Shown one piece after another: positions 1 to 64,000 of a stretch of 64,000 bases of DNA. Made by a program: the position numbers and the translations under genes. Origin of the DNA: a virus. The notes beneath the pieces were generated by a model. It did not search any database, had not been told where the DNA came from, and saw only the letters and a program-made list of their open reading frames with translations. The stretch spans positions 11,418 through 75,417 of the IMG/VR virus record IMGVR_UViG_3300035703_000058; one strand, given 5' to 3'. Numbering within the stretch: position 1 is the first letter of the stretch; each line of letters starts with the position of its first letter.

Positions 1-433
1 GCATGGCCCGGGCAGCGCGCATCTCGCCTGCGATGGAGACGGCACCCCAGGTGTTGTCCGCCGCTTTGGTGACGCCGAGCCGAATCCACCACCGGGCGAC
101 GGTGGAGAACTTGCCGCGCGCCGGATCCCAGATCACCGCGGCGCGGAACAGGTGCTCCAGGGCGGCGCCGGCCACTTCGTCGGCGTCGCGCAGCCGTGCG
201 GCACGGATGTGCAGGTCGGCCATTCGGCTCGCCGCGATGCGCCACCGCAGCGCCTGGCCCTGCCGCCAGCGTGCCGCCAGCGCCGCCGGCTTCGGGGCGT
301 CATGGACTTCGCAGTACGAGGCCCAGCGGGTGCCGCCCGGGCGCGCCGTGATGGCCATGTCGAGCGCGGCGGCCACCTCGTTCTCGATGGCCAGCGCTTC
401 GGCGTGGAGTGCCTGGAGCTTGGAGGCTTTCAT
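1..433 (-). CDS. sigma70-family-like protein, runs off window edge (not in ORF track)
   Basis: Manual translation from ATG 433: MKASKLQALHAE...LEHLFRAAVIWDPARGKFSTVARWWIRLGV matches the sigma region 2 motif (A..FDP.RG.KFSTYA.WWIR); start overlaps stop of upstream gene. Confidence 0.7.
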   Translation of the reverse strand, partial: MKASKLQALHAEALAIENEVAAALDMAITARPGGTRWASYCEVHDAPKPAALAARWRQGQALRWRIAASRMADLHIRAARLRDADEVAGAALEHLFRAAVIWDPARGKFSTVARWWIRLGVTKAADNTWGAVSIAGEMRAARAM

Positions 434-1296
434 GCCGCGCCTCGGGCCGCGTAGGGGCTCGCGGGGCGCGGCTGGGCGCCCAGCATCGAGCGGAGGGCTT
501 CGAGCCCTTGGCGCTCGATGATGCGGGCGCGCTCGCGGGAGACGCCGTGCTCGGCGCCCACCTCCAGCAGCGTGCGCTCTTCGCCATCGTCGAGGCCGAA
601 GCGGCGCCGGATGATGGCGTGGTCGCGGGGCTGGCGGGCGGCCAACAGGTCGAGGGCGAGGTGCAGCTCTTCGGCCAGCTCGTTGTCGGCGGCGACCACG
701 TCGACGGCGGGGCTGTCGCCGGGCAGCAAGTCGCCGAAGTAGCCCTTGCCGTCCGGGGCGGGCGCCGAGAGCGACACCATTTTGAAGCCGCGGGCGGCGT
801 CCACGGTGATGCGGCTGACGGGGGTGCCGACCGTGCCGCGCAGGCGCAGATCGCGGCGCACATCCGAGAGGCGACCGGACGGCCTGACGACCGGGGCGCG
901 GTCGATGGCGCGCTGGACGCCCGCGCGCACCCAATACGAGGCGTGGGTGGCGAAGCTCGCACGCGACGGCGACCACGTAATCGCGGCGATGAACAAGGAC
1001 TCCAGCGCCGTCGAGGCGATGTCTTCGGCGGCTTCGCCCAAGCCGCGGGTCCTGCTACGGATCTGGTGCTGCTGGGTGAGCGCGAGCTGCCAGCGCAGCA
1101 CTTCGGCGCGCTGCCACAGCGCCCACGCCGCCGGGTGCGCGCGGACCACCTGCCGCGCGCGCATGTAGCCCGGGGCGCGGGTGGACTCGCGCGGGACGCT
1201 GCGCCGCCGCGGGCTGAGGTCGAGGTGCAGGTCGGCGATGACCCGCTGCTCCAGCTCCAGGGCGGCGAGGTGTAGCTGCAGGTGCTGGACATTCAC
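430..1296 (-). CDS. sigma70-family RNA polymerase sigma factor-like protein
   Basis: Region 2 (LFIAAITWSPSRASFATHASYWVR) and region 4 (IIRRRFGLDDGEERTLLEVGAEHGVSRERARIIERQGLEALR); GTG start overlaps upstream TGA. Confidence 0.85.
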   Translation of the reverse strand: MNVQHLQLHLAALELEQRVIADLHLDLSPRRRSVPRESTRAPGYMRARQVVRAHPAAWALWQRAEVLRWQLALTQQHQIRSRTRGLGEAAEDIASTALESLFIAAITWSPSRASFATHASYWVRAGVQRAIDRAPVVRPSGRLSDVRRDLRLRGTVGTPVSRITVDAARGFKMVSLSAPAPDGKGYFGDLLPGDSPAVDVVAADNELAEELHLALDLLAARQPRDHAIIRRRFGLDDGEERTLLEVGAEHGVSRERARIIERQGLEALRSMLGAQPRPASPYAARGAA

Positions 1297-1931
1297 GCGG
1301 CACCCCCGGACTTCTGCGCGGCGCGCTCGGCGTCCACGATCTGCGCCCACGTCTCGCGCGTGTAGGTGATGCGCTTGACCCCCTTGGTGGGGAGCGTCTG
1401 GAGGGACCCGTTGTCGCCCGGGTAGGCGGCGAGCCTCAGCTCGTCAGCGTTCATCCGGTAGACCCGCCACCAGACGGTGTTGATGCACAGCCGCCCCCGC
1501 GGGTGAACGCGGCGGAGCGGAGACATCACGATCTCGTTGGGGCGCAGATAGGCATCATCGGTGTGCAGGCGGTCGCAGTCGGGCACCAACTGGGTGCCGG
1601 GCCACGGCCAGCCCCGCACGTTCGCGGCGTGCTCCCAAGCGTCCGCCGCGCTGCCGTTGCCCGCCGAGAGCGCGCGGGCGTAGACGTCGATGCTCAGCGG
1701 CTCGAAGCTGCCGTTGGTGGCGTAGGCGCCGAGCCGCCTGATCTCGGCGAAGTCGCCGACATCGAAGCGCGCGCCGTGCTCGATCAACCTGCACAGCACA
1801 TAAGTGAGGGCGCGGTTGGCCTCGCCGCGGAGTGGTGCCCTGCCGTGCCCGGCGGGTCGTTTCTCGGTGAGGATTGCGGTGTGCAGGCTCATGAGGGCCG
1901 ACAGCGCCGCCGTGCGTTCGATGCGTTCCAT
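1293..1931 (-). CDS. hypothetical phage protein
   Basis: AAGGAG RBS before ATG 1931 (MERIERTAAL), coupled to downstream gene. Confidence 0.7.
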   Translation of the reverse strand: MERIERTAALSALMSLHTAILTEKRPAGHGRAPLRGEANRALTYVLCRLIEHGARFDVGDFAEIRRLGAYATNGSFEPLSIDVYARALSAGNGSAADAWEHAANVRGWPWPGTQLVPDCDRLHTDDAYLRPNEIVMSPLRRVHPRGRLCINTVWWRVYRMNADELRLAAYPGDNGSLQTLPTKGVKRITYTRETWAQIVDAERAAQKSGGAA

Positions 1932-1941
1932 GGGTGTCTCC

Positions 1942-3246
1942 TTAGAAGGGGATGTCGTCGGCGGGGTCGATGTTGTTGACGGGGGCGCCTCCCGCCTTGA
2001 CTGGCCGGGCAAAGCGGCCCGCGCCCCACTCGGAGCGCCGATAGCGGCCACCGTCTGCGGTGTGGATGTAGGCGGCTGTCACCTCGTCGATAGAGGTGCG
2101 AACCCAAACATCCTCGTCTGGGCCGGGCTCGCCCAGCGCGGGGCGCTCGACTGGCTCGCACGAGTAAAGGCACCCGAACACCGAGCCGTCGGCGGCGCGG
2201 AAGAGCCCGGTGGCGTCCTCCACGTAGCCGCTAAGGACGCCGCGGGACCGGCCGCCAGCCTGCTGGACCTGGAAGAGACGCAACGCTGGGGCGGCGGGCT
2301 GCTTGACCGCGGGGGGGCGAAGGTGGGTGTCCGCCACCGCGTCGTCGATGGCCATCTTCAACTCGCTGGGGCTGGTGACCCCGAAGGCGTTGGCCGCGTC
2401 GGTGGCGACGCCCATCCAGGCGGCGATGTCGCGGGCCTGCTTGGCGAGGTCGGCGGTGGGGTCGAGGTTCAGGACGGCGACCACCACCTGGAGCTTGTCG
2501 GCGCTCTGGGCGAGGGCGTCGCGGAGACCGTTGTTCTCCTTGACCAGCGCGGCGGACTTGGGGCGTTCAGGCCATGGTGGCAGCTCGGTGATGTGTATAG
2601 CATCCGGGTGGTTAGCCCGGTGCATCGCGATCGCTGCGGGGTCGTGATTCAACGCCAGGACGGGCTCCACGCCCAGCTCCAACTCACGGCGCTCGGCGTC
2701 GCTGATCTTGGTGGCAATCTCGGCCTCGCTCAGAGGCGCCTTGCCAGCCGGGGGTTTGGCGACGGCCACCGTGGCGTGCTTCTGGCCGCGCCGGTCCGGG
2801 CCGGCGATGGCCTCGTAAGCTCCGACGTTTCGGGCGGCGGTGCGGCATCCGTCACACACGCCGCGAACGTGCGGGGGGCCGGTGCAGCCGTCGTTGCGGC
2901 ACAGATCGGGGTGAAGGTCGGCGTTGGGGCGAAGCTTGAACACACGGGGCACAGGGGGCTCCTTCGCCGCCAGCGTGGACGCGGACGGCTCGATGGGGGT
3001 GGGTGTCGGTCGGGCGCCAACAACGGCGCTCAGGGGGCGGGTGTCGGGCGAGGTGGTGAGCCCCCGGGTGATGGGGCGGACGGTCGGCGCCTTGGCCCGG
3101 GCGTCGCGCTCGGCCAGGCGGCGGTTGCGCTCTTCGTGGCCGTGTCTGGCGCACAACCCGTAAGCCTCCCCAGCACCGGCGATCGGCAGACCGCAGCGGG
3201 GGCGGGCGCACAGGCCGTCGATGTCGGTCAGATCGAGGTCCATCAC
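1942..3246 (-). CDS. hypothetical protein with Cys-rich segments and SSB-like acidic C-terminus (DDIPF)
   Basis: 434-aa ORF with Cys/His clusters, ends NNIDPADDIPF. Confidence 0.65.
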   Translation of the reverse strand: MMDLDLTDIDGLCARPRCGLPIAGAGEAYGLCARHGHEERNRRLAERDARAKAPTVRPITRGLTTSPDTRPLSAVVGARPTPTPIEPSASTLAAKEPPVPRVFKLRPNADLHPDLCRNDGCTGPPHVRGVCDGCRTAARNVGAYEAIAGPDRRGQKHATVAVAKPPAGKAPLSEAEIATKISDAERRELELGVEPVLALNHDPAAIAMHRANHPDAIHITELPPWPERPKSAALVKENNGLRDALAQSADKLQVVVAVLNLDPTADLAKQARDIAAWMGVATDAANAFGVTSPSELKMAIDDAVADTHLRPPAVKQPAAPALRLFQVQQAGGRSRGVLSGYVEDATGLFRAADGSVFGCLYSCEPVERPALGEPGPDEDVWVRTSIDEVTAAYIHTADGGRYRRSEWGAGRFARPVKAGGAPVNNIDPADDIPF

Positions 3247-4058
3247 TCACCGCACAGGTGGGGCAGGCCCAGCGCGTTGAGAACTGCCAGGGTCCCGTCC
3301 TTGGCGATCGTCAGAGTGACGGGGGAACCGCTGCACCGTGGGCATCGCGCCGTGGGCTTGGGCCGCTCGGGCCACGCGGGGAGCGGGGTGCCGGTCACTT
3401 CGTGCCAGCCACAGGAGGGGCGCTCGCGATGGCCCGCCCGGTAGGCCCACGCGCAATAGTCGGCCTCTTGTGCCAGCGCACGGGCTTGCTGGCGCGCGAA
3501 GAAGGCGTCCAGCGGGAGCGTGGAGAGGCGGCTGTCTACGTCGGCGGCCACGCGGGGCAGGACCAGCGCGGTGGCCATCGTGTCCCCGGCGGCGCCGTGG
3601 GCGTCCAGGGTGCAGCCCATCTCGGCGGTGACGTCGGTGAGCTTGTTGTCCCCGTACTTGCCGTTGGGCCGGGCGCGGCGCAGAACGTGGGCGTCTACCC
3701 AGGGCCAAGGGATCAGGGCCGGGTCGTGGCCCGCCCGGGCCACCTCGTAGCGCAGGCGACCGTAGTCGAAGGGAGCATTGTAGGCGACGCAGACGCGGCC
3801 CTCGATGGCCGCCAGGAAGTCGCCGAGCACGTCGGCGAAGGCGGGCGCGTCGGCTACGTCGGCGTCGGTGATGCCGTGGACGTTGGTCGCGCCGGGCTCG
3901 ATGGGCACGCCGGGGTTGACTCGGACGCAGAAGGCCACCCGGGGCAGCTCGCGGTAGGCGGCGTGGACCACCGCCAACTCGACTACGCGGGCGTCGGGGC
4001 CTACGCCGGTCGTCTCGGTGTCGATGACGGCGATGGCGGCGTCTTGGAGGGTGGTCAT
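3243..4058 (-). CDS. DEDDh 3'-5' exonuclease (DNA pol III epsilon-like)
   Basis: VIDTETTG, VHGITD, AYNAPFD, AHGAAGD motifs. Confidence 0.92.
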   Translation of the reverse strand: MTTLQDAAIAVIDTETTGVGPDARVVELAVVHAAYRELPRVAFCVRVNPGVPIEPGATNVHGITDADVADAPAFADVLGDFLAAIEGRVCVAYNAPFDYGRLRYEVARAGHDPALIPWPWVDAHVLRRARPNGKYGDNKLTDVTAEMGCTLDAHGAAGDTMATALVLPRVAADVDSRLSTLPLDAFFARQQARALAQEADYCAWAYRAGHRERPSCGWHEVTGTPLPAWPERPKPTARCPRCSGSPVTLTIAKDGTLAVLNALGLPHLCGE

Positions 4059-4378
4059 GAGGAGGCGTCCAGCGGCAGCGCCCGCAGACGGTCACGCTCC
4101 GCCACCACGGCGCGCGCCGCTTCGAGCAGGTCGTAGTCGCCAGCCGTCGAGACGCCGAGAATGCGGCACAGCTCGATGCTCTCGTCGAGTAGGTCCCTGG
4201 CTTCGTCGTCCGCGGCGGGCGGCGACTCGGCCGGCACAACCAGCCGGGTCCAGGTGGTCACGTCGGTGTGCCCGTCGGGGCGGGCGATCAGGATGCGTCC
4301 ATCGGGCGCGGTGCCGTAGACGAATACCCACGAACCGTCCAGCATGGCGAGAATCGGCGTAGAAAGAAGGCTACTCAT
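4055..4378 (-). CDS. hypothetical phage protein
   Basis: 107-aa ORF overlapping the start of the exonuclease gene. Confidence 0.6.
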   Translation of the reverse strand: MSSLLSTPILAMLDGSWVFVYGTAPDGRILIARPDGHTDVTTWTRLVVPAESPPAADDEARDLLDESIELCRILGVSTAGDYDLLEAARAVVAERDRLRALPLDASS

Positions 4379-4391
4379 CGGACAAGGCTCC

Positions 4392-5741
4392 TCAAAACAG
4401 GTGGTCGGCGAGGTCTGGCGTGATCACCAGAGGCTCGGGTTGGGCGTCGGGCTCCGGCGCCGTCCAGGGCGTCACGGGGCCGTCCGGGGGGTCGTCGCCG
4501 GGGTGGGTCAGCACCAGCGGCGACGGGCCATCGGGGGCGGCGGAGGCGGCGGATGGCTCGTGAAAGCCCCAGCGGGCCGTGGGCTTCCGCACGGTGAGTT
4601 CGGCGATCAGGGCGTCGCGCTCATCGTCGCGATCGGGTCCGGGCAGCGCCAACACCACGCCCGCCTTCAAGCCCGTCATGCTGCCCAAGGCGCGCAGCAG
4701 GGTGCGCTGGGCTCCAGCCGGCGCGGCCCCGGTCACCAACTCCCACAGGCGGAACATCGCCTCGTGGTGTGGCTCCGCCCGCGTCGCCTGCTGCCAGCCA
4801 AGCAGGCGACCACTCACCTCCAGCGGCTCGTCATCGGTCAGCTCGCGCAGCGCCAGCTCAAGCTGGTCGGCGTGGGCGCGGTAGGTGGCGTAGCGGCGGG
4901 CGGTGTCGGCCGCGTTCTTCGCCGCGGGGTCGGCCACCTCGCAGACCCGGCGGTAAAGACAGCCCATGCAGGCGGGGCCGGGGTTCGCCGGGCGCGGCGC
5001 CTTCATCCGCTTCATCGCCCGCGCCAGCGCGCCGATCTCCGCGCGCCAGAGGTCGAGGTCCTGGAGGGCGTAGCCGTTGAGGTCGTCGGTCGACTCGAAG
5101 GTGGCGCCGCTGCGCAGGTTGACGACTTCGCGGCGAACCCAGTCCACCACCTCCGCGTCGGGGAAGAGGGTGGGCAGGTGGGCCAACAACAGCAGGACGT
5201 AGCCCCGCATCTGGAGCGTGTCGGGTGCGTCGGGGCCGGTGGTCCAGGCGGACTTGTAGTCGCGCACGTAGGCGACGACGTGTCCGCCTTCCTCCTCGTA
5301 GACACCGCAGACGTCCAGGATGCCCCGGTAGAGCGCCTTGGGGTCGCGGTAGTCGCACGGCTCCCAGTCGCCGTCTACGGCCAGGCCGATCTCGGCGCGT
5401 GCCCCTTCGGGGAGCGTGTAGTCGGTCATCGAGAGGTAGCGCAACGCCACCTCGACACCGACCTTGGCGCGCTCCAGGGGCAGCGGGGGCTGGGGGCGGC
5501 CGTTGTGGGTGCGGCCCTCCAGGGCCAACTTCGCCAGCACGCTCGCGGCGATGCGCTCGGCGATCTGCTGCCGCATCCCGTGGCCGGCGTTGATCTCGCG
5601 GTGTACGGCGTCGAGCACCGCATGGGCGGCGACCCCGGCGGCGAAGACGTGGTCATCGCCGGAGACGCCGTGCTCCATGAAGTCGAGTGCGTGGGCGCAC
5701 CCACGGGCAAGGGTGCGCAGGCTGGTGGAGCTGGGGATCAT
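4392..5741 (-). CDS. PD-(D/E)XK nuclease, Cas4/AddB/RecB-like with Fe-S cysteines
   Basis: E...RGILD...RDYKS...QMRGY motifs plus N-terminal Cys and PGPACMGCLYRRVC; start refined to ATG 5741. Confidence 0.85.
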   Translation of the reverse strand: MIPSSTSLRTLARGCAHALDFMEHGVSGDDHVFAAGVAAHAVLDAVHREINAGHGMRQQIAERIAASVLAKLALEGRTHNGRPQPPLPLERAKVGVEVALRYLSMTDYTLPEGARAEIGLAVDGDWEPCDYRDPKALYRGILDVCGVYEEEGGHVVAYVRDYKSAWTTGPDAPDTLQMRGYVLLLLAHLPTLFPDAEVVDWVRREVVNLRSGATFESTDDLNGYALQDLDLWRAEIGALARAMKRMKAPRPANPGPACMGCLYRRVCEVADPAAKNAADTARRYATYRAHADQLELALRELTDDEPLEVSGRLLGWQQATRAEPHHEAMFRLWELVTGAAPAGAQRTLLRALGSMTGLKAGVVLALPGPDRDDERDALIAELTVRKPTARWGFHEPSAASAAPDGPSPLVLTHPGDDPPDGPVTPWTAPEPDAQPEPLVITPDLADHLF

Positions 5742-6733
5742 GGGGCGGGGCGCTCCACGGGCATGTCTTCGTAGTCGGCCTCGACCACTTCGCGCGCGCC
5801 CGGCAGGGCGAGCAGAGGACGGCCCTCGCTGGACAGCAGGGGGCGCGCTTCGGCGAGCTGCTGGGCCCGCCAGACCAGAAAGGACTGGAGCGTCTGGCCG
5901 TCGGGAAGGTCCTGGTGTATCTCGGGCACCCACACCTCCGTCTTGCGGGCCGGGAAGGTGCGGCGCACAAGTCCGATCCGAATGGGCAGCCCGTAGACGT
6001 TGGGCTCTCCTTCGCCGCCGAGCTGGCGCCACTGCTCGCAGATCGCAGCGTAGAAACCCCACCACTGCATCGTGGCGACGCTCACGGGGCCGGACACCTC
6101 GATCATCGCGGGCAAGGCCGGGAAGGGCGTCGCGGCGGGCCAGCGAAGCTGGAACAGAAGCGTCGTCTTGCGCGCACACAGGGTCACCGGGCGACCCTGT
6201 ATAGTGACTTCCTGCCGGAACTCGCAGCGGTCACCAGCGCAGACGATCTCCTCAAACGTCGCCGTCTTCGGATTCCACCGTTGGGCGACGTGGCCATCGC
6301 CGGTGCAGGCGGGGCGGCGTAACGGGTTCGCGCTTTGCCCGGGAAGCTGGTGGGCCGCAAAGCGCGTGAACGCGCAACCGCCCTCGGTGCGGGCCGGGGC
6401 GTGAAACTCCCCGTGGATCAGCGTGCCCCGCAGCTCGCGGCGCTTCTGGTTGTGGGCGGCCTGCAAAAGGGCCGCCTCCTGTTCGTCCAGGCTCTCCCCG
6501 CGCTCGCGAACGCGCACCAGCTCGGGGGGGAGCAGGGCGTTAAAGGCCACGTAGGCCGGGTGGGGTACGGACCGCGCCTCCATGCCGCTCCCGTTGGCGC
6601 GGTACTCGGCCAGGTGAAAGCGGTCCTTGTGGGTCACGCCGTAGCCCTTCGTGGCCTTCAACCCCATCCGAACGCGAACGGCGGGGTGTTGGTCGGGACG
6701 AATGCCAAGAGCGTGTAGATCGTGGCGCATCAT
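5738..6733 (-). CDS. Gp3-like recombination (directionality factor/annealing-type) protein
   Basis: RMGLK...DRF...CTGDGHVA...C...C...C...LLFQL pattern; adjacent to the exonuclease. Confidence 0.6.
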   Translation of the reverse strand: MMRHDLHALGIRPDQHPAVRVRMGLKATKGYGVTHKDRFHLAEYRANGSGMEARSVPHPAYVAFNALLPPELVRVRERGESLDEQEAALLQAAHNQKRRELRGTLIHGEFHAPARTEGGCAFTRFAAHQLPGQSANPLRRPACTGDGHVAQRWNPKTATFEEIVCAGDRCEFRQEVTIQGRPVTLCARKTTLLFQLRWPAATPFPALPAMIEVSGPVSVATMQWWGFYAAICEQWRQLGGEGEPNVYGLPIRIGLVRRTFPARKTEVWVPEIHQDLPDGQTLQSFLVWRAQQLAEARPLLSSEGRPLLALPGAREVVEADYEDMPVERPAP

Positions 6734-6921
6734 GCCTCCGCGGTCGCCTTGACGACCGAGATACGGGTGTCCTGAAGCGCATCGGCCAACAGCGGCCCGA
6801 CGCGCGTGCCCTCTACAAGCCAGAAACCCGGCGCGACCTGCTCGGCGTCGCAGTCGTGCAGGCGCACAAGGCGCAGCAGCCAGCGAAGGGCACGCAGGGA
6901 AACCGGAGCGTAGAGGAGCAT
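6730..6921 (-). CDS. small hypothetical protein
   Basis: 63-aa ORF coupled to downstream gene. Confidence 0.5.
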   Translation of the reverse strand: MLLYAPVSLRALRWLLRLVRLHDCDAEQVAPGFWLVEGTRVGPLLADALQDTRISVVKATAEA

Positions 6922-6959
6922 GTGACCATCCTATCCGGAGAGGGTGTCAGAACCTGACC

Positions 6960-7035
6960 GGCACCATCATCCAATACGCGACGATGATGCAGGCAAAAAC
7001 AAAAAAAGCAACAATAATCTCAACACACACGGCGC
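6960..7035 (-). promoter_or_regulatory. AT-rich intergenic region, probable leftward promoter/regulatory site
   Basis: A-tracts and a CATCATC...GATGATG inverted repeat in a GC-rich background, upstream of the recombination operon. Confidence 0.4.
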
Positions 7036-7037
7036 AA

Positions 7038-7676
7038 TCAACGGGCATGGCGCCCCCCTTCCTGGCGGCGAACCGGGATCGGCTCATGACCATAGCGTTG
7101 AGCATCGGTGAGATCGTGCGAGGTCAGGCCGTCGATGGCCTCACCTCTCAGAGCGATGTCGATCTCGCGCGGGTCCAGCGCTGGGCAGCGCCAGCCGCGC
7201 TGCAGGTAGCTTTGCAGGCGCCGGGGGTCCGTCTGCCGAAGGAGCACGATGCGATGGGCTTCGGCGTCTTCGATGGCGCCTTCCAGGGCGAACGCCCGGA
7301 TGCCATCCGACACCAGGCCACAGGCGCGGATGTCGTTCTTGGCGAGCACCCGCTGGGGTGTGCCGCCAGGCAACAACACCAGATCGTAGGCTGGTCCTGT
7401 GTCGCTGCCAAGCACCGCGGTCCCTGAGCGGGGGTTGTGACGCAGCAGCTGCAGACCCGCGTGCAACAGCGCGGCGTGGGCGCCTGCGAGCTCCTCTTCG
7501 CGGAAGAAGAAGAGGTCCACGTCCTTGCCGGGAAGCTCCCCGGACTCGGCGCGGGTGAGCAGGCCACCGCCCAGCACAGGGCCGGCGTCCAGGGAGAGGC
7601 GGATGCCGAACTCGGCGAGGCGCCGGGCGTGGTCGGCAACGTGCCGCGGCGGGACATACTCAAGCGTGAACGTCAT
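7038..7676 (-). CDS. nucleotidyltransferase (Pol-beta superfamily, CCA/poly(A) polymerase head-like)
   Basis: LGGG...KDVDLFF catalytic motif, ND.RAC, C-terminal RRLQSYLQRGW. Confidence 0.7.
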   Translation of the reverse strand: MTFTLEYVPPRHVADHARRLAEFGIRLSLDAGPVLGGGLLTRAESGELPGKDVDLFFFREEELAGAHAALLHAGLQLLRHNPRSGTAVLGSDTGPAYDLVLLPGGTPQRVLAKNDIRACGLVSDGIRAFALEGAIEDAEAHRIVLLRQTDPRRLQSYLQRGWRCPALDPREIDIALRGEAIDGLTSHDLTDAQRYGHEPIPVRRQEGGRHAR

Positions 7677-8077
7677 ACGCTGGCCCTTCGCACGCGGCGC
7701 ACCGCGTATTCGCCCGTCGGGTCGATGCCCATGGCGAGAGCGACGACCGCGGCGAGCTGGTCGGCGCCGCGCTCGACAAGCGCCACGGCCTGCCCAACGT
7801 CCCGGGCGTCACCTCCAATCAGGGCGAACCCGGCACAGATCAACTCGCGGTCAGCGGGCGGCGCTGGCGCTGGCCGCATGACCGCCTGAACACGGCCAAC
7901 GGCGTCCGCGATGACGGGCAGATCGGCGGCGATCTTGGCGTCCTGCATCGCGGCGTCCAGGCAGCCCGCGATCTCTTCGATCGTGTCGAAGGGCCGGATC
8001 GAGTAAAAGCCGATCAGGTGCTCGGCGCCCTGTAGAAGCGCAAGCAGGGTGGCGCCGTCGGGCACAAGGTCGTCCAT
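7673..8077 (-). CDS. hypothetical protein
   Basis: GGAGG RBS before ATG 8077 (MDDLVPDG). Confidence 0.6.
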   Translation of the reverse strand: MDDLVPDGATLLALLQGAEHLIGFYSIRPFDTIEEIAGCLDAAMQDAKIAADLPVIADAVGRVQAVMRPAPAPPADRELICAGFALIGGDARDVGQAVALVERGADQLAAVVALAMGIDPTGEYAVRRVRRASV

Positions 8078-8139
8078 CGCATCCTCCGAGTCAGCGCCGC
8101 CGGCTATCTGGCCGGACCGGCGGCGCCTGTTCTCGCTGC

Positions 8140-8595
8140 CTACTCTGGCTGCCGAGTGTCCGACCCGGCGCGGTCTTGCCCACTTTGGGCGAGGCGGGCG
8201 AGCGCGTTGGTGTGCGCGCGCCAGCATTCGACGGCGTGCTCCAACGTCGGGTGTCCGAGACACGGATCCGCCTGACGGGTGCGACGCCAACACTGCACCT
8301 CCAACATCCCGCTGCCCGCTGGATTGATGGTAATGCGGCACGAACGATCATGCGCCGCAAAGACCAGCCGGCTCAGCTCGTCACGATCGGTGGTGGAAAG
8401 ACCGTCACGAACGGACATCCGGGCGCCATTGCCCCACGAGCGCAGGCAGCGCCAATTCCTGCTGATGTTCCATGGGCCGGTGGACAGGCCGGCGCACAGA
8501 ATGGTCACCAGCTCCTGTTCGACGGCGTCGAGGGGGCGTCTCAACGTGCCGCTGACCCATTCGCAGGCGCCGGTGTTGAGGGGCAGCTCAGACAT
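8140..8595 (-). CDS. hypothetical phage protein
   Basis: GAGGAGG RBS; LSTTDRDELSRLVFAAHDRSCRITI resembles small phage proteins. Confidence 0.65.
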   Translation of the reverse strand: MSELPLNTGACEWVSGTLRRPLDAVEQELVTILCAGLSTGPWNISRNWRCLRSWGNGARMSVRDGLSTTDRDELSRLVFAAHDRSCRITINPAGSGMLEVQCWRRTRQADPCLGHPTLEHAVECWRAHTNALARLAQSGQDRAGSDTRQPE

Positions 8596-8806
8596 GGGTC
8601 ACCTCCTCATAAAGTCGAGCACCACCCACGCACCTGGACGCGACAATCTGCACCCAGCCACGCCACAGCCGGGCGACCATGCGGTGGCCGTCGCGGGCAG
8701 CGGTGACGGGCTCGCCCTCGCCGCGCTCGAAGGCTTCGGCGGCGTCAAGAATCGTTGGGGGTGCCGGCTCGATCCGGTGGGTGAAGGCGTCCTCGTTCAT
8801 GACCAC
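8588..8806 (-). CDS. small hypothetical protein
   Basis: Coupled ORF with RBS. Confidence 0.5.
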   Translation of the reverse strand: MVMNEDAFTHRIEPAPPTILDAAEAFERGEGEPVTAARDGHRMVARLWRGWVQIVASRCVGGARLYEEVTHV

Positions 8807-9048
8807 CTCCCTGGCATGCCGAGTCGGCGCTCCAACAGGTCGATGTACGCGGCGAGATTGCCGTCTGCGTTCCGTACCGGATCACGATGGGCGAGATCCC
8901 GGTGGGCGGCTGGGTCCTGGCGCATGGCGAGAATGAACGGGGCGCGCTCCCGGGGTGTGGCCTTGCCCCAACACTCGGCGCAAAGCGCGCCGCCGGGCAT
9001 GGGCTTTGGGCTCGTCGGCAGCGGTCGATGGCAGCGAGGGCAGGTCAA
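8797..9048 (-). CDS. small zinc-finger protein
   Basis: TTG start overlaps upstream stop; CPRC...CAEC. Confidence 0.55.
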   Translation of the reverse strand: MTCPRCHRPLPTSPKPMPGGALCAECWGKATPRERAPFILAMRQDPAAHRDLAHRDPVRNADGNLAAYIDLLERRLGMPGRWS

Positions 9049-9539
9049 AGGGCCTCCCCGATGCCGCCGACGGGGGCGGACTGCGGTTTGCGCAGAAACA
9101 GCAGGGTGCCGTCGGGGTTGAGCCCCAGCTCGGAGCAGACCGTGGCCCGCTCGGGGCCATACTCGATGAGGAGGCCCCGCTGGGTGCGGCCCAGCAGGAG
9201 TGCGGCGAGCTTGCCGGCCAGCAGGAGCACGGGAACCGGCATCGGCAGGGCGGCGGGAACAAACGTGCGCAGGGCGGCGTCTACCGCATCGGCGGCGGGA
9301 CCATCCCACACCCGCCGGGCGAGGCCCAGCGCGGCCCCGAAATGCTCGGCGGCGGCTTCGAGGGCGGCGCGGTCGGTGATGGCGTCGCCGGTCATGACCA
9401 CTTCGGCAAGCGCGCGCTCGAAGCGCAGCACCAGCGGCTCGGTGTCCTGCATCCCCGCCGGCAGCGGGGCGAAGGTGCCGAGCTGGGCGCGGCTGTCAGC
9501 GAGGCGGACGTGGAAGTCGTTGAGCAGGTCGTTGAGCAT
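9045..9539 (-). CDS. hypothetical protein, first gene of leftward operon
   Basis: GGAG RBS, ATG 9539 just downstream of the PL-like promoter. Confidence 0.65.
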   Translation of the reverse strand: MLNDLLNDFHVRLADSRAQLGTFAPLPAGMQDTEPLVLRFERALAEVVMTGDAITDRAALEAAAEHFGAALGLARRVWDGPAADAVDAALRTFVPAALPMPVPVLLLAGKLAALLLGRTQRGLLIEYGPERATVCSELGLNPDGTLLFLRKPQSAPVGGIGEAL

Positions 9540-9563
9540 CGCTGTCTCCGAGGTGGTGAAGAC

Positions 9564-9592
9564 AGTGTATGTGCTCCTCACATATGTTGCAA
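9564..9592 (-). promoter_or_regulatory. sigma70 promoter (PL-like) TTGCAA-17-TACACT overlapped by two operators
   Basis: Minus-strand hexamers at 9592-9587 and 9569-9564; operators ATGTGCTCCTCACAT (9569-9583) and ATGTTGCAAGCACAT (9584-9598). Confidence 0.75.
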
Positions 9593-9659
9593 GCACATTA
9601 TGTAAACTTTCATCGGCGGTTTGCAAAAGCGATATATGAACGCTCGCAACGGAGGTCGA

Positions 9660-9851
9660 ATGCACGACGCGAAGGGGCAGGGTCGCCCACAACTTGAGCT
9701 GGTGCGGCACAGCGTCACCAGCGGGCCGACAGAGGAGGAGGTCAACGCCGCGCGCATCATCGCGGCGATGCAGGACGCCACACCCGAACAGCTTCTCATG
9801 CTGCGGCGGGTGGCTGAGGCGCTGGTCTACCCGGCGGCGGTCTCGGCCTGA
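9660..9851 (+). CDS. small protein, possible antirepressor
   Basis: GGAGG RBS then ATG 9660; C-terminus resembles the repressor C-terminal helices. Confidence 0.6.
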   Translation: MHDAKGQGRPQLELVRHSVTSGPTEEEVNAARIIAAMQDATPEQLLMLRRVAEALVYPAAVSA

Positions 9852-10189
9852 GCCTGCGATTCAGCGAAGAGGATGAGCCCGCGTAGAACGCGCGGTGTAA
9901 TGCGACCTATCAGGCGCGCCAGCGTGAGTAGTGTTTCCACCTGCTCGGGGTTCATCGCCGCAACCACCTCGCGGAACCGCCCCATGATGTCGTCTGGCGG
10001 CAGCGGGTCGAGGCTGACGATCAGGCCCAGCGCCTGCATCCAGGCGGTGTAGTCGGTCACCGTGACGGCGTAGGCGCCGCGCTCGGTTCGCGAGACCCAT
10101 GCCTGGTCTCGGCCCATCCGGCGCGCCAGCTCGCCCTGAGACACGCCGGCCTTGAGTCGCTCACGGCGAAGTATCGCGTTCGGGATCAT
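9827..10189 (-). CDS. XRE-family HTH repressor (cI-like)
   Basis: LRRERLKAGVSQGELARRMGRDQAWVSRTERG; divergent from cro-like gene. Confidence 0.88.
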   Translation of the reverse strand: MIPNAILRRERLKAGVSQGELARRMGRDQAWVSRTERGAYAVTVTDYTAWMQALGLIVSLDPLPPDDIMGRFREVVAAMNPEQVETLLTLARLIGRITPRVLRGLILFAESQAQAETAAG

Positions 10190-10224
10190 GGCGTCACTCT
10201 GCCCCGGCGGGGGCGACGCGGCTA

Positions 10225-10288
10225 ATGTGGGGAGCACATGAATTCCCTGTTGCCGCGCAATGCGATTGCGGCTATGTGACAGGCGCAT
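10225..10288. promoter_or_regulatory. OR-like operators and PR-like promoter
   Basis: ATGTGGGGAGCACAT (10225-10239) and ATGTGACAGGCGCAT (10274-10288); TTGCCG-17-TATGTG at 10250-10278. Confidence 0.7.
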
Positions 10289-10517
10289 GGAAGCGAACAC
10301 CACCACCGAATCCCCACTTCGACGCCTGCGCGTGGCCCATGGCATGTCGCAGCGTCAGCTCGGCCTTCACCTTGGCATCGATCAGGCCGCGGTCTCCCGC
10401 CTGGAGACTGGCGAATACGAACTGCGAGAGGCGCAGATACGCATCCTCGTGGCCGTGTTCGGCGTGTCGGCGGACGAGCTGTTGGGGTTGACATCGGTGC
10501 CCTCGGTGTCGGCGTGA
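10287..10517 (+). CDS. XRE-family HTH protein (Cro-like)
   Basis: LRRLRVAHGMSQRQLGLHLGIDQAAVSRLETG. Confidence 0.88.
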   Translation: MEANTTTESPLRRLRVAHGMSQRQLGLHLGIDQAAVSRLETGEYELREAQIRILVAVFGVSADELLGLTSVPSVSA

Positions 10518-10660
10518 AGTCCGCGTCGGCGCGGCTGTTTGAGCATCTATGCGATTGGCGCATAGAGCGTCAAACCCCGATATGACGGGTTCGTCACTTT
10601 TTCGAGAGGCCAAGATGACCGACCCCTGCACCGTCGCGCCGCGCCGCATCGGAGGTGGCC

Positions 10661-11266
10661 ATGGTCCACTTTGACGCGCCGACTTGGCTGACCGGCGAGG
10701 CCAGCACGCCCGGGAAGAAGCACGCCAAGGCGGCACAGACGGGTCGTGAAGGCCAGCGCCGGGGACTTGGCTTCGAGGACGCGCTCGATGGCCTGCACGC
10801 CGCCTACAACGCCGCCGGGCGCGCGTGGGTAATCAAGGTGCCGGCGCCCTATCGGGTGCTGGGCAAGCCCACCGGCAGCCGGTTCACGGCGGCTTGGGAG
10901 GGCGAAGGTCCGCCCGACTATGCCGGCGCCGTCGGTGGCCGCCCGATCTGCTTCGATGCCAAGCAGACCGCCGGGGACCGATGGAGCTTTGACGCGCTCG
11001 CGCCGCATCAGGCCCAGCACTTCGACCGGGCGGCCGCGCAGGGCGTTGCCTGCTTCGTCCTGCTGTGGCTCGACGGCAACGTCTGGTTGGTGCCGTGGGC
11101 GACGCTGGGGCCGCGGTGGTGGGCTTGGCGCGAGCGGCGGGCGCTGCGTGAAGCCGTCCCCTATGGCAGCGCCTCGCTGTCTACGGCGGGTCTGCACGAC
11201 GTTGGCCACCGCTGTCAGGGCTACGACTGGCTGCCGGTTTTCTCGCGGCTGTGGGGGGCGCCATGA
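10661..11266 (+). CDS. RecU-like Holliday junction resolvase
   Basis: RGLGFE...Y...IKVP...PDYAG...ICFDAKQT...HQ motifs. Confidence 0.85.
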   Translation: MVHFDAPTWLTGEASTPGKKHAKAAQTGREGQRRGLGFEDALDGLHAAYNAAGRAWVIKVPAPYRVLGKPTGSRFTAAWEGEGPPDYAGAVGGRPICFDAKQTAGDRWSFDALAPHQAQHFDRAAAQGVACFVLLWLDGNVWLVPWATLGPRWWAWRERRALREAVPYGSASLSTAGLHDVGHRCQGYDWLPVFSRLWGAP

Positions 11267-11811
11267 TCGCCGTTCGCCCCGGGCGCCGCGCCTACGACGT
11301 GCTGCGCCTCATCGTCGACAGCCCGGGCGAGCACACCGCCGCCACGCTGGTGGACGCGCTCGACCCGGCGCCGCGGCGCACGGTGCCCTTCACCCGTGAC
11401 GACCCGCCGTCGAGGTGGGCCGCGATGGTGGCTGAGCACCGCCGCGCGAGTTGCGCGCGCATGGCGCGCCTGCTCGGGAAGCTGGTTGAACAGGGGCTGA
11501 TCGCCAAGGTGATGCCGCCCCGGCTGAGCCCGGAGTTCCTGGCGATGGCAGCCATCGGGGGCGCCGAGCGTGCGCTCTTCCACGCCCACCCGGCGTTTCC
11601 GGCGCGGCCCAAGGACCTGCTGCACGGGCACCTGGAGATGGTGCGGCAGGTGGAAGAACTACCCGGGTCGGCGCGCGATCTGCTCGGCGCCCGGCCCAGC
11701 GGCGCCCGCCAGCGCGTGTACCGCGAGTTGATCGGCTGGGGCGTGGTGGTCGCGCCGCAGCAGCGGTGGCCGACCGAGGCGGGGGTCGCGCTGATTCGGG
11801 GTGGCGCATGA
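11263..11811 (+). CDS. hypothetical protein, possible winged helix
   Basis: Coupled ORF in the rightward operon. Confidence 0.6.
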   Translation: MIAVRPGRRAYDVLRLIVDSPGEHTAATLVDALDPAPRRTVPFTRDDPPSRWAAMVAEHRRASCARMARLLGKLVEQGLIAKVMPPRLSPEFLAMAAIGGAERALFHAHPAFPARPKDLLHGHLEMVRQVEELPGSARDLLGARPSGARQRVYRELIGWGVVVAPQQRWPTEAGVALIRGGA

Positions 11812-12020
11812 GTCAGCTCACCCTGCTGGCGTCGCCGACGCCGTGGCGGCCCGGGCTGCGCGGGCTCGCGTGGTTCATCGAGGGCGGGCGCTGGGCCTCC
11901 ATGCTCGTGCTGGCCGTCGAGGGCGACCGCGTGCGCGGCGCCACCAACGAGGGCATTCGCGTCCTCGATGCCCGGGCGCTTCACCCACGCCCGCACAGCC
12001 TTGGGGGTCGCCGTGGCTGA
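11808..12020 (+). CDS. small hypothetical protein
   Basis: ATG overlaps upstream stop (MSQLTLL). Confidence 0.5.
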   Translation: MSQLTLLASPTPWRPGLRGLAWFIEGGRWASMLVLAVEGDRVRGATNEGIRVLDARALHPRPHSLGGRRG

Positions 12021-12888
12021 GCCCTTCGTCCGCTGGGTCGGCGGTTCACAGCGGTCGCTCGGGGCGCTGCGCGAGCGCCTGCCCGCCGATGCGGCGCGGC
12101 GCCGCTACGTGGACCCCTTCCTCGGTGGCGGCGCGCTGCTGTGGGCGCTGAAGCCCCGGCGGGCGCTGGTCTCCGATGCGTGCGCCCCGCTGATCGCGGC
12201 GTGGCGCGCGCTGCGCGATGCGCCCGAAGAGCTGCTGCGCGAGCTGGCGGTGCTGCAGGCGCTGCGTGAGACGACCGACCTGCCGAGCTGGTATCGGCTC
12301 GTGACCGACCTGCTCGGGCAGGACGGCACCGACGTCGAGCGCGGCGCCCGGCTGATCGCCGTGAACAGGTCCTGCTACAACGGGCTGTGGCGGGAGAACG
12401 GATCGGGTCGGTTCAACGTGGCGCTCGACCCGGCGTCGGCCAAGCGCGACCTCGTGCGGGCGGACCTGCTGCGGGGCTGTGCGGCGGTGCTCGGCACCAT
12501 GGACATCGAGGTCTACGCTCGGTCTTGGGAGGCCACCGTCGAGGCGGCCGGGTCGGGTGATTTCGTCTACGCCGACCCGCCCTATGACGCTGAGGTAGAC
12601 GAGGGCGCCCAGCCCAGCCTGATCGGTGGCCCGCCCGCCGTCGAAGGGCACCGCTACACCGCCGCCGGTTGGATTCGCGGCGACCTGGTGCGCCTGGCGG
12701 ACGCCCTCGCTGTGGCCCGGGACCGCGGCGCCTACGTTCTCAGCACGAACAACCCCACCACCTTCGCCGTCCAGCTCTTCGAGGCCCGCGGCTTCCGCTT
12801 CGACGTGGTGCAGACGCCGCGCTCGGTCAGCCGCGATGGGGCCGGTCGCGGAGTGGTGAATGAGCTTATCGCCGTGGGGGTGCCGTGA
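12013..12888 (+). CDS. dam: Dam-family DNA adenine methyltransferase
   Basis: PFVRWVGG, YVDPFLGGG, NRSCYNGLWRENGSGRFNV, DFVYADPPY. Confidence 0.92.
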   Translation: MAEPFVRWVGGSQRSLGALRERLPADAARRRYVDPFLGGGALLWALKPRRALVSDACAPLIAAWRALRDAPEELLRELAVLQALRETTDLPSWYRLVTDLLGQDGTDVERGARLIAVNRSCYNGLWRENGSGRFNVALDPASAKRDLVRADLLRGCAAVLGTMDIEVYARSWEATVEAAGSGDFVYADPPYDAEVDEGAQPSLIGGPPAVEGHRYTAAGWIRGDLVRLADALAVARDRGAYVLSTNNPTTFAVQLFEARGFRFDVVQTPRSVSRDGAGRGVVNELIAVGVP

Positions 12889-13982
12889 TCCCACTCTACA
12901 CCAGCCGCCGCACGTCCGCCTATTTCGGTGACTGCCGCGACGTGCTCGCCCACCTGATCGCCAAGCGCGGGGCCTTCGCCTCGATGGCTTGGATCGACGG
13001 CCCCTACGGCATGGGCAAGGGCGAATGGGATCGGCTCACCGGCGCGCGGCACAACCGGAGTGCGGTCCCTGACGAGGCGGTGGAGGCGCGCGTCTCCCGC
13101 TATGTGGACCTGCTCTCGGACCTCGACCCGGACGGCGCCGACCTCGCCGCGTGGTACGCGCCCGTGCTGTATAGGATCTCGGCGGCGTGCCTCCAGTCGG
13201 CGAGTGCCTACGTCTGGAACACGGACGCGGGCGAGGCGGTGTTGCGCCCGATCATGCAGGCGCTTGGGTGGACGTTCCGGGGGCGGGTGACTTGGGACAA
13301 GATGACCACCAAGGCACTCATCGGTGCCAATGACATGCGGACCTGGCTGGACGTCACCGAGGTCTGCGGCTTCTACCAGCGGGAGCCGGCGGATCTGTTC
13401 GAGGCCCTTGCGAGTCGGATGTGCTCAGAGCGTGACCGTGTTGGCGTGAGCCGGGCCGCGATCGATGCTGCTGCTGGTACGTCGAATGTCTCGCAGTACT
13501 GGTGGCAGTCGCGAGGCTGGAGGCTTCCCACCCGCCCGATGTGGGACATCCTACAGCGTGTTTCCGGCGGGTTCCGCTGGGATTGGGAGGACTTGAGGCG
13601 CGAGGAGGAGGGGGTCCGTGCGGCATGTCCGGCCTTCTCTGCCCCCATCGGCGTCTCCAACGTTTGGCGCCACAACGCCGTGAGCGGGTCGGAGCGGTTG
13701 CGCATCAACGGCGAGGCCCACCCCTGCCAGAAGCCGCTCGCGTTCGCTGAGCGCGCCATCCTCGCCAGCACGCGCCCCGGCGAAGTCGTGTTGGATCCCT
13801 TCGCTGGGACTTGCCGCTGTGCCGTCGCTGTCGAGCGCCTGCCCGCCTCCGAAGCCCGCGAGGTGGTCAGCATCGACACGGACCGATGCTGGCTCGAAGC
13901 CGTGCGGCCCTCGCTCCTGAGCGATCCGATGGCGACCGCGACCGCGGCGCAACCCTCACTGTTCGGAGGCTCTCGTGAGTAG
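12885..13982 (+). CDS. N4-cytosine/N6-adenine DNA methyltransferase (beta class) with HTH-like insertion
   Basis: GDC, IDGPY (motif IV variant), HPCQKP, VLDPFAGT. Confidence 0.85.
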   Translation: MIPLYTSRRTSAYFGDCRDVLAHLIAKRGAFASMAWIDGPYGMGKGEWDRLTGARHNRSAVPDEAVEARVSRYVDLLSDLDPDGADLAAWYAPVLYRISAACLQSASAYVWNTDAGEAVLRPIMQALGWTFRGRVTWDKMTTKALIGANDMRTWLDVTEVCGFYQREPADLFEALASRMCSERDRVGVSRAAIDAAAGTSNVSQYWWQSRGWRLPTRPMWDILQRVSGGFRWDWEDLRREEEGVRAACPAFSAPIGVSNVWRHNAVSGSERLRINGEAHPCQKPLAFAERAILASTRPGEVVLDPFAGTCRCAVAVERLPASEAREVVSIDTDRCWLEAVRPSLLSDPMATATAAQPSLFGGSRE

Positions 13983-14565
13983 CTGGCCCGCTCCCGTCTC
14001 AATAGAATGGGGTCCGCCCGGCGACAGCTCGTCTCCGTGGCGCATCGTCCTGCGCTGCCGGTGGGGCGAAGGTCCGCCGCTGGTCGTCTGCGGGCTTAAC
14101 CCGTCCACGGCGGACGCGGACAAGCCAGATCCGACTTGTGTCCGGTGGCTGGGCATGGCGCAGCGCTGGGGCTTCTCGGCGCTCACCGTCGCCAACGTCT
14201 ACCCGCTGCGGGCGACGTCACCGAAGGACCTGGAGCACGGGCGCTTCGCCATCGAGGGGCATGAGCCGCGCATCGTCGGACGCCTGCCCCCGGACGAGGT
14301 GCGCGACACCCTGGAAGCGCAACGCAACGAGGCGGTGAGGGCGTGCGGGTTGCTCCTGTGTTGTTGGGGTGCGGGTGGACCCGCCAGCTCCGCCTTCTGG
14401 GGTGGCGCGCCCGGCTTTCCCCGCCTTGTGTACCTGCACCGCGCTAACGGCTGCCCGATCCACCCGCTCGCCCGGATCAAGGGCGTCGAGGTGTCCAAGC
14501 TTCGCCCCCGATGCTGGTGGACGGGGAAGCTTGTTCCGCTTCCGATCGACAAGGGAGACGCATGA
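13975..14565 (+). CDS. DUF1643-family protein
   Basis: GLNPSTAD...DPT...WG...VANVYPLRATSPKDL...WG...HPL. Confidence 0.85.
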   Translation: MSSWPAPVSIEWGPPGDSSSPWRIVLRCRWGEGPPLVVCGLNPSTADADKPDPTCVRWLGMAQRWGFSALTVANVYPLRATSPKDLEHGRFAIEGHEPRIVGRLPPDEVRDTLEAQRNEAVRACGLLLCCWGAGGPASSAFWGGAPGFPRLVYLHRANGCPIHPLARIKGVEVSKLRPRCWWTGKLVPLPIDKGDA

Positions 14566-16649
14566 CGCCGCGTTACAAAGCCGTAGACCTGTTCGCCGGG
14601 GGCGGCGGTGCCTCGCTGGGCATCGAGTGGGCGCTTGGCGTGCCGCCCGTGTTGGCGGTCAACCACTGCCCGGCGGCGATACACATGCACGCCGCCAATC
14701 ACCCACAGACGATACATCTTACCGAGGATGTGTTTGACGTTTCGCCGTGGACCGTACACACCGGCGGCAAGGGACTGGATCTGCTTTGGGCCTCGCCGTC
14801 CTGCACGCACTTCTCCAGGGCGCGAGGCGGTAAGCCAGTCCGCGAGCAATTGCGCACGCTCGGTTGGGTGGTGGTCGAGTGGGCGCGGGCCATCGCCCCC
14901 CGCGTAATAATCACAGAGAACGTTGCTGAGATGCTCACGTGGGGTCCGCTGAATGGCGACGGCACCCCGATCAAGGCGCGGGCGGGCGAGACGTTCCGGG
15001 AGTGGGTAAAAGCGCTCCAGCTCGCGGGATATCGTGTCGAGTGGCGCATCCTCAACGCGGCCGACTTCGGCGCGCCGACGCGCCGCAAGCGCCTGTTCAT
15101 CGTCGCCCGGCGCGACCGTGAGCCGATCCGATGGCCGACACCGACGCACGGGAACGGGCTCGCACCGTGTGGGATCGTCGCCGACTGCATCGACTGGAGC
15201 ATCCCATGTCCGTCGATCTTCACCCGCAAGAAACCGCTGGCCGCCGCGACCTTGCGCCGCGTGGTCGAGGGCATCCGACGCTACGTGCTGAACGGGCGAC
15301 CCTTTCTGGTCAACCTCACGCACGGCGCCCGGGTGGAAAACGTCGATGAGCCCGCGCGCACCATCACCGGCGCCCACCGCGGCGAGAAGGCGGTCGTTGG
15401 TCCGCACCTGCTCAACCTGAGCCATGGCGGTCGCTCGGAGCCCGTGGACGAGCCGGCGCGGACCCTGACGGCGACGCCCAAGGGCGGTGACCGGATGGTG
15501 GTGGCGCCGATGTTCACCCGTGCGCATGGGCACGGCTGGGATTGTGGCGGTGGACCCTCAACACCGCCTGATGGGTTGCTGCCAACCCTGACGGCGACGG
15601 ACGAGCACGCGCTGGGCGCCGGCCATCTCGTCAAGCTCTACGGCAAGTCCACCGTCGCGGACATCGCCGAGCCCATGCCGACCATCACGGGCACCGACAA
15701 GCTGGGGCTGGCGTGCGCGTTCCTGGACAAGATGCGGGGCTCAGCGCGTGCGGGCCAGCGCATCGATCAGCTGGCGCCCACCGCGACCGCTGGAGGTGAG
15801 CATCAGGCGCTCATCGCGGCGAGCATCGTGCGCCACAACGGCACCACGCCCGGCCACGGCAACGCGGGCCGGGCGATGAACGAGCCCTTGGGCGCGGTGA
15901 CCTCGGTGGACACCCACGGGCTGATGTCGGCCTATCTGGTGAGTACCGCGAATGGCGAGCGCGAAGGCCAGCGGCCACGAGCGCGGCCTGTCACCGAGCC
16001 GCTGACCACCGTGACCGTGACGGGCTCGCCGGGCGCCATCGTGGGCGTCGGCCTCGCCCGCTATCATGGTGAGCGGCGGGACGGGGAAAACCCCCGTGTG
16101 GATGCGCTGGATGCGGCCATGCCGGTCCAGACGACGGAGAACCGCTTCGGCCTGATCGCGGGCAGCCTCGTCGCCTACTACGGCTCCGAGACCGACGGGC
16201 AGGGCCTGAACGAGCCGCTGCGCACGGTGCCAACGAAGGACCGCTTCGCGCACGTCGATTGCGACCTTCGCCAGCAGCTCACGGACGCGCAGCTCGACAC
16301 GGCGCTCGCGGTGGGTCAACTCCTGACCGCGCATGGCGTCGCGGTGGGTGCCGATGGCCTGGTGAGCCTGATTGTCGACGGCGAGCTGTACGTGCTCGTA
16401 GACATCGGGCTGCGGATGCTCACACCGCGCGAGTTGGCCCGGGCGCAAGGTTTCCCGGACACCTACCTGCTGACCGGCACCCGCAGCGAGCAGATCGCCC
16501 GCATCGGCAACAGCGTCTGCCCGCCCGTGGTGGAGGCGCTCGTTCGGGCGCAGCTTCGGCCCGAGACCGTGCGTTGGGTCGTAGATGACCCCCGCGGTGG
16601 TGTGCGCCGCCCACCTGTGCGCACACGCCAGACGAGCGCGCAGGCATGA
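14562..16649 (+). CDS. DNA cytosine-5 methyltransferase with repeat-rich variable region
   Basis: DLFAGGGG, WASPSCTHFS, ENV, AADFGAPTRRKRLF, RMLTPRELARAQGF, IGNSVCP. Confidence 0.93.
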   Translation: MTPRYKAVDLFAGGGGASLGIEWALGVPPVLAVNHCPAAIHMHAANHPQTIHLTEDVFDVSPWTVHTGGKGLDLLWASPSCTHFSRARGGKPVREQLRTLGWVVVEWARAIAPRVIITENVAEMLTWGPLNGDGTPIKARAGETFREWVKALQLAGYRVEWRILNAADFGAPTRRKRLFIVARRDREPIRWPTPTHGNGLAPCGIVADCIDWSIPCPSIFTRKKPLAAATLRRVVEGIRRYVLNGRPFLVNLTHGARVENVDEPARTITGAHRGEKAVVGPHLLNLSHGGRSEPVDEPARTLTATPKGGDRMVVAPMFTRAHGHGWDCGGGPSTPPDGLLPTLTATDEHALGAGHLVKLYGKSTVADIAEPMPTITGTDKLGLACAFLDKMRGSARAGQRIDQLAPTATAGGEHQALIAASIVRHNGTTPGHGNAGRAMNEPLGAVTSVDTHGLMSAYLVSTANGEREGQRPRARPVTEPLTTVTVTGSPGAIVGVGLARYHGERRDGENPRVDALDAAMPVQTTENRFGLIAGSLVAYYGSETDGQGLNEPLRTVPTKDRFAHVDCDLRQQLTDAQLDTALAVGQLLTAHGVAVGADGLVSLIVDGELYVLVDIGLRMLTPRELARAQGFPDTYLLTGTRSEQIARIGNSVCPPVVEALVRAQLRPETVRWVVDDPRGGVRRPPVRTRQTSAQA

Positions 16650-17038
16650 GCGGCGAAATGATGGCCACCCTACGCCGCTTTTGCAGCCTGCCACGCGCCC
16701 GCCTGCGGGCACGCGCGTACACATATGCGCAGGCAGGCACGCGCGGGCGCGACGATGCCCCGAAAGGCACGGGGCAACCTGCGATGACGCCGCCCCAGCG
16801 CCAAGCCGTTGCCGACACCGACCCGGCGGTGCCCCGCGGCGCCCACGGGCTCGTCATCCACCACACCGCCACGGCGGGCCGCCACGCCGTCGAGGTGGTG
16901 GTCGGCCCGCGGTTGTCCTGTGCCGCCATCGCCGCCAGCCCGGACGAGGCGCTGCGCGTGGCCGTCGCCCTGTCACAAAGCTTCGCGCCCGGCCACCCGG
17001 GCCTCGCTGAACTGCTCGCCCCTCGGAGGTCGCCATGA
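16646..17038 (+). CDS. hypothetical protein
   Basis: Coupled ORF; true start uncertain. Confidence 0.45.
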   Translation: MSGEMMATLRRFCSLPRARLRARAYTYAQAGTRGRDDAPKGTGQPAMTPPQRQAVADTDPAVPRGAHGLVIHHTATAGRHAVEVVVGPRLSCAAIAASPDEALRVAVALSQSFAPGHPGLAELLAPRRSP

Positions 17039-18261
17039 CTGCTCCCCCCCGCTACGAGATGCGCGCTGCGGCTGTCGCCGCAATCAAGCCGCGGTCATGC
17101 TTGGTGGTCTACCTCGTGCTGGTGGACCGGCTCGGCGACAACGCGACCTGCTGGCCCAAGGTCGGGTCCATCATGGCGGACACCGGCTGTGCCGAGCGCA
17201 CCGTGCAGGCCGCCCTTCGCGTGTTGGAGCAGACCGGCTGGATCGCGCAGGTCAAGGACAGCGACCGTCGGGCCAACGAGTACAGCCTGCACATCGGGGG
17301 CGCCATCGAGCGCGTCACGAAGGCGAGGGACGCGCACGAGGTTGCACCCGATGGTGCAGCCGATTGCACCCCTGCTGAGGCGCAAGGGATTGCACCCATG
17401 GGTGCAGCCGATTGCGCCGATGGGTGCAATCCGTTGCGGCTTGGGGTGCAATCCGCTGCACCCGAACCTGTCCATGAACACCTACAAGAACAAGAAATAA
17501 CTCCAAAACGCGCCTGTGTGCCCACACACGCACACGAGGCCCCCTCGCAGCCCGCCCAACTCAGCCTCACGCCGGAGCCGCAACCGGCACCCAAGCCGCA
17601 GCCCCAGTCGCAGCCCAAGCGACCGTCGAAGCCACAGCCCCCGAAGCCGGAGCCGCTGGACCCGGCGGTGTGGGATCGCTTCGCCGCGCTGGCCGTCGAG
17701 TCGGGCCAGGTCGGCAAGCTCCCGGAGCCCGGGGCGCAAAGCTACCAGAAGGGCAAGACCCGGGCCGACGTGCTGGCCGCGCTGGTGGCCGAGCACGGCG
17801 CCGAACGGGTGCTGGCGGTCTGGCGGCACACGCTGACCTCGCCGCGGAAGGACCCGACGTGGTGGCGAACGAACCGCGAAGGACCCTCGCTGATCGGCGC
17901 ATTCCTGGCCGGGGAAGCGTTTCAGAAGCTCGCCGACGACCTGGAGGCGGCCCAATCGCGGGTCGCCAAGCCCAAGCTCGTCTCGGTGCTCACCCTTGAT
18001 GGCTTGCACCCGATCGACAAGCTCGTCGCGGTGATCCGCCAGTTCGGCGACGAGCCGCCCGCGGAGGAGGTCACCCGGGCCGCGTGCGGCACCGCCGAGC
18101 ACTTCGCCGACGTGGTCGAGGCGGCGCGCTACGTCGGCCGCTGGGGCGGCGGCAGGGGCACCGTGCGGGCCGGGTGGTATCAAATCTACCAGAACCCGAG
18201 TAGCGCGGCGGACTTTCGTAAGGATTGGGATCGCGCCCAGCCGATGCGGCAGGCCCAATGA
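17035..18261 (+). CDS. phage replication initiator (N-terminal winged HTH, lambda O-like layout)
   Basis: CWPKVGSIMADTGCAERTVQAALRVLEQTGWI...NEY; internal iterons; followed by dnaB. Confidence 0.85.
   Translation: MTAPPRYEMRAAAVAAIKPRSCLVVYLVLVDRLGDNATCWPKVGSIMADTGCAERTVQAALRVLEQTGWIAQVKDSDRRANEYSLHIGGAIERVTKARDAHEVAPDGAADCTPAEAQGIAPMGAADCADGCNPLRLGVQSAAPEPVHEHLQEQEITPKRACVPTHAHEAPSQPAQLSLTPEPQPAPKPQPQSQPKRPSKPQPPKPEPLDPAVWDRFAALAVESGQVGKLPEPGAQSYQKGKTRADVLAALVAEHGAERVLAVWRHTLTSPRKDPTWWRTNREGPSLIGAFLAGEAFQKLADDLEAAQSRVAKPKLVSVLTLDGLHPIDKLVAVIRQFGDEPPAEEVTRAACGTAEHFADVVEAARYVGRWGGGRGTVRAGWYQIYQNPSSAADFRKDWDRAQPMRQAQ
17342..17510. repeat. iteron cluster plus A-rich tract, probable replication origin
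   Basis: About nine TTGCACCC/GGGTGCA(A/G) copies in both orientations, then AAGAACAAGAAATAACTCCAAAAC. Confidence 0.75.
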
Positions 18262-19769
18262 AGCCCCGCCGCGTCGTCACCCGGGCCCTGGAGACCCGCT
18301 CCTCTCCGCAGTCGCTCGAAGCCGAGCGCGCCGTGCTGGGCGGTTTGCTGTTGCTGGCGGGCGCCCCAACCGACCATGACCTCCTGCGTGAGCTGTGCGA
18401 GGGACTGCGCGCCGAGCACTTCTACAGCTCCGACCACGGACGCCTGTTCGCCCTCATCGCCGAACGCGCCAAGACCGCCGCGCCGCTCGACGTGCTGGGT
18501 CTCGCCGATCACATCATGACGACCGAGACCGCGGTGAACTTCGGTGGCCTCACCTATGCCACCTCGTTGCCCGAGCAGGTCCCCACCACCGAGAACCTGG
18601 ACTACTACGCGGGCATCGTGCGCGAGAAGGCCGCGCGCCGCGAAGTGCTCGATCTGGCCAACGAACTGCGCGCAGGCGCTGTCGATGGCACCGAGCTGGA
18701 AATTATCCTCAGCCGCGCCAAGGTCGGGCTCGACAGCCTGGACGGTGCCGGCGGCGAGCGGGTGCGCCGCGATACCCCGGTGCTCGACACGGTGTCGCGG
18801 TTCATGACCCGCATCGACGAAGAGCAGTCGCAGCTCATCCACGGGGACGCCCGCGTCGTCACCTACGGCTTTGAGGCCCTGGACAAGTTCGGCCCGCCGT
18901 TGCCCGGCGACCTCGTCATCATCGGCGGGCGGCCCGCGATGGGCAAGACCCAGCTCATGCTTCAGGCGCTGGTCCATATGGCCCAGCAGGGCAAGGAGAT
19001 GGGCCTGCCCGGCGTGGTCTACGTGTGCTCGCTGGAGATGGGCGAACACCAGCTCATGGCCCGCATCATCAGCTCGCTCTCAGGCGTGCCCTACAAGAGC
19101 ATCCTGAACCCACGGTTGCGGCTGACCGACGACCAATATCGCGCCGTCACCGAATGGGCCGATTGGCTCGCCACGCTGCCCATCGTGGTCAACGATCAAC
19201 CGGCCCGCACCATCGAGTCGGTGCGGGCGTCGGCCATCCGACTGCGCCGACGCCACGGCGGAATGCTCGCGATCGGCCTGGACTACCTCCAGCTCGCAGG
19301 CACCGACGAAGACACCGAGACTCGCGCCCGTGAGGTCGCCTTCATCGCGCAGGGCGCCAAGGAGATCGCCAAGACGGTCCACTGCCCGTTCCTGCTCGCC
19401 GCCCAACTCAACCGCGGCGTCGAGGCTCGCGCCGACAAGCGCCCGTTCCTCTCAGACATCGGCGAGGGTGGGGGCATCGAAGCCGCCGCCGATCAGGTCG
19501 TGTTCCTCTACCGCGACGACTACTACCACGCCGACAGCCCCAACCCCGGCAAGGCCGAAGTCCTGTGCGCCAAGATGCGCAACGGCGAGACCGGCAAGGG
19601 AATTCTGAACTTTGAGGATGGCGTTTTCAGCGACGTCATCGACTACACGGGAGAAGACTATGGACGTACACCTGACCCTGGACGCCAACGGCAACGCCCA
19701 CATCGGAGACGGCCTGCATCGCGTGGTCATCGACCGCCCCATCCTGGAGGCGCTGAAAACGATGATTGA
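18258..19769 (+). CDS. dnaB: replicative DNA helicase DnaB
   Basis: SLEAERAVLG, GGRPAMGKT, SLEM, DYLQL, AQLNR, IEAAADQVVFLYRDDYY. Confidence 0.95.
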   Translation: MKPRRVVTRALETRSSPQSLEAERAVLGGLLLLAGAPTDHDLLRELCEGLRAEHFYSSDHGRLFALIAERAKTAAPLDVLGLADHIMTTETAVNFGGLTYATSLPEQVPTTENLDYYAGIVREKAARREVLDLANELRAGAVDGTELEIILSRAKVGLDSLDGAGGERVRRDTPVLDTVSRFMTRIDEEQSQLIHGDARVVTYGFEALDKFGPPLPGDLVIIGGRPAMGKTQLMLQALVHMAQQGKEMGLPGVVYVCSLEMGEHQLMARIISSLSGVPYKSILNPRLRLTDDQYRAVTEWADWLATLPIVVNDQPARTIESVRASAIRLRRRHGGMLAIGLDYLQLAGTDEDTETRAREVAFIAQGAKEIAKTVHCPFLLAAQLNRGVEARADKRPFLSDIGEGGGIEAAADQVVFLYRDDYYHADSPNPGKAEVLCAKMRNGETGKGILNFEDGVFSDVIDYTGEDYGRTPDPGRQRQRPHRRRPASRGHRPPHPGGAENDD

Positions 19770-19866
19770 GCGCCACGCCGTCGGAGAGGTCGCCCGCGGC
19801 AGCGTCGAGGCCCGCCCGCTGATCTGCTACGCCGTCCCCGCGACGCCCGCATCGTGGCCGCAATGA
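19660..19866 (+). CDS. small protein (paralog A)
   Basis: GGGAG RBS; MDVHLTLDANGNAHIGDGLHRV; overlaps dnaB 3' end. Confidence 0.6.
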   Translation: MDVHLTLDANGNAHIGDGLHRVVIDRPILEALKTMIERHAVGEVARGSVEARPLICYAVPATPASWPQ

Positions 19867-19888
19867 CATTCACGTACGGAGGTGACTT

Positions 19889-20116
19889 TTGACCGCAGCA
19901 ATTACCCTGGACGCCAACGGCAACGCCATCATCAGCGATGGCCTCCACCGCATCGGCCTGGACGCTCCCGTCGTGGCCGCGCTCGCGGATCTGCTGTTGG
20001 AGCGCATAACCCAAACGGGCCGCCCTCCGTTCCGTGAAGTGCGCGCTGCCCAGGCCATTCTCGTGGTGCCGCTGGCGGCCGAGACGACGGCGCACGAGGC
20101 GGTGTCCAACCCGTGA
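19889..20116 (+). CDS. small protein (paralog B)
   Basis: GGAGG RBS; ITLDANGNAIISDGLHRI. Confidence 0.6.
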   Translation: MTAAITLDANGNAIISDGLHRIGLDAPVVAALADLLLERITQTGRPPFREVRAAQAILVVPLAAETTAHEAVSNP

Positions 20117-20126
20117 GGAGGCGTCC

Positions 20127-21119
20127 ATGAAGTCCACCCCCGAAGACCTTGTGTGTGCCGCCCACCGTCACGAGCAGTACGCCCAGCGCGCGCTCGGACT
20201 GGACGATGACGCGGTGCTCGGCCACGCGCCGATGCAGTTCCGCAACACCCGCACCCGCGCCGCCTACGTCGAGGGTCTGCGTTGTGCCCAGCGGTCGAAG
20301 CCCAGCGCGTCAGCAGCGGCGCACCTGGCGATGGCCGACGCGCTGTACTGGTGTCTCGCCAGGCGCTCGGTGGACATCTTGCGCCCGCGCCGTCGCAGCA
20401 TCGCCTACGACTCAGCCGACGCCACGCAGGAGGGTCTGCTGTGGTTGGTGAAGGCGGCGCAGCGCTTTCAGCCCGGCATGGGCGCCTGGAAGCGTTACGC
20501 GATCTCATGGCTCATGGCGGCAGGCGTTCGCGGTCGCGCGGGCGGCTTGTCGTTGCACGATCGCGAGACGCTGGCGCGCCTGCAGCGGCTGCTGGCACAC
20601 GGCGAGGCGGTCGGCCACCCACCCACCCGTCAGGAGCTGGCGCGCAGCATCGGGCGCCCCGTGGAGTTCGTGGACCGCCTCCTCAGCGCGGCGACACCCC
20701 TGGCGGTGGTCGACGAACACGAGCCGGACGCCACCGACGAAGACGAGAACGCCAGCCTCAACGTGGACCTCCTGTTGGCCCGCCTGACGCCGCGTGAGGC
20801 GTGGGCGCTCGCCCGTCGCTACGGCCTCTGGCACACCCGCGCGGTCTCGTGTCGCGTCATCGGCGCCGAGCTGGACATCGCCACAGAGCGCGCGACGGAG
20901 CTGATACGCGACGCCGCCCAGCACGTCGCCGCCGCGGTGGCACCGACCCCGTGGGCCTTCGACCGGCGCGGTCTGCGCTGGGCGCTGCTGGCCCACACGG
21001 GCGCCTCCATCGGGCAGATCGCGAGCCGGGAGGGCGTTCCGGTCGGTCAGGTGGCGACGGCGGTCCGGTTGTGCCGCGACGAAGCGGGACTGCTCGACGC
21101 GACCTCGTGTGCAGCATGA
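20127..21119 (+). CDS. sigma70-family-like factor, candidate late-gene sigma
   Basis: DATQEGLLWLVKAAQRFQPGMGAWKRYAISW (region 2), PTRQELA (region 3), LTPREAWALARRYGL (region 4); directly upstream of terminase. Confidence 0.82.
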   Translation: MKSTPEDLVCAAHRHEQYAQRALGLDDDAVLGHAPMQFRNTRTRAAYVEGLRCAQRSKPSASAAAHLAMADALYWCLARRSVDILRPRRRSIAYDSADATQEGLLWLVKAAQRFQPGMGAWKRYAISWLMAAGVRGRAGGLSLHDRETLARLQRLLAHGEAVGHPPTRQELARSIGRPVEFVDRLLSAATPLAVVDEHEPDATDEDENASLNVDLLLARLTPREAWALARRYGLWHTRAVSCRVIGAELDIATERATELIRDAAQHVAAAVAPTPWAFDRRGLRWALLAHTGASIGQIASREGVPVGQVATAVRLCRDEAGLLDATSCAA

Positions 21120-21955
21120 CTGAGGAAATTCTGCCCATTCCCTACCTGAGCCCCGGCGAGGCGGAGCTCTACCACGCCCTTGGCGACAAGGTGCGCGGCC
21201 GCGTCATCGCCGCGAGCCGCGCGGTCGCCGAAGGTATGTTGGGCTACAAGAAAGCCGGCCGCGTGTACGACGTCGCGGAGGTGATCGGGCTCGTCCAGGC
21301 CATCGTCCAGCCGATCCGCAACCGCGAGCAACCGCCCCCGTGGCAGTCCGCGGTGCTGGAGCCGACCAGTCCACAGCAGTTCGTCCCCGCGGCGAACCTG
21401 CTGCCCGCCGTGGACACCATCGTCGAGTTGGACGTGGGCGGCGCCAAGACCCTCTCGGAGTTCGTCGCCGACGGCCGCCTGACGGCGGCACAGGCCACGG
21501 CGGTGATGATGCTCGCGCTCGGCGAGCCGACCTATCAGGTGGCGGACAAGCTCCGCGTGCAGCGCACGGTGGTCTACGAATGGCGCCGCAAGCCCGCCTT
21601 CGTGGAAGCGTATGGGCTGGTCGTCCGCGAGCGCGCCGAAAGCCTCATGGCCAAGCTCGACGACGCGCAGACGCTGGCGCTGTCCACATTGGTCGAAGCC
21701 CTCCAGGCGACCACCATCGACCGCCTGGACAAAGAGGTGCCGGACTGGGATGCGCGCCTGAAGGCTGCAAAGGAACTGCTCGACCGCGGTGGCCGTGCCC
21801 TCAAGACCAACCGCATGGTGGTCGCCGCGTCCGTGATGAAGGACGACATGAGCCTGGAGGACCGCATCGCCAAGCTCATGGAGGAGGAGCGCGAGCTTGA
21901 AGAGGACCTGCGCCGCCTGTCCACGCCGCTGACGGTCATCGAGGGCGGACGGTGA
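21116..21955 (+). CDS. terminase small subunit-like HTH protein
   Basis: HTH (TYQVADKLRVQRTVVYEWRRKPAF), ARLKAAKELLDRGG; precedes the large subunit. Confidence 0.7.
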   Translation: MTEEILPIPYLSPGEAELYHALGDKVRGRVIAASRAVAEGMLGYKKAGRVYDVAEVIGLVQAIVQPIRNREQPPPWQSAVLEPTSPQQFVPAANLLPAVDTIVELDVGGAKTLSEFVADGRLTAAQATAVMMLALGEPTYQVADKLRVQRTVVYEWRRKPAFVEAYGLVVRERAESLMAKLDDAQTLALSTLVEALQATTIDRLDKEVPDWDARLKAAKELLDRGGRALKTNRMVVAASVMKDDMSLEDRIAKLMEEERELEEDLRRLSTPLTVIEGGR

Positions 21956-23589
21956 GAGCAGACGAAACCACCGCCGCGCTGCTGCGTCGCCACCGCGAGG
22001 TGGTGGAGCAGCGCGGTCGGCTGCAGTACCAGGCCGCCCGCCCCCACTGGGCTCGCAAGGTGCTGGAGGGCGGCCCCGGCAGCTACGCCGCCTTCGTCCG
22101 CTGGGCCTGGCACATCTTGGAGCCCGGCACGCTGCTCCGCTGGAACTGGCACATGGACGTGGTCTGCGACGCCATCCAGCGCCAGATCGAGGGCGACCCC
22201 ACCTACCGGCGCCTGCTGCTCGTGCTCCCTCCCGGCACCGGCAAGTCCATCACTCTGGCGGGGTGTCGCGACCCCTACATGTGGCTCGCCCAGCCCTACC
22301 GCCGGACAATCTATTTGAGCGCCAATGATGGCAATGCCACGCGGGACAGCCGCCGGGCTCGCAACATCATCCAGTCACCTGAGTATCAGGAGCTGATGCG
22401 GGCGGCGGCTGAAAAGCACGGCATGGAGCCGTGGAAGTTGGCACACGACCAGAACGAAACGACAAACTTTGAGAACAGCCAGCGAGGGTTCAGGCAATGC
22501 TTGGGTATGGGATCCGACGTCACAGGCAAGCGCGGCGACGACCTTGTGATCGACGACCCGATGGACGCCAAGGAAGCCCTTCTCGGCACACCCGAAACGA
22601 TCGAGCGAAGAATGAAGGAGGCGAGCGATATAATCGGCAGCGTGCTCACAAGTCGCGTTAACGACCAGGAAACCGCCTCTATCACGATCATGATGCAGCG
22701 GCTTTACCCAAGCGACCCTGCCGGAATGGCGATTGCCGCTGGTGGCTGGAAGGTCATCGTGCTGCCGATGGAGTATGACCCTGATCTGCCTGACGCCTGT
22801 GGTGGGCCGTGTGTGGAGGATCGGCGCCGCGTGAGGGGCGAGAGTCTCCACCCCGGCAAGTTTCCAGAGCATGTGATAGCCAGACTGAAACAACCTCCGA
22901 TCAACGGGCTCGGCCTCGTCCAGTTCGAGGGCCAGTACAACGCCAAGCCCAGCCAGAAGTCGTCCAAGCTCTACGACGCGGCGTGGTTCGCGAACACCTA
23001 CCACCAAGCCCCGGCGGTGATGCGGCGGGAGATGGACCGGGTGGCGCTGGTCTGCGACGCGAGCTTCAAGAAGACCGGCACCTCCAACGTCGCGCTCGAA
23101 GTGTGGGGCAAGCGGCAGGGCCGCCTTTACCTGCTGCACGAGGTCTGCCGCAAGATGGGCTATCGGGAGACACGCGCCGAGATCCGCCGTCTCGTTGGCG
23201 CCTGGAGCGTGGACGAGGTGGTGGTGGAGGACAAAGCCAACGGGTCGGCGCTTGTGGACGATCTCGGCAACAGCCACGAAGACGAACACGAGCCACCGCT
23301 CGGCGTGCCGGTGGTGCCCTTCAACCCCGGCACCACCTCGAAGGTCGAACGTGAGGAGCTGTACAGCGTGCCCGCCTTCGCCGCCGGCAACGTGCTGTTG
23401 CCGGAGCCCCAGCACGCGCCCTGGGTCGGCGACTACGTGGCCGAGCACCTTGGCGGCACCATGAACGACCGCCGCGACACGACCTCGATGGCGATCGCGT
23501 GGCTGCGTCGCGGCGAACGCGCCCGCGAATCCTCGGTGTTGGACCTGTTCGCCCACAGCCACAACGACGGCCTCATCGTGGGCTCCTGA
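21952..23589 (+). CDS. terL: terminase large subunit
   Basis: WNWH, PPGTGKS Walker A, VIDDP, MQRL, nuclease CDASFK...EDKANG...D. Confidence 0.93.
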   Translation: MRADETTAALLRRHREVVEQRGRLQYQAARPHWARKVLEGGPGSYAAFVRWAWHILEPGTLLRWNWHMDVVCDAIQRQIEGDPTYRRLLLVLPPGTGKSITLAGCRDPYMWLAQPYRRTIYLSANDGNATRDSRRARNIIQSPEYQELMRAAAEKHGMEPWKLAHDQNETTNFENSQRGFRQCLGMGSDVTGKRGDDLVIDDPMDAKEALLGTPETIERRMKEASDIIGSVLTSRVNDQETASITIMMQRLYPSDPAGMAIAAGGWKVIVLPMEYDPDLPDACGGPCVEDRRRVRGESLHPGKFPEHVIARLKQPPINGLGLVQFEGQYNAKPSQKSSKLYDAAWFANTYHQAPAVMRREMDRVALVCDASFKKTGTSNVALEVWGKRQGRLYLLHEVCRKMGYRETRAEIRRLVGAWSVDEVVVEDKANGSALVDDLGNSHEDEHEPPLGVPVVPFNPGTTSKVEREELYSVPAFAAGNVLLPEPQHAPWVGDYVAEHLGGTMNDRRDTTSMAIAWLRRGERARESSVLDLFAHSHNDGLIVGS

Positions 23590-23592
23590 CCC

Positions 23593-23602
23593 CGCGATAG
23601 CC
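23593..23602 (+). promoter_or_regulatory. putative late promoter motif CGCGATAGCC
   Basis: 8 nt upstream of portal ATG; motif recurs before other structural operons. Confidence 0.6.
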
Positions 23603-23610
23603 AGCAGGAC

Positions 23611-26088
23611 ATGGCCAGCTTCCGTCAGCACCTCGCCGCCGGTCTTCGGGCGGCCCTACAAGGCCCGCCCCCGGCCGCCACCCCGCCGCCCGCAGCGCGC
23701 GCCGACACGCTCGGCGCGATCAGCCCGACGTCGGCGGCGGCGCTGATCAACCCGATCAGCGGCATCGGCTCCGCGGACGACTCCGGCGCCGCCAGCCGCC
23801 CGAATCTCTCCCGCGAACGCCTGAGCATGGACGAGCTGGTGGCGCTGCTCCGGGGCAGCCTCTACCGGCGTATATGCGACGTGATCCCGTCTGATGCCAT
23901 GCGGCGCGGCCTCATCGTCACCGATGACACCCGCCGGTCCAATCCGCTGCAGGTTGAGCTGGAGCAGTTCGATGTGGCGGCGACGCTCCGACGGGCCGCC
24001 ACCTTGGGCCGCGCGCTCGGCACCGCCTGGATCTGGCCCGTAGTCGAGGATGGCGGCGCCCCGCTGTCGGAGCCGCTGGACATGCAGCGCGTCACCCGCC
24101 TCTACGCGCTGCACGTCCTGGATCCGCGCGACCTGACCGTGTGGACCTGGAGCCGCAACCTGCGCGAGCCCGGCGCGGGCCAGCCGTTGCTCTACACGTT
24201 GCAGCCTTGCCGCCCTGAGCTGTACGTGCCCCCCAACACGCTCATCCACCGCAGCCGCCTCATAGCCTTCTGGGGGGATGAACTACCCCCATCAGAGCAA
24301 CTCTACGGGAACGAGTCGCCGCTGGGCGACGCCATTGGTCAGACGATGTGGGATGGGCTACGCAACCTCACGCAGACCAGCGCGGCGGGCGCCCGGTTGG
24401 CTGAGGAGCTGTCCATCGCGGTGTTCTATCTGGCGAAGATGCCGGAGAAGGACGCCGCGGGCGGGCGCGACCTGCTGCGCACGGCCCTGAACAACATCAT
24501 GCGCTACAAGTCCATCGCCCACGGTCTTGTGCTCGGCACGGGCGACAAGGCCGAGCGGCTGGGCGCCAACGCTTCGGGCTTTGACACGCTCACCGAGGCG
24601 GGCTGGGAGGTCCTGCAGTCCCTCTCCGGGGTGCCGGCGGCGCGCCTGCGCGGCGTCGCCCCGAGCGGGCTGTCCACCGACGGCGCGAGCTGGCAGCAGA
24701 GCTACTACAGCGACGTGGACGCATGGGCTTCGGAGCGTTTGCAGCCCGCCGCCCGGCAGATCGTCCGCCTGCTGTACAGGCACCGCGGACAGGAGCCCGC
24801 CTCCTGGCACGTCGGCTTTGGCCCGTTCTACCACCTGTCGATGCAGGAGCAGGCGCAGCTACGCCTGCTCACCGCCCAACACGACCAGCTCGCCGAACAG
24901 GCCGGCTGGGTGACCGGCGAGCAGATCCGCCGCTCCCGCTACGGCGACGGCGGCTGGTCCTTCGAGATCCAGCCGGCCACCGACGGGGACGAGGCACGGC
25001 TCACCGGCGCCGTTGACCCGGAAGAGGCCGAAAAGACGCTTGCCGATCTGACGGGGGCGCCGCCGGACCCGCTGACCGCCGAGCAGGTCAAGCTGGTACA
25101 GGAGGTGCTGGGCAACGTCAGCGCCGGCAAGGTCACCACCGAGGTGGGTCGCCTGCTCCTGGAGGGCGTGGTTGGCGCCACGCGCGCCGCCGCCCTCATC
25201 GGCGCACAGGGCGCCGCCACCACAGTCGACGCCCCAGACCTCACCGCCCAACGCACCCTGGCCGCCTCGATGACCGCCCACGGGGTCGAACGCTGCGAGC
25301 ACGGCGCCGTGAACCGCTGCCGGATCTGCGGCATCGAGCGCGATCGGGCGCTCGTACTGGGCGCCGATGGCCAACCCACCCGCGACGCCGAGGGCCGCCC
25401 GGTGTGGGCGGTGCGCTGGCGGGCGCTGGGCGACCCCGATCCAACCCCGGACGCGACCACCACCGAGCCCCGACAGGACGCCGACTTCGGCGGCAAGGCC
25501 CTGCTGTCGCTCACGCTGGGCGAGACGGGGCGCGCCGCTTGGGCAGAGCTGGCGCGTCGGGCAACCGACATCACCGGCCCCCTGGAGGGCTACGAGGTCG
25601 GCGAGAACGGCATCGCCGAGCCCCCACACGTCACGGTGCTCTACCTTGGCGCCGTCGCCGACGAACACCTCGCGGAGATCGAACGCAGAGCGACCGCGGT
25701 CGTCGCCGACTTCGGCCCCATCGCGCTCCGGGCGAGCAGGATCGGCACGTTGCCCCCCGGGCCAGCCAGCGAGGGACGGGTGCCGGTGGTCGCCGAGATC
25801 CGAGCGTGGGAGCTGCCCGAGCTGAACGACCGCCTGCTGCGCGCGCTCGCGCCGTTCGTGACCGCGGATCAGTTCGCGCGCTTCCGGCCCCACGTCACGC
25901 TCGGCTTTGCCACCAACCCTACGCCCGAGCAGGTGGCCGCGCTGACGGAGATCCTGCCCGACACAGGGCCGACCGACATGATGTCGCTGGGCAGCGTCGC
26001 CGCGCTGGACCTCCACCACGGCAATCGGGTGGTGGCGCGGTTGCCCCTGCGCGGCACCCGGGCAGACGCCGATGCTGCTGAGCCCTGA
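23611..26088 (+). CDS. portal protein (DUF1073-type) fused to a C-terminal 2H phosphoesterase (Acb1-like)
   Basis: Portal motifs (RRICD...DAMR, IHRSRL, GVPAARLRGVAPSGL...G...YY); C-terminal PHVTVLY and PHVTLGF HxT pair. Confidence 0.88.
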   Translation: MASFRQHLAAGLRAALQGPPPAATPPPAARADTLGAISPTSAAALINPISGIGSADDSGAASRPNLSRERLSMDELVALLRGSLYRRICDVIPSDAMRRGLIVTDDTRRSNPLQVELEQFDVAATLRRAATLGRALGTAWIWPVVEDGGAPLSEPLDMQRVTRLYALHVLDPRDLTVWTWSRNLREPGAGQPLLYTLQPCRPELYVPPNTLIHRSRLIAFWGDELPPSEQLYGNESPLGDAIGQTMWDGLRNLTQTSAAGARLAEELSIAVFYLAKMPEKDAAGGRDLLRTALNNIMRYKSIAHGLVLGTGDKAERLGANASGFDTLTEAGWEVLQSLSGVPAARLRGVAPSGLSTDGASWQQSYYSDVDAWASERLQPAARQIVRLLYRHRGQEPASWHVGFGPFYHLSMQEQAQLRLLTAQHDQLAEQAGWVTGEQIRRSRYGDGGWSFEIQPATDGDEARLTGAVDPEEAEKTLADLTGAPPDPLTAEQVKLVQEVLGNVSAGKVTTEVGRLLLEGVVGATRAAALIGAQGAATTVDAPDLTAQRTLAASMTAHGVERCEHGAVNRCRICGIERDRALVLGADGQPTRDAEGRPVWAVRWRALGDPDPTPDATTTEPRQDADFGGKALLSLTLGETGRAAWAELARRATDITGPLEGYEVGENGIAEPPHVTVLYLGAVADEHLAEIERRATAVVADFGPIALRASRIGTLPPGPASEGRVPVVAEIRAWELPELNDRLLRALAPFVTADQFARFRPHVTLGFATNPTPEQVAALTEILPDTGPTDMMSLGSVAALDLHHGNRVVARLPLRGTRADADAAEP

Positions 26089-27034
26089 CCGCCGCGCCGA
26101 CGCGGTACAGCAGCGCCTGCACCTGGAGGCGGTTGACCGGTTGACGGCCAACTACTACGCCGACCTGGAGCGCCGCGAGCGCCGCCTGCACGAAGAGACG
26201 GTGCGGGCGCTGCGGGGCAGGCTGCGGGCGGACAGCACCGAAGACCCGATCGCAGCCGCGGACCGCGCCGCCCTGCTTGGCCTGCTCGGACGCATCGCCC
26301 GCGCCCGGAAGGGCGAGCACGCACCCGACCAGCGCGACCTGGACCGGCTGTTTGGCCGCGCCGATCAGGCCACCACCGCCCACACCCGCCGCACCGTCGC
26401 CGCCACCGTCCGCGGCCGTGGCGTCGCCGAGCTGTTGGCGGACGCGCCCGCCATCGACCCGAAAGCCATGCGGGCCAACTTCATCGCGTCCAACGTGGAC
26501 CTCATCCGGTCGATCGACACCCGCTACCTCGCCGACGTGGCGACCCTGGTGGACACCGCGGCCAACGAGGGGCGCGCCTGGTCCTGGTTGGCCCGGTCGC
26601 TGGAGGATCGATACGCGGTCAGCCGCAGCCGGGCGCAGCTCATCGCCCGCGACCAGCTCGGCAAGCTCACCGGCCAGCTCACGCAGGTCCGCCACCTGGA
26701 GCTGGGCCTCGACGCCTACCAGTGGATGACGAGCGGAGATGAGCGGGTGCGGCGCAGCCACGAACGCCTGGAGGGCCGCATCTTCCGGTGGGATGCCCCG
26801 CCCCCAGTCGGCCACCCCGGCGAAGACTTCCAATGCCGCTGCACGTCGCGCGCGGTGGTCTCCGCAGCCCACGCCGAACATCTCCGCGGGCTGGCCGAGC
26901 AGCGCGCCCGCGCACAGGCCCAGCGCATCGCGCAGTCCCCGATCGTGCTCGGCACCATCGTGGCCCGGCAGGGGCGGCGCCTCGACCCCGCACGGTTGGC
27001 CGAGTTCCGCGGCGAGTTCAGGCGGGCGGCTTGA
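26072..27034 (+). CDS. minor head/head morphogenesis protein (SPP1 gp7/Mu gpF-like)
   Basis: RAQLIARDQLGKL, YQWMTSGDERVRRSH, HPGEDFQCRC. Confidence 0.92.
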   Translation: MLLSPDRRADAVQQRLHLEAVDRLTANYYADLERRERRLHEETVRALRGRLRADSTEDPIAAADRAALLGLLGRIARARKGEHAPDQRDLDRLFGRADQATTAHTRRTVAATVRGRGVAELLADAPAIDPKAMRANFIASNVDLIRSIDTRYLADVATLVDTAANEGRAWSWLARSLEDRYAVSRSRAQLIARDQLGKLTGQLTQVRHLELGLDAYQWMTSGDERVRRSHERLEGRIFRWDAPPPVGHPGEDFQCRCTSRAVVSAAHAEHLRGLAEQRARAQAQRIAQSPIVLGTIVARQGRRLDPARLAEFRGEFRRAA

Positions 27035-27224
27035 CCCGCCGGCCCTGCAGGACCACCACGCCCAGCTTGATCGCGTAGCGCGCGACGGCGGTGTCGCTGT
27101 CGAGTGTGGCGAGCAGAGCCGGATCCTGCTCGGACAGCAGCCGCCGTAGCTGCTGCATCGTCTGGTTGTCGATGTAGATGCGCGCCGCCTGCTTCGAGCT
27201 GGCGGCTTCGTTGCTTCCGACCAT
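27018..27224 (-). CDS. small putative DNA-binding (RHH-like) protein, antisense within head cluster
   Basis: GGAGG RBS before ATG 27224; ARIYID...LRRLL...DTAVARYAIKLG. Confidence 0.55.
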   Translation of the reverse strand: MVGSNEAASSKQAARIYIDNQTMQQLRRLLSEQDPALLATLDSDTAVARYAIKLGVVVLQGRRVKPPA

Positions 27225-27251
27225 GTGGCCTCCGTGGGTCAACACTGGCCG

Positions 27252-27318
27252 GGCTATCCCGGTTCGTCACCGCCGCGACCCGCCCCAAAGCCGATCGGCA
27301 AAAGCCCGCGCGGTAGCC
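27252..27318. promoter_or_regulatory. divergent pair of late-motif variants
   Basis: CGGGATAGCC on minus (27261-27252); CGCGGTAGCC on plus (27309-27318), 8 nt before ATG 27327. Confidence 0.55.
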
Positions 27319-27326
27319 CCTCCGCG

Positions 27327-28601
27327 ATGGCCACCACCGCCCGCCGCTTTGACGACAAGCTCGGAGCCCCCCTGCTCCGGGTGTTCGTGCGCCCGGAAGA
27401 CGGCGCCCGGCTCTGCGAAGGCATCGCAACCCAGGAAGGCGTGCTCGTCTACCGCAACGCAGACGGCACCGAGCGCCTGGAGCTGGTGACCCGACAGGCG
27501 GTGCTCGACACGGCAGCGACCATCGGCCGCGCGACGATGACGCTCCACCACCCCGAAGACGGCTTCGTCGGCCCGGACAACTACCAGCGCCACGCCATCG
27601 GCGACGTCGACGGCGATGTGCGCGTGGAGGAGTTCGGCGCGCAGGGTGGCTTCGCGCGGGTCCGCGTGTTGACCGCGGTCCGCCGCGCCGACGCCCTCGA
27701 TGCCCTCGCCGCTGGCGTCTGCCAACTCAGCAGCGGCTACGAGGTGGACCTGGACGAGACGCCCGGCGTCCACCCGGTCTTCGGTCGCTACGACGCCTGT
27801 CAGGTGGGCCGCCGCATCAACCACCTTGCGCTCGTGCCGGAGGGTCGCTCCGGCCCCGAAGTGGCCCTGCGCACCGACTCCGCCGACGCCGTGTGCGCCC
27901 GGCGCATCGACCACCACGAAAGCGGGGCGACCCGCATGGACTCGACCATGAAGCACCTGCTTGTGGCGCTGGGGCTGCTCGGCATCACCCTGCGCGCAGA
28001 CGCCAAGGACGACGATCAGGGCGCCGCCCTGGTCGAAGGCATCAAGAAGCTGAAGGCCGACATGGCCGAGATGGGCGAAAAGCTCGCCGCCGCCGAGAAC
28101 GGCGGGGACGCGCTCAAGGCGTTCCTCGACGCCTACCAGCTCAAGGACCTCGCCGCGCTCAAGGCGAAGTTCGCCGAGATGGGCGCCCAGCTCACCGCCG
28201 CCCAACAGGAGGCCGCCGCCGCCAAGGCTGCGCTCCAGGCGAAGGAGGACGAAGCCGCCGCCGCCGCCCAGCAGGCCGAGATTGGGCGCATGGACGCGCT
28301 GGCCAAGCAGCTCGGCCTCAAGACCGACGGCCTCGACCTCAAGGCCAAGCGGCTGGCCATCGCCAAGACCCGCGTCGACAGCATCGACGCCAAGGCCAGC
28401 GACACCTACATCGCCGCCGTGCTCGACATCATCGAGGGCGACCTCAAGGCCCGGGGCCAGCGCGCCGACGCCGCGGGGGCCACGGGCGCCCGCCTCGACG
28501 ATTGGGCCGACAAGCGCGGCGACCGGCGTGAGGACGCCAAGGACGAGTTCTACAACCCCCACGTGGCCCACTCCGATGCGGCCTTTCGAGGTGACAAGTG
28601 A
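27327..28601 (+). CDS. prohead protease/scaffold (DUF2213-like)
   Basis: GVLVY...E...TLHHP...LSSGY...YD.CQ...INHLALVPEGRSG; coiled-coil C-terminal scaffold. Confidence 0.9.
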   Translation: MATTARRFDDKLGAPLLRVFVRPEDGARLCEGIATQEGVLVYRNADGTERLELVTRQAVLDTAATIGRATMTLHHPEDGFVGPDNYQRHAIGDVDGDVRVEEFGAQGGFARVRVLTAVRRADALDALAAGVCQLSSGYEVDLDETPGVHPVFGRYDACQVGRRINHLALVPEGRSGPEVALRTDSADAVCARRIDHHESGATRMDSTMKHLLVALGLLGITLRADAKDDDQGAALVEGIKKLKADMAEMGEKLAAAENGGDALKAFLDAYQLKDLAALKAKFAEMGAQLTAAQQEAAAAKAALQAKEDEAAAAAQQAEIGRMDALAKQLGLKTDGLDLKAKRLAIAKTRVDSIDAKASDTYIAAVLDIIEGDLKARGQRADAAGATGARLDDWADKRGDRREDAKDEFYNPHVAHSDAAFRGDK

Positions 28602-29788
28602 GCGCCAACGGCTTCTTCGAGCGCGCCAGCGATGTGCGCACCAACCGTCCGATCGGCTTCATCGGGCAGGTGCTCGGGTACTTCCGCTCCCGCAGCGGCA
28701 ACAACCAGCGCCCCCAGGCCGCGCAGATCACGACCATCGCCATCCCGGCGAGCCCGGACAGCAGCACCGCCTACTCGGTGGTGATCGACGGCGTGACCTG
28801 CACCTACACGACCGACGCCTCCGCTACCCAGGCCGAGCTTGGGGCGGGCCTGGAGGCGGCCATCGAGGTTCAGGCGGGCGCGCGCGGACGGATGTCGCCC
28901 AGCTACTCGGGCGGCACCCTGACCCTGACCGGCTCCTGGCCGGGCATCTCCTACACCGTCACCACGTCGGGCGGCACCGGCGGCGGCGCCATCGGCTCCG
29001 CGACCACGGCGACCGCGGCAGCGTCGGCGACGGCGGTGCAGTTCGGGCGCGCCCTTTGCACCGACGGGCAGGTGACCGACGAAGGCACCCCGAAGGTGTT
29101 CATGCCGACCACGGCGCTCTTCTCGGCGCAGGTGAAGACCTTCACCTACGCGAGCGTGGCCAGCGGGGACAGCATCCAGACCCGCGTGGTCATGAACGGC
29201 GATGAGATCCTGGTCTCGACGCCCTACAACACCTCGCACGCGCAGTCGCTCATCGACCACGCGGCGGCGCTGGAGACGGCGCTCAACGCGACCTTCGGCG
29301 CCGGCTATGGCGCGGTGGCGGCCCGCAGCTCCGACACCATCACCATCACCGCCGACGTGGCGGGCGCCGAGTTCAGCGCCGTCAGCGACGTCGTCGGCTC
29401 CGGCGGCGGCACGGTCAGCGCGGCCAACACCACCGGCCCCAGCATCTCGACCTCAGTGGCGCGGGCGCTGATCGGCGTCTCGAAGCGCCGGGCGGACGTC
29501 GAGAACGTCACCGTCGATGGCGACGATCCCGCCTACGCGGCCAACCGCGGCGTCGAGTACGTCGTGCACGGCGAGATGTTGGTCGCCCGCGACACCACGG
29601 AGACCTGGGATCGCAACTCGCAGACCTGGGTTTCGGTGTCCACGTCCGCCACGCTCAGCGGCCGCCTCTACGACACCGGCTCGTCCACCCGGGTCTGGAT
29701 CCCGCAGGAACTCATCCGGCTCGTCGCTCAGGAACCCTCCACCCACACCGACGGCATCGGTCAGATCGCCGTCAACATCGGAGTCTGA
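28598..29788 (+). CDS. head decoration/cement protein with inserted beta-rich domains
   Basis: Between protease and capsid genes; VQFGRAL...G.S.R...Y...V..GE. Confidence 0.7.
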   Translation: MSANGFFERASDVRTNRPIGFIGQVLGYFRSRSGNNQRPQAAQITTIAIPASPDSSTAYSVVIDGVTCTYTTDASATQAELGAGLEAAIEVQAGARGRMSPSYSGGTLTLTGSWPGISYTVTTSGGTGGGAIGSATTATAAASATAVQFGRALCTDGQVTDEGTPKVFMPTTALFSAQVKTFTYASVASGDSIQTRVVMNGDEILVSTPYNTSHAQSLIDHAAALETALNATFGAGYGAVAARSSDTITITADVAGAEFSAVSDVVGSGGGTVSAANTTGPSISTSVARALIGVSKRRADVENVTVDGDDPAYAANRGVEYVVHGEMLVARDTTETWDRNSQTWVSVSTSATLSGRLYDTGSSTRVWIPQELIRLVAQEPSTHTDGIGQIAVNIGV

Positions 29789-29790
29789 CC

Positions 29791-30915
29791 ATGTCACGGT
29801 TTGTCGAGGTTCTGGAAGGTGGTTGCGAGGGCGAGCTGTCGTCCTCCGACTACTACGCCGGTGCGGTGGAGGAGTTCCGCGCCACCCTCAAGACCAAGCT
29901 GGACGCGCGCGGGCGCCGTGTGGACAACGCCTACACGGCGTCGATGACGCGGCTGGACAGCTATCTCGCCAGCGCCAACGACCGCCGCGGGGACGCCTTC
30001 GTGCCCGGCGCGGGCAACTACAACCCCCGCGACCTCACCCAGCGCATCAAGCGGGCGATGGAGGAGCGCCTGCAGCCGCTCACCGCGGACAAGTGCTTCC
30101 CGATCAACACGGAGCTGGACCCGGGCGCGCTCACCTACGAGCAGACCCGGCTGATGACCACGGGCCGGGCGATCGAGTACCGCGGCGGGCTCGGCGATGA
30201 CGCCCCGACCGTCGAGGTTGGCCAGTCCTCGGTGCAGCAGCCCATCTTGGGCGGCATCATCAAAGTGGTCAACGACTTCCGCGAGCTGGCAGCCGACCGC
30301 TTCGCGGGCGTCGATCGGGCGGCGAAGAAGATCGCGGGCGCGCGCCGCTCGATGCAGGAGCTGCGCAGCCGCTGGATCTGGCGCGGCAGCCAGGCCAACG
30401 GCATGTACGGCATCATCGGCCACCCCTACGTGGACACCGCCACCTCGCAGGTGCCGTACACCAGCGCCAGCGCGGTGGCCGACATCATCGCCGACTTCGT
30501 CTACTGGGCGCAGTGGGCGGACAACCAGTCCGGCAGCGCCTACAAGCCCGACTCGGTGGTCATCGGCCAGAAGCTGTACAACTACCTCGCCGGGACGGTG
30601 ATGGCGCTGAACAACAGCTCCAACGTCACCATCCTGGAGATGTTGAAGCGGCTCTGCCCGGACATCGTCAACTGGATGTCGGCGCCCGAGCTGAACGCCA
30701 CGGTCGCCTCGAACGTGCATGGACTGTTCTTCTACGCCAAGGGCACCGGCGAGCTGGACCGCTCGGTGGAGCTGATGGACGCCATGCCCGCCACGCTGCT
30801 CGCGCCCGAGAAGCGCGCGCTTGGCGAGCAGACCTTCATGGTGATGTTCTTCGGCGGCGCCAACCAGCGCAGCGCCGGGGACAACCTGCTTGTTCACGTC
30901 GAAGGCCCCGCGTAG
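29791..30915 (+). CDS. major capsid protein (DUF2184/encapsulin-like HK97 fold)
   Basis: Position; W.G....GMYGIIGHP; YKPD; size 374 aa. Confidence 0.85.
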   Translation: MSRFVEVLEGGCEGELSSSDYYAGAVEEFRATLKTKLDARGRRVDNAYTASMTRLDSYLASANDRRGDAFVPGAGNYNPRDLTQRIKRAMEERLQPLTADKCFPINTELDPGALTYEQTRLMTTGRAIEYRGGLGDDAPTVEVGQSSVQQPILGGIIKVVNDFRELAADRFAGVDRAAKKIAGARRSMQELRSRWIWRGSQANGMYGIIGHPYVDTATSQVPYTSASAVADIIADFVYWAQWADNQSGSAYKPDSVVIGQKLYNYLAGTVMALNNSSNVTILEMLKRLCPDIVNWMSAPELNATVASNVHGLFFYAKGTGELDRSVELMDAMPATLLAPEKRALGEQTFMVMFFGGANQRSAGDNLLVHVEGPA

Positions 30916-30929
30916 GGCAAGGAGTAGCA

Positions 30930-31172
30930 ATGAACGTCCGAAACGTGGGCACCCAGCGCATCATCGTGGGCCCGGGCCCCGCCTCCACGCGCGCCGATAT
31001 GGGCGAGGCCGGCGCCGGCTTCATCCTGCACGCCAAGAACGACAAGCTCCAGAGCGGCGAGCCGGCCAACGTGCGTCCGGTGACGGCCGCACAGCGCAAG
31101 GTGCTGGAGGGCATGGCAGCGTTCCAGGCGCTGACCAGGCACAACAGCTACGGCGTGGAGTTCAGCGGCTGA
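30930..31172 (+). CDS. small virion-associated protein
   Basis: AAGGAG RBS; follows capsid gene. Confidence 0.65.
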   Translation: MNVRNVGTQRIIVGPGPASTRADMGEAGAGFILHAKNDKLQSGEPANVRPVTAAQRKVLEGMAAFQALTRHNSYGVEFSG

Positions 31173-31561
31173 TGGCCGTGGACACCGCTGCGATCCTGGC
31201 GGTGTTCCGCGTGGTGGCGCCTGAGTTCTCCGCGACCTCAGACGCCACCGTCAACGCTCTGTCCGCGATCGAGGGCACCAAGGTGTCCGCCACGGCGTTC
31301 GGGGCCAACACCTCGGAAGCCGTGGCGCACCGCGTTGCGCATCTGCTGGAGATTCAGGCGCGTCTGGCCGCGGAGACAGCCAGCGCCCGCGGCCCCGGCG
31401 TCACCACGTCGGTGAGCACGGGTGACCTCTCGATCAGCCGCAGCTTGAGCATTACGGCGGCGACGGCGGGCGACGCCTGGTGGATGCAGACCGCGCACGG
31501 CCTGGCCTACCTGGCGCTGCGAGACGAGCAGGGCGAGATCGGCTACTGCTGGGCCGGTTGA
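31172..31561 (+). CDS. head-tail adaptor (DUF4054-like)
   Basis: FRVVAPEF...AH.L...SVSTGDLSIS...WWMQTAHGLAY. Confidence 0.82.
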   Translation: MAVDTAAILAVFRVVAPEFSATSDATVNALSAIEGTKVSATAFGANTSEAVAHRVAHLLEIQARLAAETASARGPGVTTSVSTGDLSISRSLSITAATAGDAWWMQTAHGLAYLALRDEQGEIGYCWAG

Positions 31562-31995
31562 TGGTCACCGACCGCGACCACGGCTACCGCGGGTTGCTTC
31601 GTCGCCTGCTCGGCGTGCGCGAGTACGCGACCCGCGTTGGCATTCACGAAGAGGACGGCAGCGACCTCGCCGTCATCGCGGCGGCCAACGAGTTCGGCAC
31701 CACGAACGGCCACGTCCCCGAGCGCAGCTTTCTGCGCGCGACCGTGGACGCCAACGCCACCACCTACGGCGACGAGCTGGACAAAGCCGTCCGCGCCCAC
31801 GTAGACGGGCGCCGCACCCTCGACGTCGGTCTTGGCCGGCTCGGCGCGCGCGTCGAAGGCGACATCAAGCAGTTCATGACGGACCTCCAGGATCCGCCGA
31901 ACGTTTTTTCTACCATCGCCCGCAAGGGCAGCAGCAACCCGCTCATCGACACGGGGCGACTGCGGGCGACCATCCGGCATGAGGAGGAGCCTTGA
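31561..31995 (+). CDS. neck/virion morphogenesis protein
   Basis: IAAANEFG...PERSFLR...TIARKGSSNPLIDTGRLR. Confidence 0.85.
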   Translation: MVTDRDHGYRGLLRRLLGVREYATRVGIHEEDGSDLAVIAAANEFGTTNGHVPERSFLRATVDANATTYGDELDKAVRAHVDGRRTLDVGLGRLGARVEGDIKQFMTDLQDPPNVFSTIARKGSSNPLIDTGRLRATIRHEEEP

Positions 31996-32357
31996 TCCTG
32001 CTGGGCGCGACCACCATCACCCGCCGCCGCTACAGCGCGGGCTCGCGGGCCTCCACCGGCTACTGGACCGAGGGGTCCACCACCGACACCTCCATCACGG
32101 CGTCGGTGCAGCCGGCGTCAGGCAAAGACCTCAAGCTGCTGTCGGAGGGCGAGCGCACCAAGCGCGCCATCAAGGTCTACACGACCGCCGACCTGCGCAC
32201 GACGTCGCCCCAGAATGGCACCCGCTCAGACGAGCTGGTCATCTCCGGCGTGACGGGCATCGACGACGGCACCTATCAGGTGCAGCACGTCGAGTCCTAC
32301 TACGCGCTGCTCGCCCACAACAAGGCCATCGCCGTACGCCGCCAGGAGGCGCCATGA
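31992..32357 (+). CDS. head-closure/head-tail joining protein
   Basis: ASVQP...DL..L.EGER...IKVYT. Confidence 0.8.
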   Translation: MILLGATTITRRRYSAGSRASTGYWTEGSTTDTSITASVQPASGKDLKLLSEGERTKRAIKVYTTADLRTTSPQNGTRSDELVISGVTGIDDGTYQVQHVESYYALLAHNKAIAVRRQEAP

Positions 32358-32893
32358 GCATACGCGGCGACATCCTTCAGGCGGTCCGCGGCTGGCTCAA
32401 GGCGGCGTCCAGCCTGACCGACGCACAGGTCATCCCCGCCGACGACATCGGCCCGCGCCCGGCGCTGCCCTACCTGACCGTCAAGGTGGTGGTGGCAGAC
32501 CTTCCGGTCGGCGAGGACGAAACCCGCTACGCCCTGAACGGTGACGACGACCCCACCGTCACCGTTCACGGCACCCGCCGCGGCACGGTGTCTGTGCAGG
32601 GCTACGGGGCCGCCGCAGAAGAATGGCTGGTCACCGCGCGTCTGGCGCTGCGCCTGCCCACCATACAGGCGACGCTCAACACGGCGGGCCTGACCGTGGT
32701 GCCCATCGGGGCGCCGCGTGACGTCGCCGTGGTGCTCGACACCAGCTTCGAGGCGCGGGTCGTCTGGGATCTTGAGGTCCTCTACGACGTCAGCTCCGCG
32801 GCGGAAGAGGAGATCGCCGCCGCGATAGCCACTGTCACATCGGTGCTCAGCCCCGGCGCGCTGACCACCACCTCCACCCTCGATCTCACCTGA
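32354..32893 (+). CDS. neck/tail terminator protein
   Basis: VIPAD..GPRPALPY; position before sheath. Confidence 0.75.
   Translation: MSIRGDILQAVRGWLKAASSLTDAQVIPADDIGPRPALPYLTVKVVVADLPVGEDETRYALNGDDDPTVTVHGTRRGTVSVQGYGAAAEEWLVTARLALRLPTIQATLNTAGLTVVPIGAPRDVAVVLDTSFEARVVWDLEVLYDVSSAAEEEIAAAIATVTSVLSPGALTTTSTLDLT
32821..32830 (+). promoter_or_regulatory. CGCGATAGCC motif upstream of tail sheath gene
   Basis: Exact motif 72 nt before sheath ATG, inside the preceding CDS. Confidence 0.4.
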
Positions 32894-32902
32894 GAGCACA
32901 CC

Positions 32903-34012
32903 ATGGCCGTCGTCACGCACCTGGACCGCATCGGCGTCACCGTCAACCTGGACGCCGTGGGGGCGCAGCAGGCGGGCTTCTACGTGCTCTACCTGGTGCC
33001 GCTGGCGGCCAACAGCCTCAACAGCGCCACCTACATGACGTTCGCGTCCTTCGCGGAGGTCGATGCGGCGAGCACCGCCGGCTACATCTCGGCCACCACC
33101 CTCCAGGCGCTCACCGACGTCTTCGCCCAGGCGCGGGTGCCGAGCCAGATCCACGTCGCCAGCGTGGACCTTGCGTCGTCGTCCGGCTCGATCCCCGACA
33201 CCTACGCGCTGGTCATCGCGTCGATGATCAGCGAGGGCCTGGACTTCTACGCCGTATGCATTCAGGACCGCGACAACACCGACGTCGCGACGGTCTCCGA
33301 CTACATCGAGGCGCTGGCCAGCGAGCGCCCCTACATCTTCGTTGGTCAGTCCTCCGACAGCGACTGGAAGACTGCCACGCCCGACGCCGCCTTCAACACC
33401 GTCGTGGGCAACGAGCGCACCGTGCTCGTCTACCACGACACCTCCACCGAGCACAACGACCTCGTGTGGGCTTCGTGCGTGCTCGCCTTCACCCCCGACA
33501 GCTACTCCGCGCCTTGGAACCGCCCGCTGACCGACATCGTCGCCCTTGCGACCCTGACGAGCGCCGAGAAGGGCTACCTGCGCACCAACAACGCCAACTT
33601 CGGCGCGCGTCTCAACTCCACCTACACCTTCTACATGGACCCCGGCCGCACCATGGCGGGCCGGGCGGCGTCGGAGCGGGTGTCGGCGGACTGGTACGCC
33701 ATCCGGGTCCAGGAAGGTCTGGCCCAGCTACTCGGCGACCTCACCAACCGCGGCCAGAAGCTCACCGTATCGGTGCGCGGCGTGCGGCAGGTCGAGGCCA
33801 TCGCCCGCGAAGTCTACGAGCGCGGCGTCACCGCAGGCCACTTCGAGCCCAACCAGCTCACCTTCACCTCCGCGACCATCAACGCCGATGGCACCATCTC
33901 CAGCGCCGACCTGACGGCGCAACGCATCCGGGTGACCGCAAACATCCAGCTCACCACGGGCGCCATCACGATCGCTTTCACCGCCAACCTCAGCCGCACC
34001 GCGGTCAACTGA
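32903..34012 (+). CDS. tail sheath protein (DUF3383-like)
   Basis: Position; NNANF...G.T..G......DW...R.QE...K......G; ends GAITIAFTANL. Confidence 0.8.
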   Translation: MAVVTHLDRIGVTVNLDAVGAQQAGFYVLYLVPLAANSLNSATYMTFASFAEVDAASTAGYISATTLQALTDVFAQARVPSQIHVASVDLASSSGSIPDTYALVIASMISEGLDFYAVCIQDRDNTDVATVSDYIEALASERPYIFVGQSSDSDWKTATPDAAFNTVVGNERTVLVYHDTSTEHNDLVWASCVLAFTPDSYSAPWNRPLTDIVALATLTSAEKGYLRTNNANFGARLNSTYTFYMDPGRTMAGRAASERVSADWYAIRVQEGLAQLLGDLTNRGQKLTVSVRGVRQVEAIAREVYERGVTAGHFEPNQLTFTSATINADGTISSADLTAQRIRVTANIQLTTGAITIAFTANLSRTAVN

Positions 34013-34022
34013 GAGGTCTCCT

Positions 34023-34475
34023 ATGCCCGGGCCCACGAAGATCCACGATCTCGCACAGGTGGTCCTCACCATCGGCGGCTACACGATCAGCGGCTACGGC
34101 GAAGGCGGCGCCGTCAAGGTCGAGCCGGTGTCGTCCGCCGTCGAGTCCACCGTCGGCCACGATGGTCAGGTCACCTACAGCCGCACCAACGACGCGCGGG
34201 CGAAGGTGACCATCACCGTGCGCGGCAACTCGGTCGCCCACAAGCACCTGAGCACGCTCATGCAGGCGCAGCTTGCGGCGCCGGTGCTGGCCCCGATGGC
34301 GTTCCTGCTCGTCAACGCGCAGACCGGCGAGCGGTTCGCGTCGGCCTACTTCGTCTTCCTGGAGCACCCGGGCGTCGAGCAGGCCAAGGGCGTCACTGAT
34401 CGCGTCTACATCGGCGAGCTGCCCTACGGCTTTGACGCCGGCAACTACGACGCCGCGCCTCTGGTCGCGGTCTGA
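34023..34475 (+). CDS. tail tube protein (DUF3277-like)
   Basis: V.LTIGG..ISGY......VG.DG....SR.ND....VTI. Confidence 0.82.
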   Translation: MPGPTKIHDLAQVVLTIGGYTISGYGEGGAVKVEPVSSAVESTVGHDGQVTYSRTNDARAKVTITVRGNSVAHKHLSTLMQAQLAAPVLAPMAFLLVNAQTGERFASAYFVFLEHPGVEQAKGVTDRVYIGELPYGFDAGNYDAAPLVAV

Positions 34476-34483
34476 GGCCACCC

Positions 34484-34927
34484 ATGAGCCAACTCCCACC
34501 CCCGGTAGAAGTCCAGATCGGCGACGACAACGGCGTCGCGCACGCCTACCTGATCAGCCTGCACCCCGCCGCGGAGGGCCAGCGGGTTGTCTGTCAACTG
34601 CTCGGCCTGGTGGCCGGTCCGCTCGCCGAGCTGATCGCCGCGGGCATCGAAGGCGGCAGCGCGGCCAACGTGGACTTCCAGGGCATCGGCCGGCAGGTCG
34701 GCGCCACCCTGCTGGGCGACGCGCCGCCCAAGCTCATCCGGGAGCTGTTGCGGTACACGGCCCGTGATGGCCGCGCGATGGCCAACGAACACGAGTTCAA
34801 CGTCGCCTACACCGGCAACTACGGCGAGCTGATGGTGGCGCTCTCGGAGGTCGTTCGGAACAACCGTTTTTTGCCGCTGTCGCGTATCAGCTCCATGCTG
34901 CCGGGGGCGAGGCCGACCCCGTCGTAA
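34484..34927 (+). CDS. tail assembly chaperone (G), with -1 frameshift extension to 35127
   Basis: Between tube and tape measure; slippery TTTTTTG at 34867-34873; -1 frame open to TGA 35125-35127. Confidence 0.8.
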   Translation: MSQLPPPVEVQIGDDNGVAHAYLISLHPAAEGQRVVCQLLGLVAGPLAELIAAGIEGGSAANVDFQGIGRQVGATLLGDAPPKLIRELLRYTARDGRAMANEHEFNVAYTGNYGELMVALSEVVRNNRFLPLSRISSMLPGARPTPS

Positions 34928-35123
34928 CTGCCGCCCTGACCCGGGCCGCCGAGCGCGGCGTCGATTGGTGGATCATGCGCGTCGTCGTTGACCCTCGCAT
35001 CCCCGATGGACTCGCAGCGATGCGCACGCTGAGCTTCGCCGACATCTACCACGCGCACCTCGCCCTGGACGCCCTCGACACCATCGAGGCCCATCGACGC
35101 GCCCAGCAGCCCGGGGGTGGGCG

Positions 35124-36911
35124 ATGATCGTCCGGGAGCTGTTGGTGCGGCTCGGCGTCATCGCCGACCCCGGCAAGGTCAAGGACTTCGACGGCGCCAT
35201 CGACGACCTGAAGGCCAACATGGGCGCGCTCGTGTCGGTCTCCAAGCAGGTGGTCGCGGTCGGCGCCGCGGTCGGCGCGGCGTTTGGCCTCCAGGCCGTC
35301 GCCACCGCCAGCGCCACCATCGAGATCGAGCGGCAGGCGGCGGCGCTCGGGCTCAGCACAGACGCCTACCAGGAATGGAAGGCCGCCGTGGGCGCCTTCG
35401 GCGTGGACACCAAGGACCTCGCCGATGGCTTCGGGCAGGTCGCGCAGGTCATCGGCAACGCGCAGGACGGCGCCGACAACGCCGTCAAGACGTTCAAGAG
35501 CCTGAACATCGAGATCGCCGACCTGAAAGGCAAGTCGGTGGAGGAGGTCTTCTACCTCATCGCCGATGGCATACAGGCCACCACGGACAGCGGCGACCGA
35601 CTGCGCGCGGCCAACACCCTGCTGGGCGAGCAACTTGCCCGCCAGCTCCTGCCCCTGCTCGTGGAGGGCTCAGCCGGACTCGACGCCTATCGCCGCCGTG
35701 CCCGCGAACTCGGCGGCGTGCTGGACCGCGACGCCATCGACCGGGGCCGCGAAGCCGCGCAGGTCTTCGCCCAATTCCGCATCGTCACCCAGGGGCTCCG
35801 CAACGAGCTGGGTCTGGCCTTCCTGCCGTTGATGACGCACCTCGCCACCATCTTCGTCGAGGTGGCTGCCGGAAGCCGCGGCTGGATCGGGCAGCGCATG
35901 GAGGTCGCGGTCAGGCGGATCAGCGAGGCCCTGGAGACGCTGACACGGCACGCGGAAGAGGTCGATGTGGTCGTCCGCGAGCGGTTCGGCGGGTGGGCCA
36001 ACATCCTGGAGCGCGTGAAGAGCGTCGTGGTGCTGCTCGCGACGGCGCAGGCGTGGCGCACGCTCGTCAGCGCCATCACCGCGGTGCGGGCGGGATTCGT
36101 CGCACTCACCGCGACCGGCGGGCTGCTGGCAGGCGCATCCTTCGCCACGGTGCTCGGGTGGGCCGTGGCGCTGGCGGCGGCGTTGGTGGCCCTCTACCTC
36201 GTTGTAGACGACCTGTGGACCTATTTCCGCGGCGGCGAGTCAGTCATCGGCGACTTCCTGGCCGGCTCCGAGCGCGCCCGGGCCACGCTCGCCGCGCTTG
36301 GCGACGCGGCACGCGCCGCTGGGCTATTCCTGTCGTCCCTCTGGCTGGCGACCAGGACGTACAGCGCGATCGTGATGAGCGCGCTTGGGCCCGCGCTGCC
36401 CTACCTGCAGAAGCTCGCCGACATCATTCTGACCGGACTTGGCAATCAGGCGCTTGCGAGCCTGCGCGCCTTCACCACTGGAATGCGGTTCGCCGCAGAG
36501 GCCATCGCGTTCGTTGCGATCACGGTTCAGGAGTTGATGCGCGTGCTGGACGGCCAGCTCAGCTTCAGCGCCATGCTGGAGAGCATCAGCGACCGGACGG
36601 GAAGCCTCGTCTTTGAGGGTCGCAAGGCGCTGGATCAGGGGATCATGTCTCTACCTGGAATCGGCGCCCTCACTGGGGGTGACATGCCCGCGGGCTACGT
36701 GCCACCCAGTCGGCCCGCCGTCTACGTGCCCAACGCAGCACCCTTCGCACTGCAGGCGGGGTCTGCGACGCCCAGCGTGACCACGAACTCCGTGGGCGGA
36801 AACACCAACAACTACTTCGGGCTCAGCACCCGCGACATCGAGGAATTGCAATACCGTGAGGGGCTGGTGCAGGGACGCCAACTCGCCGCGCTGGCCGGAA
36901 CGGGGTTCTGA
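35124..36911 (+). CDS. tail tape measure protein
   Basis: MIVRELLVRLG start, Ala-rich helical sequence, hydrophobic segments, DDL..Y..GGESVIG. Confidence 0.88.
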   Translation: MIVRELLVRLGVIADPGKVKDFDGAIDDLKANMGALVSVSKQVVAVGAAVGAAFGLQAVATASATIEIERQAAALGLSTDAYQEWKAAVGAFGVDTKDLADGFGQVAQVIGNAQDGADNAVKTFKSLNIEIADLKGKSVEEVFYLIADGIQATTDSGDRLRAANTLLGEQLARQLLPLLVEGSAGLDAYRRRARELGGVLDRDAIDRGREAAQVFAQFRIVTQGLRNELGLAFLPLMTHLATIFVEVAAGSRGWIGQRMEVAVRRISEALETLTRHAEEVDVVVRERFGGWANILERVKSVVVLLATAQAWRTLVSAITAVRAGFVALTATGGLLAGASFATVLGWAVALAAALVALYLVVDDLWTYFRGGESVIGDFLAGSERARATLAALGDAARAAGLFLSSLWLATRTYSAIVMSALGPALPYLQKLADIILTGLGNQALASLRAFTTGMRFAAEAIAFVAITVQELMRVLDGQLSFSAMLESISDRTGSLVFEGRKALDQGIMSLPGIGALTGGDMPAGYVPPSRPAVYVPNAAPFALQAGSATPSVTTNSVGGNTNNYFGLSTRDIEELQYREGLVQGRQLAALAGTGF

Positions 36912-37495
36912 TGCCCACCGCCCTCTACGCCGACGACGGCACCTTTCTGCGCTTCGACGGCACCGCCACCGTGCGGGTCATCGCCGCCGACTCCGTGACC
37001 CGCCACCCCACCGAGCGCGGCGTCACCATCACCGACCACGTCCAGCGCGAGCCCCTGAGCGTGTCCATCGTGGCCACCGTCACCGAGAGCCCACTGCAGG
37101 AGCAGTCGGAGGTCAGCGGGGCCACCGCGGGCCTCACCGGCGAGGCCCGCCCACGCGCTGCGATGGACTGGCTCAACAGCCACCGCGGACAACGCCTGAC
37201 CCTCGTCAGCGACGGCTACGACGACCTCGACGACCTCGTGCTCGTGCGGGTGCCCAACGAGGTCACCGCGAGCCGCCAGCGCATACTCAGCTTGGAGCTG
37301 ACGCAGATCCTGGTGGCGTCGGTCGAATACGTCGCCATCCCGCCCGAGCTGCCCCCGGCGGCCACCGCACACGCCTTCGCCGACGCCGCCGATCTTGGCG
37401 AGCAGGGCACCATCTCAGGCACCGACGACACCGCCCAGCAGGCCCGCGACGTGTCGGCCGCAAGCCTCCTGTTGACCTACATCGGAGGCGGGTGA
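36911..37495 (+). CDS. baseplate/tube initiator (Dit-like)
   Basis: VTRHPTERG..ITDHV..EP. Confidence 0.8.
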   Translation: MPTALYADDGTFLRFDGTATVRVIAADSVTRHPTERGVTITDHVQREPLSVSIVATVTESPLQEQSEVSGATAGLTGEARPRAAMDWLNSHRGQRLTLVSDGYDDLDDLVLVRVPNEVTASRQRILSLELTQILVASVEYVAIPPELPPAATAHAFADAADLGEQGTISGTDDTAQQARDVSAASLLLTYIGGG

Positions 37496-37860
37496 TGGCG
37501 ACCTCGATCCTGCCCGGCTACCCGAACCTGCCCGAACACAGCTACGTCGTCACGCTGGGCGAGGCCCGTTACCGCGTGACGCTGATCTGGCGCGAGCGGC
37601 CCGCGTCCTGGTACATGGACCTGCACACCCAGGATGGCACCGAGCTGGTGCTGGGCAAGCGGCTCGCCCCGGGTTGGTCTCCGCTGGCCGGCGCAGACCT
37701 CGGAGAGCACGCCCCCGATGGGCTCCTCTACTGCCGCGGCCCGGACAACTACAGCCGCATGGACCTCGGAGACACGCTCGTGCTGGTCTACGTGCCGCAG
37801 GAGGACATCGACGCCGCCACGACCGTCGAGGCGAGCGCGCTCACCTTCGAGGTGGCCTGA
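37495..37860 (+). CDS. baseplate plug-like protein
   Basis: VTLG...Y......W......WYMDL......L..G..L; ends LVYVP. Confidence 0.75.
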   Translation: MATSILPGYPNLPEHSYVVTLGEARYRVTLIWRERPASWYMDLHTQDGTELVLGKRLAPGWSPLAGADLGEHAPDGLLYCRGPDNYSRMDLGDTLVLVYVPQEDIDAATTVEASALTFEVA

Positions 37861-38672
37861 TGGTGCCCTTCGGGCGTCAGGTCATCCTGGAGTTCGGCTT
37901 GCCCGGGCAGCAGGGCCGCCGCTTCCGGGACCTGTCGGTCACCTTCCGGGTGGAGATGACGCAGACAGCGACGCCCAACACGGCCCGCATCGTGGCCCGC
38001 AACCTCGCCGCCGACTCCGTGGCGCTCCTGCAGCGCGACGGCGTGGTGGTGCGCCTGCTGGCCGGCTACGACGCCCCCCGCCTCGTCTTCCAGGGCGAGC
38101 CCGTCCGCAACGGCGTCGATGAGCGCTATGAGGGCACCGACCGCGTCCTGACGCTTGACCTGCAGGACGGCGGGCGCAGCTACCGTCTGGGCCGCGTCTC
38201 GGTCTCCTACGCGACCGCGACCACGCTCGGGCAGGTGCTGGACGCCGTGACAGACCAGCTTGGCTTGCCGCTCGGCACCATCGACGTCGATCGCACGGTC
38301 GGGCTCGGGCGCGGCATCGTGCTCCGCGGCCCAGCCCGCGACGTGCTGGACCAGATCGCGGAAGCCTCCGACGCCCGCTGGTCCATCATCGACGGCGCCC
38401 TGAACATCATCGCCCGCACCGGCAGCCTGGCGGACCAGGCCGTCGTCTTCTCGGCTGCCCGCGGCAACCTCATCGGCTCCCCCAGCCGGAAGGACGGCGG
38501 CGTCGAGGTCAAGGGGCTCATCGCCCCCAGCCTACGCCCCGGCAAGCTCTTCCGGGTGGAGAGCGCGTTCATCACCGGCGACTATGTGGCCACCGAGGTG
38601 GACTTCATGGGCGGGCTGCGCGAGCAGGACTTCTACGTGGTCGCGCGGGGCCGCCCCCGCCGGAGCGTGTGA
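37860..38672 (+). CDS. baseplate hub protein
   Basis: PNTARI...NL...LLAGY...FQG...WSI.DG...LIGSP. Confidence 0.82.
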   Translation: MVPFGRQVILEFGLPGQQGRRFRDLSVTFRVEMTQTATPNTARIVARNLAADSVALLQRDGVVVRLLAGYDAPRLVFQGEPVRNGVDERYEGTDRVLTLDLQDGGRSYRLGRVSVSYATATTLGQVLDAVTDQLGLPLGTIDVDRTVGLGRGIVLRGPARDVLDQIAEASDARWSIIDGALNIIARTGSLADQAVVFSAARGNLIGSPSRKDGGVEVKGLIAPSLRPGKLFRVESAFITGDYVATEVDFMGGLREQDFYVVARGRPRRSV

Positions 38673-39349
38673 TGCACCAGAACGACGCGCTGCTGGGTCT
38701 TGTCCGCGCCGAAGTCGCGCGGGTCCACACCACCTTCCCCGGCGTAGTCGTGCGCTACGACCGCACCCGCCAGACCGCCGCCGTGCAGATCGTCCCGCGG
38801 TTCCGCTGGCGCAACCCCGACACCGATGAGCTGGTGTTCGAGCAGGTCCCGCAGCTCCCGGACGTGCCGATCCTCTTTCCGGCGGGCTCCGGCGTGTCAC
38901 TGGTCTGGGATCTCGCCGCGGGCGACCCGGTGTGGGTGGTGGTGGCCGACCGCTGCATCGCCGAGTGGAAGGCGACCGGCAACGCCGACACCGAGCCGCA
39001 GACCCCCCGGCGCTGGGACTTCTCCGACGCCGTGGCCTTTCCCGGTGGCGCCTGCCCGGCGGACCCGCTGTCCGGCACGGCGCTCCCGTCGGCGGCGGGC
39101 ATGGTGGTCCTCAAGGGTGGCGACGTCCGGCTGGGCAGCTCGGCGGCGGTGTCGGGCGTGGCGCTGGCGCCGTTGGTGGAGGCCCAGCTCACCACGCTGG
39201 AGACGGCGCTACAGACGGCGCTCACCGCGGGCATTGCGGCCGGCGGCGGCGGCGTAATCGCTGCGCTCACCGCGATGCAGACGGCGCTGACGACGGCGCT
39301 GGCGGCGTGGCCATCCACCACCGCGGCGACGAAGGTCAAGGCGGAGTAG
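38669..39349 (+). CDS. baseplate spike/puncturing protein (Gp138/gpV-like)
   Basis: T.FPG.V..YD...LPDVP..FP...GD...ADRCI..W...R.D.SDA..FPG; ends TKVKAE. Confidence 0.85.
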   Translation: MMHQNDALLGLVRAEVARVHTTFPGVVVRYDRTRQTAAVQIVPRFRWRNPDTDELVFEQVPQLPDVPILFPAGSGVSLVWDLAAGDPVWVVVADRCIAEWKATGNADTEPQTPRRWDFSDAVAFPGGACPADPLSGTALPSAAGMVVLKGGDVRLGSSAAVSGVALAPLVEAQLTTLETALQTALTAGIAAGGGGVIAALTAMQTALTTALAAWPSTTAATKVKAE

Positions 39350-39389
39350 TCGCCCTTGACGCGCGGAAGCGACGCGCTACAGGTTGTAC

Positions 39390-39462
39390 TGCGACTTGAC
39401 GCAGCGGTTAGCGTGCTGGCCTCATAAGCCGGAAGTCGGTGGTTCGAATCCACCAGTCGCTA
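39390..39462 (+). tRNA. tRNA with CAU anticodon (Met; U1:U72 mismatch suggests initiator-like); CCA not encoded
   Basis: Cloverleaf: acceptor TGCGACT/AGTCGCT-A, D arm ACGC/GCGT, anticodon arm CTGGC-CTCATAA-GCCGG, T arm GGTGG-TTCGAAT-CCACC; TTGACG element just upstream. Confidence 0.93.
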
Positions 39463-39822
39463 CTTCTCAGGCCGCTGGACGGGCCACGCAGCCCTCGGTC
39501 GACTGGCTGTCCCGCGCGCCCACCGCTTCGCGAGCTTCAACGCCATCGCGCCCGGACGTCGGCTGCTCGTGCTGGGCAGCACCTCAGCGGCCACGGCATT
39601 CCAGGACCCGAGCCGGACGAACGCCTCGTAGCACCGCGCCCCCGTCAAGCGCCCCGGCGGCCACGGCAGCCCGGCGAGTTGGGCGTATTCGAGGGCCAGC
39701 CGCCGGGCAGTGGCCCGGGGCACGTCCAACCGACCCGCGGCGCCGGTCAGCGAGCACCCGGCGACCATGAGCGCGTACAGGCGCTGACCGGTGTCCGGTG
39801 GATGCAGGCGCGGGCGGGTCAA
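39460..39822 (-). CDS. small HTH-like protein, last gene of the Cas-associated operon
   Basis: TTG start overlaps cysH-like stop; GCSLTGAAGRLDVPRATARR; stop codon overlaps last 3 nt of tRNA. Confidence 0.6.
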   Translation of the reverse strand: MTRPRLHPPDTGQRLYALMVAGCSLTGAAGRLDVPRATARRLALEYAQLAGLPWPPGRLTGARCYEAFVRLGSWNAVAAEVLPSTSSRRPGAMALKLAKRWARGTASRPRAAWPVQRPEK

Positions 39823-40658
39823 GATACCGCCCGAACAGCCGGATCGATGTCGGCGGCGAGCTGCCACAGGTCGGGCCACCAGCGGCGCAGCCATGCGTAA
39901 TGGCTGCCAATCGTCGCGGGCAGACCGCCCACGACCCACCAGCTCTTGCGCAGAGACAGCGCATCCATCCCCGGGTCAACGCACAGATAGCAGGGCAGCA
40001 ACGGCACCTGCTCGCGAACCAGGAAGGCGTGAACGTCGAGCGCGCTCCAGGCGGCGATGGGCTGGGCCACCGTGAGCCCGTCCTTGCGCCTGTAGACGCT
40101 GCCGCGGGTGGCGTTCATGGCGCGCCCCCGGCTCTCGCCAGCCCTCAGCCCGAGCAGCGCGCCATCGTAGCCATGGTGTAGACGATGGGCGTTCAGCAGC
40201 CCATAGAAGTGCTCGGCGCTCAGCTCGGCGGTTCTGCCGTGGTGGTCGTTCAGCAGCGACCGCTGCCCGGCGAGCACCGACCACAGCGACACACCGGGGC
40301 TCAGGATGTCCAGGTGCAGGCCAAGATGGCGGCAAAGGTGCTCGATGTAGGCCCGTTCGCCGGGGTAATCGAGGTCGTCCTTGACGCTCACGGCGGGCGG
40401 GTGCCAACCATGCAGGGCCAGCAGCGCCGCCATGGCTGAGCTGTCCTTGCCGCCGCTCAGGCTCGCGCACCAACCCACCGACACCGCCGCGGCCGCATCC
40501 AGCGCCCGTCGCGCGACTGTGATCTTGTGGTCCATGGCTCGGGAGCGCGCGTGCAACGCCACCGCCCGCCACGGATAGTGCAGGCCCACATCCGAACGCC
40601 CGGGCAACGCACCATCGCCGCACCAGGCGATGATCTGGCGGAGCCAGTCAGTCCTCAT
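39819..40658 (-). CDS. CysH/PAPS-reductase-like PP-loop protein (type IV-B accessory type)
   Basis: SLSGGKDS, LGLRAGESRGR, QPIAAWSALDV. Confidence 0.88.
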   Translation of the reverse strand: MRTDWLRQIIAWCGDGALPGRSDVGLHYPWRAVALHARSRAMDHKITVARRALDAAAAVSVGWCASLSGGKDSSAMAALLALHGWHPPAVSVKDDLDYPGERAYIEHLCRHLGLHLDILSPGVSLWSVLAGQRSLLNDHHGRTAELSAEHFYGLLNAHRLHHGYDGALLGLRAGESRGRAMNATRGSVYRRKDGLTVAQPIAAWSALDVHAFLVREQVPLLPCYLCVDPGMDALSLRKSWWVVGGLPATIGSHYAWLRRWWPDLWQLAADIDPAVRAVS

Positions 40659-41241
40659 CGACCATCTCCCAGGCGCCGGAGAACTCGACGTTGCGGAACA
40701 GCTCGGCGACCCCGGTCACCTGCTTGTAGCGGTAGATGGTGTCCAGGTCCACACCCAGGGCCAGGGCGATCTGTTCGTCCTCCATGCCCTGCTCGCACAT
40801 CCGGCGTATCAGGTCGGCGTCGAGGTCCACCTGATGCACGCCGCGGGCCTTGTTGAACTGCCACGTCGCCGCCAGCCGCCGCGACAGATCGTGCGGCAAC
40901 ACCACCACGGGCAGGTAGTCACAGTCCAGCCAGTCCGGCCCCAGCACCATCTTGCGGTGGGCGCCGTCGATGACCACGAACAGGCGCTGCTCAGGATCGA
41001 ACACGGTGACGATGGGAAAGCAAAACCCGTTGTCGAGCACCGACTGGAGCAGCAGCTCCATCTTGTCGGGGCTCACGCTGTTGGGGTTGTAGAAATTCTC
41101 GACTACCAGCTCCGCACGAACCAGCACGGCGCGCAGGCAGGGCACCGGAATGCGTCCGCGGGTCTTGGAGGTGATGTAGGCGCCCTCCGACCCCCCAGCG
41201 CGCCACGCCTCGAAGTCGGCCATCGTGTCGATCCTGAGCAT
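40648..41241 (-). CDS. IbrB-like ParB/Srx-domain protein
   Basis: NFYNPNSV...MELL..S...NGF.FPIV...IDGAHR...AT..FNKARGVH. Confidence 0.9.
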   Translation of the reverse strand: MLRIDTMADFEAWRAGGSEGAYITSKTRGRIPVPCLRAVLVRAELVVENFYNPNSVSPDKMELLLQSVLDNGFCFPIVTVFDPEQRLFVVIDGAHRKMVLGPDWLDCDYLPVVVLPHDLSRRLAATWQFNKARGVHQVDLDADLIRRMCEQGMEDEQIALALGVDLDTIYRYKQVTGVAELFRNVEFSGAWEMVDED

Positions 41242-42374
41242 CAGAGCACCTCGGCGTAATGGGCGATGAGCGCGTCGCGGGGGTCGGCCTTGTTGTCAAC
41301 CGGCAGGTTGTTCTCGTAGTCGTTGAGAACGAGCTGGCGGCATTGCTGCCGGGCCACGAACTCATTGTCCAGGTGCCCGCCGAACCGGCGACGTAAGATG
41401 TCCGCCTTGGCCGGATCCGGGTGGGTCGCCAACAGGAAATCGCGGTAGACCCGCCACGAACGAAAGTTCTTCGGCAGCTTGCGGCATCGAAACAGCGTCG
41501 CCGCCTTGGCCGTTTCCTGCGCAAGCGCAATGCCCCTGATGCGCTTCTGCAGCCGCGCGTAGGTCTTGGGCTCAAAGGCAGGCAGGTCGGCCAGCGCGCG
41601 AAAGCTGCGCTCGTGTATGAGCGAAGACACTCGCCGCTCGCCCAGCGGGTAGCCCATCTTGTGCTGGAAGTCGTAGACCCTGGAGTACCTGAGCCCCTCC
41701 ATGGCGATGTACTTCCAGACATCGTGCGCGTTCCAGTCGTAGATCGGGTAGAGCGTGACGGTGCTCGCCCGGCGTGTGCCCCAATAGACGCGCTGGCCGT
41801 CGCCGATCTCGATGGGGTGCTTGGTGACCGCGCGCCAGCGGTTCGGGCTCTCTCCGGCGGCGCGCAGGCCGACCAGAAAGGCGTGGCCGGGGTAGCAGCG
41901 GGCGAAAGTCTCGATCACGTCGTAGAAGCCAAAGCCCTTGTTCCGGTCGCGCACGGTGACCTGCTCGGGCGCCCACGGTGGGTGCTGGATGGCGTCGCGC
42001 TCCTTTGCGCGCATCCAGGTTTTGTGCTCCCCCGGCTCCCAGGCGTTGAGCTGACCTTCGGTCAGGCTGGTCGCGTTGGTGAGGCGGAAAGGCACCTGAA
42101 GCCACAGCGGCCGCGTGTTCTCCGGGTACAGCGCCATCAGGTAGCGCACCTGCTCAACGCTGCTCTGGTACATGACCTCCTCATCGAGCAGGTGTACGCC
42201 GATGCGCAGCCCCCGGCGGTTGGCCTCCACCAAGGCAAGATGAGCCAACACGGTGCTGTCCTTGCCGCCGCTCACGCTGACGATCACCTTGTCGCCGAAG
42301 GCGTCGAAGACCATGCGGACACGGCGCTGGGCAGCGGCGAGCACGGTCTCACCCGTGTAGTGCTGTCGCGACAT
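41241..42374 (-). CDS. IbrA-like PAPS-reductase-family (PP-loop) protein
   Basis: VSVSGGKDS, LVGLRA..ES.NR, YPIYDW...DVW, YD......RVS.. Confidence 0.9.
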   Translation of the reverse strand: MSRQHYTGETVLAAAQRRVRMVFDAFGDKVIVSVSGGKDSTVLAHLALVEANRRGLRIGVHLLDEEVMYQSSVEQVRYLMALYPENTRPLWLQVPFRLTNATSLTEGQLNAWEPGEHKTWMRAKERDAIQHPPWAPEQVTVRDRNKGFGFYDVIETFARCYPGHAFLVGLRAAGESPNRWRAVTKHPIEIGDGQRVYWGTRRASTVTLYPIYDWNAHDVWKYIAMEGLRYSRVYDFQHKMGYPLGERRVSSLIHERSFRALADLPAFEPKTYARLQKRIRGIALAQETAKAATLFRCRKLPKNFRSWRVYRDFLLATHPDPAKADILRRRFGGHLDNEFVARQQCRQLVLNDYENNLPVDNKADPRDALIAHYAEVL

Positions 42375-43251
42375 CGCGCACCCTCCCAGCCCACGCGGTG
42401 TAACGGTCGAAGTACCAGCGGTCTACGGCGAGATCCGACACCAGCAGGGTGGCGTTGGCCTGACGGGTCACGGCCAGCGCGTCGGCGTAGTCGACGAAGT
42501 TGTGGGGGACCTCCAACAACAGGCGCGCACGGTCGTCGGCCACGTCGCGAAAGGTGGCCACATCACCACCAAGACGCTGGTTGCGGGCGAGGTAGGCGTG
42601 TCCGTTCAAGGCGCGAAATCGAGCACCACCCCCGACAAGCGCAAGGTTGCGGGGCAGGACGTGGGGGTCCTTGTCGCCGTCTTCACGCAGCTCGGCGAGC
42701 AGGCGTGCCTTCGTCGCGGCGTATGTCGCTTTGGTTCTGGCGTCGGTCTCCACAGCGCGCACGGTGAAGGCGGGCAACAGCGAACGACCCACCACCCGCA
42801 CCTCAGAGAGCATCGACGGCGCGAAGGCGTCGCGCTTCCACTTCGACCGCGTGACCCAGTCGATGAGGATCATGACGTCGTCGGGCTCGGCGATGATTGG
42901 CAAGGTCTGAAAGACCAGGACGTGCGGCGTGCGCTGGAGGTAGTTGCGCAGGCAGTTGTAGCCGAGATCGTGCCGGTTCTGCGTGCGCAATCCTTCATTG
43001 ACCACGATCAGGGTGTCGGGGTCGATCCGCTCCAACAGCGGGTAGTAGTACCGGTACATGACGATGTTGGGCCAGTCGATGAACAGGCCGGGCGCGCCGA
43101 TCTCGGTGCTGGGGTCCAGCAGCTCACGATCCCAGCCAGGCAGGCAGAACCGGCGCGGCGTGAAGACGACGACCTTGGTGAGCCCGCGCTCCACCATCGT
43201 CGCGCGGATCATCTCGGCGCGCTCGACGGGGGTGTGGCCCAAGCAGATCAC
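42349..43251 (-). CDS. conserved-looking hypothetical protein, possible degenerate SF2-helicase fold
   Basis: GTG start overlaps MTase stop; LIVVNEGLRTQNR...NC resembles a decayed Walker B; coupled to ibrA. Confidence 0.65.
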   Translation of the reverse strand: MICLGHTPVERAEMIRATMVERGLTKVVVFTPRRFCLPGWDRELLDPSTEIGAPGLFIDWPNIVMYRYYYPLLERIDPDTLIVVNEGLRTQNRHDLGYNCLRNYLQRTPHVLVFQTLPIIAEPDDVMILIDWVTRSKWKRDAFAPSMLSEVRVVGRSLLPAFTVRAVETDARTKATYAATKARLLAELREDGDKDPHVLPRNLALVGGGARFRALNGHAYLARNQRLGGDVATFRDVADDRARLLLEVPHNFVDYADALAVTRQANATLLVSDLAVDRWYFDRYTAWAGRVRDVATALHG

Positions 43252-43904
43252 GGGGTCACCGTGTAGCCGCGCCTGACCAACCAGGCGACCGTCCTGGCCA
43301 ACCGCTTCGGGTTCAGTTCGCTCCCGATGGCGTTCAGCCCGTAGTGGTGGGCCATGCGGCTGGTCATTCCCAAGCCCATGCAGGGGTCGCACACCCAGTC
43401 GCCGGGCGTGAGGGCGAGCCCATCAAAGACGCGGCGGGTCATCGCCTCACCGTGCAGGCCGGTGGGGTCCGTGACGATGGGGGTGCGGCCGAAGTGCAGC
43501 AGCAGGTTGGGCAGCAGGCGAGAACCGCTGCCGTAGAGGACCGCGTAGCGCCCGATGTCCGGCAGCATCCACCCTGGCAGGGTGCCGGCCACGTCCAGCA
43601 GCATGCCGTGGTGCTTCGGGTTGGTCGCCTGCTCCACCAGGACGTCGTCCGCGCCCCGGGCCATGCACGCCACGGCCACCGAGCACCACGCGCGGAGAAA
43701 GGCGTCGTAGGAGTCGCACCGCTCGCGACCCGCGTGGGTGCGCCAGTAGGTCGCGTTGCCAGGGTTCCAGGGCGGATCGCTGTAGACCAGACGGACACGA
43801 TCGGGAAGGTGTGCCTGATACCACGCCAGCGTGGTCGGGTCTTGCAGGTCCCCACACAGCAAGAGCTGGCGTTGCTGCCCGCGGGTGCAAACGTACATGC
43901 TCAC
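43248..43904 (-). CDS. small amino-methyltransferase (N6A/N4C, beta-type order)
   Basis: LLCGD, VYSDPPW (motif IV), CDPCMGLGMT (motif I), GSELNPKR. Confidence 0.85.
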   Translation of the reverse strand: MSMYVCTRGQQRQLLLCGDLQDPTTLAWYQAHLPDRVRLVYSDPPWNPGNATYWRTHAGRERCDSYDAFLRAWCSVAVACMARGADDVLVEQATNPKHHGMLLDVAGTLPGWMLPDIGRYAVLYGSGSRLLPNLLLHFGRTPIVTDPTGLHGEAMTRRVFDGLALTPGDWVCDPCMGLGMTSRMAHHYGLNAIGSELNPKRLARTVAWLVRRGYTVTP

Positions 43905-44611
43905 TCCGACGGGCGCGCCTGCCAGCACGCCACCCGCTGCCCGCCGTAGTAGGGCGGACGCAGCGGCAGAAGGGTTTGGACGGTGTGGGCGGGTGGATTG
44001 GACGCCCGCCCCACGGGGAGGTGTCGGAGCCGCACATCGTCGAGGTAGTCGCCCGGGGCGGGACCGCCCACGGCGACCCGCCAGCCATCAACCCAGCCGA
44101 TGCCATGGCAGCCCAACCCGCCGATCGCCGGCACCGGCGCGAGCAACCTGCCGAGCTGGTCCAGCGGCGCCAGATCCCAGCCGAGCGTGCGGTTGACCTC
44201 GCCGACGCGGGCCTCGTCCAGCACGCCGGTCCACACCAGCTCGCGGCACGCCGCCCACAGGTGCTTGCGCACGCGCAGGCTCTTGTCGGGGCCAGCCTTC
44301 ATGTCCACGGGCCCGCCGGCCCGATGGCGCATGTACCAGTCCACAGGTGCCCGGCGGTGCAGGTGGTGGGTGCGTTCAGGCCCGACCGGCGCCGCCTGAG
44401 AGGCTGCCCACCACCACAGACCCCCGTCGGCGACAACCGCCGCGAACGGCAGCAGGTCCCATACACGCGGGTTGTAGGCCGGGTGGGCGACCGGGTCCAG
44501 CCGATTCAGCCACATCGCCAGCCCAACCCCCGCGAGCGCGTCCAACATCGGCGGGTTGGGCAGGTTCGGCCCGGGCGGGCGCAGCGCCGCCGTGACGGTG
44601 ACCGGAATCAC
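43901..44611 (-). CDS. csf3: type IV Cas5-family RAMP protein Csf3
   Basis: MLDAL, WAAS, GPDKSLR, Gly-rich loop AIGGLGCHGIGWV..W, C-terminal LRPPYY. Confidence 0.85.
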   Translation of the reverse strand: MIPVTVTAALRPPGPNLPNPPMLDALAGVGLAMWLNRLDPVAHPAYNPRVWDLLPFAAVVADGGLWWWAASQAAPVGPERTHHLHRRAPVDWYMRHRAGGPVDMKAGPDKSLRVRKHLWAACRELVWTGVLDEARVGEVNRTLGWDLAPLDQLGRLLAPVPAIGGLGCHGIGWVDGWRVAVGGPAPGDYLDDVRLRHLPVGRASNPPAHTVQTLLPLRPPYYGGQRVACWQARPSE

Positions 44612-45636
44612 GACAGCCACGCCAGGATGCGGTCGCGGCGGTCGGCCAGATGTGCCCGCAGCGCCCCCGCACACTGCTCGTCCGCGGCGTCCATGGTCGC
44701 CACCGGGGCGGCGTCGGTCACCGTGAAGGGCGCCGCCGGTTCGAGCTGCCAGGCGCCCCGCACGCGCACCGACAGGGCACCGAAGTTCTCCCGGGCCACA
44801 CCGCCCACACGGGCGCCTGAGCGAATCCAGTCCGCGATCGCCAGCAGCAGCGTCCACAGCTCCACCTCGGTGGCGTTCACCAGCCGGACCTCGCCGATCA
44901 GCGGCACCCCCGCGGAGATCGCCTCGTAGGCGTAGGGCATGGACTCGTTGGCCCGGCGGCGCTCCACCGCGCCCACCTTGCCCCCACCGGCCCGCCGCTC
45001 GGCCAGCACACCTGCGTGGACGGCCTGCACCCGCTCGTCCACCGCGAGCAGGAGCGCGGCCGTGGAAGAGCTGGCGAGATCATGGCGATATCGCTGTTCG
45101 GTGTGGGTGGCCTGCGCAAGCGCAACGGGGCCGCGCCGATCTGCAAACACCGGCTCGGCGCGCCCGTCGATGGTCGCCACCGCCGGCTGCAGCCCCGCCG
45201 CGACGGCCTCCTGTGCCCACACCGCGAGCCCCGCCACCTGCACGGCGCCGCGGTTGGGTGTGCCGGCGTCCATCGACCCGAACACGCCCAGCAGGGGGCA
45301 ATTCTGCCGCAGCTCCCACTGCTCCAGGGCGTTGTACCCGCCGACGTCGCCCTTCTCGTAGCGCCCGCCCTTCAGCAGCAGGCGCAGCCGGTCCCGGCCC
45401 AACTGCTCGATGCCCAACTCGGCGAGGTAGCGGGCGACGGCGTGCTCGCGCAGCGTCGCCTTGAGCGCCGCCCCGGACAGCATCGGCACCAACAACTCCC
45501 GGTAGTCGCCGAGCGTGTCATCCCACACCACCATGCGCTGCCGGCGCAGCACCTGCTCGTTGCCCTCGGTGCTCTCGCCGTGCGCGAGCGGGGCGAGGGT
45601 GACGGCGGTGAGGTGAAACACGTAGGAGGCGATCAT
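44608..45636 (-). CDS. csf2: type IV Cas7-family RAMP protein Csf2
   Basis: APLAHG...GN...R, VPMLSGAALKATLR, LLKGG, CPLLGVFG, MPYAYEAI..G, VGG.ARENFG. Confidence 0.88.
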   Translation of the reverse strand: MIASYVFHLTAVTLAPLAHGESTEGNEQVLRRQRMVVWDDTLGDYRELLVPMLSGAALKATLREHAVARYLAELGIEQLGRDRLRLLLKGGRYEKGDVGGYNALEQWELRQNCPLLGVFGSMDAGTPNRGAVQVAGLAVWAQEAVAAGLQPAVATIDGRAEPVFADRRGPVALAQATHTEQRYRHDLASSSTAALLLAVDERVQAVHAGVLAERRAGGGKVGAVERRRANESMPYAYEAISAGVPLIGEVRLVNATEVELWTLLLAIADWIRSGARVGGVARENFGALSVRVRGAWQLEPAAPFTVTDAAPVATMDAADEQCAGALRAHLADRRDRILAWLS

Positions 45637-46163
45637 GCGGACTCTCCGGGCGGTGTGGAAACCAAAAGGGCCGGCCTGGAAAGGTTTCCGGGCTGGCCGG
45701 CAAGCGAATCCGGGGCCGCGGCAAGATCGCGCACCAGCTCGCGGGCGACGTTGGCGAGGGTCAACGCGACGGGCAGCGTGGTGCCGCCAAGCAGGGCAGC
45801 GACGTGGCGGCCCGGCTGGGCGTCGGCGGCGCGCACCCACAGCGTCTCGTCATCGCTGAGCCAGCGCCCACCCCGCATGCCCAGCTTCTCCCCGAGCTTG
45901 ACGGCCAACTCGTGCAGGCTTCTCGGGCTGGTTCGGGCGACGGCGCGCACCCGGGCCTCAAAGGCGTCGCGGTTCTCGTGATGCGGCTTGGACCGCCGCA
46001 ACACCGCGTCGGCGGCGAAGGCGCGGCTCCAGGCCAACGCGAGCACCACGGTCAACTCGGCGCCACCCATGCGGCGCTCCCGCGCGTCGAAGCCAAGCGC
46101 GGGGTTGTCGGCGATGGGGCCGATGTCGCCCACGGCGACCGCGTAGAGGTCAAGGTGACGCAT
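45633..46163 (-). CDS. type IV small subunit (Cas11-like)
   Basis: Helical ~175-aa ORF between csf1 and csf2; FEARVRAVAR...L.E...KL...LG. Confidence 0.65.
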   Translation of the reverse strand: MRHLDLYAVAVGDIGPIADNPALGFDARERRMGGAELTVVLALAWSRAFAADAVLRRSKPHHENRDAFEARVRAVARTSPRSLHELAVKLGEKLGMRGGRWLSDDETLWVRAADAQPGRHVAALLGGTTLPVALTLANVARELVRDLAAAPDSLAGQPGNLSRPALLVSTPPGESA

Positions 46164-47139
46164 CGCGGCCTCGCAGTTCGCCGACAGGGCGGCGCAGATA
46201 GAGGGCGAGGTCCAGCAACGGGCGGTGCCGATGCTTGGCGATCGTGGGCCCATGCTGGGCGATCAGCGGCAGCGCCTCTGCCCCGCCGCTGTAGGCGCCG
46301 CTGACGAGGGCCTCTTCGCGCACCCCCGCCAGCAACAGGGCCTCGATGGCTTCGATCAGCCGCGCGAGTGTCGGCGCCCTGTAGGTGATGCTCTGCCCGG
46401 CGAACCAGACGACCCGCGGCGCGCCCGGCCGCCACTGCTCGGGCATCGCGAAAAGCGCGCAATGCTTCTTCTCGACGCTCAGCACGTTGGCGCCGAGGTG
46501 GCCGCCGTCGAGGTCGTCGCGCAGCAGGTGGCGACGCATCGCGGGCTTCTCGGCGTCGGTCATCGGGCGCCAGCGCGGCATGCCGTTCGGGTCGGGCAAC
46601 GTGACGTGGTGCCAGACGAAGAACCGCTGCTCCAGCCCCGGAGCGAGGCGGTCGGCCGGGTAGGCGCCGACGTAGCGGACGGGGCCAACGTCGCCGGGCG
46701 CGACGCGCTGGCGGTCGAGCTGTGCGGCCCACGCATCCTCCGCGCTCTTCGGCGTCGCGGGCGTCCACAGCCCGATCGTGCCGTCCGCAAGCTCCAGCAC
46801 GAGGCGCTTCTGTGCGGGCGCGCCGTCGATGCAGACCTCGGTGCGCCGGTTGCCCCGCCAGGCCAACGTGGCACGCTCCCGCAGACGCTCGGCCGCGAGC
46901 GACCCGGGCAACGCAAAGCCACTCGCCAGCGTCCACCCACAGGCGGCGCACAGGTGGGTCGCGTGGCCAGCCCGGGCGAAGTCACGGGCCGGAAACGTGT
47001 CGGGCAGCAACCGCAGCGGCCACCCCTCGCCGGACGCATTCACCCCACACCACCAGCAGGGACCGGTGTAGGCGGTAAAATCGGGATGTGTGGGGCGGCC
47101 TGCGGCCTCCCACAGCACCCATGTCGCGCTCGGCATCAT
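46150..47139 (-). CDS. csf1: type IV large subunit Csf1 (Cas8-like)
   Basis: N-terminal CWWCG...DTF...D.......LCAACGW Zn-binding signature; KKH motif; first gene of csf operon. Confidence 0.82.
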   Translation of the reverse strand: MMPSATWVLWEAAGRPTHPDFTAYTGPCWWCGVNASGEGWPLRLLPDTFPARDFARAGHATHLCAACGWTLASGFALPGSLAAERLRERATLAWRGNRRTEVCIDGAPAQKRLVLELADGTIGLWTPATPKSAEDAWAAQLDRQRVAPGDVGPVRYVGAYPADRLAPGLEQRFFVWHHVTLPDPNGMPRWRPMTDAEKPAMRRHLLRDDLDGGHLGANVLSVEKKHCALFAMPEQWRPGAPRVVWFAGQSITYRAPTLARLIEAIEALLLAGVREEALVSGAYSGGAEALPLIAQHGPTIAKHRHRPLLDLALYLRRPVGELRGRDASP

Positions 47140-47179
47140 GTAGGCCATGTACCCCAACGGGCCACAACGCGCAACCCTG

Positions 47180-47530
47180 CTACTCGGCGACCGACACCGC
47201 CCCCGCCAGCCACGGCCCAAGCGGCGGCGGCAGCTTCGCCGCGTACAGCGCCAGCACCGCGGCGTCCACCACCTCGTCGTGGCCGGCATCGCGCAGCCCA
47301 CGCCCCAGCCCGGCGAGCGCCACCACCAACAGGGACAACAGATCCAGGTTAGCCCGCGCCGCAGACGCCAACAGGCGCCCGATCGGGGTGTCGTCGAGCG
47401 TCATCCCGTAGACGACATCGGCGATGACGATGGCGTCGCGGGGGTCGTCGGGATCGTGGGGACCCAGCTCGGGCTGGGTCGCGCCAGGGCAACCGTGGAT
47501 CAGGTCGGTCAACTCGCACAGGTCGTACAT
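47180..47530 (-). CDS. hypothetical protein upstream of csf1
   Basis: GAGG RBS before ATG 47530 (MYDLCELTDL). Confidence 0.55.
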   Translation of the reverse strand: MYDLCELTDLIHGCPGATQPELGPHDPDDPRDAIVIADVVYGMTLDDTPIGRLLASAARANLDLLSLLVVALAGLGRGLRDAGHDEVVDAAVLALYAAKLPPPLGPWLAGAVSVAE

Positions 47531-47746
47531 CGGCACCTCGTCTGGTACATGGCGCGAGCAGGCGAAGTGTGAATCTTTTTCTGCATGTTGGCGCGTTGGT
47601 TAGCTCGGCCATCGGACCGGTTGTACACTTCGCCAACGTTCGGCCTTTCCGCGTGGGGCCGTGAATGGCGCCGACCCCCGGTGCGTCTACGCGCGACTTG
47701 CCACCAAAGGCTGTCCGGCGTAGAGTGGCGGTCAAAAGGAGTCCCC

Positions 47747-48310
47747 ATGCTCACACTCGCTCTTCTCGCCCTGCTCGGATGCGCCCCCACCTGCAACGAG
47801 GTGGAGGGGGCGATCTGTGCGGACGACGTTCAGGCGCTGCAGGAGCGTATGGACCAGCTCGAAGCCGCTGGCGCCACCTACGCCTGGTTCGACCAGGACG
47901 GCGTCCAGGTGACCGATGGGCCGGAGCTGGTGTGGTTTGACGAGGCGGGGGTGCTTTGGCAGGTGGACGCCGATCGAGGCATCCCCGACGCCTACGCCAC
48001 CGAATACGACGTGGCGGGAACGGTCTTCCACATGACCGAGGACTGCTCGGACCCCGGCTACTACGGCGGGTTGGCCTCGCCCAAGGTGGCCTTCTACAAC
48101 GGGGACGCCCGCGACGATTACCCGGTCTACGTGCGCGATGCGTCACCCGACGAGATTTACGCCCGGGCCGTGGCTTACGAGGCCGATAGCGGCGAGTGCC
48201 GCGAGGGCGGGCCGAATCGTGACCAGCACCTGGTTCCGACGACCGAGCTGCACGAGATTGCCCGACCCGATGTGGTGTGGCCAGCCCCGCTCTACCCGAA
48301 GACCTTGTAG
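47747..48310 (+). CDS. predicted lipoprotein
   Basis: AAAAGGAG RBS; MLTLALLALLG-C lipobox; acidic mature domain. Confidence 0.8.
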   Translation: MLTLALLALLGCAPTCNEVEGAICADDVQALQERMDQLEAAGATYAWFDQDGVQVTDGPELVWFDEAGVLWQVDADRGIPDAYATEYDVAGTVFHMTEDCSDPGYYGGLASPKVAFYNGDARDDYPVYVRDASPDEIYARAVAYEADSGECREGGPNRDQHLVPTTELHEIARPDVVWPAPLYPKTL

Positions 48311-48316
48311 CGGGGA

Positions 48317-49525
48317 CTACATTCCAGGCGCCTGGATGTGGCCCTCGGTGTACTCGACCGTCACGTCGGCTACCTTGCAGCCACCGCCGGTCTTGTCCAG
48401 TATCAAACGCCAAAAGTAGTAGTACGTACTCGGATCCAGCGTTTGACTGATGGCCCCGGAATCAAACAACGTCCAGGCGCCCGTGGTTGCGAATTCGGTG
48501 GCCTCGGTGTAGTTGAGTAGCACGCCCTCCGCACCTGCTCCGTTTCTGGCCACCCTCACAAATTCCAAGCTGAGCTGGTCACCCGCGGCGTTGCGGTTGT
48601 AGCGCAACTTGATCTGGGTGATGGCCCGCCTCGCACCCGCATTGATCGCCGTAGTGGTGTTCACCGGCAGCACCAACGGCCGGATGAGCGGCACATAGGT
48701 GCCGTCGGTGGGCTCCACATACGGAGGTGTCGCGCCCACGAACATCGTCAGCGTGCCATAGGCGCCTGACCCATCCTGGATCATGCTCACCCACCCACCC
48801 GCATAGGGCGAGATATCCAGCTCAAAGGTCTGTACGCTGGAGTAACGGACGAAGGTGTTGTCGACCGCGTACGGCTCCAAGGTCACACCCTCGTTGGCGG
48901 TCAGGAGTCCCGCCGCCGTGAGGGCCGCCTGCACGTTCACGCTGCCATCCACGTCCAGGTTCGCCACCCCCGCCCCGGTGTTCCGCACGTAGAGGGTCTG
49001 GTTGGAGCCGCTGCTGACCTCGAAGGCCCAGGCCGCCGACGCCGCCAGCGTAGACCGCCACACGCCGCCGACCAGCTCCAGCTCCACCCGCGTCGCCGAG
49101 CCGATGGCGTCAACCTGCAGGATGACCGCCTCGGCGAGCGAGGCACCAACCCCGATCGTCGCGGTGTTGTCGCTGGCCCGCCCGGCGTCTCGGAACTCCA
49201 GCCGCCCGCCCTGACCGGCCCCGGTGCCCTCGCCGCGGATGACGACGGAGTCGCACACGATGTCCTCATGCGACCCGTCGGCGATGGCGCCGCCGAAGGC
49301 GTCGGTGGTGTTGGCGGTGTAGTGCTCTTCGGCGAAGGGGGTGCCAGCCTCGTTGGTGAGCCACTCCAGATACTCCCCGATCTCGTAGAGCGCGCGGTTG
49401 AGTTGCGAGGCCGTCAGCAGGTCGTAGCTGGCGTAGCCGTCCAGCCGGAGCTGGTTGGGCAGCACGGTGGAGGCGGGTGGCGACGTGGTGGCCCACTGGA
49501 AGACGGAAAAGGCGGGGATGGCCAC
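48317..49525 (-). CDS. tail fibre/receptor-binding protein
   Basis: AGGAG RBS, GTG 49525; N-terminal WAT...P......GY......A...N......YLEWL baseplate-anchor motif; lower-GC C-terminus. Confidence 0.78.
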   Translation of the reverse strand: MAIPAFSVFQWATTSPPASTVLPNQLRLDGYASYDLLTASQLNRALYEIGEYLEWLTNEAGTPFAEEHYTANTTDAFGGAIADGSHEDIVCDSVVIRGEGTGAGQGGRLEFRDAGRASDNTATIGVGASLAEAVILQVDAIGSATRVELELVGGVWRSTLAASAAWAFEVSSGSNQTLYVRNTGAGVANLDVDGSVNVQAALTAAGLLTANEGVTLEPYAVDNTFVRYSSVQTFELDISPYAGGWVSMIQDGSGAYGTLTMFVGATPPYVEPTDGTYVPLIRPLVLPVNTTTAINAGARRAITQIKLRYNRNAAGDQLSLEFVRVARNGAGAEGVLLNYTEATEFATTGAWTLFDSGAISQTLDPSTYYYFWRLILDKTGGGCKVADVTVEYTEGHIQAPGM

Positions 49526-49533
49526 GGGGGCTC

Positions 49534-50121
49534 CTACGGGTAGAGTTGGCGGGAGAGGGCGCCCGCGCCGAACCCGGCGGGGGTGGCGTTGGCGGGGGAC
49601 TCGAAGCCGACCGGGCTGGCGGTGTACTCGACCAGCAGCATGGTCACCCCGGCGGGCTTGATGGCGACCATGAAGCGCATCACCCGGCCCAGCAGGGCGT
49701 CGGCCAGCGGGGTGGAGCGCCCGAAGTACAACCGAAACCCGGCGGCGAACATGTCGTAGTGGACCGCCACGCAGGGCGCGGCGATCAGCTCCAGGATGGC
49801 CAGCAGCTCGTCCGGTGTGCCGTTGCACTTCCTGGCGAGCAGACGCGCGGCGATGAAGCGCCGGTAGTCGGCGTCGTCCAGCCCTTCGCGGCGCTCGCCG
49901 ACGATGGACCCGAGCAGGTCCAGGTCCGCGTCGTTGGCGGTGTCAAGCCCGAGCGCCAGGGCCCGGGCGGCGATCTCGTCCTCCAGCACCTGACAGCCGT
50001 GGGCGAGCGCGCGGACGAACGCCTCCAGGCGCGGCTTGCCATACAGGCCGGCGGGCAGGTTGTTGACGGCGGCGTCGCCGATGAGGAGGTTGTGTACCAG
50101 CTCGTAGGTGTCGGAGGCCAT
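49534..50121 (-). CDS. baseplate wedge protein (DUF2612/gpI-like)
   Basis: LDTA....LDLLGSIVG..R.GLDD..YR; KPAGV. Confidence 0.85.
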   Translation of the reverse strand: MASDTYELVHNLLIGDAAVNNLPAGLYGKPRLEAFVRALAHGCQVLEDEIAARALALGLDTANDADLDLLGSIVGERREGLDDADYRRFIAARLLARKCNGTPDELLAILELIAAPCVAVHYDMFAAGFRLYFGRSTPLADALLGRVMRFMVAIKPAGVTMLLVEYTASPVGFESPANATPAGFGAGALSRQLYP

Positions 50122-51308
50122 CAGGTCGTGACGCTCGCGGTGCCGTTGAGGGTGCAGCGCTCGTAGAGGTTCGGGGTGACGACGGCGGCGCCGTTGAGGG
50201 TGATGGCGCTGACGCGGCGGACGCCGGTCACCCGCATGATGGCGGTGTCGTCTTCGTCGTCGTTGCGACCGGCCTTGAGGTCGTCGTCGGTGATCTCCTC
50301 ACCGATGGCGGCATCGGCGAAGTAGGCGGCCACGGCGTCTTTGACGGCTTGCGAGACGTCGGCCAGCACGTAGCCGGTGTCCAGCACCACCGTGACGGCG
50401 ACCGTCACCGACAGATCGGCGACGTCATCCCACCGAACTGTTTTCGTCAGCCCATCGCCGCCCGTGATGGTGACGACGTTGTCGCTCCCGTTGGTCTTGA
50501 TGCCCGCGGCCAGCCGCTCATAGACGGTCTCGGCGATCTCTTCCTTCTGCGCCGTCGTGAGGTCGGCGCCGGGCGGATCGAGGATGATGGCGATGGACTG
50601 TGGGTCAAGGTTGACGCCGCCGGTCGTCACCGAGGCGGCGGTGTCGTTCTCGATGACGATGGCCGTGTCGATGTAGTCGAGGTCGGTCAACGCGGCCCGG
50701 ATGGCGTTCGTTGAGCCCGACCCGGCGAACTGCAGCGAGGCCGCCTGTCGCAGCCGGTAGGCGCTGTCCGTCTCCAGGGCGCGGCCCGCGGTGGCGGCGG
50801 CCGCGTTGGACACCGCGGTCCAGCCGGAGACCGGCGTCACGATGGTGTCGATCTCGGTGGCGAGCGCGGCCACCGCCCCGGCTTCGACGGCCTGCACGGT
50901 CGCCGACACGGTGCCCCCGCCGCCGATGGTGGCGTCGTCGGTCAGCGCCCACCGGGCCGCGCCGTCGGTGCCGCCGCCCTCAACAATCTTGCCCTGTGGG
51001 ATGACGGTGCCGGCGGTGCCGGTGAGGGTAACGGTCGCCGTCGAGTGGGTGGCCTGGTTGCGGGCGATGCCACGAAGGGCGCCGATGCCGTCGAGCTGCG
51101 TACCCTGCGCGGAGTCGGGGTCAAGCTGGTCGTTGAGCGACTGCAGGGCTTCGCCAAGGTTGCCCAGCTCGTTGGCGAGCACCGCGAAGAGCACATCGAG
51201 CAGATCGCCGCGCCCGACCTCCACGGTGCCGCCGTTGGCGTCGGCGGCGAAGGCGGAGCGCATTGCGGTGTCGAAGTCGGTCGCGCGGGGCGCGGAGTAG
51301 CTGGCCAT
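50121..51308 (-). CDS. baseplate J-like protein
   Basis: PDSAQG..LD, GTAGTVIPQG, IVTPVSGW, GR..ETD..YR.R, IEND. Confidence 0.92.
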   Translation of the reverse strand: MASYSAPRATDFDTAMRSAFAADANGGTVEVGRGDLLDVLFAVLANELGNLGEALQSLNDQLDPDSAQGTQLDGIGALRGIARNQATHSTATVTLTGTAGTVIPQGKIVEGGGTDGAARWALTDDATIGGGGTVSATVQAVEAGAVAALATEIDTIVTPVSGWTAVSNAAAATAGRALETDSAYRLRQAASLQFAGSGSTNAIRAALTDLDYIDTAIVIENDTAASVTTGGVNLDPQSIAIILDPPGADLTTAQKEEIAETVYERLAAGIKTNGSDNVVTITGGDGLTKTVRWDDVADLSVTVAVTVVLDTGYVLADVSQAVKDAVAAYFADAAIGEEITDDDLKAGRNDDEDDTAIMRVTGVRRVSAITLNGAAVVTPNLYERCTLNGTASVTT

Positions 51309-51314
51309 GGTGTC

Positions 51315-51740
51315 CTATGGCGCCGTGGGCGCCACCACGATGGCGCGCGGGCGAATGGTGATGGCGGGGTAGGTGTTGCCGCCGACCGCCGTGGGCGTCG
51401 CGACGATCTCCAGGTGCGTGCCGTCGGCGGTGACGGCGTTGCCGGTCACGGTGAGCAGGCCGGTGGTGCGGTTGAGGCTGCCGGTCCAGTCGGAGACGCT
51501 GACGACGCCGACGGTCTCCCGGACTTCGCGGCGGACCCGGGCCACGATGGCGTCCACGGCGACCGGCTTCGTGGTGAGCCAGACCACGTACGGGAGGCCC
51601 TTCGTGGCGTCGCGCAGGCCCTCACCGAGATGGGTCGTGAGCCGGATGTAGACGCGCTGCGCGACCAGCTCGGCGCCGACGTGGGGCCGGCCATACAGCG
51701 GCAGATCGCCATCGGTGTCCAGCGCAAGGTCAATCGGCAT
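51315..51740 (-). CDS. baseplate wedge/sheath initiator (gp25/W-like)
   Basis: DLALD..GDL...VAQR...RL.T..GE...D...GLPY...GV. Confidence 0.85.
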   Translation of the reverse strand: MPIDLALDTDGDLPLYGRPHVGAELVAQRVYIRLTTHLGEGLRDATKGLPYVVWLTTKPVAVDAIVARVRREVRETVGVVSVSDWTGSLNRTTGLLTVTGNAVTADGTHLEIVATPTAVGGNTYPAITIRPRAIVVAPTAP

Positions 51741-51743
51741 GGT

Positions 51744-51781
51744 GGGGGGCTATCGCGCCTCGCGGCCCGCGATAGCCCCCC
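51744..51781. promoter_or_regulatory. perfect 14-bp inverted repeat carrying two divergent CGCGATAGCC motifs
   Basis: GGGGGGCTATCGCG-N10-CGCGATAGCCCCCC between divergent structural operons. Confidence 0.7.
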
Positions 51782-51800
51782 GGCAGACCCGGAGCAGCGC

Positions 51801-52610
51801 GTGGCCTCGCTACCCCAGAACGTGAACATCATCGGTGAGCTGTCAGCGTGCCGCCGGCCATCGTGGACCCGGCTGGTGACGACGGCTATCACGTCGGCGC
51901 CCGATGCCGCCGACGATGGCGTCAGCCTCGCCGACGCCGCGAGCCCGGCGTCGCGCATCATGATCTGCCTACGTGAAGACGTGTGGCGCCGCACCGCCCG
52001 GGTGACGGTGACGACCCGTGACGCCGCGACCAACTACACGGTCACCGTCAACGGCACCGCCATCGCCACCACCACCGGCGCCTTCGCCACCAACGACGCC
52101 ATCCTCGTTGAGCTGAAGGCGAAGATCGCCGCCGATGCGACCGTGGGCGGCGCTGCGGCCACGCCGATCGTCACCAGCTACCTCGTCGACAGCAACGGAT
52201 CGACCACCGTGGGCACCGCCGGGGGCGGCAACGCCGCGGTGGCGCTCATCGTCATCGGGCTGGCACAGACCGACTACTCGATCGCCGTCTCGGCGGGCGG
52301 CACCGGCGTGCTCGCCTGCAAAGCGGATCCGCTGACCGCCACTGCCTACATCTACGTGACCGCCGATGGCGTCGCCAACGGCGCCACCACGAACAAGCCC
52401 GCTACGACGGATTGGGCGCTCATCGACGATGGGTCGAAGTCGGTCACCTACCGCGGGTTGGCCCTGAACCTCAACACGGGCGGCTGGGAACGCCTGCATG
52501 TCGAGCTGGGCTCCATCGCCGGACACGCCAGCGACGGCGGCTCCGTCACCTACACCGACACCAACTCCCCCCAGGTCTTCATCGGTCCCGCTTCGCGCGA
52601 GACCTCGTAG
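51801..52610 (+). CDS. putative virion structural protein (Thr/Ala-rich, beta-strand)
   Basis: GGAG RBS, GTG 51801; composition like the decoration-protein insertions. Confidence 0.65.
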   Translation: MASLPQNVNIIGELSACRRPSWTRLVTTAITSAPDAADDGVSLADAASPASRIMICLREDVWRRTARVTVTTRDAATNYTVTVNGTAIATTTGAFATNDAILVELKAKIAADATVGGAAATPIVTSYLVDSNGSTTVGTAGGGNAAVALIVIGLAQTDYSIAVSAGGTGVLACKADPLTATAYIYVTADGVANGATTNKPATTDWALIDDGSKSVTYRGLALNLNTGGWERLHVELGSIAGHASDGGSVTYTDTNSPQVFIGPASRETS

Positions 52611-52619
52611 GAGCTAACT

Positions 52620-54038
52620 ATGGCTGCACGCCCAGAATTGCAGAACATTCACCTTCAGGTGCCCCGGCTGGTGCTGGCGCTGCTCAACGCGGCCGGCAAC
52701 GTGGACCGCACGCAGCTCAGCTTGAGCCCCTGCCTGATCGGCTCCGACGATCCGACCGGTGAAACCGGCCTGCCCGCCGGTTCGCTGATCGTCGGCATTG
52801 ACGGCACCACCCGACAGGTGGACACCGACGGCTCCACCCTGAAGCTGTTCCGCACGTCCGCCGCCGGGGGCACGCAGCCCGACCTCATCTTCACGGCTTC
52901 GACGACCGTCACGATCTCCTCCGGCGTCGCGGCGCTCACCCAGGGCGTACACGCGCTGGCCGGCGAAGGCGGCAACCCCGACACCCTGACGAGCCTCACG
53001 GGGCTGGCGGCTGGTGAGGTGGTGTTTCTCCGCGCCTCCGACTCTGGCGACCCCATCACGATCCAGCACGGTGTCGGCGCCAACCTCATCGCGTGCCCCT
53101 TCGGCAAGGACATCGTTCTCACCCAGTCCTACGACTGGGCGATGGGCTTCTACAACGGCACACAGACGGTCATCCTGGCGTTCTCCACCGTGGCGGCCAA
53201 CGCAGGCGGCGCGGGCGCGATCATCGGGCTGCTTTCGTCGCTGACGACGACCGACAAGGCGAGCGTCGTCGCAGCGATCAACGAGGTGCAGCCGAAGGCC
53301 GCCGTCGTCACCCGCGAGACCACCACGGTCGGAGCCAAGGTGGTGCTCCCGGAGGGCACCGACAACGGCGTCCACACCCTCACCCTGCAGGGCCCGGCGG
53401 CGCTCGCGGCGTCCCGCACGGTCACGTTCCCCGACAGCGACGTCGACCTGACCACCATCGCCACCCACACCGGGCAGATCGCCGCGCTTGGCGCCGAGAA
53501 CACCGACGGCCAACTCCGCATCCCCCTGCTCGCCGGGCAGGCCGATGGTGGCGCCTGGACCAAGGCGGTCACCAGCGGCGGTCTCGTCAGCGTGGCTCGC
53601 ACCGCCGCCGACGCGCCGGACTCGTTCTGGGTCGAGGTGCCGGTGCCCAGCCGGACCACCGCCTCGAAAGGCATCAAGCCCACTGGGCTCCGGGTCAACT
53701 ACAGCGTGGCCACCGCCGACGTGGCCGACGTGCGCTTCGAGCTGTGGAAGGTCACCCAGGGCGCAGACAACGCCGCCCGCACCGCCGCGGTGCTCTTCGG
53801 CGACGACAACGCCGACTACGACGGCGACCACAACACCGCCGCCGAGCGTGGCGACGACACCGCCGCGCCGGAACTGCACCTCGCCATCGTGAGCGACGCC
53901 GGCACCCCGGCCTATCTGGCGGCGGGCGAGACGCTGCTGTTGCGCTGCTACGTGGACGGCGATGCCGGCGCTGCTGGCGTCGTCACGGTGACCGACGCCG
54001 TGCTGCTCTTCTCCGAGACCCTGGTCGATCTGGCATAG
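52620..54038 (+). CDS. putative virion fibre/structural protein
   Basis: AGGAG RBS; LTTTDKASVVAAINEV motif typical of phage fibres; SRTVTFPD. Confidence 0.7.
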   Translation: MAARPELQNIHLQVPRLVLALLNAAGNVDRTQLSLSPCLIGSDDPTGETGLPAGSLIVGIDGTTRQVDTDGSTLKLFRTSAAGGTQPDLIFTASTTVTISSGVAALTQGVHALAGEGGNPDTLTSLTGLAAGEVVFLRASDSGDPITIQHGVGANLIACPFGKDIVLTQSYDWAMGFYNGTQTVILAFSTVAANAGGAGAIIGLLSSLTTTDKASVVAAINEVQPKAAVVTRETTTVGAKVVLPEGTDNGVHTLTLQGPAALAASRTVTFPDSDVDLTTIATHTGQIAALGAENTDGQLRIPLLAGQADGGAWTKAVTSGGLVSVARTAADAPDSFWVEVPVPSRTTASKGIKPTGLRVNYSVATADVADVRFELWKVTQGADNAARTAAVLFGDDNADYDGDHNTAAERGDDTAAPELHLAIVSDAGTPAYLAAGETLLLRCYVDGDAGAAGVVTVTDAVLLFSETLVDLA

Positions 54039-54047
54039 GAGGCTCCG

Positions 54048-54404
54048 ATGGCCCAGCTCACCGTCGCCACCTACGTCGCCGACGCTACCGCGCTCGGCGC
54101 CAACTGGCAGAGGTACATCACACTCACCGACACCACCAAGGCCGTCGAGATCAAGCTCGATGGCGCGGTGGGCGTGGTGTACCTCCAGTCCTCGACCAAC
54201 GACCTGCTGGTCAACGTCGAGGGCACGGCGGGGGTCGCGCTGGACGGCGCCGCCTTCGTCTACGACGCCGACCAGGTGGCGGAGGTAAAGGCGGTTCCCA
54301 CGCGGGCTGCGCCTGGCGCGCCCTATGGGCGGATTTATGTCCAGCCGGGCACGAACCCGACGACCTTGCGGGTGCGCGCCCAGCGCACCACCGCGGACGG
54401 CTGA
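54048..54404 (+). CDS. hypothetical, probably structural, protein
   Basis: AGGAGG RBS, 118 aa. Confidence 0.65.
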   Translation: MAQLTVATYVADATALGANWQRYITLTDTTKAVEIKLDGAVGVVYLQSSTNDLLVNVEGTAGVALDGAAFVYDADQVAEVKAVPTRAAPGAPYGRIYVQPGTNPTTLRVRAQRTTADG

Positions 54405-54405
54405 C

Positions 54406-55989
54406 ATGCGGATCGTGGCCGGCGACGCCCGGCAGGTGACGCTCACCGCGTCCATCACCAGCCCGACATCGCAGGCGACGCTTGCCGCCCGGCAGGTGAC
54501 GCTCACGCCGTCGGGTGGCACCGCGTACACCTACTCGGGCGCGTTGACGCGGCCCACGGGGTCGGGCGCCGCGCTCGACAACGCCGCCATCGCCGACCCT
54601 TCCTTTACCCCCGACGTGCCGGGCAGCTACGTCGTCACCATCACGGCGACCGACACCGCGTCAGGCGCCACGGTGACGCGCTCCAGCACGTTGGAGGTGC
54701 GCTCGCCGCTGTCGATCTCGTTGAGCAGCACCAGCTCAACGCAGGACAACCTGAACGCCGTGTCGACGACCGTGACGCCAACGGGCGGGCTCGGCACCAT
54801 CACCTACAGCGCGACGCTGACGCCGCCCACCGGGGGCACCACCACGGTCACCGGGCCGACGACCACCACGCCGTCCTTCACCCCCGACCGCGCTGGCGGC
54901 TGGCGGCTCACCGTGACGGCCACCGACGCCGCGGGCCAGACGGCGACGACGACGCGGCTGGTCGAGGTGGGCACCTCCGCGCTCTCGGTGTCGATCGGCG
55001 CGATCTCAGACCAGACGGCCGCCACCGGCACGATCAACTGCGACGCCACCGTGTCGGGCGGGCTCGGCAGCCTCAGCTACGCCTGGACCGGCGAGGGACC
55101 GGACGGCGCCGCGCTGAGCTTTGCCGACCCTGCCGCGGCGAACACGACCCTTACGCTCTCGGCGAGCAAGCGACCGGGGAACTACACCGTTACCGTCACG
55201 GTAACGGACTCGGCGCGCGCGCAGACCGCCCGGGCCACCGTCACGTTCCGTGTGGGCACGGCGACCGGCTGGGTCACCGGCTACACGCACGACTACACCG
55301 CCGACGGCAACGAGACCATCTCGGGCTCGCCGTGGGGTGATTGGACAGTCCTGAACGTCGCCAACGCCTCCACCTTCGCCATCGTCGCCGGCACCGGGCT
55401 ACGCATCATCGCCAGCACCGGCACCCTCAACGCCGGCACCCGCACCCCCCCGGGCATCTCGCGCGCCATCAGCGGGCTGGCCTCGATGTACGCGGCGGGC
55501 CGTCGGGTCGGCGTACACGTTCAGATCGGCGCCGCCTCCGCGGTCGGCGCCTCACAGCGCAAGATCGGCGCGCTCTTCGAGGACGTCACGACGCCGATCG
55601 GCGACGGCGGCACGACCGAGCGCGGCGGCGGCGTCCTGTGGCGGAACAACGGCGGCACCATCCAGGTGGCAGGCCTGATGTGCGGGCTCAGCTCGGGCTC
55701 CGCTCTCGTCCAGAACGCCCGACCGACCACCGAGACGGCGCCGCGCGTGCTGGCCTTCGAGCGGTCCGATTGGACCTTCCGGGTTGGACACTCGACCTCC
55801 ACCGCCGCGTGGGGCGATCCCGCACACGCCTCCTGGGTGTGGTCCGAGTACGTCGGCATCGACTACACCGGCACCGCCGACAAGCTGGTTCCGGCGACCG
55901 ACCTGCTCACCATCTTCGCTGCCTGTGATGCCGCCAGCGCGGGCGCACAGATCGACCTCGAAAAGCTCTGGGTAGGTGTCCAGTGGTAG
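54406..55989 (+). CDS. PKD/Ig-like repeat protein, putative virion adhesin
   Basis: Three repeats ending PSFTPD..G.Y/W...TATD or GNYTVTVTVTD plus a C-terminal beta domain. Confidence 0.75.
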   Translation: MRIVAGDARQVTLTASITSPTSQATLAARQVTLTPSGGTAYTYSGALTRPTGSGAALDNAAIADPSFTPDVPGSYVVTITATDTASGATVTRSSTLEVRSPLSISLSSTSSTQDNLNAVSTTVTPTGGLGTITYSATLTPPTGGTTTVTGPTTTTPSFTPDRAGGWRLTVTATDAAGQTATTTRLVEVGTSALSVSIGAISDQTAATGTINCDATVSGGLGSLSYAWTGEGPDGAALSFADPAAANTTLTLSASKRPGNYTVTVTVTDSARAQTARATVTFRVGTATGWVTGYTHDYTADGNETISGSPWGDWTVLNVANASTFAIVAGTGLRIIASTGTLNAGTRTPPGISRAISGLASMYAAGRRVGVHVQIGAASAVGASQRKIGALFEDVTTPIGDGGTTERGGGVLWRNNGGTIQVAGLMCGLSSGSALVQNARPTTETAPRVLAFERSDWTFRVGHSTSTAAWGDPAHASWVWSEYVGIDYTGTADKLVPATDLLTIFAACDAASAGAQIDLEKLWVGVQW

Positions 55990-56123
55990 ACCCCGACCCC
56001 TTCCGCCCCATCCTGATCGCCGGTTGGCTCGCGGCAGCTGCCGCGCTCGGCTACGGCTTTCTTACCGCGCCCCCGGCGCAGTCGGCGGCGCCTGTACAGG
56101 TCGAGGTGCGCGATGGCCCATGA
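55983..56123 (+). CDS. 46-aa membrane peptide (not in ORF track)
   Basis: Manual translation VVDPDPFRPILIAGWLAAAAALGYGFLTAPP..., overlapping neighbours. Confidence 0.45.
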   Translation: MVDPDPFRPILIAGWLAAAAALGYGFLTAPPAQSAAPVQVEVRDGP

Positions 56124-56274
56124 GCTGCCGCGCGATCGCGCGCTTTGGAGCCGTGACGACCAGGCTGCTTTTGACGAGCACGCCGGCACCCTGCAATACG
56201 TCCAGCTGCTGCCGAGCCCCGAAGCCGAGCGCCTGGCCGATCAGTACGTCCGGGAGCAGCGCCGTCGTGGATGA
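56113..56274 (+). CDS. 53-aa hypothetical protein (not in ORF track)
   Basis: GAGGTG RBS; MAHELPRDRALWSRDDQAAFDEHAGTLQYVQLLPSPEAERLA. Confidence 0.5.
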   Translation: MAHELPRDRALWSRDDQAAFDEHAGTLQYVQLLPSPEAERLADQYVREQRRRG

Positions 56275-56692
56275 GGCGCCGCCTTCCGCTGCCTCGTCGG
56301 CGATGCAAGACGCGCTCCGCTCGCTCATGGCCGAGACGATGTCGCACGCGGCGACGGGCGCCCGCGTCGAAGCTGTCGCCGCCACAGTCGCGGCCCTCGC
56401 CGCCAAGGTAGACCGGCACCTCGCCGACAGCGAGCGCGATCGCGCCGACGCTGAGAAGGATCGGGACGAGCTGCGCGCGGCTTTGGCTCGCATAGAGGCG
56501 GACTTGCGTCGATTCGCTGACGCCAAAGCGGCGATGGCCCAGCTCGCCGCCAAGGAGCAGGAGCAGCAGCAAAGCGCCGCCAGCGCCGCAGAGGCCAAGT
56601 GGCGCACCCGCACCGCGCCGCTTGTCGGCATGGTCGGGATCATCGTGCTTGTCCTGGAGCGGCTGGCGCAGCGGCTTATGGGGTCGCCATGA
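56267..56692 (+). CDS. coiled-coil protein with C-terminal TM helix (possible lysis accessory)
   Basis: Coiled coil then LVGMVGIIVLVL. Confidence 0.55.
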   Translation: MDEAPPSAASSAMQDALRSLMAETMSHAATGARVEAVAATVAALAAKVDRHLADSERDRADAEKDRDELRAALARIEADLRRFADAKAAMAQLAAKEQEQQQSAASAAEAKWRTRTAPLVGMVGIIVLVLERLAQRLMGSP

Positions 56693-56883
56693 CCGCGACG
56701 CAGCCCCCGGTAGACAGCTTCGTGCGCCTCGCGCTGCTGGCCGCGATGGAGTGCGGCGAGGCCACCCCGGAGGAAATCGCCGGGTGGGCGCGCGAGGTGC
56801 TGCCCCCGGCGGTGCTCGATCGGCTGTCGCCCGGGGAGCTGCGGCGCCGCGCTGCGCTGCTGCTGGCCGAGCCCCGGCACTAA
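56689..56883 (+). CDS. small hypothetical protein
   Basis: ATG overlaps upstream stop. Confidence 0.5.
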   Translation: MTATQPPVDSFVRLALLAAMECGEATPEEIAGWAREVLPPAVLDRLSPGELRRRAALLLAEPRH

Positions 56884-57420
56884 GCCGCGGACTTCGCCAG
56901 CGCGATCAACACCTCGGCGAAGGCAAGCGGTGTAGCTGCACGCTGCCTCTTGCTCAGGCTCTCCAGGTTCCCCCGACGAGCCCCCGATCCGATCGGCAGC
57001 ACCGCGAAGAGCCATGTAGGCTTTTGGGCGAGGTGCCCATACCAGCCCTGGTCCACCTCGCACACCCAAGCGATGCCCGACGCCCCAACCAGCGCCGGCT
57101 GCCAGCCACGGCCAACGGGCTCGGGCAGGCCATAACGGGCAAAGGCTTTGGAGTCGCGCGGGTGCTCCAGCACCCCCCCCCCACCATTTCACGGTGGCGA
57201 GGGTGGCAGCGAAACATCCTCCGTCATCGCCGAGCAGCGGACCACGGGCGAGGCTCCCAGGGTGCGGCTTCGCGTACCTGCCCCACGCGGCGCAGGGTGG
57301 GTGCGCGACAACGGGGTGAGGTCCGGGGTAGCTCCGAGCGTCCCTCGCCTCATCCCACAGATCCACGTCCGGGCGCCCGGCGTAGATGCCAGTGGCCTGG
57401 ACGAAGAGGGCGGCGATCAC
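56880..57420 (-). pseudogene. C5-DNA-methyltransferase-like gene frameshifted at a G10 tract
   Basis: IAALF...AHPPC in one frame and VLEHP...VDQGWYGH.AQKPTWL in another; G9 instead of G10 at 57173-57182 joins them (WWGGVLEHP). Confidence 0.8.
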
Positions 57421-57965
57421 AGCGTCGCGGCGAAGGCGTCGTAGCGAGCGCGGTACATGGCCAGGGTCGCGGCATCGGGGCAGGGCTCGGCGTCAGGATC
57501 GCCGTCGGTGAGCTTGGCCCACTCGGCGGCGGGGTCATCACTCAGCGCCGCCAGAAGGCCAAAACACAGGCCCTCGCCGTCTCCGCCGCACTCGATCGCG
57601 CCGTCGAAGCCATCGTCGGCGGTATCGGGCGTGAAGGTGAGGAGCTGCCCGCAGCAGGGACACTCGTCCCGGCGGCGGAAGTAGACACGGGTGCCGCTCT
57701 CGGCTTTGGTGGCGCCGGTGTAGTCATGCACACCGCCCCACTTGCCATCGCAGGGCGCAAGGAACTCGCAGAAGTGCTGCCCAAGATGGGCGATGAGTGT
57801 GGAGGTGATGTGGGCAGTCGCGTCCCCACCATCGCAATCGAGGGAGACGAAGCGATCATCCCCCTCGTCCCGGTCGTCATCTTCGCCAACGGCGATCATC
57901 AAAGATGCGCTCAGGCCAGGAGCGATGCGGGAAAGGTCGAGGTGCTGGTAGTCGTGGGTCGTCAT
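57417..57965 (-). CDS. hypothetical Cys/acidic protein
   Basis: AGGAG RBS; coupled to downstream gene. Confidence 0.65.
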   Translation of the reverse strand: MTTHDYQHLDLSRIAPGLSASLMIAVGEDDDRDEGDDRFVSLDCDGGDATAHITSTLIAHLGQHFCEFLAPCDGKWGGVHDYTGATKAESGTRVYFRRRDECPCCGQLLTFTPDTADDGFDGAIECGGDGEGLCFGLLAALSDDPAAEWAKLTDGDPDAEPCPDAATLAMYRARYDAFAATL

Positions 57966-58002
57966 GTCGTCTCCTGGTGGGCGAGGTTCGCCCGGTGGTG
58001 GT

Positions 58003-58257
58003 TCAGGCGGCGCGAATCGCCGCCGCCATGGGGTGCGCGGCGATCACTGCGCGTTGCTCGGCGGTGAGGGTTTGGTGCTTGGAGCCGCGACGGCGAGCGC
58101 CGCCGATACTGTCGAGGTTGCGGATCTCGAAGCGCTTGGAACCGAGGTGCTTAACCACCTCGAAACCAGTCCCGTCAGACAGGCGCCCATATGCGCGCCA
58201 ACGAGTTTGCATCGCAATTTCGGTGATTTGGCTGGTCTGCTGGGCGGCGCTCATCAT
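58003..58257 (-). CDS. small early protein
   Basis: AAGGAG RBS just downstream of promoter. Confidence 0.65.
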   Translation of the reverse strand: MMSAAQQTSQITEIAMQTRWRAYGRLSDGTGFEVVKHLGSKRFEIRNLDSIGGARRRGSKHQTLTAEQRAVIAAHPMAAAIRAA

Positions 58258-58277
58258 CAACTCCTTTCTATACATAC

Positions 58278-58306
58278 ATCTTAAGCGAACGGGCCAGAAC
58301 ATGCAA
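58278..58306 (-). promoter_or_regulatory. early sigma70 promoter TTGCAT-17-TAAGAT
   Basis: Hexamers and spacing read directly; upstream T-tracts. Confidence 0.75.
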
Positions 58307-58333
58307 GCCCATTCGCAAAAGAAAGTGAGAAAG

Positions 58334-58669
58334 TCAGAGCCCCGCAGCCTTGGCCCTCTTCTCGGCGGCCAAGAGCAGCACCTCAGCGCGCCAAACAGCC
58401 CGCGCGTGGGTCTCGGTGGGCGCCGTCGCGAAGTCAGCCTGCGCCCGGGTGAGCCGATCCCGCGCCCGTGCGAGCGCCCTCGCCACCTTGTCGGGGCGCG
58501 TCTTGCGCGTGTCTCTCGGGCGCTCGATGCCAGCGAGCCGGAGACGAGCGGCATGGAAGTGCCCTGAGCCTTCGAGCCCAGCGCAGTCCGCGTCGATGGC
58601 AGCGGAGCAGGCGGGGCAGGCGAAGGAACGAGCGAGGGCCGGCGGGCGTCCACGGGGGCGATCAGACAT
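58334..58669 (-). CDS. zinc-finger protein (GRP + CPxC..C..H)
   Basis: RPRGRPP...CPACSAAIDADC...HAAR. Confidence 0.7.
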   Translation of the reverse strand: MSDRPRGRPPALARSFACPACSAAIDADCAGLEGSGHFHAARLRLAGIERPRDTRKTRPDKVARALARARDRLTRAQADFATAPTETHARAVWRAEVLLLAAEKRAKAAGL

Positions 58670-58877
58670 TGGACACCAGCAGCAGCCGGAGTATCTCCCG
58701 GTACACCTCGACCCGCATACGCAGGTCGGCCATCTCCATGGCGGTCCGGTGCAGCCCGATGATACTCGGATCGGGGCGGCGGGCAGAGTCCTGCAACCCC
58801 GCGGACAGTCGCGTGTGGTCCGCTTGTGTGGCCGCGATCTTCTCGCACAAAATGCGCTCCAACGTCGGGATATCCAT
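58662..58877 (-). CDS. small hypothetical protein
   Basis: GAGG RBS; coupled. Confidence 0.55.
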   Translation of the reverse strand: MDIPTLERILCEKIAATQADHTRLSAGLQDSARRPDPSIIGLHRTAMEMADLRMRVEVYREILRLLLVSNV

Positions 58878-58967
58878 CGTCTACCTCTTGCCGGAATATC
58901 GGCTCGTTGGTGGGTCAAATCCCACGGTCAGGGAAGCCGAGCGACCCGGCTGCCCCGATCGGGGGAC

Positions 58968-59399
58968 TTAGGCGGCTGGCTTGTACCGCGCCGCCCGGTG
59001 CCCTTGACACAGCGGTTTCTGGCACGCGCCGACCTGGAGATCCCGAGTCTCCACCCATTCGACCTTCCCCCAGCAGGGCCCGCCGATGCCATCCCGAGCA
59101 CAAGCCCGGAAGACGTGGCCGCCGAACCCATCGCCGATGTCAAGCGGCCGAAAGGTGGTGTCTACCGCAGGCTTCTTGGGCAGAACTGCAGCGGTCTGGA
59201 GCATCGCCCACAACTCGACGGCATCGACATTGAGCGTCGGGATGGTGGCCCAGAATTCGGCCAGCCTCGCCGCGTTCACGGTCTTGCCGAGTCCCTTAAC
59301 GCCGAACCGCCGCTGACCGTTGACCCACACGCCGGTGTCCTCGCACTCGACCATGAGGCCGTTGATGGTGTGGACAGTGGGGAGAAGTTGGGTGCCCAT
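58968..59399 (-). CDS. hypothetical early protein
   Basis: AAGGAG RBS downstream of promoter; followed by CCCCGATCGGGG hairpin. Confidence 0.65.
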   Translation of the reverse strand: MGTQLLPTVHTINGLMVECEDTGVWVNGQRRFGVKGLGKTVNAARLAEFWATIPTLNVDAVELWAMLQTAAVLPKKPAVDTTFRPLDIGDGFGGHVFRACARDGIGGPCWGKVEWVETRDLQVGACQKPLCQGHRAARYKPAA

Positions 59400-59448
59400 G
59401 GGGTGCTCCTTCAAGGTGGGCGGCTCCATTGCCGCTCTTCATGTATAC

Positions 59449-59477
59449 ATTTGATGCGAACAGGCCAAGTGAGTCAA
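59449..59477 (-). promoter_or_regulatory. early sigma70-like promoter TTGACT-17-TCAAAT
   Basis: Aligns with the 58278-58306 promoter, sharing CAAGCCCATTCGCAAA. Confidence 0.65.
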
Positions 59478-59530
59478 GCCCATTCGCAAAGAAAAGAGCA
59501 CCCACCGCGAAATACTTCACGCGCCCACGT

Positions 59531-59806
59531 TCACCCTGATTTTTCGCCGTCCAGCATCGCGGCGATCCGGTTCTCGGCGGCGATCGTGCGGGCGTGCAGC
59601 AGCTCGGCGCGCTCCAGGACCTCGAAGAACAGCACGTCCCACGAAGCGCAGGCATGCAGGGCATCAGCGAGCACGGCGGCGGTCGGCTGCTCGCCCCTGG
59701 CCATCGCGGCGCGTAGCCTGGCTTCGATGAGCCTGGAGCGGTCGGCAATCGCCACGCGCGCGGCGGCGAGGTCAGGATCGGGGGGCAGCTCGCGGTATTC
59801 GTCCAT
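59531..59806 (-). CDS. hypothetical protein
   Basis: 91-aa helical ORF. Confidence 0.55.
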   Translation of the reverse strand: MDEYRELPPDPDLAAARVAIADRSRLIEARLRAAMARGEQPTAAVLADALHACASWDVLFFEVLERAELLHARTIAAENRIAAMLDGEKSG

Positions 59807-59835
59807 CGGTGGTATTCTATCGCCCTGGAGGCTGC

Positions 59836-60099
59836 ATGGGCGCCAACGATGCCAACATCGAGATCCACTACCACCCTGAGCAGTCCAAGGTGGTCCTGCT
59901 GCGCTGGCACCACGGCGCCATCGACACCAAGATCGAGCTGTCGCCCGATCGGTGGCGCGCGGTCAAGGCGTGTGCGCAGTCCGGCGCCGAGCCCGTGACG
60001 CTGGCGGCGCTCGCCGTGCGCGACGCGGGCATCGTGCCCCCGCCGGGAGACGTGCCGCTGCGCGCGCTCGGCCTGGCGCTGCGGCACGTTATCGGGTAG
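59836..60099 (+). CDS. hypothetical protein
   Basis: GGAGG RBS; isolated plus-strand ORF. Confidence 0.55.
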   Translation: MGANDANIEIHYHPEQSKVVLLRWHHGAIDTKIELSPDRWRAVKACAQSGAEPVTLAALAVRDAGIVPPPGDVPLRALGLALRHVIG

Positions 60100-60137
60100 C
60101 GGGTGCGACCCCCGAGGTAGACGGACTCGCACCGTCT

Positions 60138-60153
60138 CCCCCCGAAAGGGGGC
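60138..60153. terminator. GAAA-tetraloop hairpin between convergent genes
   Basis: CCCCC-GAAA-GGGGG; no U-tract. Confidence 0.4.
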
Positions 60154-60166
60154 GCACCAAGGGAGG

Positions 60167-60682
60167 TCAGGCAGCCGCGGTATAGTGTTTGATTGCCTCC
60201 TCCGCGTGTTGTGCCGCATAGGCGGCGACGTTGCGCCCAAACTGGGGCATCCCGATCGGGATGTTCGTTACGCTGTACAGATAACCGGCATTGCCGGTTA
60301 CTGCGCACAAAAGATCGTCCACCGAAACAGTTAGATCGAACCCGCCCCCCAGTCGGGCCCATTCTGCCCAGTCCTTATCGATGTATGTCTTCTGAAGGGG
60401 CGCATAAAGCACGCCCCGCCATTCGGTCATTTTGGCGCGATGCGGGAGTAGCGCACGCGCTGAAAGAATGCTCGGGCCCTCCCGCCACAGACTGTAGGCG
60501 TCGATTCCCGCGGTGTCGGGTCTCGGGGTCGCGATCCACTCGTCCAGGGCGGCGCACGCCGCCTCACACGAGTTGGTCCACGGACCCTTGACCACGGCGA
60601 TAGCGCGCCGCACGCTCGCGAGCGCCTCCACAATGTGTTCAATGCTCGGGGTGGGGTAGGTCAGTGTGGACAGCATATCCAT
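60167..60682 (-). CDS. hypothetical protein (lower GC)
   Basis: AAGGAG RBS; 171 aa. Confidence 0.6.
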   Translation of the reverse strand: MDMLSTLTYPTPSIEHIVEALASVRRAIAVVKGPWTNSCEAACAALDEWIATPRPDTAGIDAYSLWREGPSILSARALLPHRAKMTEWRGVLYAPLQKTYIDKDWAEWARLGGGFDLTVSVDDLLCAVTGNAGYLYSVTNIPIGMPQFGRNVAAYAAQHAEEAIKHYTAAA

Positions 60683-60924
60683 CTCCTTCGTCCCGCATCC
60701 CCCGCGGGCTCCGGCATCACACAGCCGGGGGCAGGTAGCATGATCGCCGCCTGTGCCAGCGCCTTACCCGGCGCTGTTGGGTGCCCGGTGTCCGCCGGGC
60801 GCGGGTGCTCTACCTGAGGCGGCGGAGCATCCTCTCCGCCTCCAGGTGCCGCCGCGCGATGGCGGCCTCGTCGAGCGCCAGCAGCCGGGCGTTGAGGCGC
60901 TCAGCTCCCGCAGCGGTGGGGGGG

Positions 60925-61233
60925 TCAGCTCAGGATCCGGCTGGTATCCCAGCCACAGGTCTCCAGGGCCTTGCGAGCGCGGGCAACCATCGTGCCGCTG
61001 TCGGACTGGCCTTGGCAGGCGCGCTGTACGCTGAGGGCAATACGGCCAGCAGCGGGCAGGATCTCACAGCCGAAGTAGTCGGCGATGAGCGTCATCGCCT
61101 CACTGGCAAAGCGTCCGCCGTGAACCTTGGCCGCGCGGCGCTCGGCGCGGGCGATGATGGCGGCGCGGTCGTCGGCGTCGGCGATGGCGGTGGTGAGTCC
61201 GGCGATGATGGCGGTCTTGGTGGGGGTCTTCAT
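60925..61233 (-). CDS. small early protein
   Basis: AAGGAG RBS downstream of promoter. Confidence 0.65.
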   Translation of the reverse strand: MKTPTKTAIIAGLTTAIADADDRAAIIARAERRAAKVHGGRFASEAMTLIADYFGCEILPAAGRIALSVQRACQGQSDSGTMVARARKALETCGWDTSRILS

Positions 61234-61279
61234 GGTGTTCTCCTTCGGGGTGGGCGGCTTCGTTGCCACCGATGAATAC

Positions 61280-61308
61280 ATCTTATCTGCGCCCGTGCGT
61301 GGTGTCAA
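61280..61308 (-). promoter_or_regulatory. early sigma70 promoter TTGACA-17-TAAGAT
   Basis: Near-consensus hexamers. Confidence 0.85.
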
Positions 61309-61350
61309 CGTCGGCGCGTGAAAAAGATCGAGAAAGTTACCTGCGCAGGT

Positions 61351-61839
61351 TCACCCTGCGCTTTCGCTGGCTTCGGCATCGCGGGCAGCCCACAGCCGGG
61401 CCTCCGCCGCGCGCAGCCGACGGCGAGCCAGCGCCGCCAGCTCAGGAGGTGCGGCGTCCAGCACCTTGCGCGCCGCCCACACGCGAGCGAGGGCGCGGGC
61501 GACGCGCGCAGCTTGCCCATTCGCCCGCGGGGGCAGCAGCCCGACGTCTCGGCGCCGTGCCGCGTGGTAGCGGGTGAGCGGTGCGCCGTCGCGATCCCGG
61601 CAGGGCTCGCCAATGGGCGCGGCGCACTTCGCGCACGGCACCTTGCGCGCCGAGCTGGCGGGGCGCCCGTGGTAGGTGTCAGCCGGCGCCGAGCCGGCGG
61701 CTTTCCGGCGGGCGAGGTGGTAGACGCCAGAGCGCGGGCCTACACAGGCGACGCCGATAGCGGCCTCGCAGGTGGGGCACGCGACGGCGCGCACCCGGGA
61801 GGAGGGAGGGCGCCCCATTCGGGGCTTCGGGTCGAGCAT
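61351..61839 (-). CDS. double zinc-finger protein (GRP + CxxC..C..H twice)
   Basis: GRPP...CPTCEA.IG..C...YHLAR and GRPA...CAKCAA.IGEPC...YHAAR. Confidence 0.75.
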   Translation of the reverse strand: MLDPKPRMGRPPSSRVRAVACPTCEAAIGVACVGPRSGVYHLARRKAAGSAPADTYHGRPASSARKVPCAKCAAPIGEPCRDRDGAPLTRYHAARRRDVGLLPPRANGQAARVARALARVWAARKVLDAAPPELAALARRRLRAAEARLWAARDAEASESAG

Positions 61840-61910
61840 CGGATCTCCAGAGAAGCCCGTCGGCCTGAGCTGCGGCAGCCGCCGGGAAACGCCCGCAGGC
61901 GGGGTGAGGG

Positions 61911-62753
61911 TCAGGGGTCAAAAGCGGCGCCCCACGAACCGCCGATGAATGGTGGATCCGTGGACCACACTGGATCGGGGTCCGTCTCGCCCCGGTCGAT
62001 GGCGGCGAGATAAGCCCCCTCGTCTTCGCCGCCGGGGATCATGCCCCGCGGCTCGCCGTCTTCGCCCCGCCGGGTACGGCGCGTGAACGCCACCACGGCG
62101 GGCAAGCGGGCCCCGCGCCGATGCTCCTCCGGTCGGTCATGGCCGGGGATCATGGCTGCTTCCATGCAGCACCGCGACCGATCTGGCAGCAGATCGGCCA
62201 CCTCCAGCGCGGCCACAGCCGCGACAGCGGGTGCGAACGCGCCGCACAGGTGAGCCAGCGCGTCGTCGACGCGCTCTTGCCACGCCATGCCCCCGGCGGC
62301 GAGGGCGTCCAGGTCGTCCCGCTGGGCCGCCCGTTCGCCGTCCTGGTGTAGCGCTGCGCCACACCATACACCCCAGAGGGTGTCGATGGCCCCGGCGGCG
62401 CCGCCAGCGCCGCGCATCTCGGCGAGCGGGTGCAGCTCGTCGCCGACGATGCACGGCGACGGCTCAAACGAGCGGCATGTCGCCCTGGCGGCGCCGCCCG
62501 GGAAGCCCACGCCGCGCACACCACGCGCCCAGAGCAGGGCGCGGAGCAGAATGACGAGCCGGCGCACGCGCTCGTCGTCGCCCAAAAACTCCCAGCCTTT
62601 GCGCGCAGTTTCGCGCGCGAAGGCCAACACCGCCAGTCGGCGGAGTGACTCCAGTCCCATGGCGCCGCTAAACGCCGGCATCATGAGGACCTCACCCACG
62701 GCGCAGCCCGTGAGGTCAAGTGCCGCACGGATGCGGCCGATGGAATCGATCAT
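61911..62753 (-). CDS. hypothetical protein
   Basis: AAGGAG RBS before ATG 62753. Confidence 0.55.
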   Translation of the reverse strand: MIDSIGRIRAALDLTGCAVGEVLMMPAFSGAMGLESLRRLAVLAFARETARKGWEFLGDDERVRRLVILLRALLWARGVRGVGFPGGAARATCRSFEPSPCIVGDELHPLAEMRGAGGAAGAIDTLWGVWCGAALHQDGERAAQRDDLDALAAGGMAWQERVDDALAHLCGAFAPAVAAVAALEVADLLPDRSRCCMEAAMIPGHDRPEEHRRGARLPAVVAFTRRTRRGEDGEPRGMIPGGEDEGAYLAAIDRGETDPDPVWSTDPPFIGGSWGAAFDP

Positions 62754-62838
62754 CTCATCTCCTTCTTCTCCGCGTCGGAGAGCTGAATCGCTCCCCGGCG
62801 CGGGGCAGAAGGGCGGACCCGGAGGCCCGCCCAAAAAA

Positions 62839-63105
62839 CTACGAGCCAGCGTGGTCGGCGACCACCTCCAGCCACCGTTCCACGGGCGTATTCCAGCGGC
62901 CCGTCTGGTGCTCATGCACCACCACGCGCCCCGGAACGGGACTCCACTCGCCGCCTACCTGCACCTGAGAGGCGGGGACCACGGAAACGCCCGCCATTCT
63001 GCGGATTTGCGCCCCAGGTTGGCCGAAATAGTCGGCCGCGCCAAGGTATTCCCCCACCCCCCCGTGGGGGCCTCTAAGGGCGTGCATTGGGGTGCTCATG
63101 GTCAA
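62839..63105 (-). CDS. small hypothetical protein
   Basis: AAGGAG RBS. Confidence 0.45.
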   Translation of the reverse strand: MTMSTPMHALRGPHGGVGEYLGAADYFGQPGAQIRRMAGVSVVPASQVQVGGEWSPVPGRVVVHEHQTGRWNTPVERWLEVVADHAGS

Positions 63106-63364
63106 CTCCTTTGCCCTTGCGGGCGTTCGCGGCTGCCTCGTCGTAGCCCCACCGACCCGCGCACAGGTTCGCGCGCCCGATTCGGTGGTAGGTCGTCACC
63201 CGCATCTGGCAGATCAGCCGGCGGAGCCGGTCGCCGGCGCACCCGGACGGCTCGTGGTAGAGCGCATAGCGCGGATCGGTGCTGTGCGGGTTGTCCTCGC
63301 CGATGAAGGCGAGGTCAAACCGGTAACGCTCAGGAGCGGCGGCGTAGATTCTGAAGTCACCCAT
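63074..63364 (-). CDS. small protein, weak resemblance to N-terminal half of UDG-superfamily fold
   Basis: FIGEDNP...AL...P...AGDRL...Y....ANLC. Confidence 0.45.
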   Translation of the reverse strand: MGDFRIYAAAPERYRFDLAFIGEDNPHSTDPRYALYHEPSGCAGDRLRRLICQMRVTTYHRIGRANLCAGRWGYDEAAANARKGKGVDHEHPNARP

Positions 63365-63478
63365 GATGCACTCCCGCCTTGCGGCGCCAACCCAGCACGT
63401 CCACCCGAATGCCCGCGGCCTGGAAGGCGTGGATCAGGTCGCAGAGCGATCAGCGGCATCATCGCCGCCGATGAATAC

Positions 63479-63508
63479 ATCTTAATTCGCGCCCTACCGC
63501 AGCGTCAA
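63479..63508 (-). promoter_or_regulatory. early sigma70 promoter TTGACG-18-TAAGAT
   Basis: Shares CCGATGAATACATCTTA and CGTGAAAAAG..AGAAAGTTAC with the 61280 promoter. Confidence 0.8.
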
Positions 63509-63536
63509 CGCGAAAACGTGAAAAAGTCAAAGAAAG

Positions 63537-63806
63537 TTACTTGCCAGCGTTGGCGGCCAGCATTCGCCGCATACCCCCGCAAGGCCGATGCCGCGCGTGG
63601 CAGCTCCAGCGGGTCAGCCGCGCCCGATCGGCGGCGTCCAGCTCGGGCAGCGCCGCCGAGAGCCCGGCCTCCCACTCTCCGCCCGCGCGGAGGGGGCAGG
63701 CATGGCATCGGGTAGGCGCGCCCCGGGCATCCTCCTCTCGCGCGGCGAGGCGCCATACGTCGGCGCGCTCGGGGACGATGTGGAGGAGGGCGCGGGCAAT
63801 GCTCAT
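63537..63806 (-). CDS. small Cys/His protein
   Basis: CHACPLR...CH...PC.G; ATG overlaps the stop of an upstream ORF entering from the window edge. Confidence 0.55.
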   Translation of the reverse strand: MSIARALLHIVPERADVWRLAAREEDARGAPTRCHACPLRAGGEWEAGLSAALPELDAADRARLTRWSCHARHRPCGGMRRMLAANAGK

Positions 63807-64000
63807 GATTTCGCCTCGCAGTCGCGGCACCGGGGAGCGCCCCGCGCGGGTCGCCACCCGCGGCGCACTCGGCGCTTGCAGATCGCGATGGCGTCGGTGG
63901 GCTCGCGGAGCCTGTGCGCGACCCGGCCCCACACGATCCACCCGTCGGCGGGCATCATGCCCAGCCCGCGCGCTCGCATCGCCGCCAGCTCGTCCGCTGC

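Follow-up and report, generated by a model that had tools for sequence, protein, structure and literature searches.

In the phage genome studied here, a tRNA gene and the last gene of a Cas operon share three base pairs. The question that this locus raises is whether the contact reflects a functional link between the two or is a coincidence of genome rearrangement. The window, i.e., the whole stretch of DNA that was analyzed (64,000 nt), corresponds to bases 11418-75417 of a 75,417-bp IMG/VR virus record, which has a terminal repeat of 127 bp and a G+C content of 70%. A preliminary description of this DNA regarded an initiator-like tRNA(CAU) as physically interlocked with the operon and suggested that it could be a ligand, a substrate or a guide source for the array-less Csf complex or a CysH-like enzyme.

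The tRNA is located where two oppositely directed units converge: a plus-strand head/tail unit and a minus-strand unit with the csf, cysH-like and HTH genes (Table 1). The plus-strand genes up to position 39349 encode, according to PHROGs, a protease, the major head protein, the sheath, the tape measure and the baseplate hub. The stop codon of the 226-aa gene that closes this unit is 40 nt upstream of the tRNA, and the tRNA is probably co-transcribed with that gene. The minus-strand unit runs from about 47.5 kb down to 39460. It starts with genes of Csf1-, Csf2- and Csf3-like proteins, then includes a DNA methyltransferase fragment and a 347-aa ORF, and continues with genes of an IbrA-like protein, a 197-aa HTH protein and a CysH-like protein, followed by a small terminal ORF. 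The three csf-like genes, all upstream of the cysH-like gene, were identified by the PADLOC models for type IV systems, and the IbrA-like protein combines PAPS_reduct with DUF3440. A consensus scan of positions 38600-40800 revealed no sigma-70-like and no terminator-like sites, in agreement with the preliminary description, which saw no terminator between the tRNA and the last operon gene. By eye, a TTGACG motif with a poor -10 element can be seen at 39356-39361.

Table 1. Features around the convergence point (window coordinates)
Feature	Position	Strand	Remarks
Final gene of the plus-strand head/tail unit (226 aa; follows the baseplate hub)	38669..39349	+	GC3 0.93
Indel cassette of 107 nt (19 nt + tRNA + 15 nt)	39371..39477		Carried by the window; cleanly missing from close relatives
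tRNA(CAU), 73 nt	39390..39462	+	ARAGORN; Rfam RF00005; MFE fold
Small HTH protein, ~120 aa, last gene of the operon	39460..39822	-	GC3 0.87
GACG repeat	39478..39481; copy at 39371-39374 (first four bases of the cassette)		Edges of the indel
CysH-like PP-loop protein (PAPS_reduct), penultimate gene of the type IV-B csf operon	39819..40658	-	Pfam PF01507, E 1.7e-10

Several other features of the genome are worth mentioning. The Cas operon and the tRNA divide the tail module: the sheath, tube, tape measure and hub genes are on the plus strand and baseplate genes are on the minus strand, where Baseplate_J and DUF2612 genes occupy positions 49534-51740, upstream of the operon. The portal protein (Phage_portal_3; 23611-26088, plus strand) carries a C-terminal 2H phosphoesterase/LigT-like domain (Pfam 2_5_RNA_ligase2, E 4.6e-13). 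DNA-modification genes are also plentiful outside the Cas-linked set; they encode a Mom-family protein, a DUF5131 protein and a C5 cytosine methylase and lie at 1201-2157 and 10013-11086 of the genome (both on the minus strand) and at 14511-16649 of the window (plus strand). GenBank phages gave only remote matches to the capsid and CysH-like proteins, and the sheath protein matches only viral clusters of a protein atlas. The nearest named relatives of the DnaB protein belong to Alphaproteobacteria MAGs (43%), which is only a weak hint of the host.

The tRNA itself is an ordinary phage-encoded tRNA gene. ARAGORN reports it as tRNA-Met (cat) at 39390-39463, the single tRNA in the window, and it is also the sole tRNA of the entire 75,417-bp record. 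The Rfam model RF00005 matches 39390-39462 with 62.4 bits at a cut-off of 29 and flags 1:72 as a non-standard pair; the MFE fold is a cloverleaf in which nucleotides 1 and 72 are unpaired. The acceptor end consists of the U1/U72 mismatch, the pairs G2:C71, C3:G70 and G4:C69, and A73, which is followed by CUU, i.e., no CCA is encoded. In the D stem, A10-C11-G12-C13 faces G22-C23-G24-U25, so that position 11:24 is C11:G24. The anticodon stem is built of C27:G43, U28:G42, G29:C41, G30:C40 and C31:G39. These data bear out what was first noticed at this gene, namely that it is the only tRNA, that it has a U1:U72 mismatch and no encoded CCA, and that it keeps two of the three consecutive G-C pairs of the anticodon stem. 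The last point can be refined: the third pair is still a G-C pair, but a flipped one (C31:G39).

We compared metagenome contigs with the window over positions 37000-41500. According to the alignment summary, runs X3 and X5 of a single seawater study include contigs that are ~95% identical to the window and in which position 39370 is joined directly to 39478, with exactly 107 nt missing. One of these contigs (X3 record 11) spans 38367-39370 and 39478-40358 at ~95% identity; the tRNA-less sequence extends into the tail gene in one direction and across the HTH and cysH-like genes in the other. The ibrAB-like genes are covered by yet another contig. The tRNA is retained in another contig of the same run as the tRNA-less one. 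Among close relatives that have the operon in common, the tRNA is thus present in some and absent in others (a presence/absence polymorphism), and the 107-nt segment is an insertion/deletion polymorphism within the phage lineage. The GACG at its edges can be either a microhomology or a target-site-like repeat. We favor insertion over deletion with some confidence because the homology of the HTH protein ends at the indel edge; a microhomology deletion would fit the 4-nt GACG repeat too, and the direction is favored rather than proven. Among the matches listed, none of the sequencing runs that contain the locus sequence was an RNA run.

The effect of the indel on the operon is seen in its last gene. 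The HTH gene probably starts with a TTG (39822) that overlaps the stop codon (TGA) of the cysH-like gene, and it ends with a TAG at 39462-39460 (minus strand), the complement of C71-U72-A73 of the tRNA, precisely the overlap reported in the preliminary description. The HTH protein has a single detectable homolog among 5.8 billion proteins, P0195 (181 aa, Pfam HTH_23). The two are 63% identical over residues 4-115 of the window protein, and the alignment is gapless up to the residues PRAAWPV. It stops at residue 115, whose codon, 39480-39478, is the last one before the indel edge; from there on the window protein continues with QRPEK and its stop, and P0195 with 17 different residues. Residues 116-120 (QRPEK) and the TAG are encoded within the tRNA cassette. 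Because the homology ends at the indel edge, we conclude that the cassette supplied the last five codons and the stop codon. The HTH gene overlaps the tRNA, therefore, because the cassette provides the first in-frame stop. The "interlock" of tRNA and operon is most likely a by-product of the indel that involves no functional coupling. The idea that the U/U mismatch is a local adaptation that creates the stop was rejected, as U1/U72 occurs in seven other phage tRNAs of the group described below. At its N-terminus, P0195 has a second HTH-like segment of ~50 aa that is missing from the HTH gene of the window; the upstream in-frame extension of the latter overlaps the cysH-like gene and has no similarity to this segment. 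The locus illustrates clearly how one tRNA gene moves as a ~100-nt cassette between ~95%-identical phages and rewrites the end of a neighboring gene.

If the tRNA served the Cas operon, it would be expected to accompany homologous loci as well. Related-locus searches with Csf2, with the baseplate hub, whether one sequence or an alignment was used, and with the HTH protein gave nothing useful, and a search in metagenome contigs returned only a 2-kb fragment. With the cysH-like gene we collected 31 homologous loci, 17 viral (IMG/VR) and 14 cellular. Most of the viral loci include relatives of the IbrA-like and the 197-aa HTH proteins, and several include relatives of Csf2, Csf3 or the methyltransferase; the cellular loci are mostly mycobacterial type IV-B loci. 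ARAGORN detected no tRNA within 6 kb of any of the 17 viral loci, and no tRNA(CAU) lies within 10 kb of any of the 14 cellular ones. The preliminary description had proposed to count tRNA(CAU) genes beside such loci and had taken a lack of linkage, on the sequence side, as speaking against its suggestion; the count is 0/31. Like other type IV-B Csf loci with cysH-like accessory genes, the operon beside the tRNA combines Csf1/2/3-like and cysH-like genes, whereas this tRNA(CAU) gene has no counterpart in the 31/31 homologs and is missing from the close phage relatives. The tRNA should not be assigned to the type IV-B Csf/IbrAB/CysH system. It gives no clue to the target of this system, and analyses of the operon can stop at the HTH gene. 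The closest relative of the operon, whose genes follow the same order and whose IbrA is 83% identical, belongs to a 133-kb phage with terminal repeats (L002). A degenerate tRNA-like stretch with a good T arm is located there at L002:9661-9729 (minus strand), 2.9 kb downstream of the cysH-like gene and converging on it. It scores 24.7 bits with the Rfam tRNA model, which is below the cut-off, and is not called by ARAGORN, and it was not counted as linkage.

A coupling between the tRNA and the operon could take several forms: the Csf complex or the CysH-like and IbrA-like PP-loop enzymes might use the tRNA as ligand, as substrate or as a source of guides, or the overlapping stop codon might enforce co-inheritance or antisense regulation. 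The adjacency with its 3-nt overlap seems to suggest this, yet the overlap was created by the indel, and the end of the operon persists in close relatives that lack the tRNA, so the claim of a physical interlock is not supported. Type IV-B complexes are known to assemble on heterogeneous non-CRISPR RNAs (bioRxiv 10.1101/2020.07.31.231399), which makes a tRNA ligand conceivable, but no tRNA(CAU) was found at the 31 homologous loci. As for the enzymes, the CysH-like and IbrA-like proteins match PAPS_reduct, while they match the models of TtcA and TilS only faintly, with scores far under the cut-off; judging by these profiles, nothing appears to mark them as tRNA modifiers. A guide role could be read from a 20-nt stretch of the tRNA (39401-39420, D arm to anticodon stem) that is 18/20 identical to 43921-43940 of the minus (mRNA-sense) strand, at the csf3/methyltransferase junction. 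This match is same-sense, marginal and one among many comparisons; 8 of 300 dinucleotide shuffles of the tRNA equalled or beat it against the genome, and we judged it a chance similarity. All in all, we consider the coupling highly improbable, and the proposal of a ligand, substrate or guide source is likewise not supported. Even less can be said for the tRNA as a remnant or target of integration, i.e., an attP-type tRNA or the edge of an island with which the Cas operon arrived. The 3' ends of tRNA genes are often used for integration by islands and prophages, and the operon ends exactly at such a 3' end; but the tyrosine integrase gene (genome 5025-6491) is ~45 kb away from the tRNA (genome 50807-50879), and no partial tRNA repeat exists at the other end of the operon or elsewhere in the window, where the 22 nt at the 3' end of the tRNA did not recur even when as many as 3 mismatches were allowed. 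Neither an adjacent integrase nor a distal direct repeat of the 3' part of the tRNA thus supports integration. Moreover, relatives differ in the 107-nt cassette and not in the operon, which makes this explanation extremely improbable.

The next question is what kind of tRNA the cassette carries. An anticodon CAU is shared by initiator tRNA, elongator tRNA-Met and tRNA-Ile2. With bacterial tRNAfMet (E. coli metY and metZWV) and phage initiator-type tRNA-Met(CAU), the window tRNA shares this anticodon, the lack of a Watson-Crick pair 1:72, the pairs G2:C71, C3:G70 and G4:C69, A73, the pairs G29:C41 and G30:C40, and the CUCAUAA loop. In bacterial tRNAfMet the 1:72 position is C/A, in contrast to U/U here, and the D stem has A11:U24, whereas the window tRNA has C11:G24, the flipped pair C31:G39 and no encoded CCA. 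A purine11:pyrimidine24 pair, A11:U24, is typical of bacterial initiators. Of the features by which initiators are recognized, the acceptor-end determinants of formylation by Fmt (no Watson-Crick 1:72, with G2:C71, C3:G70 and A73) are therefore present, while the purine11:pyrimidine24 pair and the three consecutive G:C pairs 29:41, 30:40 and 31:39 are not. The 1:72 mismatch together with 2:71 and 3:70 is the major Fmt determinant (PMC5389676). The departure from the strict three-G:C rule does not exclude function, because the same change in E. coli tRNAfMet leaves the molecule functional: the GC/GC/cg mutant, which has the same pairs 29:41, 30:40 and 31:39 as the window tRNA, sustains E. coli as its sole initiator and is absent from the listed cold-sensitive mutants (the "3rd CG" mutant of Shetty et al., NAR 2017, PMC5389676). 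That mutant was engineered in the body of E. coli tRNAfMet, whereas the window variant is natural, phage-borne and has a different body. The natural variants named in the same paper, au/GC/GC and GC/GC/gu, keep purine:pyrimidine pairs.

The G29-G30-C31 stem is not a peculiarity of this phage. The anticodon arm CUGGC-CUCAUAA-GCCGG occurs in eight other viral contigs, and a looser pattern (G29-G30-C31 ... G39-C40-C41 with the T loop) in over 119 IMG/VR contigs; when 31 nt of the tRNA were searched as an exact string, IMG/VR gave no match. From these tRNAs we obtained a set of 54 unique, well-parsed phage tRNA(CAU) genes with the G29-G30-C31 stem. A 1/72 mismatch is found in 29 of the 54, eight times as U/U; the other states are G-U (3 genes), U:A or A:U (10) and G1:C72 (10). 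Nearly all members of the mismatch class have G2-C3-G4/C69-G70-C71 and A73, like the window tRNA, and nine of the 29, the window tRNA included, have a pyrimidine11:purine24 pair. Within the same contigs the mismatch occurs in 34/64 CAU tRNAs vs 4/342 other tRNAs (Fisher p 2e-27). An enrichment restricted to CAU tRNAs implies that the mismatch, the hallmark of initiators, is a selected CAU-specific feature. By its anticodon arm and its initiator-type acceptor end the window tRNA belongs to this group. The arm was found in 0 of 727 cellular genomes from Actinomycetota, a small-genome phylum and the phylum of a Bacillota MAG, a sample that does not cover Pseudomonadota, the likeliest host phylum; a generic CAU pattern recovered 1-4 tRNAs in each of five control genomes.

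On the strength of these features we regard the window tRNA as probably of the initiator type, and the earlier view of it as initiator-like holds: it has the acceptor-end Fmt determinants, and the GC/GC/cg stem works in the body of E. coli tRNAfMet. It could instead be an elongator tRNA-Met in which U1/U72 is tolerated rather than functional and which supplements the decoding of internal AUG codons late in infection. The C11:G24 pair and the elongator-like D and T arms agree with this, as does the best full-length match among GenBank phages, the elongator-looking tRNA-Met of Ruegeria phage V10 (75.7% identity, G1:C72). In favor of an elongator is also the presence of G2:C71 and C3:G70 in E. 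coli elongator tRNA-Met. However, a mismatch found in 34/64 CAU and only 4/342 non-CAU tRNAs looks like a selected identity mark and not like tolerated noise; a missing 1:72 pair weakens EF-Tu binding; and G29:C41 and G30:C40 are both present. An elongator is accordingly unlikely in our opinion, but it is the most probable of the alternatives. A tRNA-Ile2, in which TilS of the host would convert C34 to lysidine so that AUA is read, is very unlikely. It would share the CAU anticodon, A37, A38 and A73, but the window tRNA has G4:C69, G12:C23 and G29:C41 against the IleRS/TilS elements C4:G69, U12:A23 and C29:G41 (these elements are rules for E. coli only). Besides, the 1/72 mismatch and the acceptor stem of the group are those of initiators, and AUA should be rare at 70% G+C.

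Two further phage tRNAs came up in these comparisons. Ruegeria phage vB_RpoS-V10 has a second annotated tRNA-Met (L176:2264-2339) with an initiator-type acceptor stem UGCGGGA...UCCCGCA and A11:U24; its anticodon stem consists of A29:U41, U30:G40 and C31:G39, i.e., none of the three G:C pairs is in the initiator orientation. A match to a Caulobacter phage "tRNA-Ile" was discarded, since that gene is a GAU tRNA with only the T arm in common.

An initiator-type tRNA brought by an indel leads to the following account, which as a whole we consider likely: a genuine phage tRNA(CAU), most likely of the initiator type, is carried by a 107-nt indel, and the interlock with the operon is its by-product. 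The cassette would have entered the HTH gene within its final codons, and this gene would then terminate at the first in-frame stop that the insert offers, the complement of tRNA nucleotides 71-73. We infer that the tRNA is transcribed together with the late genes and trimmed, and that CCA would be added by a host enzyme. Host MetRS could charge it by virtue of the CAU anticodon and A73, and formylation would be expected because there is no 1:72 pair and G2:C71 and C3:G70 are present. The charged tRNA may then be used in the P site and sustain or boost the initiation of phage proteins.

An additional benefit of such a tRNA to the phage is possible by analogy with known cases. The enteric VapC cuts tRNAfMet between A38 and C39 (PMC4105405), and position 39 is G in the window tRNA and in its phage group. 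Phage tRNAs for which escape from host tRNA nucleases has been proposed or demonstrated (eLife 2023, PMC10264068; Nat Commun 2024, PMC11555353; Nature 2024, PMC11464382) are likewise phage-encoded copies changed at or beside a known cleavage site. A nuclease-resistant replacement initiator may be viewed in the same way. It is unlikely, in our estimate, that the C31:G39 flip is the mark of a class of initiator tRNAs, widespread and for the most part confined to phages, which retain initiation function while the VapC-site C39 is replaced, so that they serve as nuclease-resistant spares; if so, the 107-nt cassette would be a small counter-defense gene, gained and lost among close relatives. The distribution of the arm (more than 119 viral contigs, 0 of the 727 cellular genomes) is what speaks for this idea. 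According to the eLife 2023 paper (PMC10264068), phages as a rule avoid a tRNA-fMet gene in the case of VapC-LT2 (S. flexneri), whereas the phage studied here carries an initiator-like tRNA. The large phage set of initiator-like tRNAs with a GC/GC/cg stem could serve as a natural test case for the "3GC rule" and for the view that host tRNA nucleases shape phage tRNAs.

Members of this set are also found in large tRNA arrays of other viral contigs. In an array of 21 tRNAs (L054:1664-3453) the sole tRNA(CAU) is the initiator-like G29-G30-C31 form with U1/U72. In another one, of 27 tRNAs (L048:812-9168), the sole initiator-like tRNA(CAU) is again the G29-G30-C31 form, here with C1/U72, and a second tRNA-Met is also present.

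Follow-up and report, generated by a model that had tools for sequence, protein, structure and literature searches.

The closest described systems are the CRISPR-Cas loci of subtype IV-B, for which Mycobacterium sp. JS623 provides the reference (PDB 7JHY). Four effector genes and a Cas-type CysH-like gene, the absence of an array, cas6, an adaptation module and a helicase, and a setting on mobile elements are all shared between this subtype and the operon that we analyse here, which lies in a window of 64,000 nucleotides (positions 11,418 to 75,417) of the IMG/VR virus record IMGVR_UViG_3300035703_000058. Virus-borne IV-B loci with CysH were reported previously (PMC10848311). In contrast to subtype IV-B, our operon carries four extra enzyme genes between csf3 and cysH (Table 1). 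Literature on the neighbours of IV-B loci names an N6-methyltransferase and an ADP-ribosyltransferase; we found there neither IbrA, IbrB nor an SNF2-like protein, and no description of csf genes paired with a cassette of methyltransferase (MTase), pseudo-SNF2, IbrA and IbrB genes. We consider it very likely that the operon is a composite, in which an array-less IV-B effector with its CysH is joined by a four-gene phage cassette. Flanked by csf3 and cysH, the cassette is coupled in translation to both neighbours. New in our data are the spread of this cassette, the mutual exclusion of Csf and SNF2 beside it, at least three changes of partner, the varied interleaving of the two gene sets and a predicted docking of IbrA on pseudo-SNF2.

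The host is a complete tailed phage with a 75,417-bp record that ends in terminal repeats, and terminase, portal, protease, capsid, tape measure and baseplate genes were found in it, in agreement with the sequence-only reading of this DNA, which had called the locus phage-borne. The operon comprises nine tightly packed genes on the minus strand (47139..39819) in the order csf1, cas11, csf2, csf3, MTase, pseudo-SNF2, IbrA, IbrB and CysH-like, and is located within the tail and baseplate morphogenesis block. The starts of csf2 and IbrB are ATGA overlaps, those of csf3 and pseudo-SNF2 are GTGA overlaps, and the junctions are spanned by overlapping stop and start codons. The lack of an array, cas1, cas2, cas6 and dinG, noted earlier for the window, extends to the whole 75-kb record: a CRISPR array is found neither in the window nor in the rest of the record, Cas1, Cas2, DinG-type Helicase_C_2 and SNF2-rel_dom have no match in it, and the Cas6-like genes of two related loci have no relative there. 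No guide RNA gene or structured RNA was found, nor any nuclease among the operon proteins.

Table 1. Features of the operon and its downstream flank (coordinates in the window)
Feature	Coordinates	Strand	Description
csf1	46150..47139	-	Cas8-like large subunit, 329 aa; alternative start 47148
cas11	45633..46163	-	small subunit, 176 aa, all-helical
csf2	44608..45636	-	Cas7 backbone subunit, 342 aa
csf3	43901..44611	-	Cas5, 236 aa
MTase	43248..43898	-	beta-class amino-methyltransferase, 216 aa
pseudo-SNF2 (orf6)	42349..43251	-	SNF2-like two-lobe fold, 300 aa, no Pfam family
IbrA-like	41241..42374	-	PP-loop ATP pyrophosphatase (SGGKDS) + DUF3440, 377 aa
IbrB-like	40648..41241	-	ParB/Srx fold, DGxHR motif, C-terminal HTH, 197 aa
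CysH-like	39819..40658	-	Cas-type PP-loop protein, 279 aa, SGGKDS
putative ORF	39460..39822	-	earlier called 'HTH'; or 356-nt non-coding operon tail
tRNA-Met(CAT)	39390..39463	+	ARAGORN; Rfam 62.4 bits; converges on operon

The assignment of the ORFs at 43901-47139 to Csf proteins was borne out by PADLOC, by hhalign, by a profile match to 7JHY and, for Cas11, by a fold search. Csf2 matches PADLOC typeIV_Cas7 (7.8e-32) and NCBIfam cas7_csf2 (6.6e-6), and its family profile matches Csf2 of PDB 7JHY (2e-19), while Csf3 matches PADLOC typeIV_Cas5 (1.6e-10) and aligns with JS623 Csf3 over 159 columns (hhalign 96.3%). Csf1, whose N-terminus has CxxC...CxxC zinc-finger motifs as read from the translation, matches PADLOC typeIV_Cas8 (2.3e-8); its family aligns with JS623 Csf1 over the N-terminal 65 columns (hhalign probability 92.9%), although our protein is about 100 aa longer (329 versus 228 aa). 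Cas11 is similar to JS623 Cas11 weakly in sequence (hhalign 19%). In a wide search with VIA-align the best match of its AF2 model (pLDDT 76) was 7jhy_h from the type IV-B complex, with Z 9.4 and rmsd 4.2 over 134 of 143 residues aligned (runner-up Z 5.4), values which helical bundles can also reach by chance. The CysH-like protein (Pfam PAPS_reduct, 1.7e-10) has its best plasmid matches in cysH genes adjoining type IV-B loci, namely those of Mycobacterium sp. JS623 pMYCSM02 and Rhodococcus, and by these similarities is placed in the Cas-linked clade. The earlier description of an array-less IV-B effector with a Cas-type CysH is thereby upheld, and in related loci this gene accompanies Csf, not the cassette.

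In the MTase, motif IV (DPPW) precedes motif I (DxCxGxG); the protein matches Pfam N6_N4_Mtase (9.7e-7, 29.4 bits versus a cut-off of 26.7), and D41, P42, P43, D171, G175 and G177 are kept in 40 relatives. In IbrA (phrog_2302, 5.6e-69) a PAPS_reduct PP-loop domain (Pfam, 2.1e-9) is fused to DUF3440 (7.8e-7), and the adjoining protein with ParB/Srx fold and HTH is phrog_2159, annotated in PHROGs as a ParB-like protein (3.3e-35; Pfam HTH_7, 6.7e-5), with profile matches in the PDB to Noc (2.5e-5), ParB (1.3e-3) and SbnI (∼0.01). The same two-domain IbrA with an adjoining ParB-like IbrB makes up the pairs known from phages and prophages, such as gp21/gp22 of Flavobacterium phage 1H. Our IbrA is ∼35% identical to IbrA of isolated phages and has matches in 211 phage records. 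Compared with these pairs the cassette is stricter, comprising pseudo-SNF2 and the DPPW MTase, and is joined to Cas genes; a tblastn search of isolated phages with pseudo-SNF2 gave no relative. PP-loop, MTase and ParB/Srx DGxHR motifs are all intact and conserved. A PAPS-reductase-family enzyme next to a ParB-superfamily protein of DGxHR type is also seen in Dnd/Ssp and BREX type 4 systems (PP-loop proteins DndC, SspD and BrxP, ParB-like DndB), and IbrA gives weak PADLOC matches to DndC and BrxP. The analogy with Dnd/Ssp drawn in the sequence-only reading nevertheless breaks down on chemistry. Unlike in those systems, no cysteine is conserved in either PP-loop family (none at 90% or more in 45 IbrA or 14 CysH sequences), and cysteine desulfurase, DndD/DndE and SspB/SspC have no match among the operon proteins in Pfam, NCBIfam and PADLOC. 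With no such cysteine and with desulfurase, DndD and DndE missing from the operon, sulfur insertion, and with it phosphorothioation of the Dnd/Ssp type, is unlikely.

What had been described as a helicase-like remnant turned out to be a protein of confidently predicted SNF2 fold that lacks both Walker A and Walker B. Its AF2 model (pLDDT 97) has its best Foldseek matches in the ATPase cores of ISW1, CHD1 and INO80 (E ∼1e-7, TMq 0.56-0.66). The sequence is CLGHT at motif I, where Walker A would be GxGKT, and NEG at motif II, where Walker B would be DExH, and the consensus of the family, which counts 179 cluster representatives, is without the P-loop lysine motif. We do not class the protein as an active SNF2 ATPase, since both Walker motifs are missing and Pfam SNF2 gave no match. 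In fused relatives a complete SNF2 helicase is followed by the pseudo-SNF2 domain. A complex of IbrA, IbrB and pseudo-SNF2 was predicted with a score of 0.64 (best of three controls, 0.00). In a calibration set built differently from our prediction, which used custom alignments and three chains, 58 of the 80 solved complexes attained this value, against 2 of the 110 mismatched pairs. The runs share at least 49% of contacts, with partner pLDDT of at least 87, and residues 364-377 of IbrA meet residues 181-203 and 275-279 of pseudo-SNF2 in the predicted interface, which includes conserved residues of both families. The model supports a docking of the C-terminal tail of IbrA on pseudo-SNF2.

The cassette is widespread: we found it in 60 related loci, 50 from IMG/VR and 10 from genomes or MAGs, with GC content of 34-70% and an assignment to Gammaproteobacteria, Desulfobulbales, Acidobacteria, Chloroflexota and Bacteroidota. 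Csf genes are present within the available flanks of 18 of 61 cassette loci, nearly always along with CysH, and in 11 of the 22 loci with flanks of 4 kb or more on each side. The expected co-occurrence of the MTase and IbrAB genes with csf genes is thus a recurrent one, the two sets standing together and interleaved in 18 related loci. A full SNF2 helicase gene lies directly upstream of the pseudo-SNF2 gene in 33 loci, Csf genes are found in 18, and no locus has both (Fisher exact test, p = 1e-8, overstated since near-copy loci are not independent). Neither partner is present in four loci whose flanks are complete, two or three of which have an IS element or homing endonucleases on their upstream side. 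On the IbrA tree the partner state requires at least four changes, and branches with good support force at least three of these. Csf2 shows a weak correlation of its pairwise distances with those of pseudo-SNF2 (r 0.44, p 0.002) and with those of IbrA (r 0.30, p 0.014). The layout varies: the cassette splits csf3 off from csf2 in L020, L033 and L068, the order in L067 is csf1-cassette-CysH-csf2-csf3, L038 has the cassette followed by csf1, and L025 is convergent. At least four distinct layouts have cassette genes placed among the csf genes.

We think it likely that the Csf unit and the cassette are functionally coupled. Type IV-A and IV-D systems likewise combine a nuclease-free Csf complex with a helicase-superfamily protein (DinG or RecD); here, in contrast, the SNF2-fold protein lacks ATPase motifs, there is no array, and an active SNF2 in relatives substitutes for Csf and never accompanies it. 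Since the partner of the cassette is a full SNF2 in some loci and Csf with CysH in others, never both, the Csf RNP may stand in for the SNF2 motor, and we put forward, as a tentative proposal, that Csf replaces SNF2 in giving the cassette access to nucleic acid. The Csf RNP would bind, and perhaps open, DNA at sites set by whichever RNA it carries, and pseudo-SNF2 would hold the C-terminal tail of IbrA and act with IbrB, the MTase and CysH on nucleic acid. The covalent modification would be both ATP-dependent (adenylation) and SAM-dependent, its most likely target the phage's own DNA or host DNA and its purpose anti-restriction or gene control. Such Csf RNP-directed covalent modification by the cassette is our best overall explanation, though we would not quite call it probable: contact between Csf and the cassette, DNA rather than RNA as the substrate, the chemistry and the guide are all four things that we infer. 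A single RNP-directed modification machine, as first proposed for this DNA, does fit the genomics and can reasonably be read from it. The exclusivity of Csf and SNF2 beside the cassette offers a testable clue to the function of type IV-B systems.

Canonical plasmid IV-B loci are without the cassette and at least half of the cassettes work without Csf, so the link between the two is facultative. They may even be independent accessory modules which have a phage hot spot and a promoter in common, each having its own job with nothing passing between them. Phage accessory genes cluster anyway, L002 and L006 carry Csf without the cassette and 33 cassette loci are without Csf; identity between the window and L001 (83% for IbrA, 39% for Csf2) also looks modular. 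We consider this unlikely, however, in view of the repeated placement of cassette genes between csf genes, of a strict exclusivity across the 51 informative loci, the partner having switched three times or more, and of the start and stop codon overlaps spanning the junctions. Elsewhere in phages Csf is very rare: a tblastn search of 50,697 phage records with Csf2 gave no match. Csf2 is too diverged for tblastn in plasmids or phages.

The substrates of PP-loop enzymes are mostly RNAs or small molecules, and of the base modifiers of PP-loop type that have been characterised most target tRNA, while DPPW is a motif of MT-A70 RNA m6A methyltransferases too. RNA is thus a possible substrate, also because the IV-B complex of JS623 is assembled on heterogeneous RNA that is not of CRISPR origin (PMC7937560). 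A Csf filament could capture host or phage crRNA, tRNA, rRNA or mRNA, to be modified or neutralised by the PP-loop enzymes and the MTase for anti-defence or takeover, and the absence of an array or guide agrees with this. It appears rather unlikely to us, as the partner replaced by Csf is SNF2, a dsDNA translocase, IbrB combines a ParB/Srx fold with an HTH, the MTase is closer to CcrM and the DNA N6_N4 family than to MT-A70, and the neighbouring tRNA is not conserved.

Improbable in our judgement is a regulatory DNA-binding complex, in which ParB/HTH, pseudo-SNF2 and Csf RNP components switch phage or host transcription with no covalent modification. E. coli IbrA/IbrB are described as co-activators of prophage gene expression and IbrAB relatives carry the same annotation, type IV-A represses independently of a nuclease (PMC11519345), and the position inside a morphogenesis block would suit such a device. 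Yet three enzymes with intact, highly conserved catalytic motifs (two PP-loops, motifs IV and I of the MTase) make a modification-free function hard to explain. Very improbable is a weapon between phages or mobile elements, or superinfection exclusion, where an RNP with phage RNAs or borrowed host crRNAs marks or blocks competitors: type IV systems are tied to mobile-element conflicts (PMC7038947) and a Cas6b_C-like gene after csf3 in L005 and L006 hints at RNA processing in some members, but the phage record is without array, cas6 and adaptation genes and the operon without a detected nuclease.

Downstream of the operon, the sequence-only reading had counted an 'HTH' ORF as a tenth gene. Nine genes stand, and the tenth was not confirmed: the ORF has no family match and no homologue in 69 related loci, its GC by codon position (0.73/0.67/0.86) is atypical and its coding statistics are weak; the RNA fold z-score of the stretch is +0.9. 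The converging tRNA, earlier counted with the unit, is probably an incidental neighbour, a tRNA-Met gene being present in 1 of 43 related loci and there 4 kb off the cassette.

All four Cas-like proteins of the operon lack a match in Pfam; PADLOC type IV models recognize Csf1 (2.3e-8), Csf2 (7.8e-32) and Csf3 (1.6e-10). In a set of 5.8 billion clustered proteins Csf2 has just 17 relatives, every one metagenomic and unnamed, and a profile of these relatives matches, at 2e-19, Csf2 of the solved type IV-B complex (PDB 7JHY) of Mycobacterium sp. JS623. When family alignments from related loci were compared with JS623 by hhalign, Csf1 gave 92.9% and Csf3 96.3%, with Cas11 weak at the sequence level. 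Single-sequence searches of the PDB returned nothing for Csf2 or Csf3, and their matches for Csf1 were spurious; the N-terminal region of Csf1 carries CxxC...CxxC motifs. The AlphaFold model of the Cas11 candidate (pLDDT 76) found no match with Foldseek, while a wider, Foldseek-independent VIA search placed a 7JHY chain at the top (Z 9.4, rmsd 4.2, 134 of 143 residues aligned; next Z 5.4). The last gene of the operon encodes a CysH-like PP-loop protein of the PAPS-reductase family, whose closest plasmid homologues are cysH genes beside type IV-B loci, on JS623 pMYCSM02 and on Rhodococcus plasmids. The whole record contains no array, mini-array, Cas6-like gene, Cas1, Cas2 or DinG-type helicase. 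These matches and absences therefore agree with subtype IV-B in everything about it that sequence can test, and the array-less type IV-B effector proposed in the sequence-only reading is supported. With Csf2 as query, tblastn found no match in isolated phages or plasmids, and its alignment detected no locus in genome contigs.

Gene calls based on codon-position G+C and start-codon context yield nine minus-strand genes with overlapping or abutting ends. The operon had been proposed to have ten; the nine stand, but the tenth, a putative 'HTH' ORF at 39822..39460, has no family match, no homologue in related loci and an atypical codon-position profile. Directly upstream of csf1, a small minus-strand ORF of ∼118 aa with good GC3 (47536..47180) is possibly the operon's first gene; none of the related loci has a homologue of it.

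Genes of the composite operon in window coordinates
Gene	Position	Strand	Basis of call
csf1	47139..46150	-	codon-position G+C, start context
cas11	46163..45633	-	codon-position G+C, start context
csf2	45636..44608	-	codon-position G+C, start context
csf3	44611..43901	-	codon-position G+C, start context
methyltransferase	43898..43248	-	codon-position G+C, start context
orf6	43251..42349	-	codon-position G+C, start context
IbrA	42374..41241	-	codon-position G+C, start context
IbrB	41241..40648	-	codon-position G+C, start context
CysH-like	40658..39819	-	codon-position G+C, start context

The tRNA-Met(CAT) at 39390-39463 is a real gene and gives the sole match when the operon DNA is searched against phages. 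It had earlier been counted as part of the system, a view we reject because it is not conserved as a neighbour in related loci. Scanning for promoters and terminators inside the operon gave nothing above chance, and the 356-nt stretch 3' of cysH folds no better than its shuffles (z = +0.9), with no RNA structure signal. Two candidate mini-arrays were discarded. A 21-nt pair at 39578/39648 is an imperfect, weak two-copy match with no structure signal. The 27-nt pair at 54426/54486 belongs to a tail-fibre-like ORF (window 54406-55989) with a repeated ARQVTLT peptide; its DNA repeats, 60 nt apart, mimic a two-repeat mini-array, yet they are coding.

Within the cassette, the methyltransferase scores above the Pfam N6_N4_Mtase cut-off; its motif IV (DPPW) precedes motif I, and both motifs are kept in 40 relatives. 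IbrA, in which the SGGKDS PP-loop is intact, also contains DUF3440 and matches phrog_2302 at 5.6e-69; IbrB combines a ParB/Srx fold, including a DGxHR motif, with an HTH of the resolvase type. Isolated phages often carry IbrA/IbrB pairs (211 records at ∼35% identity, e.g. Flavobacterium phage 1H). A conserved cysteine is missing from both IbrA and CysH, which argues against sulfur transfer of the Dnd type, and the analogy drawn earlier with Dnd/Ssp systems fails on this point. The absence matches a published remark on Cas-linked CysH (PMC8175902).

Sequence searches with the remaining cassette protein, orf6, found no match in Pfam, PHROG or PADLOC, its profile had none in the PDB, and tblastn detected none in isolated phages; the family comprises 179 cluster representatives. 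Its structural model (pLDDT 97) matches the ATPase cores of ISW1, CHD1 and INO80 (E ∼1e-7, TMq 0.56-0.66), a language-model search also pointed to SNF2-related clusters, and in longer relatives the orf6 domain is placed after a complete SNF2 helicase. At the positions of Walker A and B the protein has CLGHT and NEG, and no P-loop consensus exists across the family. Therefore, orf6 is an SNF2-fold protein and not an active SNF2 ATPase (a pseudo-SNF2), for which the previous label of helicase-like remnant was fair. We folded IbrA, IbrB and orf6 jointly, each with its own alignment, and scored orf6 as the partner. The complex scored 0.64, the best of three controls 0.00; this mark is attained by 58 of 80 solved complexes and 2 of 110 mismatched pairs, in a calibration that used single-chain pairs and other alignments, unlike our three-chain run. 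Contact agreement between runs was at least 49% and partner pLDDT at least 87. In the predicted interface the last 14 residues of IbrA (364-377) meet orf6 residues 181-203 and 275-279, including invariant or nearly invariant positions (D364 and L377 of IbrA; P196, P200, L203 and D277 of orf6). The model thus supports binding of the IbrA tail to the pseudo-SNF2.

A scan with the orf6 alignment provided 50 loci in viral sequences and 10 in genomes or MAGs, and their gene content was determined with iterated HMMs on six-frame ORFs. In the loci so scanned, orf6, IbrA and IbrB always occur together and in that order, and in nearly all loci with enough flank the DPPW methyltransferase lies just up- or downstream of them. 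This four-gene cassette spans G+C contents of 34-70% and several phyla. Csf genes are present within the available flanks of 18 of 61 loci, and of 11 of the 22 having at least 4 kb on both sides. CysH is found in 16 of the 18 Csf loci and is absent from complete Csf-less cassettes, the two apparent exceptions being at contig ends.

The order of the window (csf-MTase-orf6-IbrA-IbrB-CysH) recurs in L016, L017, L037 and L042, while L015, L021 and L030 have csf1-csf2-csf3-CysH-MTase-orf6-IbrA-IbrB. Elsewhere the arrangement is csf2-CysH-cassette-csf3 (L020, L033), csf2-cassette-CysH-csf3 (L068), csf1-cassette-CysH-csf2-csf3 (L067) or cassette-csf1-csf2-csf3 (L038), and L025 is convergent. Loci retrieved with the Csf2 alignment include L001, L002, L005 and L006. 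On L001, a 133-kb IMG/VR contig, csf1, cas11, csf2, two extra genes, csf3, MTase, orf6, IbrA, IbrB, two small genes and CysH follow one another; L005, a 36-kb metagenome contig, has this combination in a different order.

Some of these loci have peculiarities of their own. In the closest relative, L001, one of the two extra genes that separate csf2 from csf3 (11062-12111) encodes a phage zinc-finger protein, and 3' of its cysH (17620-20450) are genes for a UDG-like protein, a SAM methyltransferase and a tyrosine integrase. In L002, where CysH and the cassette were not found, a B12-binding radical SAM gene (7638-9182) directly follows csf3, in the position of the window's MTase/IbrAB cassette, and a ResIII/Helicase_C helicase lies ahead of csf1. 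The gene after csf3 in L005 (7608-8396, 7.5e-7) and L006 (4400-5239, 1e-3) weakly matches Cas6b_C, with 45% mutual identity; L006 has CysH besides. No repeat array is present in the available sequence of either locus, and RNA processing may occur in some members of the branch of IV-B to which they belong. The Cas6-like proteins have no relative in the window's genome and, considered as possible kin of orf6, proved unrelated to it.

A second partner of the cassette emerged when all loci were searched with an SNF2 model built from the helicase parts of fused orf6 relatives. In 33 loci, none of which has Csf, the gene directly preceding orf6 encodes a full SNF2 helicase, and no SNF2 is found in any of the 18 Csf loci (Fisher p = 1e-8 over 61 loci, which are not independent). 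SNF2-rel_dom has no match anywhere in the window's phage. Since the loci are not independent, partner changes were also counted on the IbrA tree, which needs at least four, at least three of them forced by well-supported branches. Neither partner was seen in ten loci, six of which have no upstream sequence; in L018 (3068-7360) and L031 (6728-7657) LAGLIDADG and RRXRR homing endonucleases or an IS1595 transposase occupy the partner position. Pairwise distances correlate strongly between orf6 and IbrA (r 0.80) and modestly between Csf2 and orf6 (r 0.44) or IbrA (r 0.30); Csf2 evolves much faster (mean p-distance 0.69 versus 0.33 for IbrA). Tandem IbrA-IbrB pairs or orf6-IbrA-IbrB cassettes, with two mutually diverged copies, occur in the SNF2-type loci L041, L047, L055 and L059.

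Support is good both for the gene identities and for the operon being a composite. We consider it probable that the Csf unit and the cassette are linked in function and do not merely lie close together, because they are repeatedly interleaved in single operons, because Csf genes are otherwise rare in phages and because Csf and the SNF2 helicase repeatedly exclude each other. In the simplest mechanistic reading, the cassette would depend on a partner for engaging nucleic acid, in most cases an SNF2 translocase and in the window's phage the Csf RNP with CysH, and the pseudo-SNF2 would hold IbrA as a subunit for docking or DNA binding. We favour DNA as the substrate, since the partner being replaced is a motor on dsDNA, IbrB belongs to the ParB/HTH proteins and the methyltransferase falls in the DNA N6/N4 family. 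ATP-dependent adenylation is implied by the two cysteine-free PP-loop enzymes, and SAM-dependent methylation of an amino group by the methyltransferase; speculatively, a base carbonyl could undergo amination, or addition of an amine, and then N-methylation. A further-reaching reading, to which we give rather low odds, is that the Csf complex would be a natural module that targets covalent DNA modification under RNA guidance, repeatedly replacing the SNF2 translocase to bring pseudo-SNF2, IbrA, IbrB and methyltransferase together with CysH to DNA. Type IV-B would then be a programmable epigenetic writer and not an immune effector, and its function and that of IbrAB would form one pathway.

To our knowledge, type IV-B is the sole CRISPR-Cas subtype without a known function, and we know of no explanation for the IbrA/IbrB pairs common in phages either. 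The present locus and its relatives join the two questions through operon interleaving, the exclusivity of Csf and SNF2 and the predicted hold of the Walker-less pseudo-SNF2 on the IbrA tail. A defined question arises, whether the Csf RNP brings an ATP/SAM-dependent modification activity to DNA, for which SNF2-partnered cassettes are the controls. Virus-borne type IV-B with CysH has already been published (PMC10848311, PMC7038947, PMC8175902). In the literature searched, the genes described close to IV-B loci are cysH, an N6-methyltransferase and an ADP-ribosyltransferase. Our literature search, which did not reach many journals, found no description of a link of IbrAB or an SNF2-like protein to type IV-B. 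The window contributes a clean DTR phage that retains cysH, a confident pseudo-SNF2 fold, exclusivity over 61 loci and a predicted contact of IbrA with the pseudo-SNF2.

The viral record, of which the window spans bases 11418-75417, is a single contig of 75,417 bp with a G+C content of 70% and a 127-bp terminal overlap; CheckV estimates its completeness at 74 despite the terminal repeats. PHROGs matches include a DnaB-like helicase, large terminase, portal, maturation protease, major head protein, tape measure and baseplate wedge, so the virus is a tailed phage; its terminase has no close relative among isolates. Among public sequencing runs the sole full match is a subsurface metagenome, possibly the source of the record, and no RNA run is among the matches. 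The operon is flanked by a plus-strand tail block ending near 39349 and a minus-strand baseplate block starting near 47180-51749. The replication module encodes a further DNA methyltransferase of 733 aa (window 14448-16649; phrog_116, 6.4e-95), so the phage has at least two. The portal protein (832 aa, window 23590-26088) is covered by portal families at residues 52-471 only, with an unexplained C-terminal extension of ∼360 aa. Just upstream of the DnaB-like helicase region, imperfect 22-nt repeats of GGTGCAnnCGATTGC-type units (window 17329-17460; 2.7 copies by TRF) and a 42-nt pair form a cluster that may be an iteron or origin-like element.
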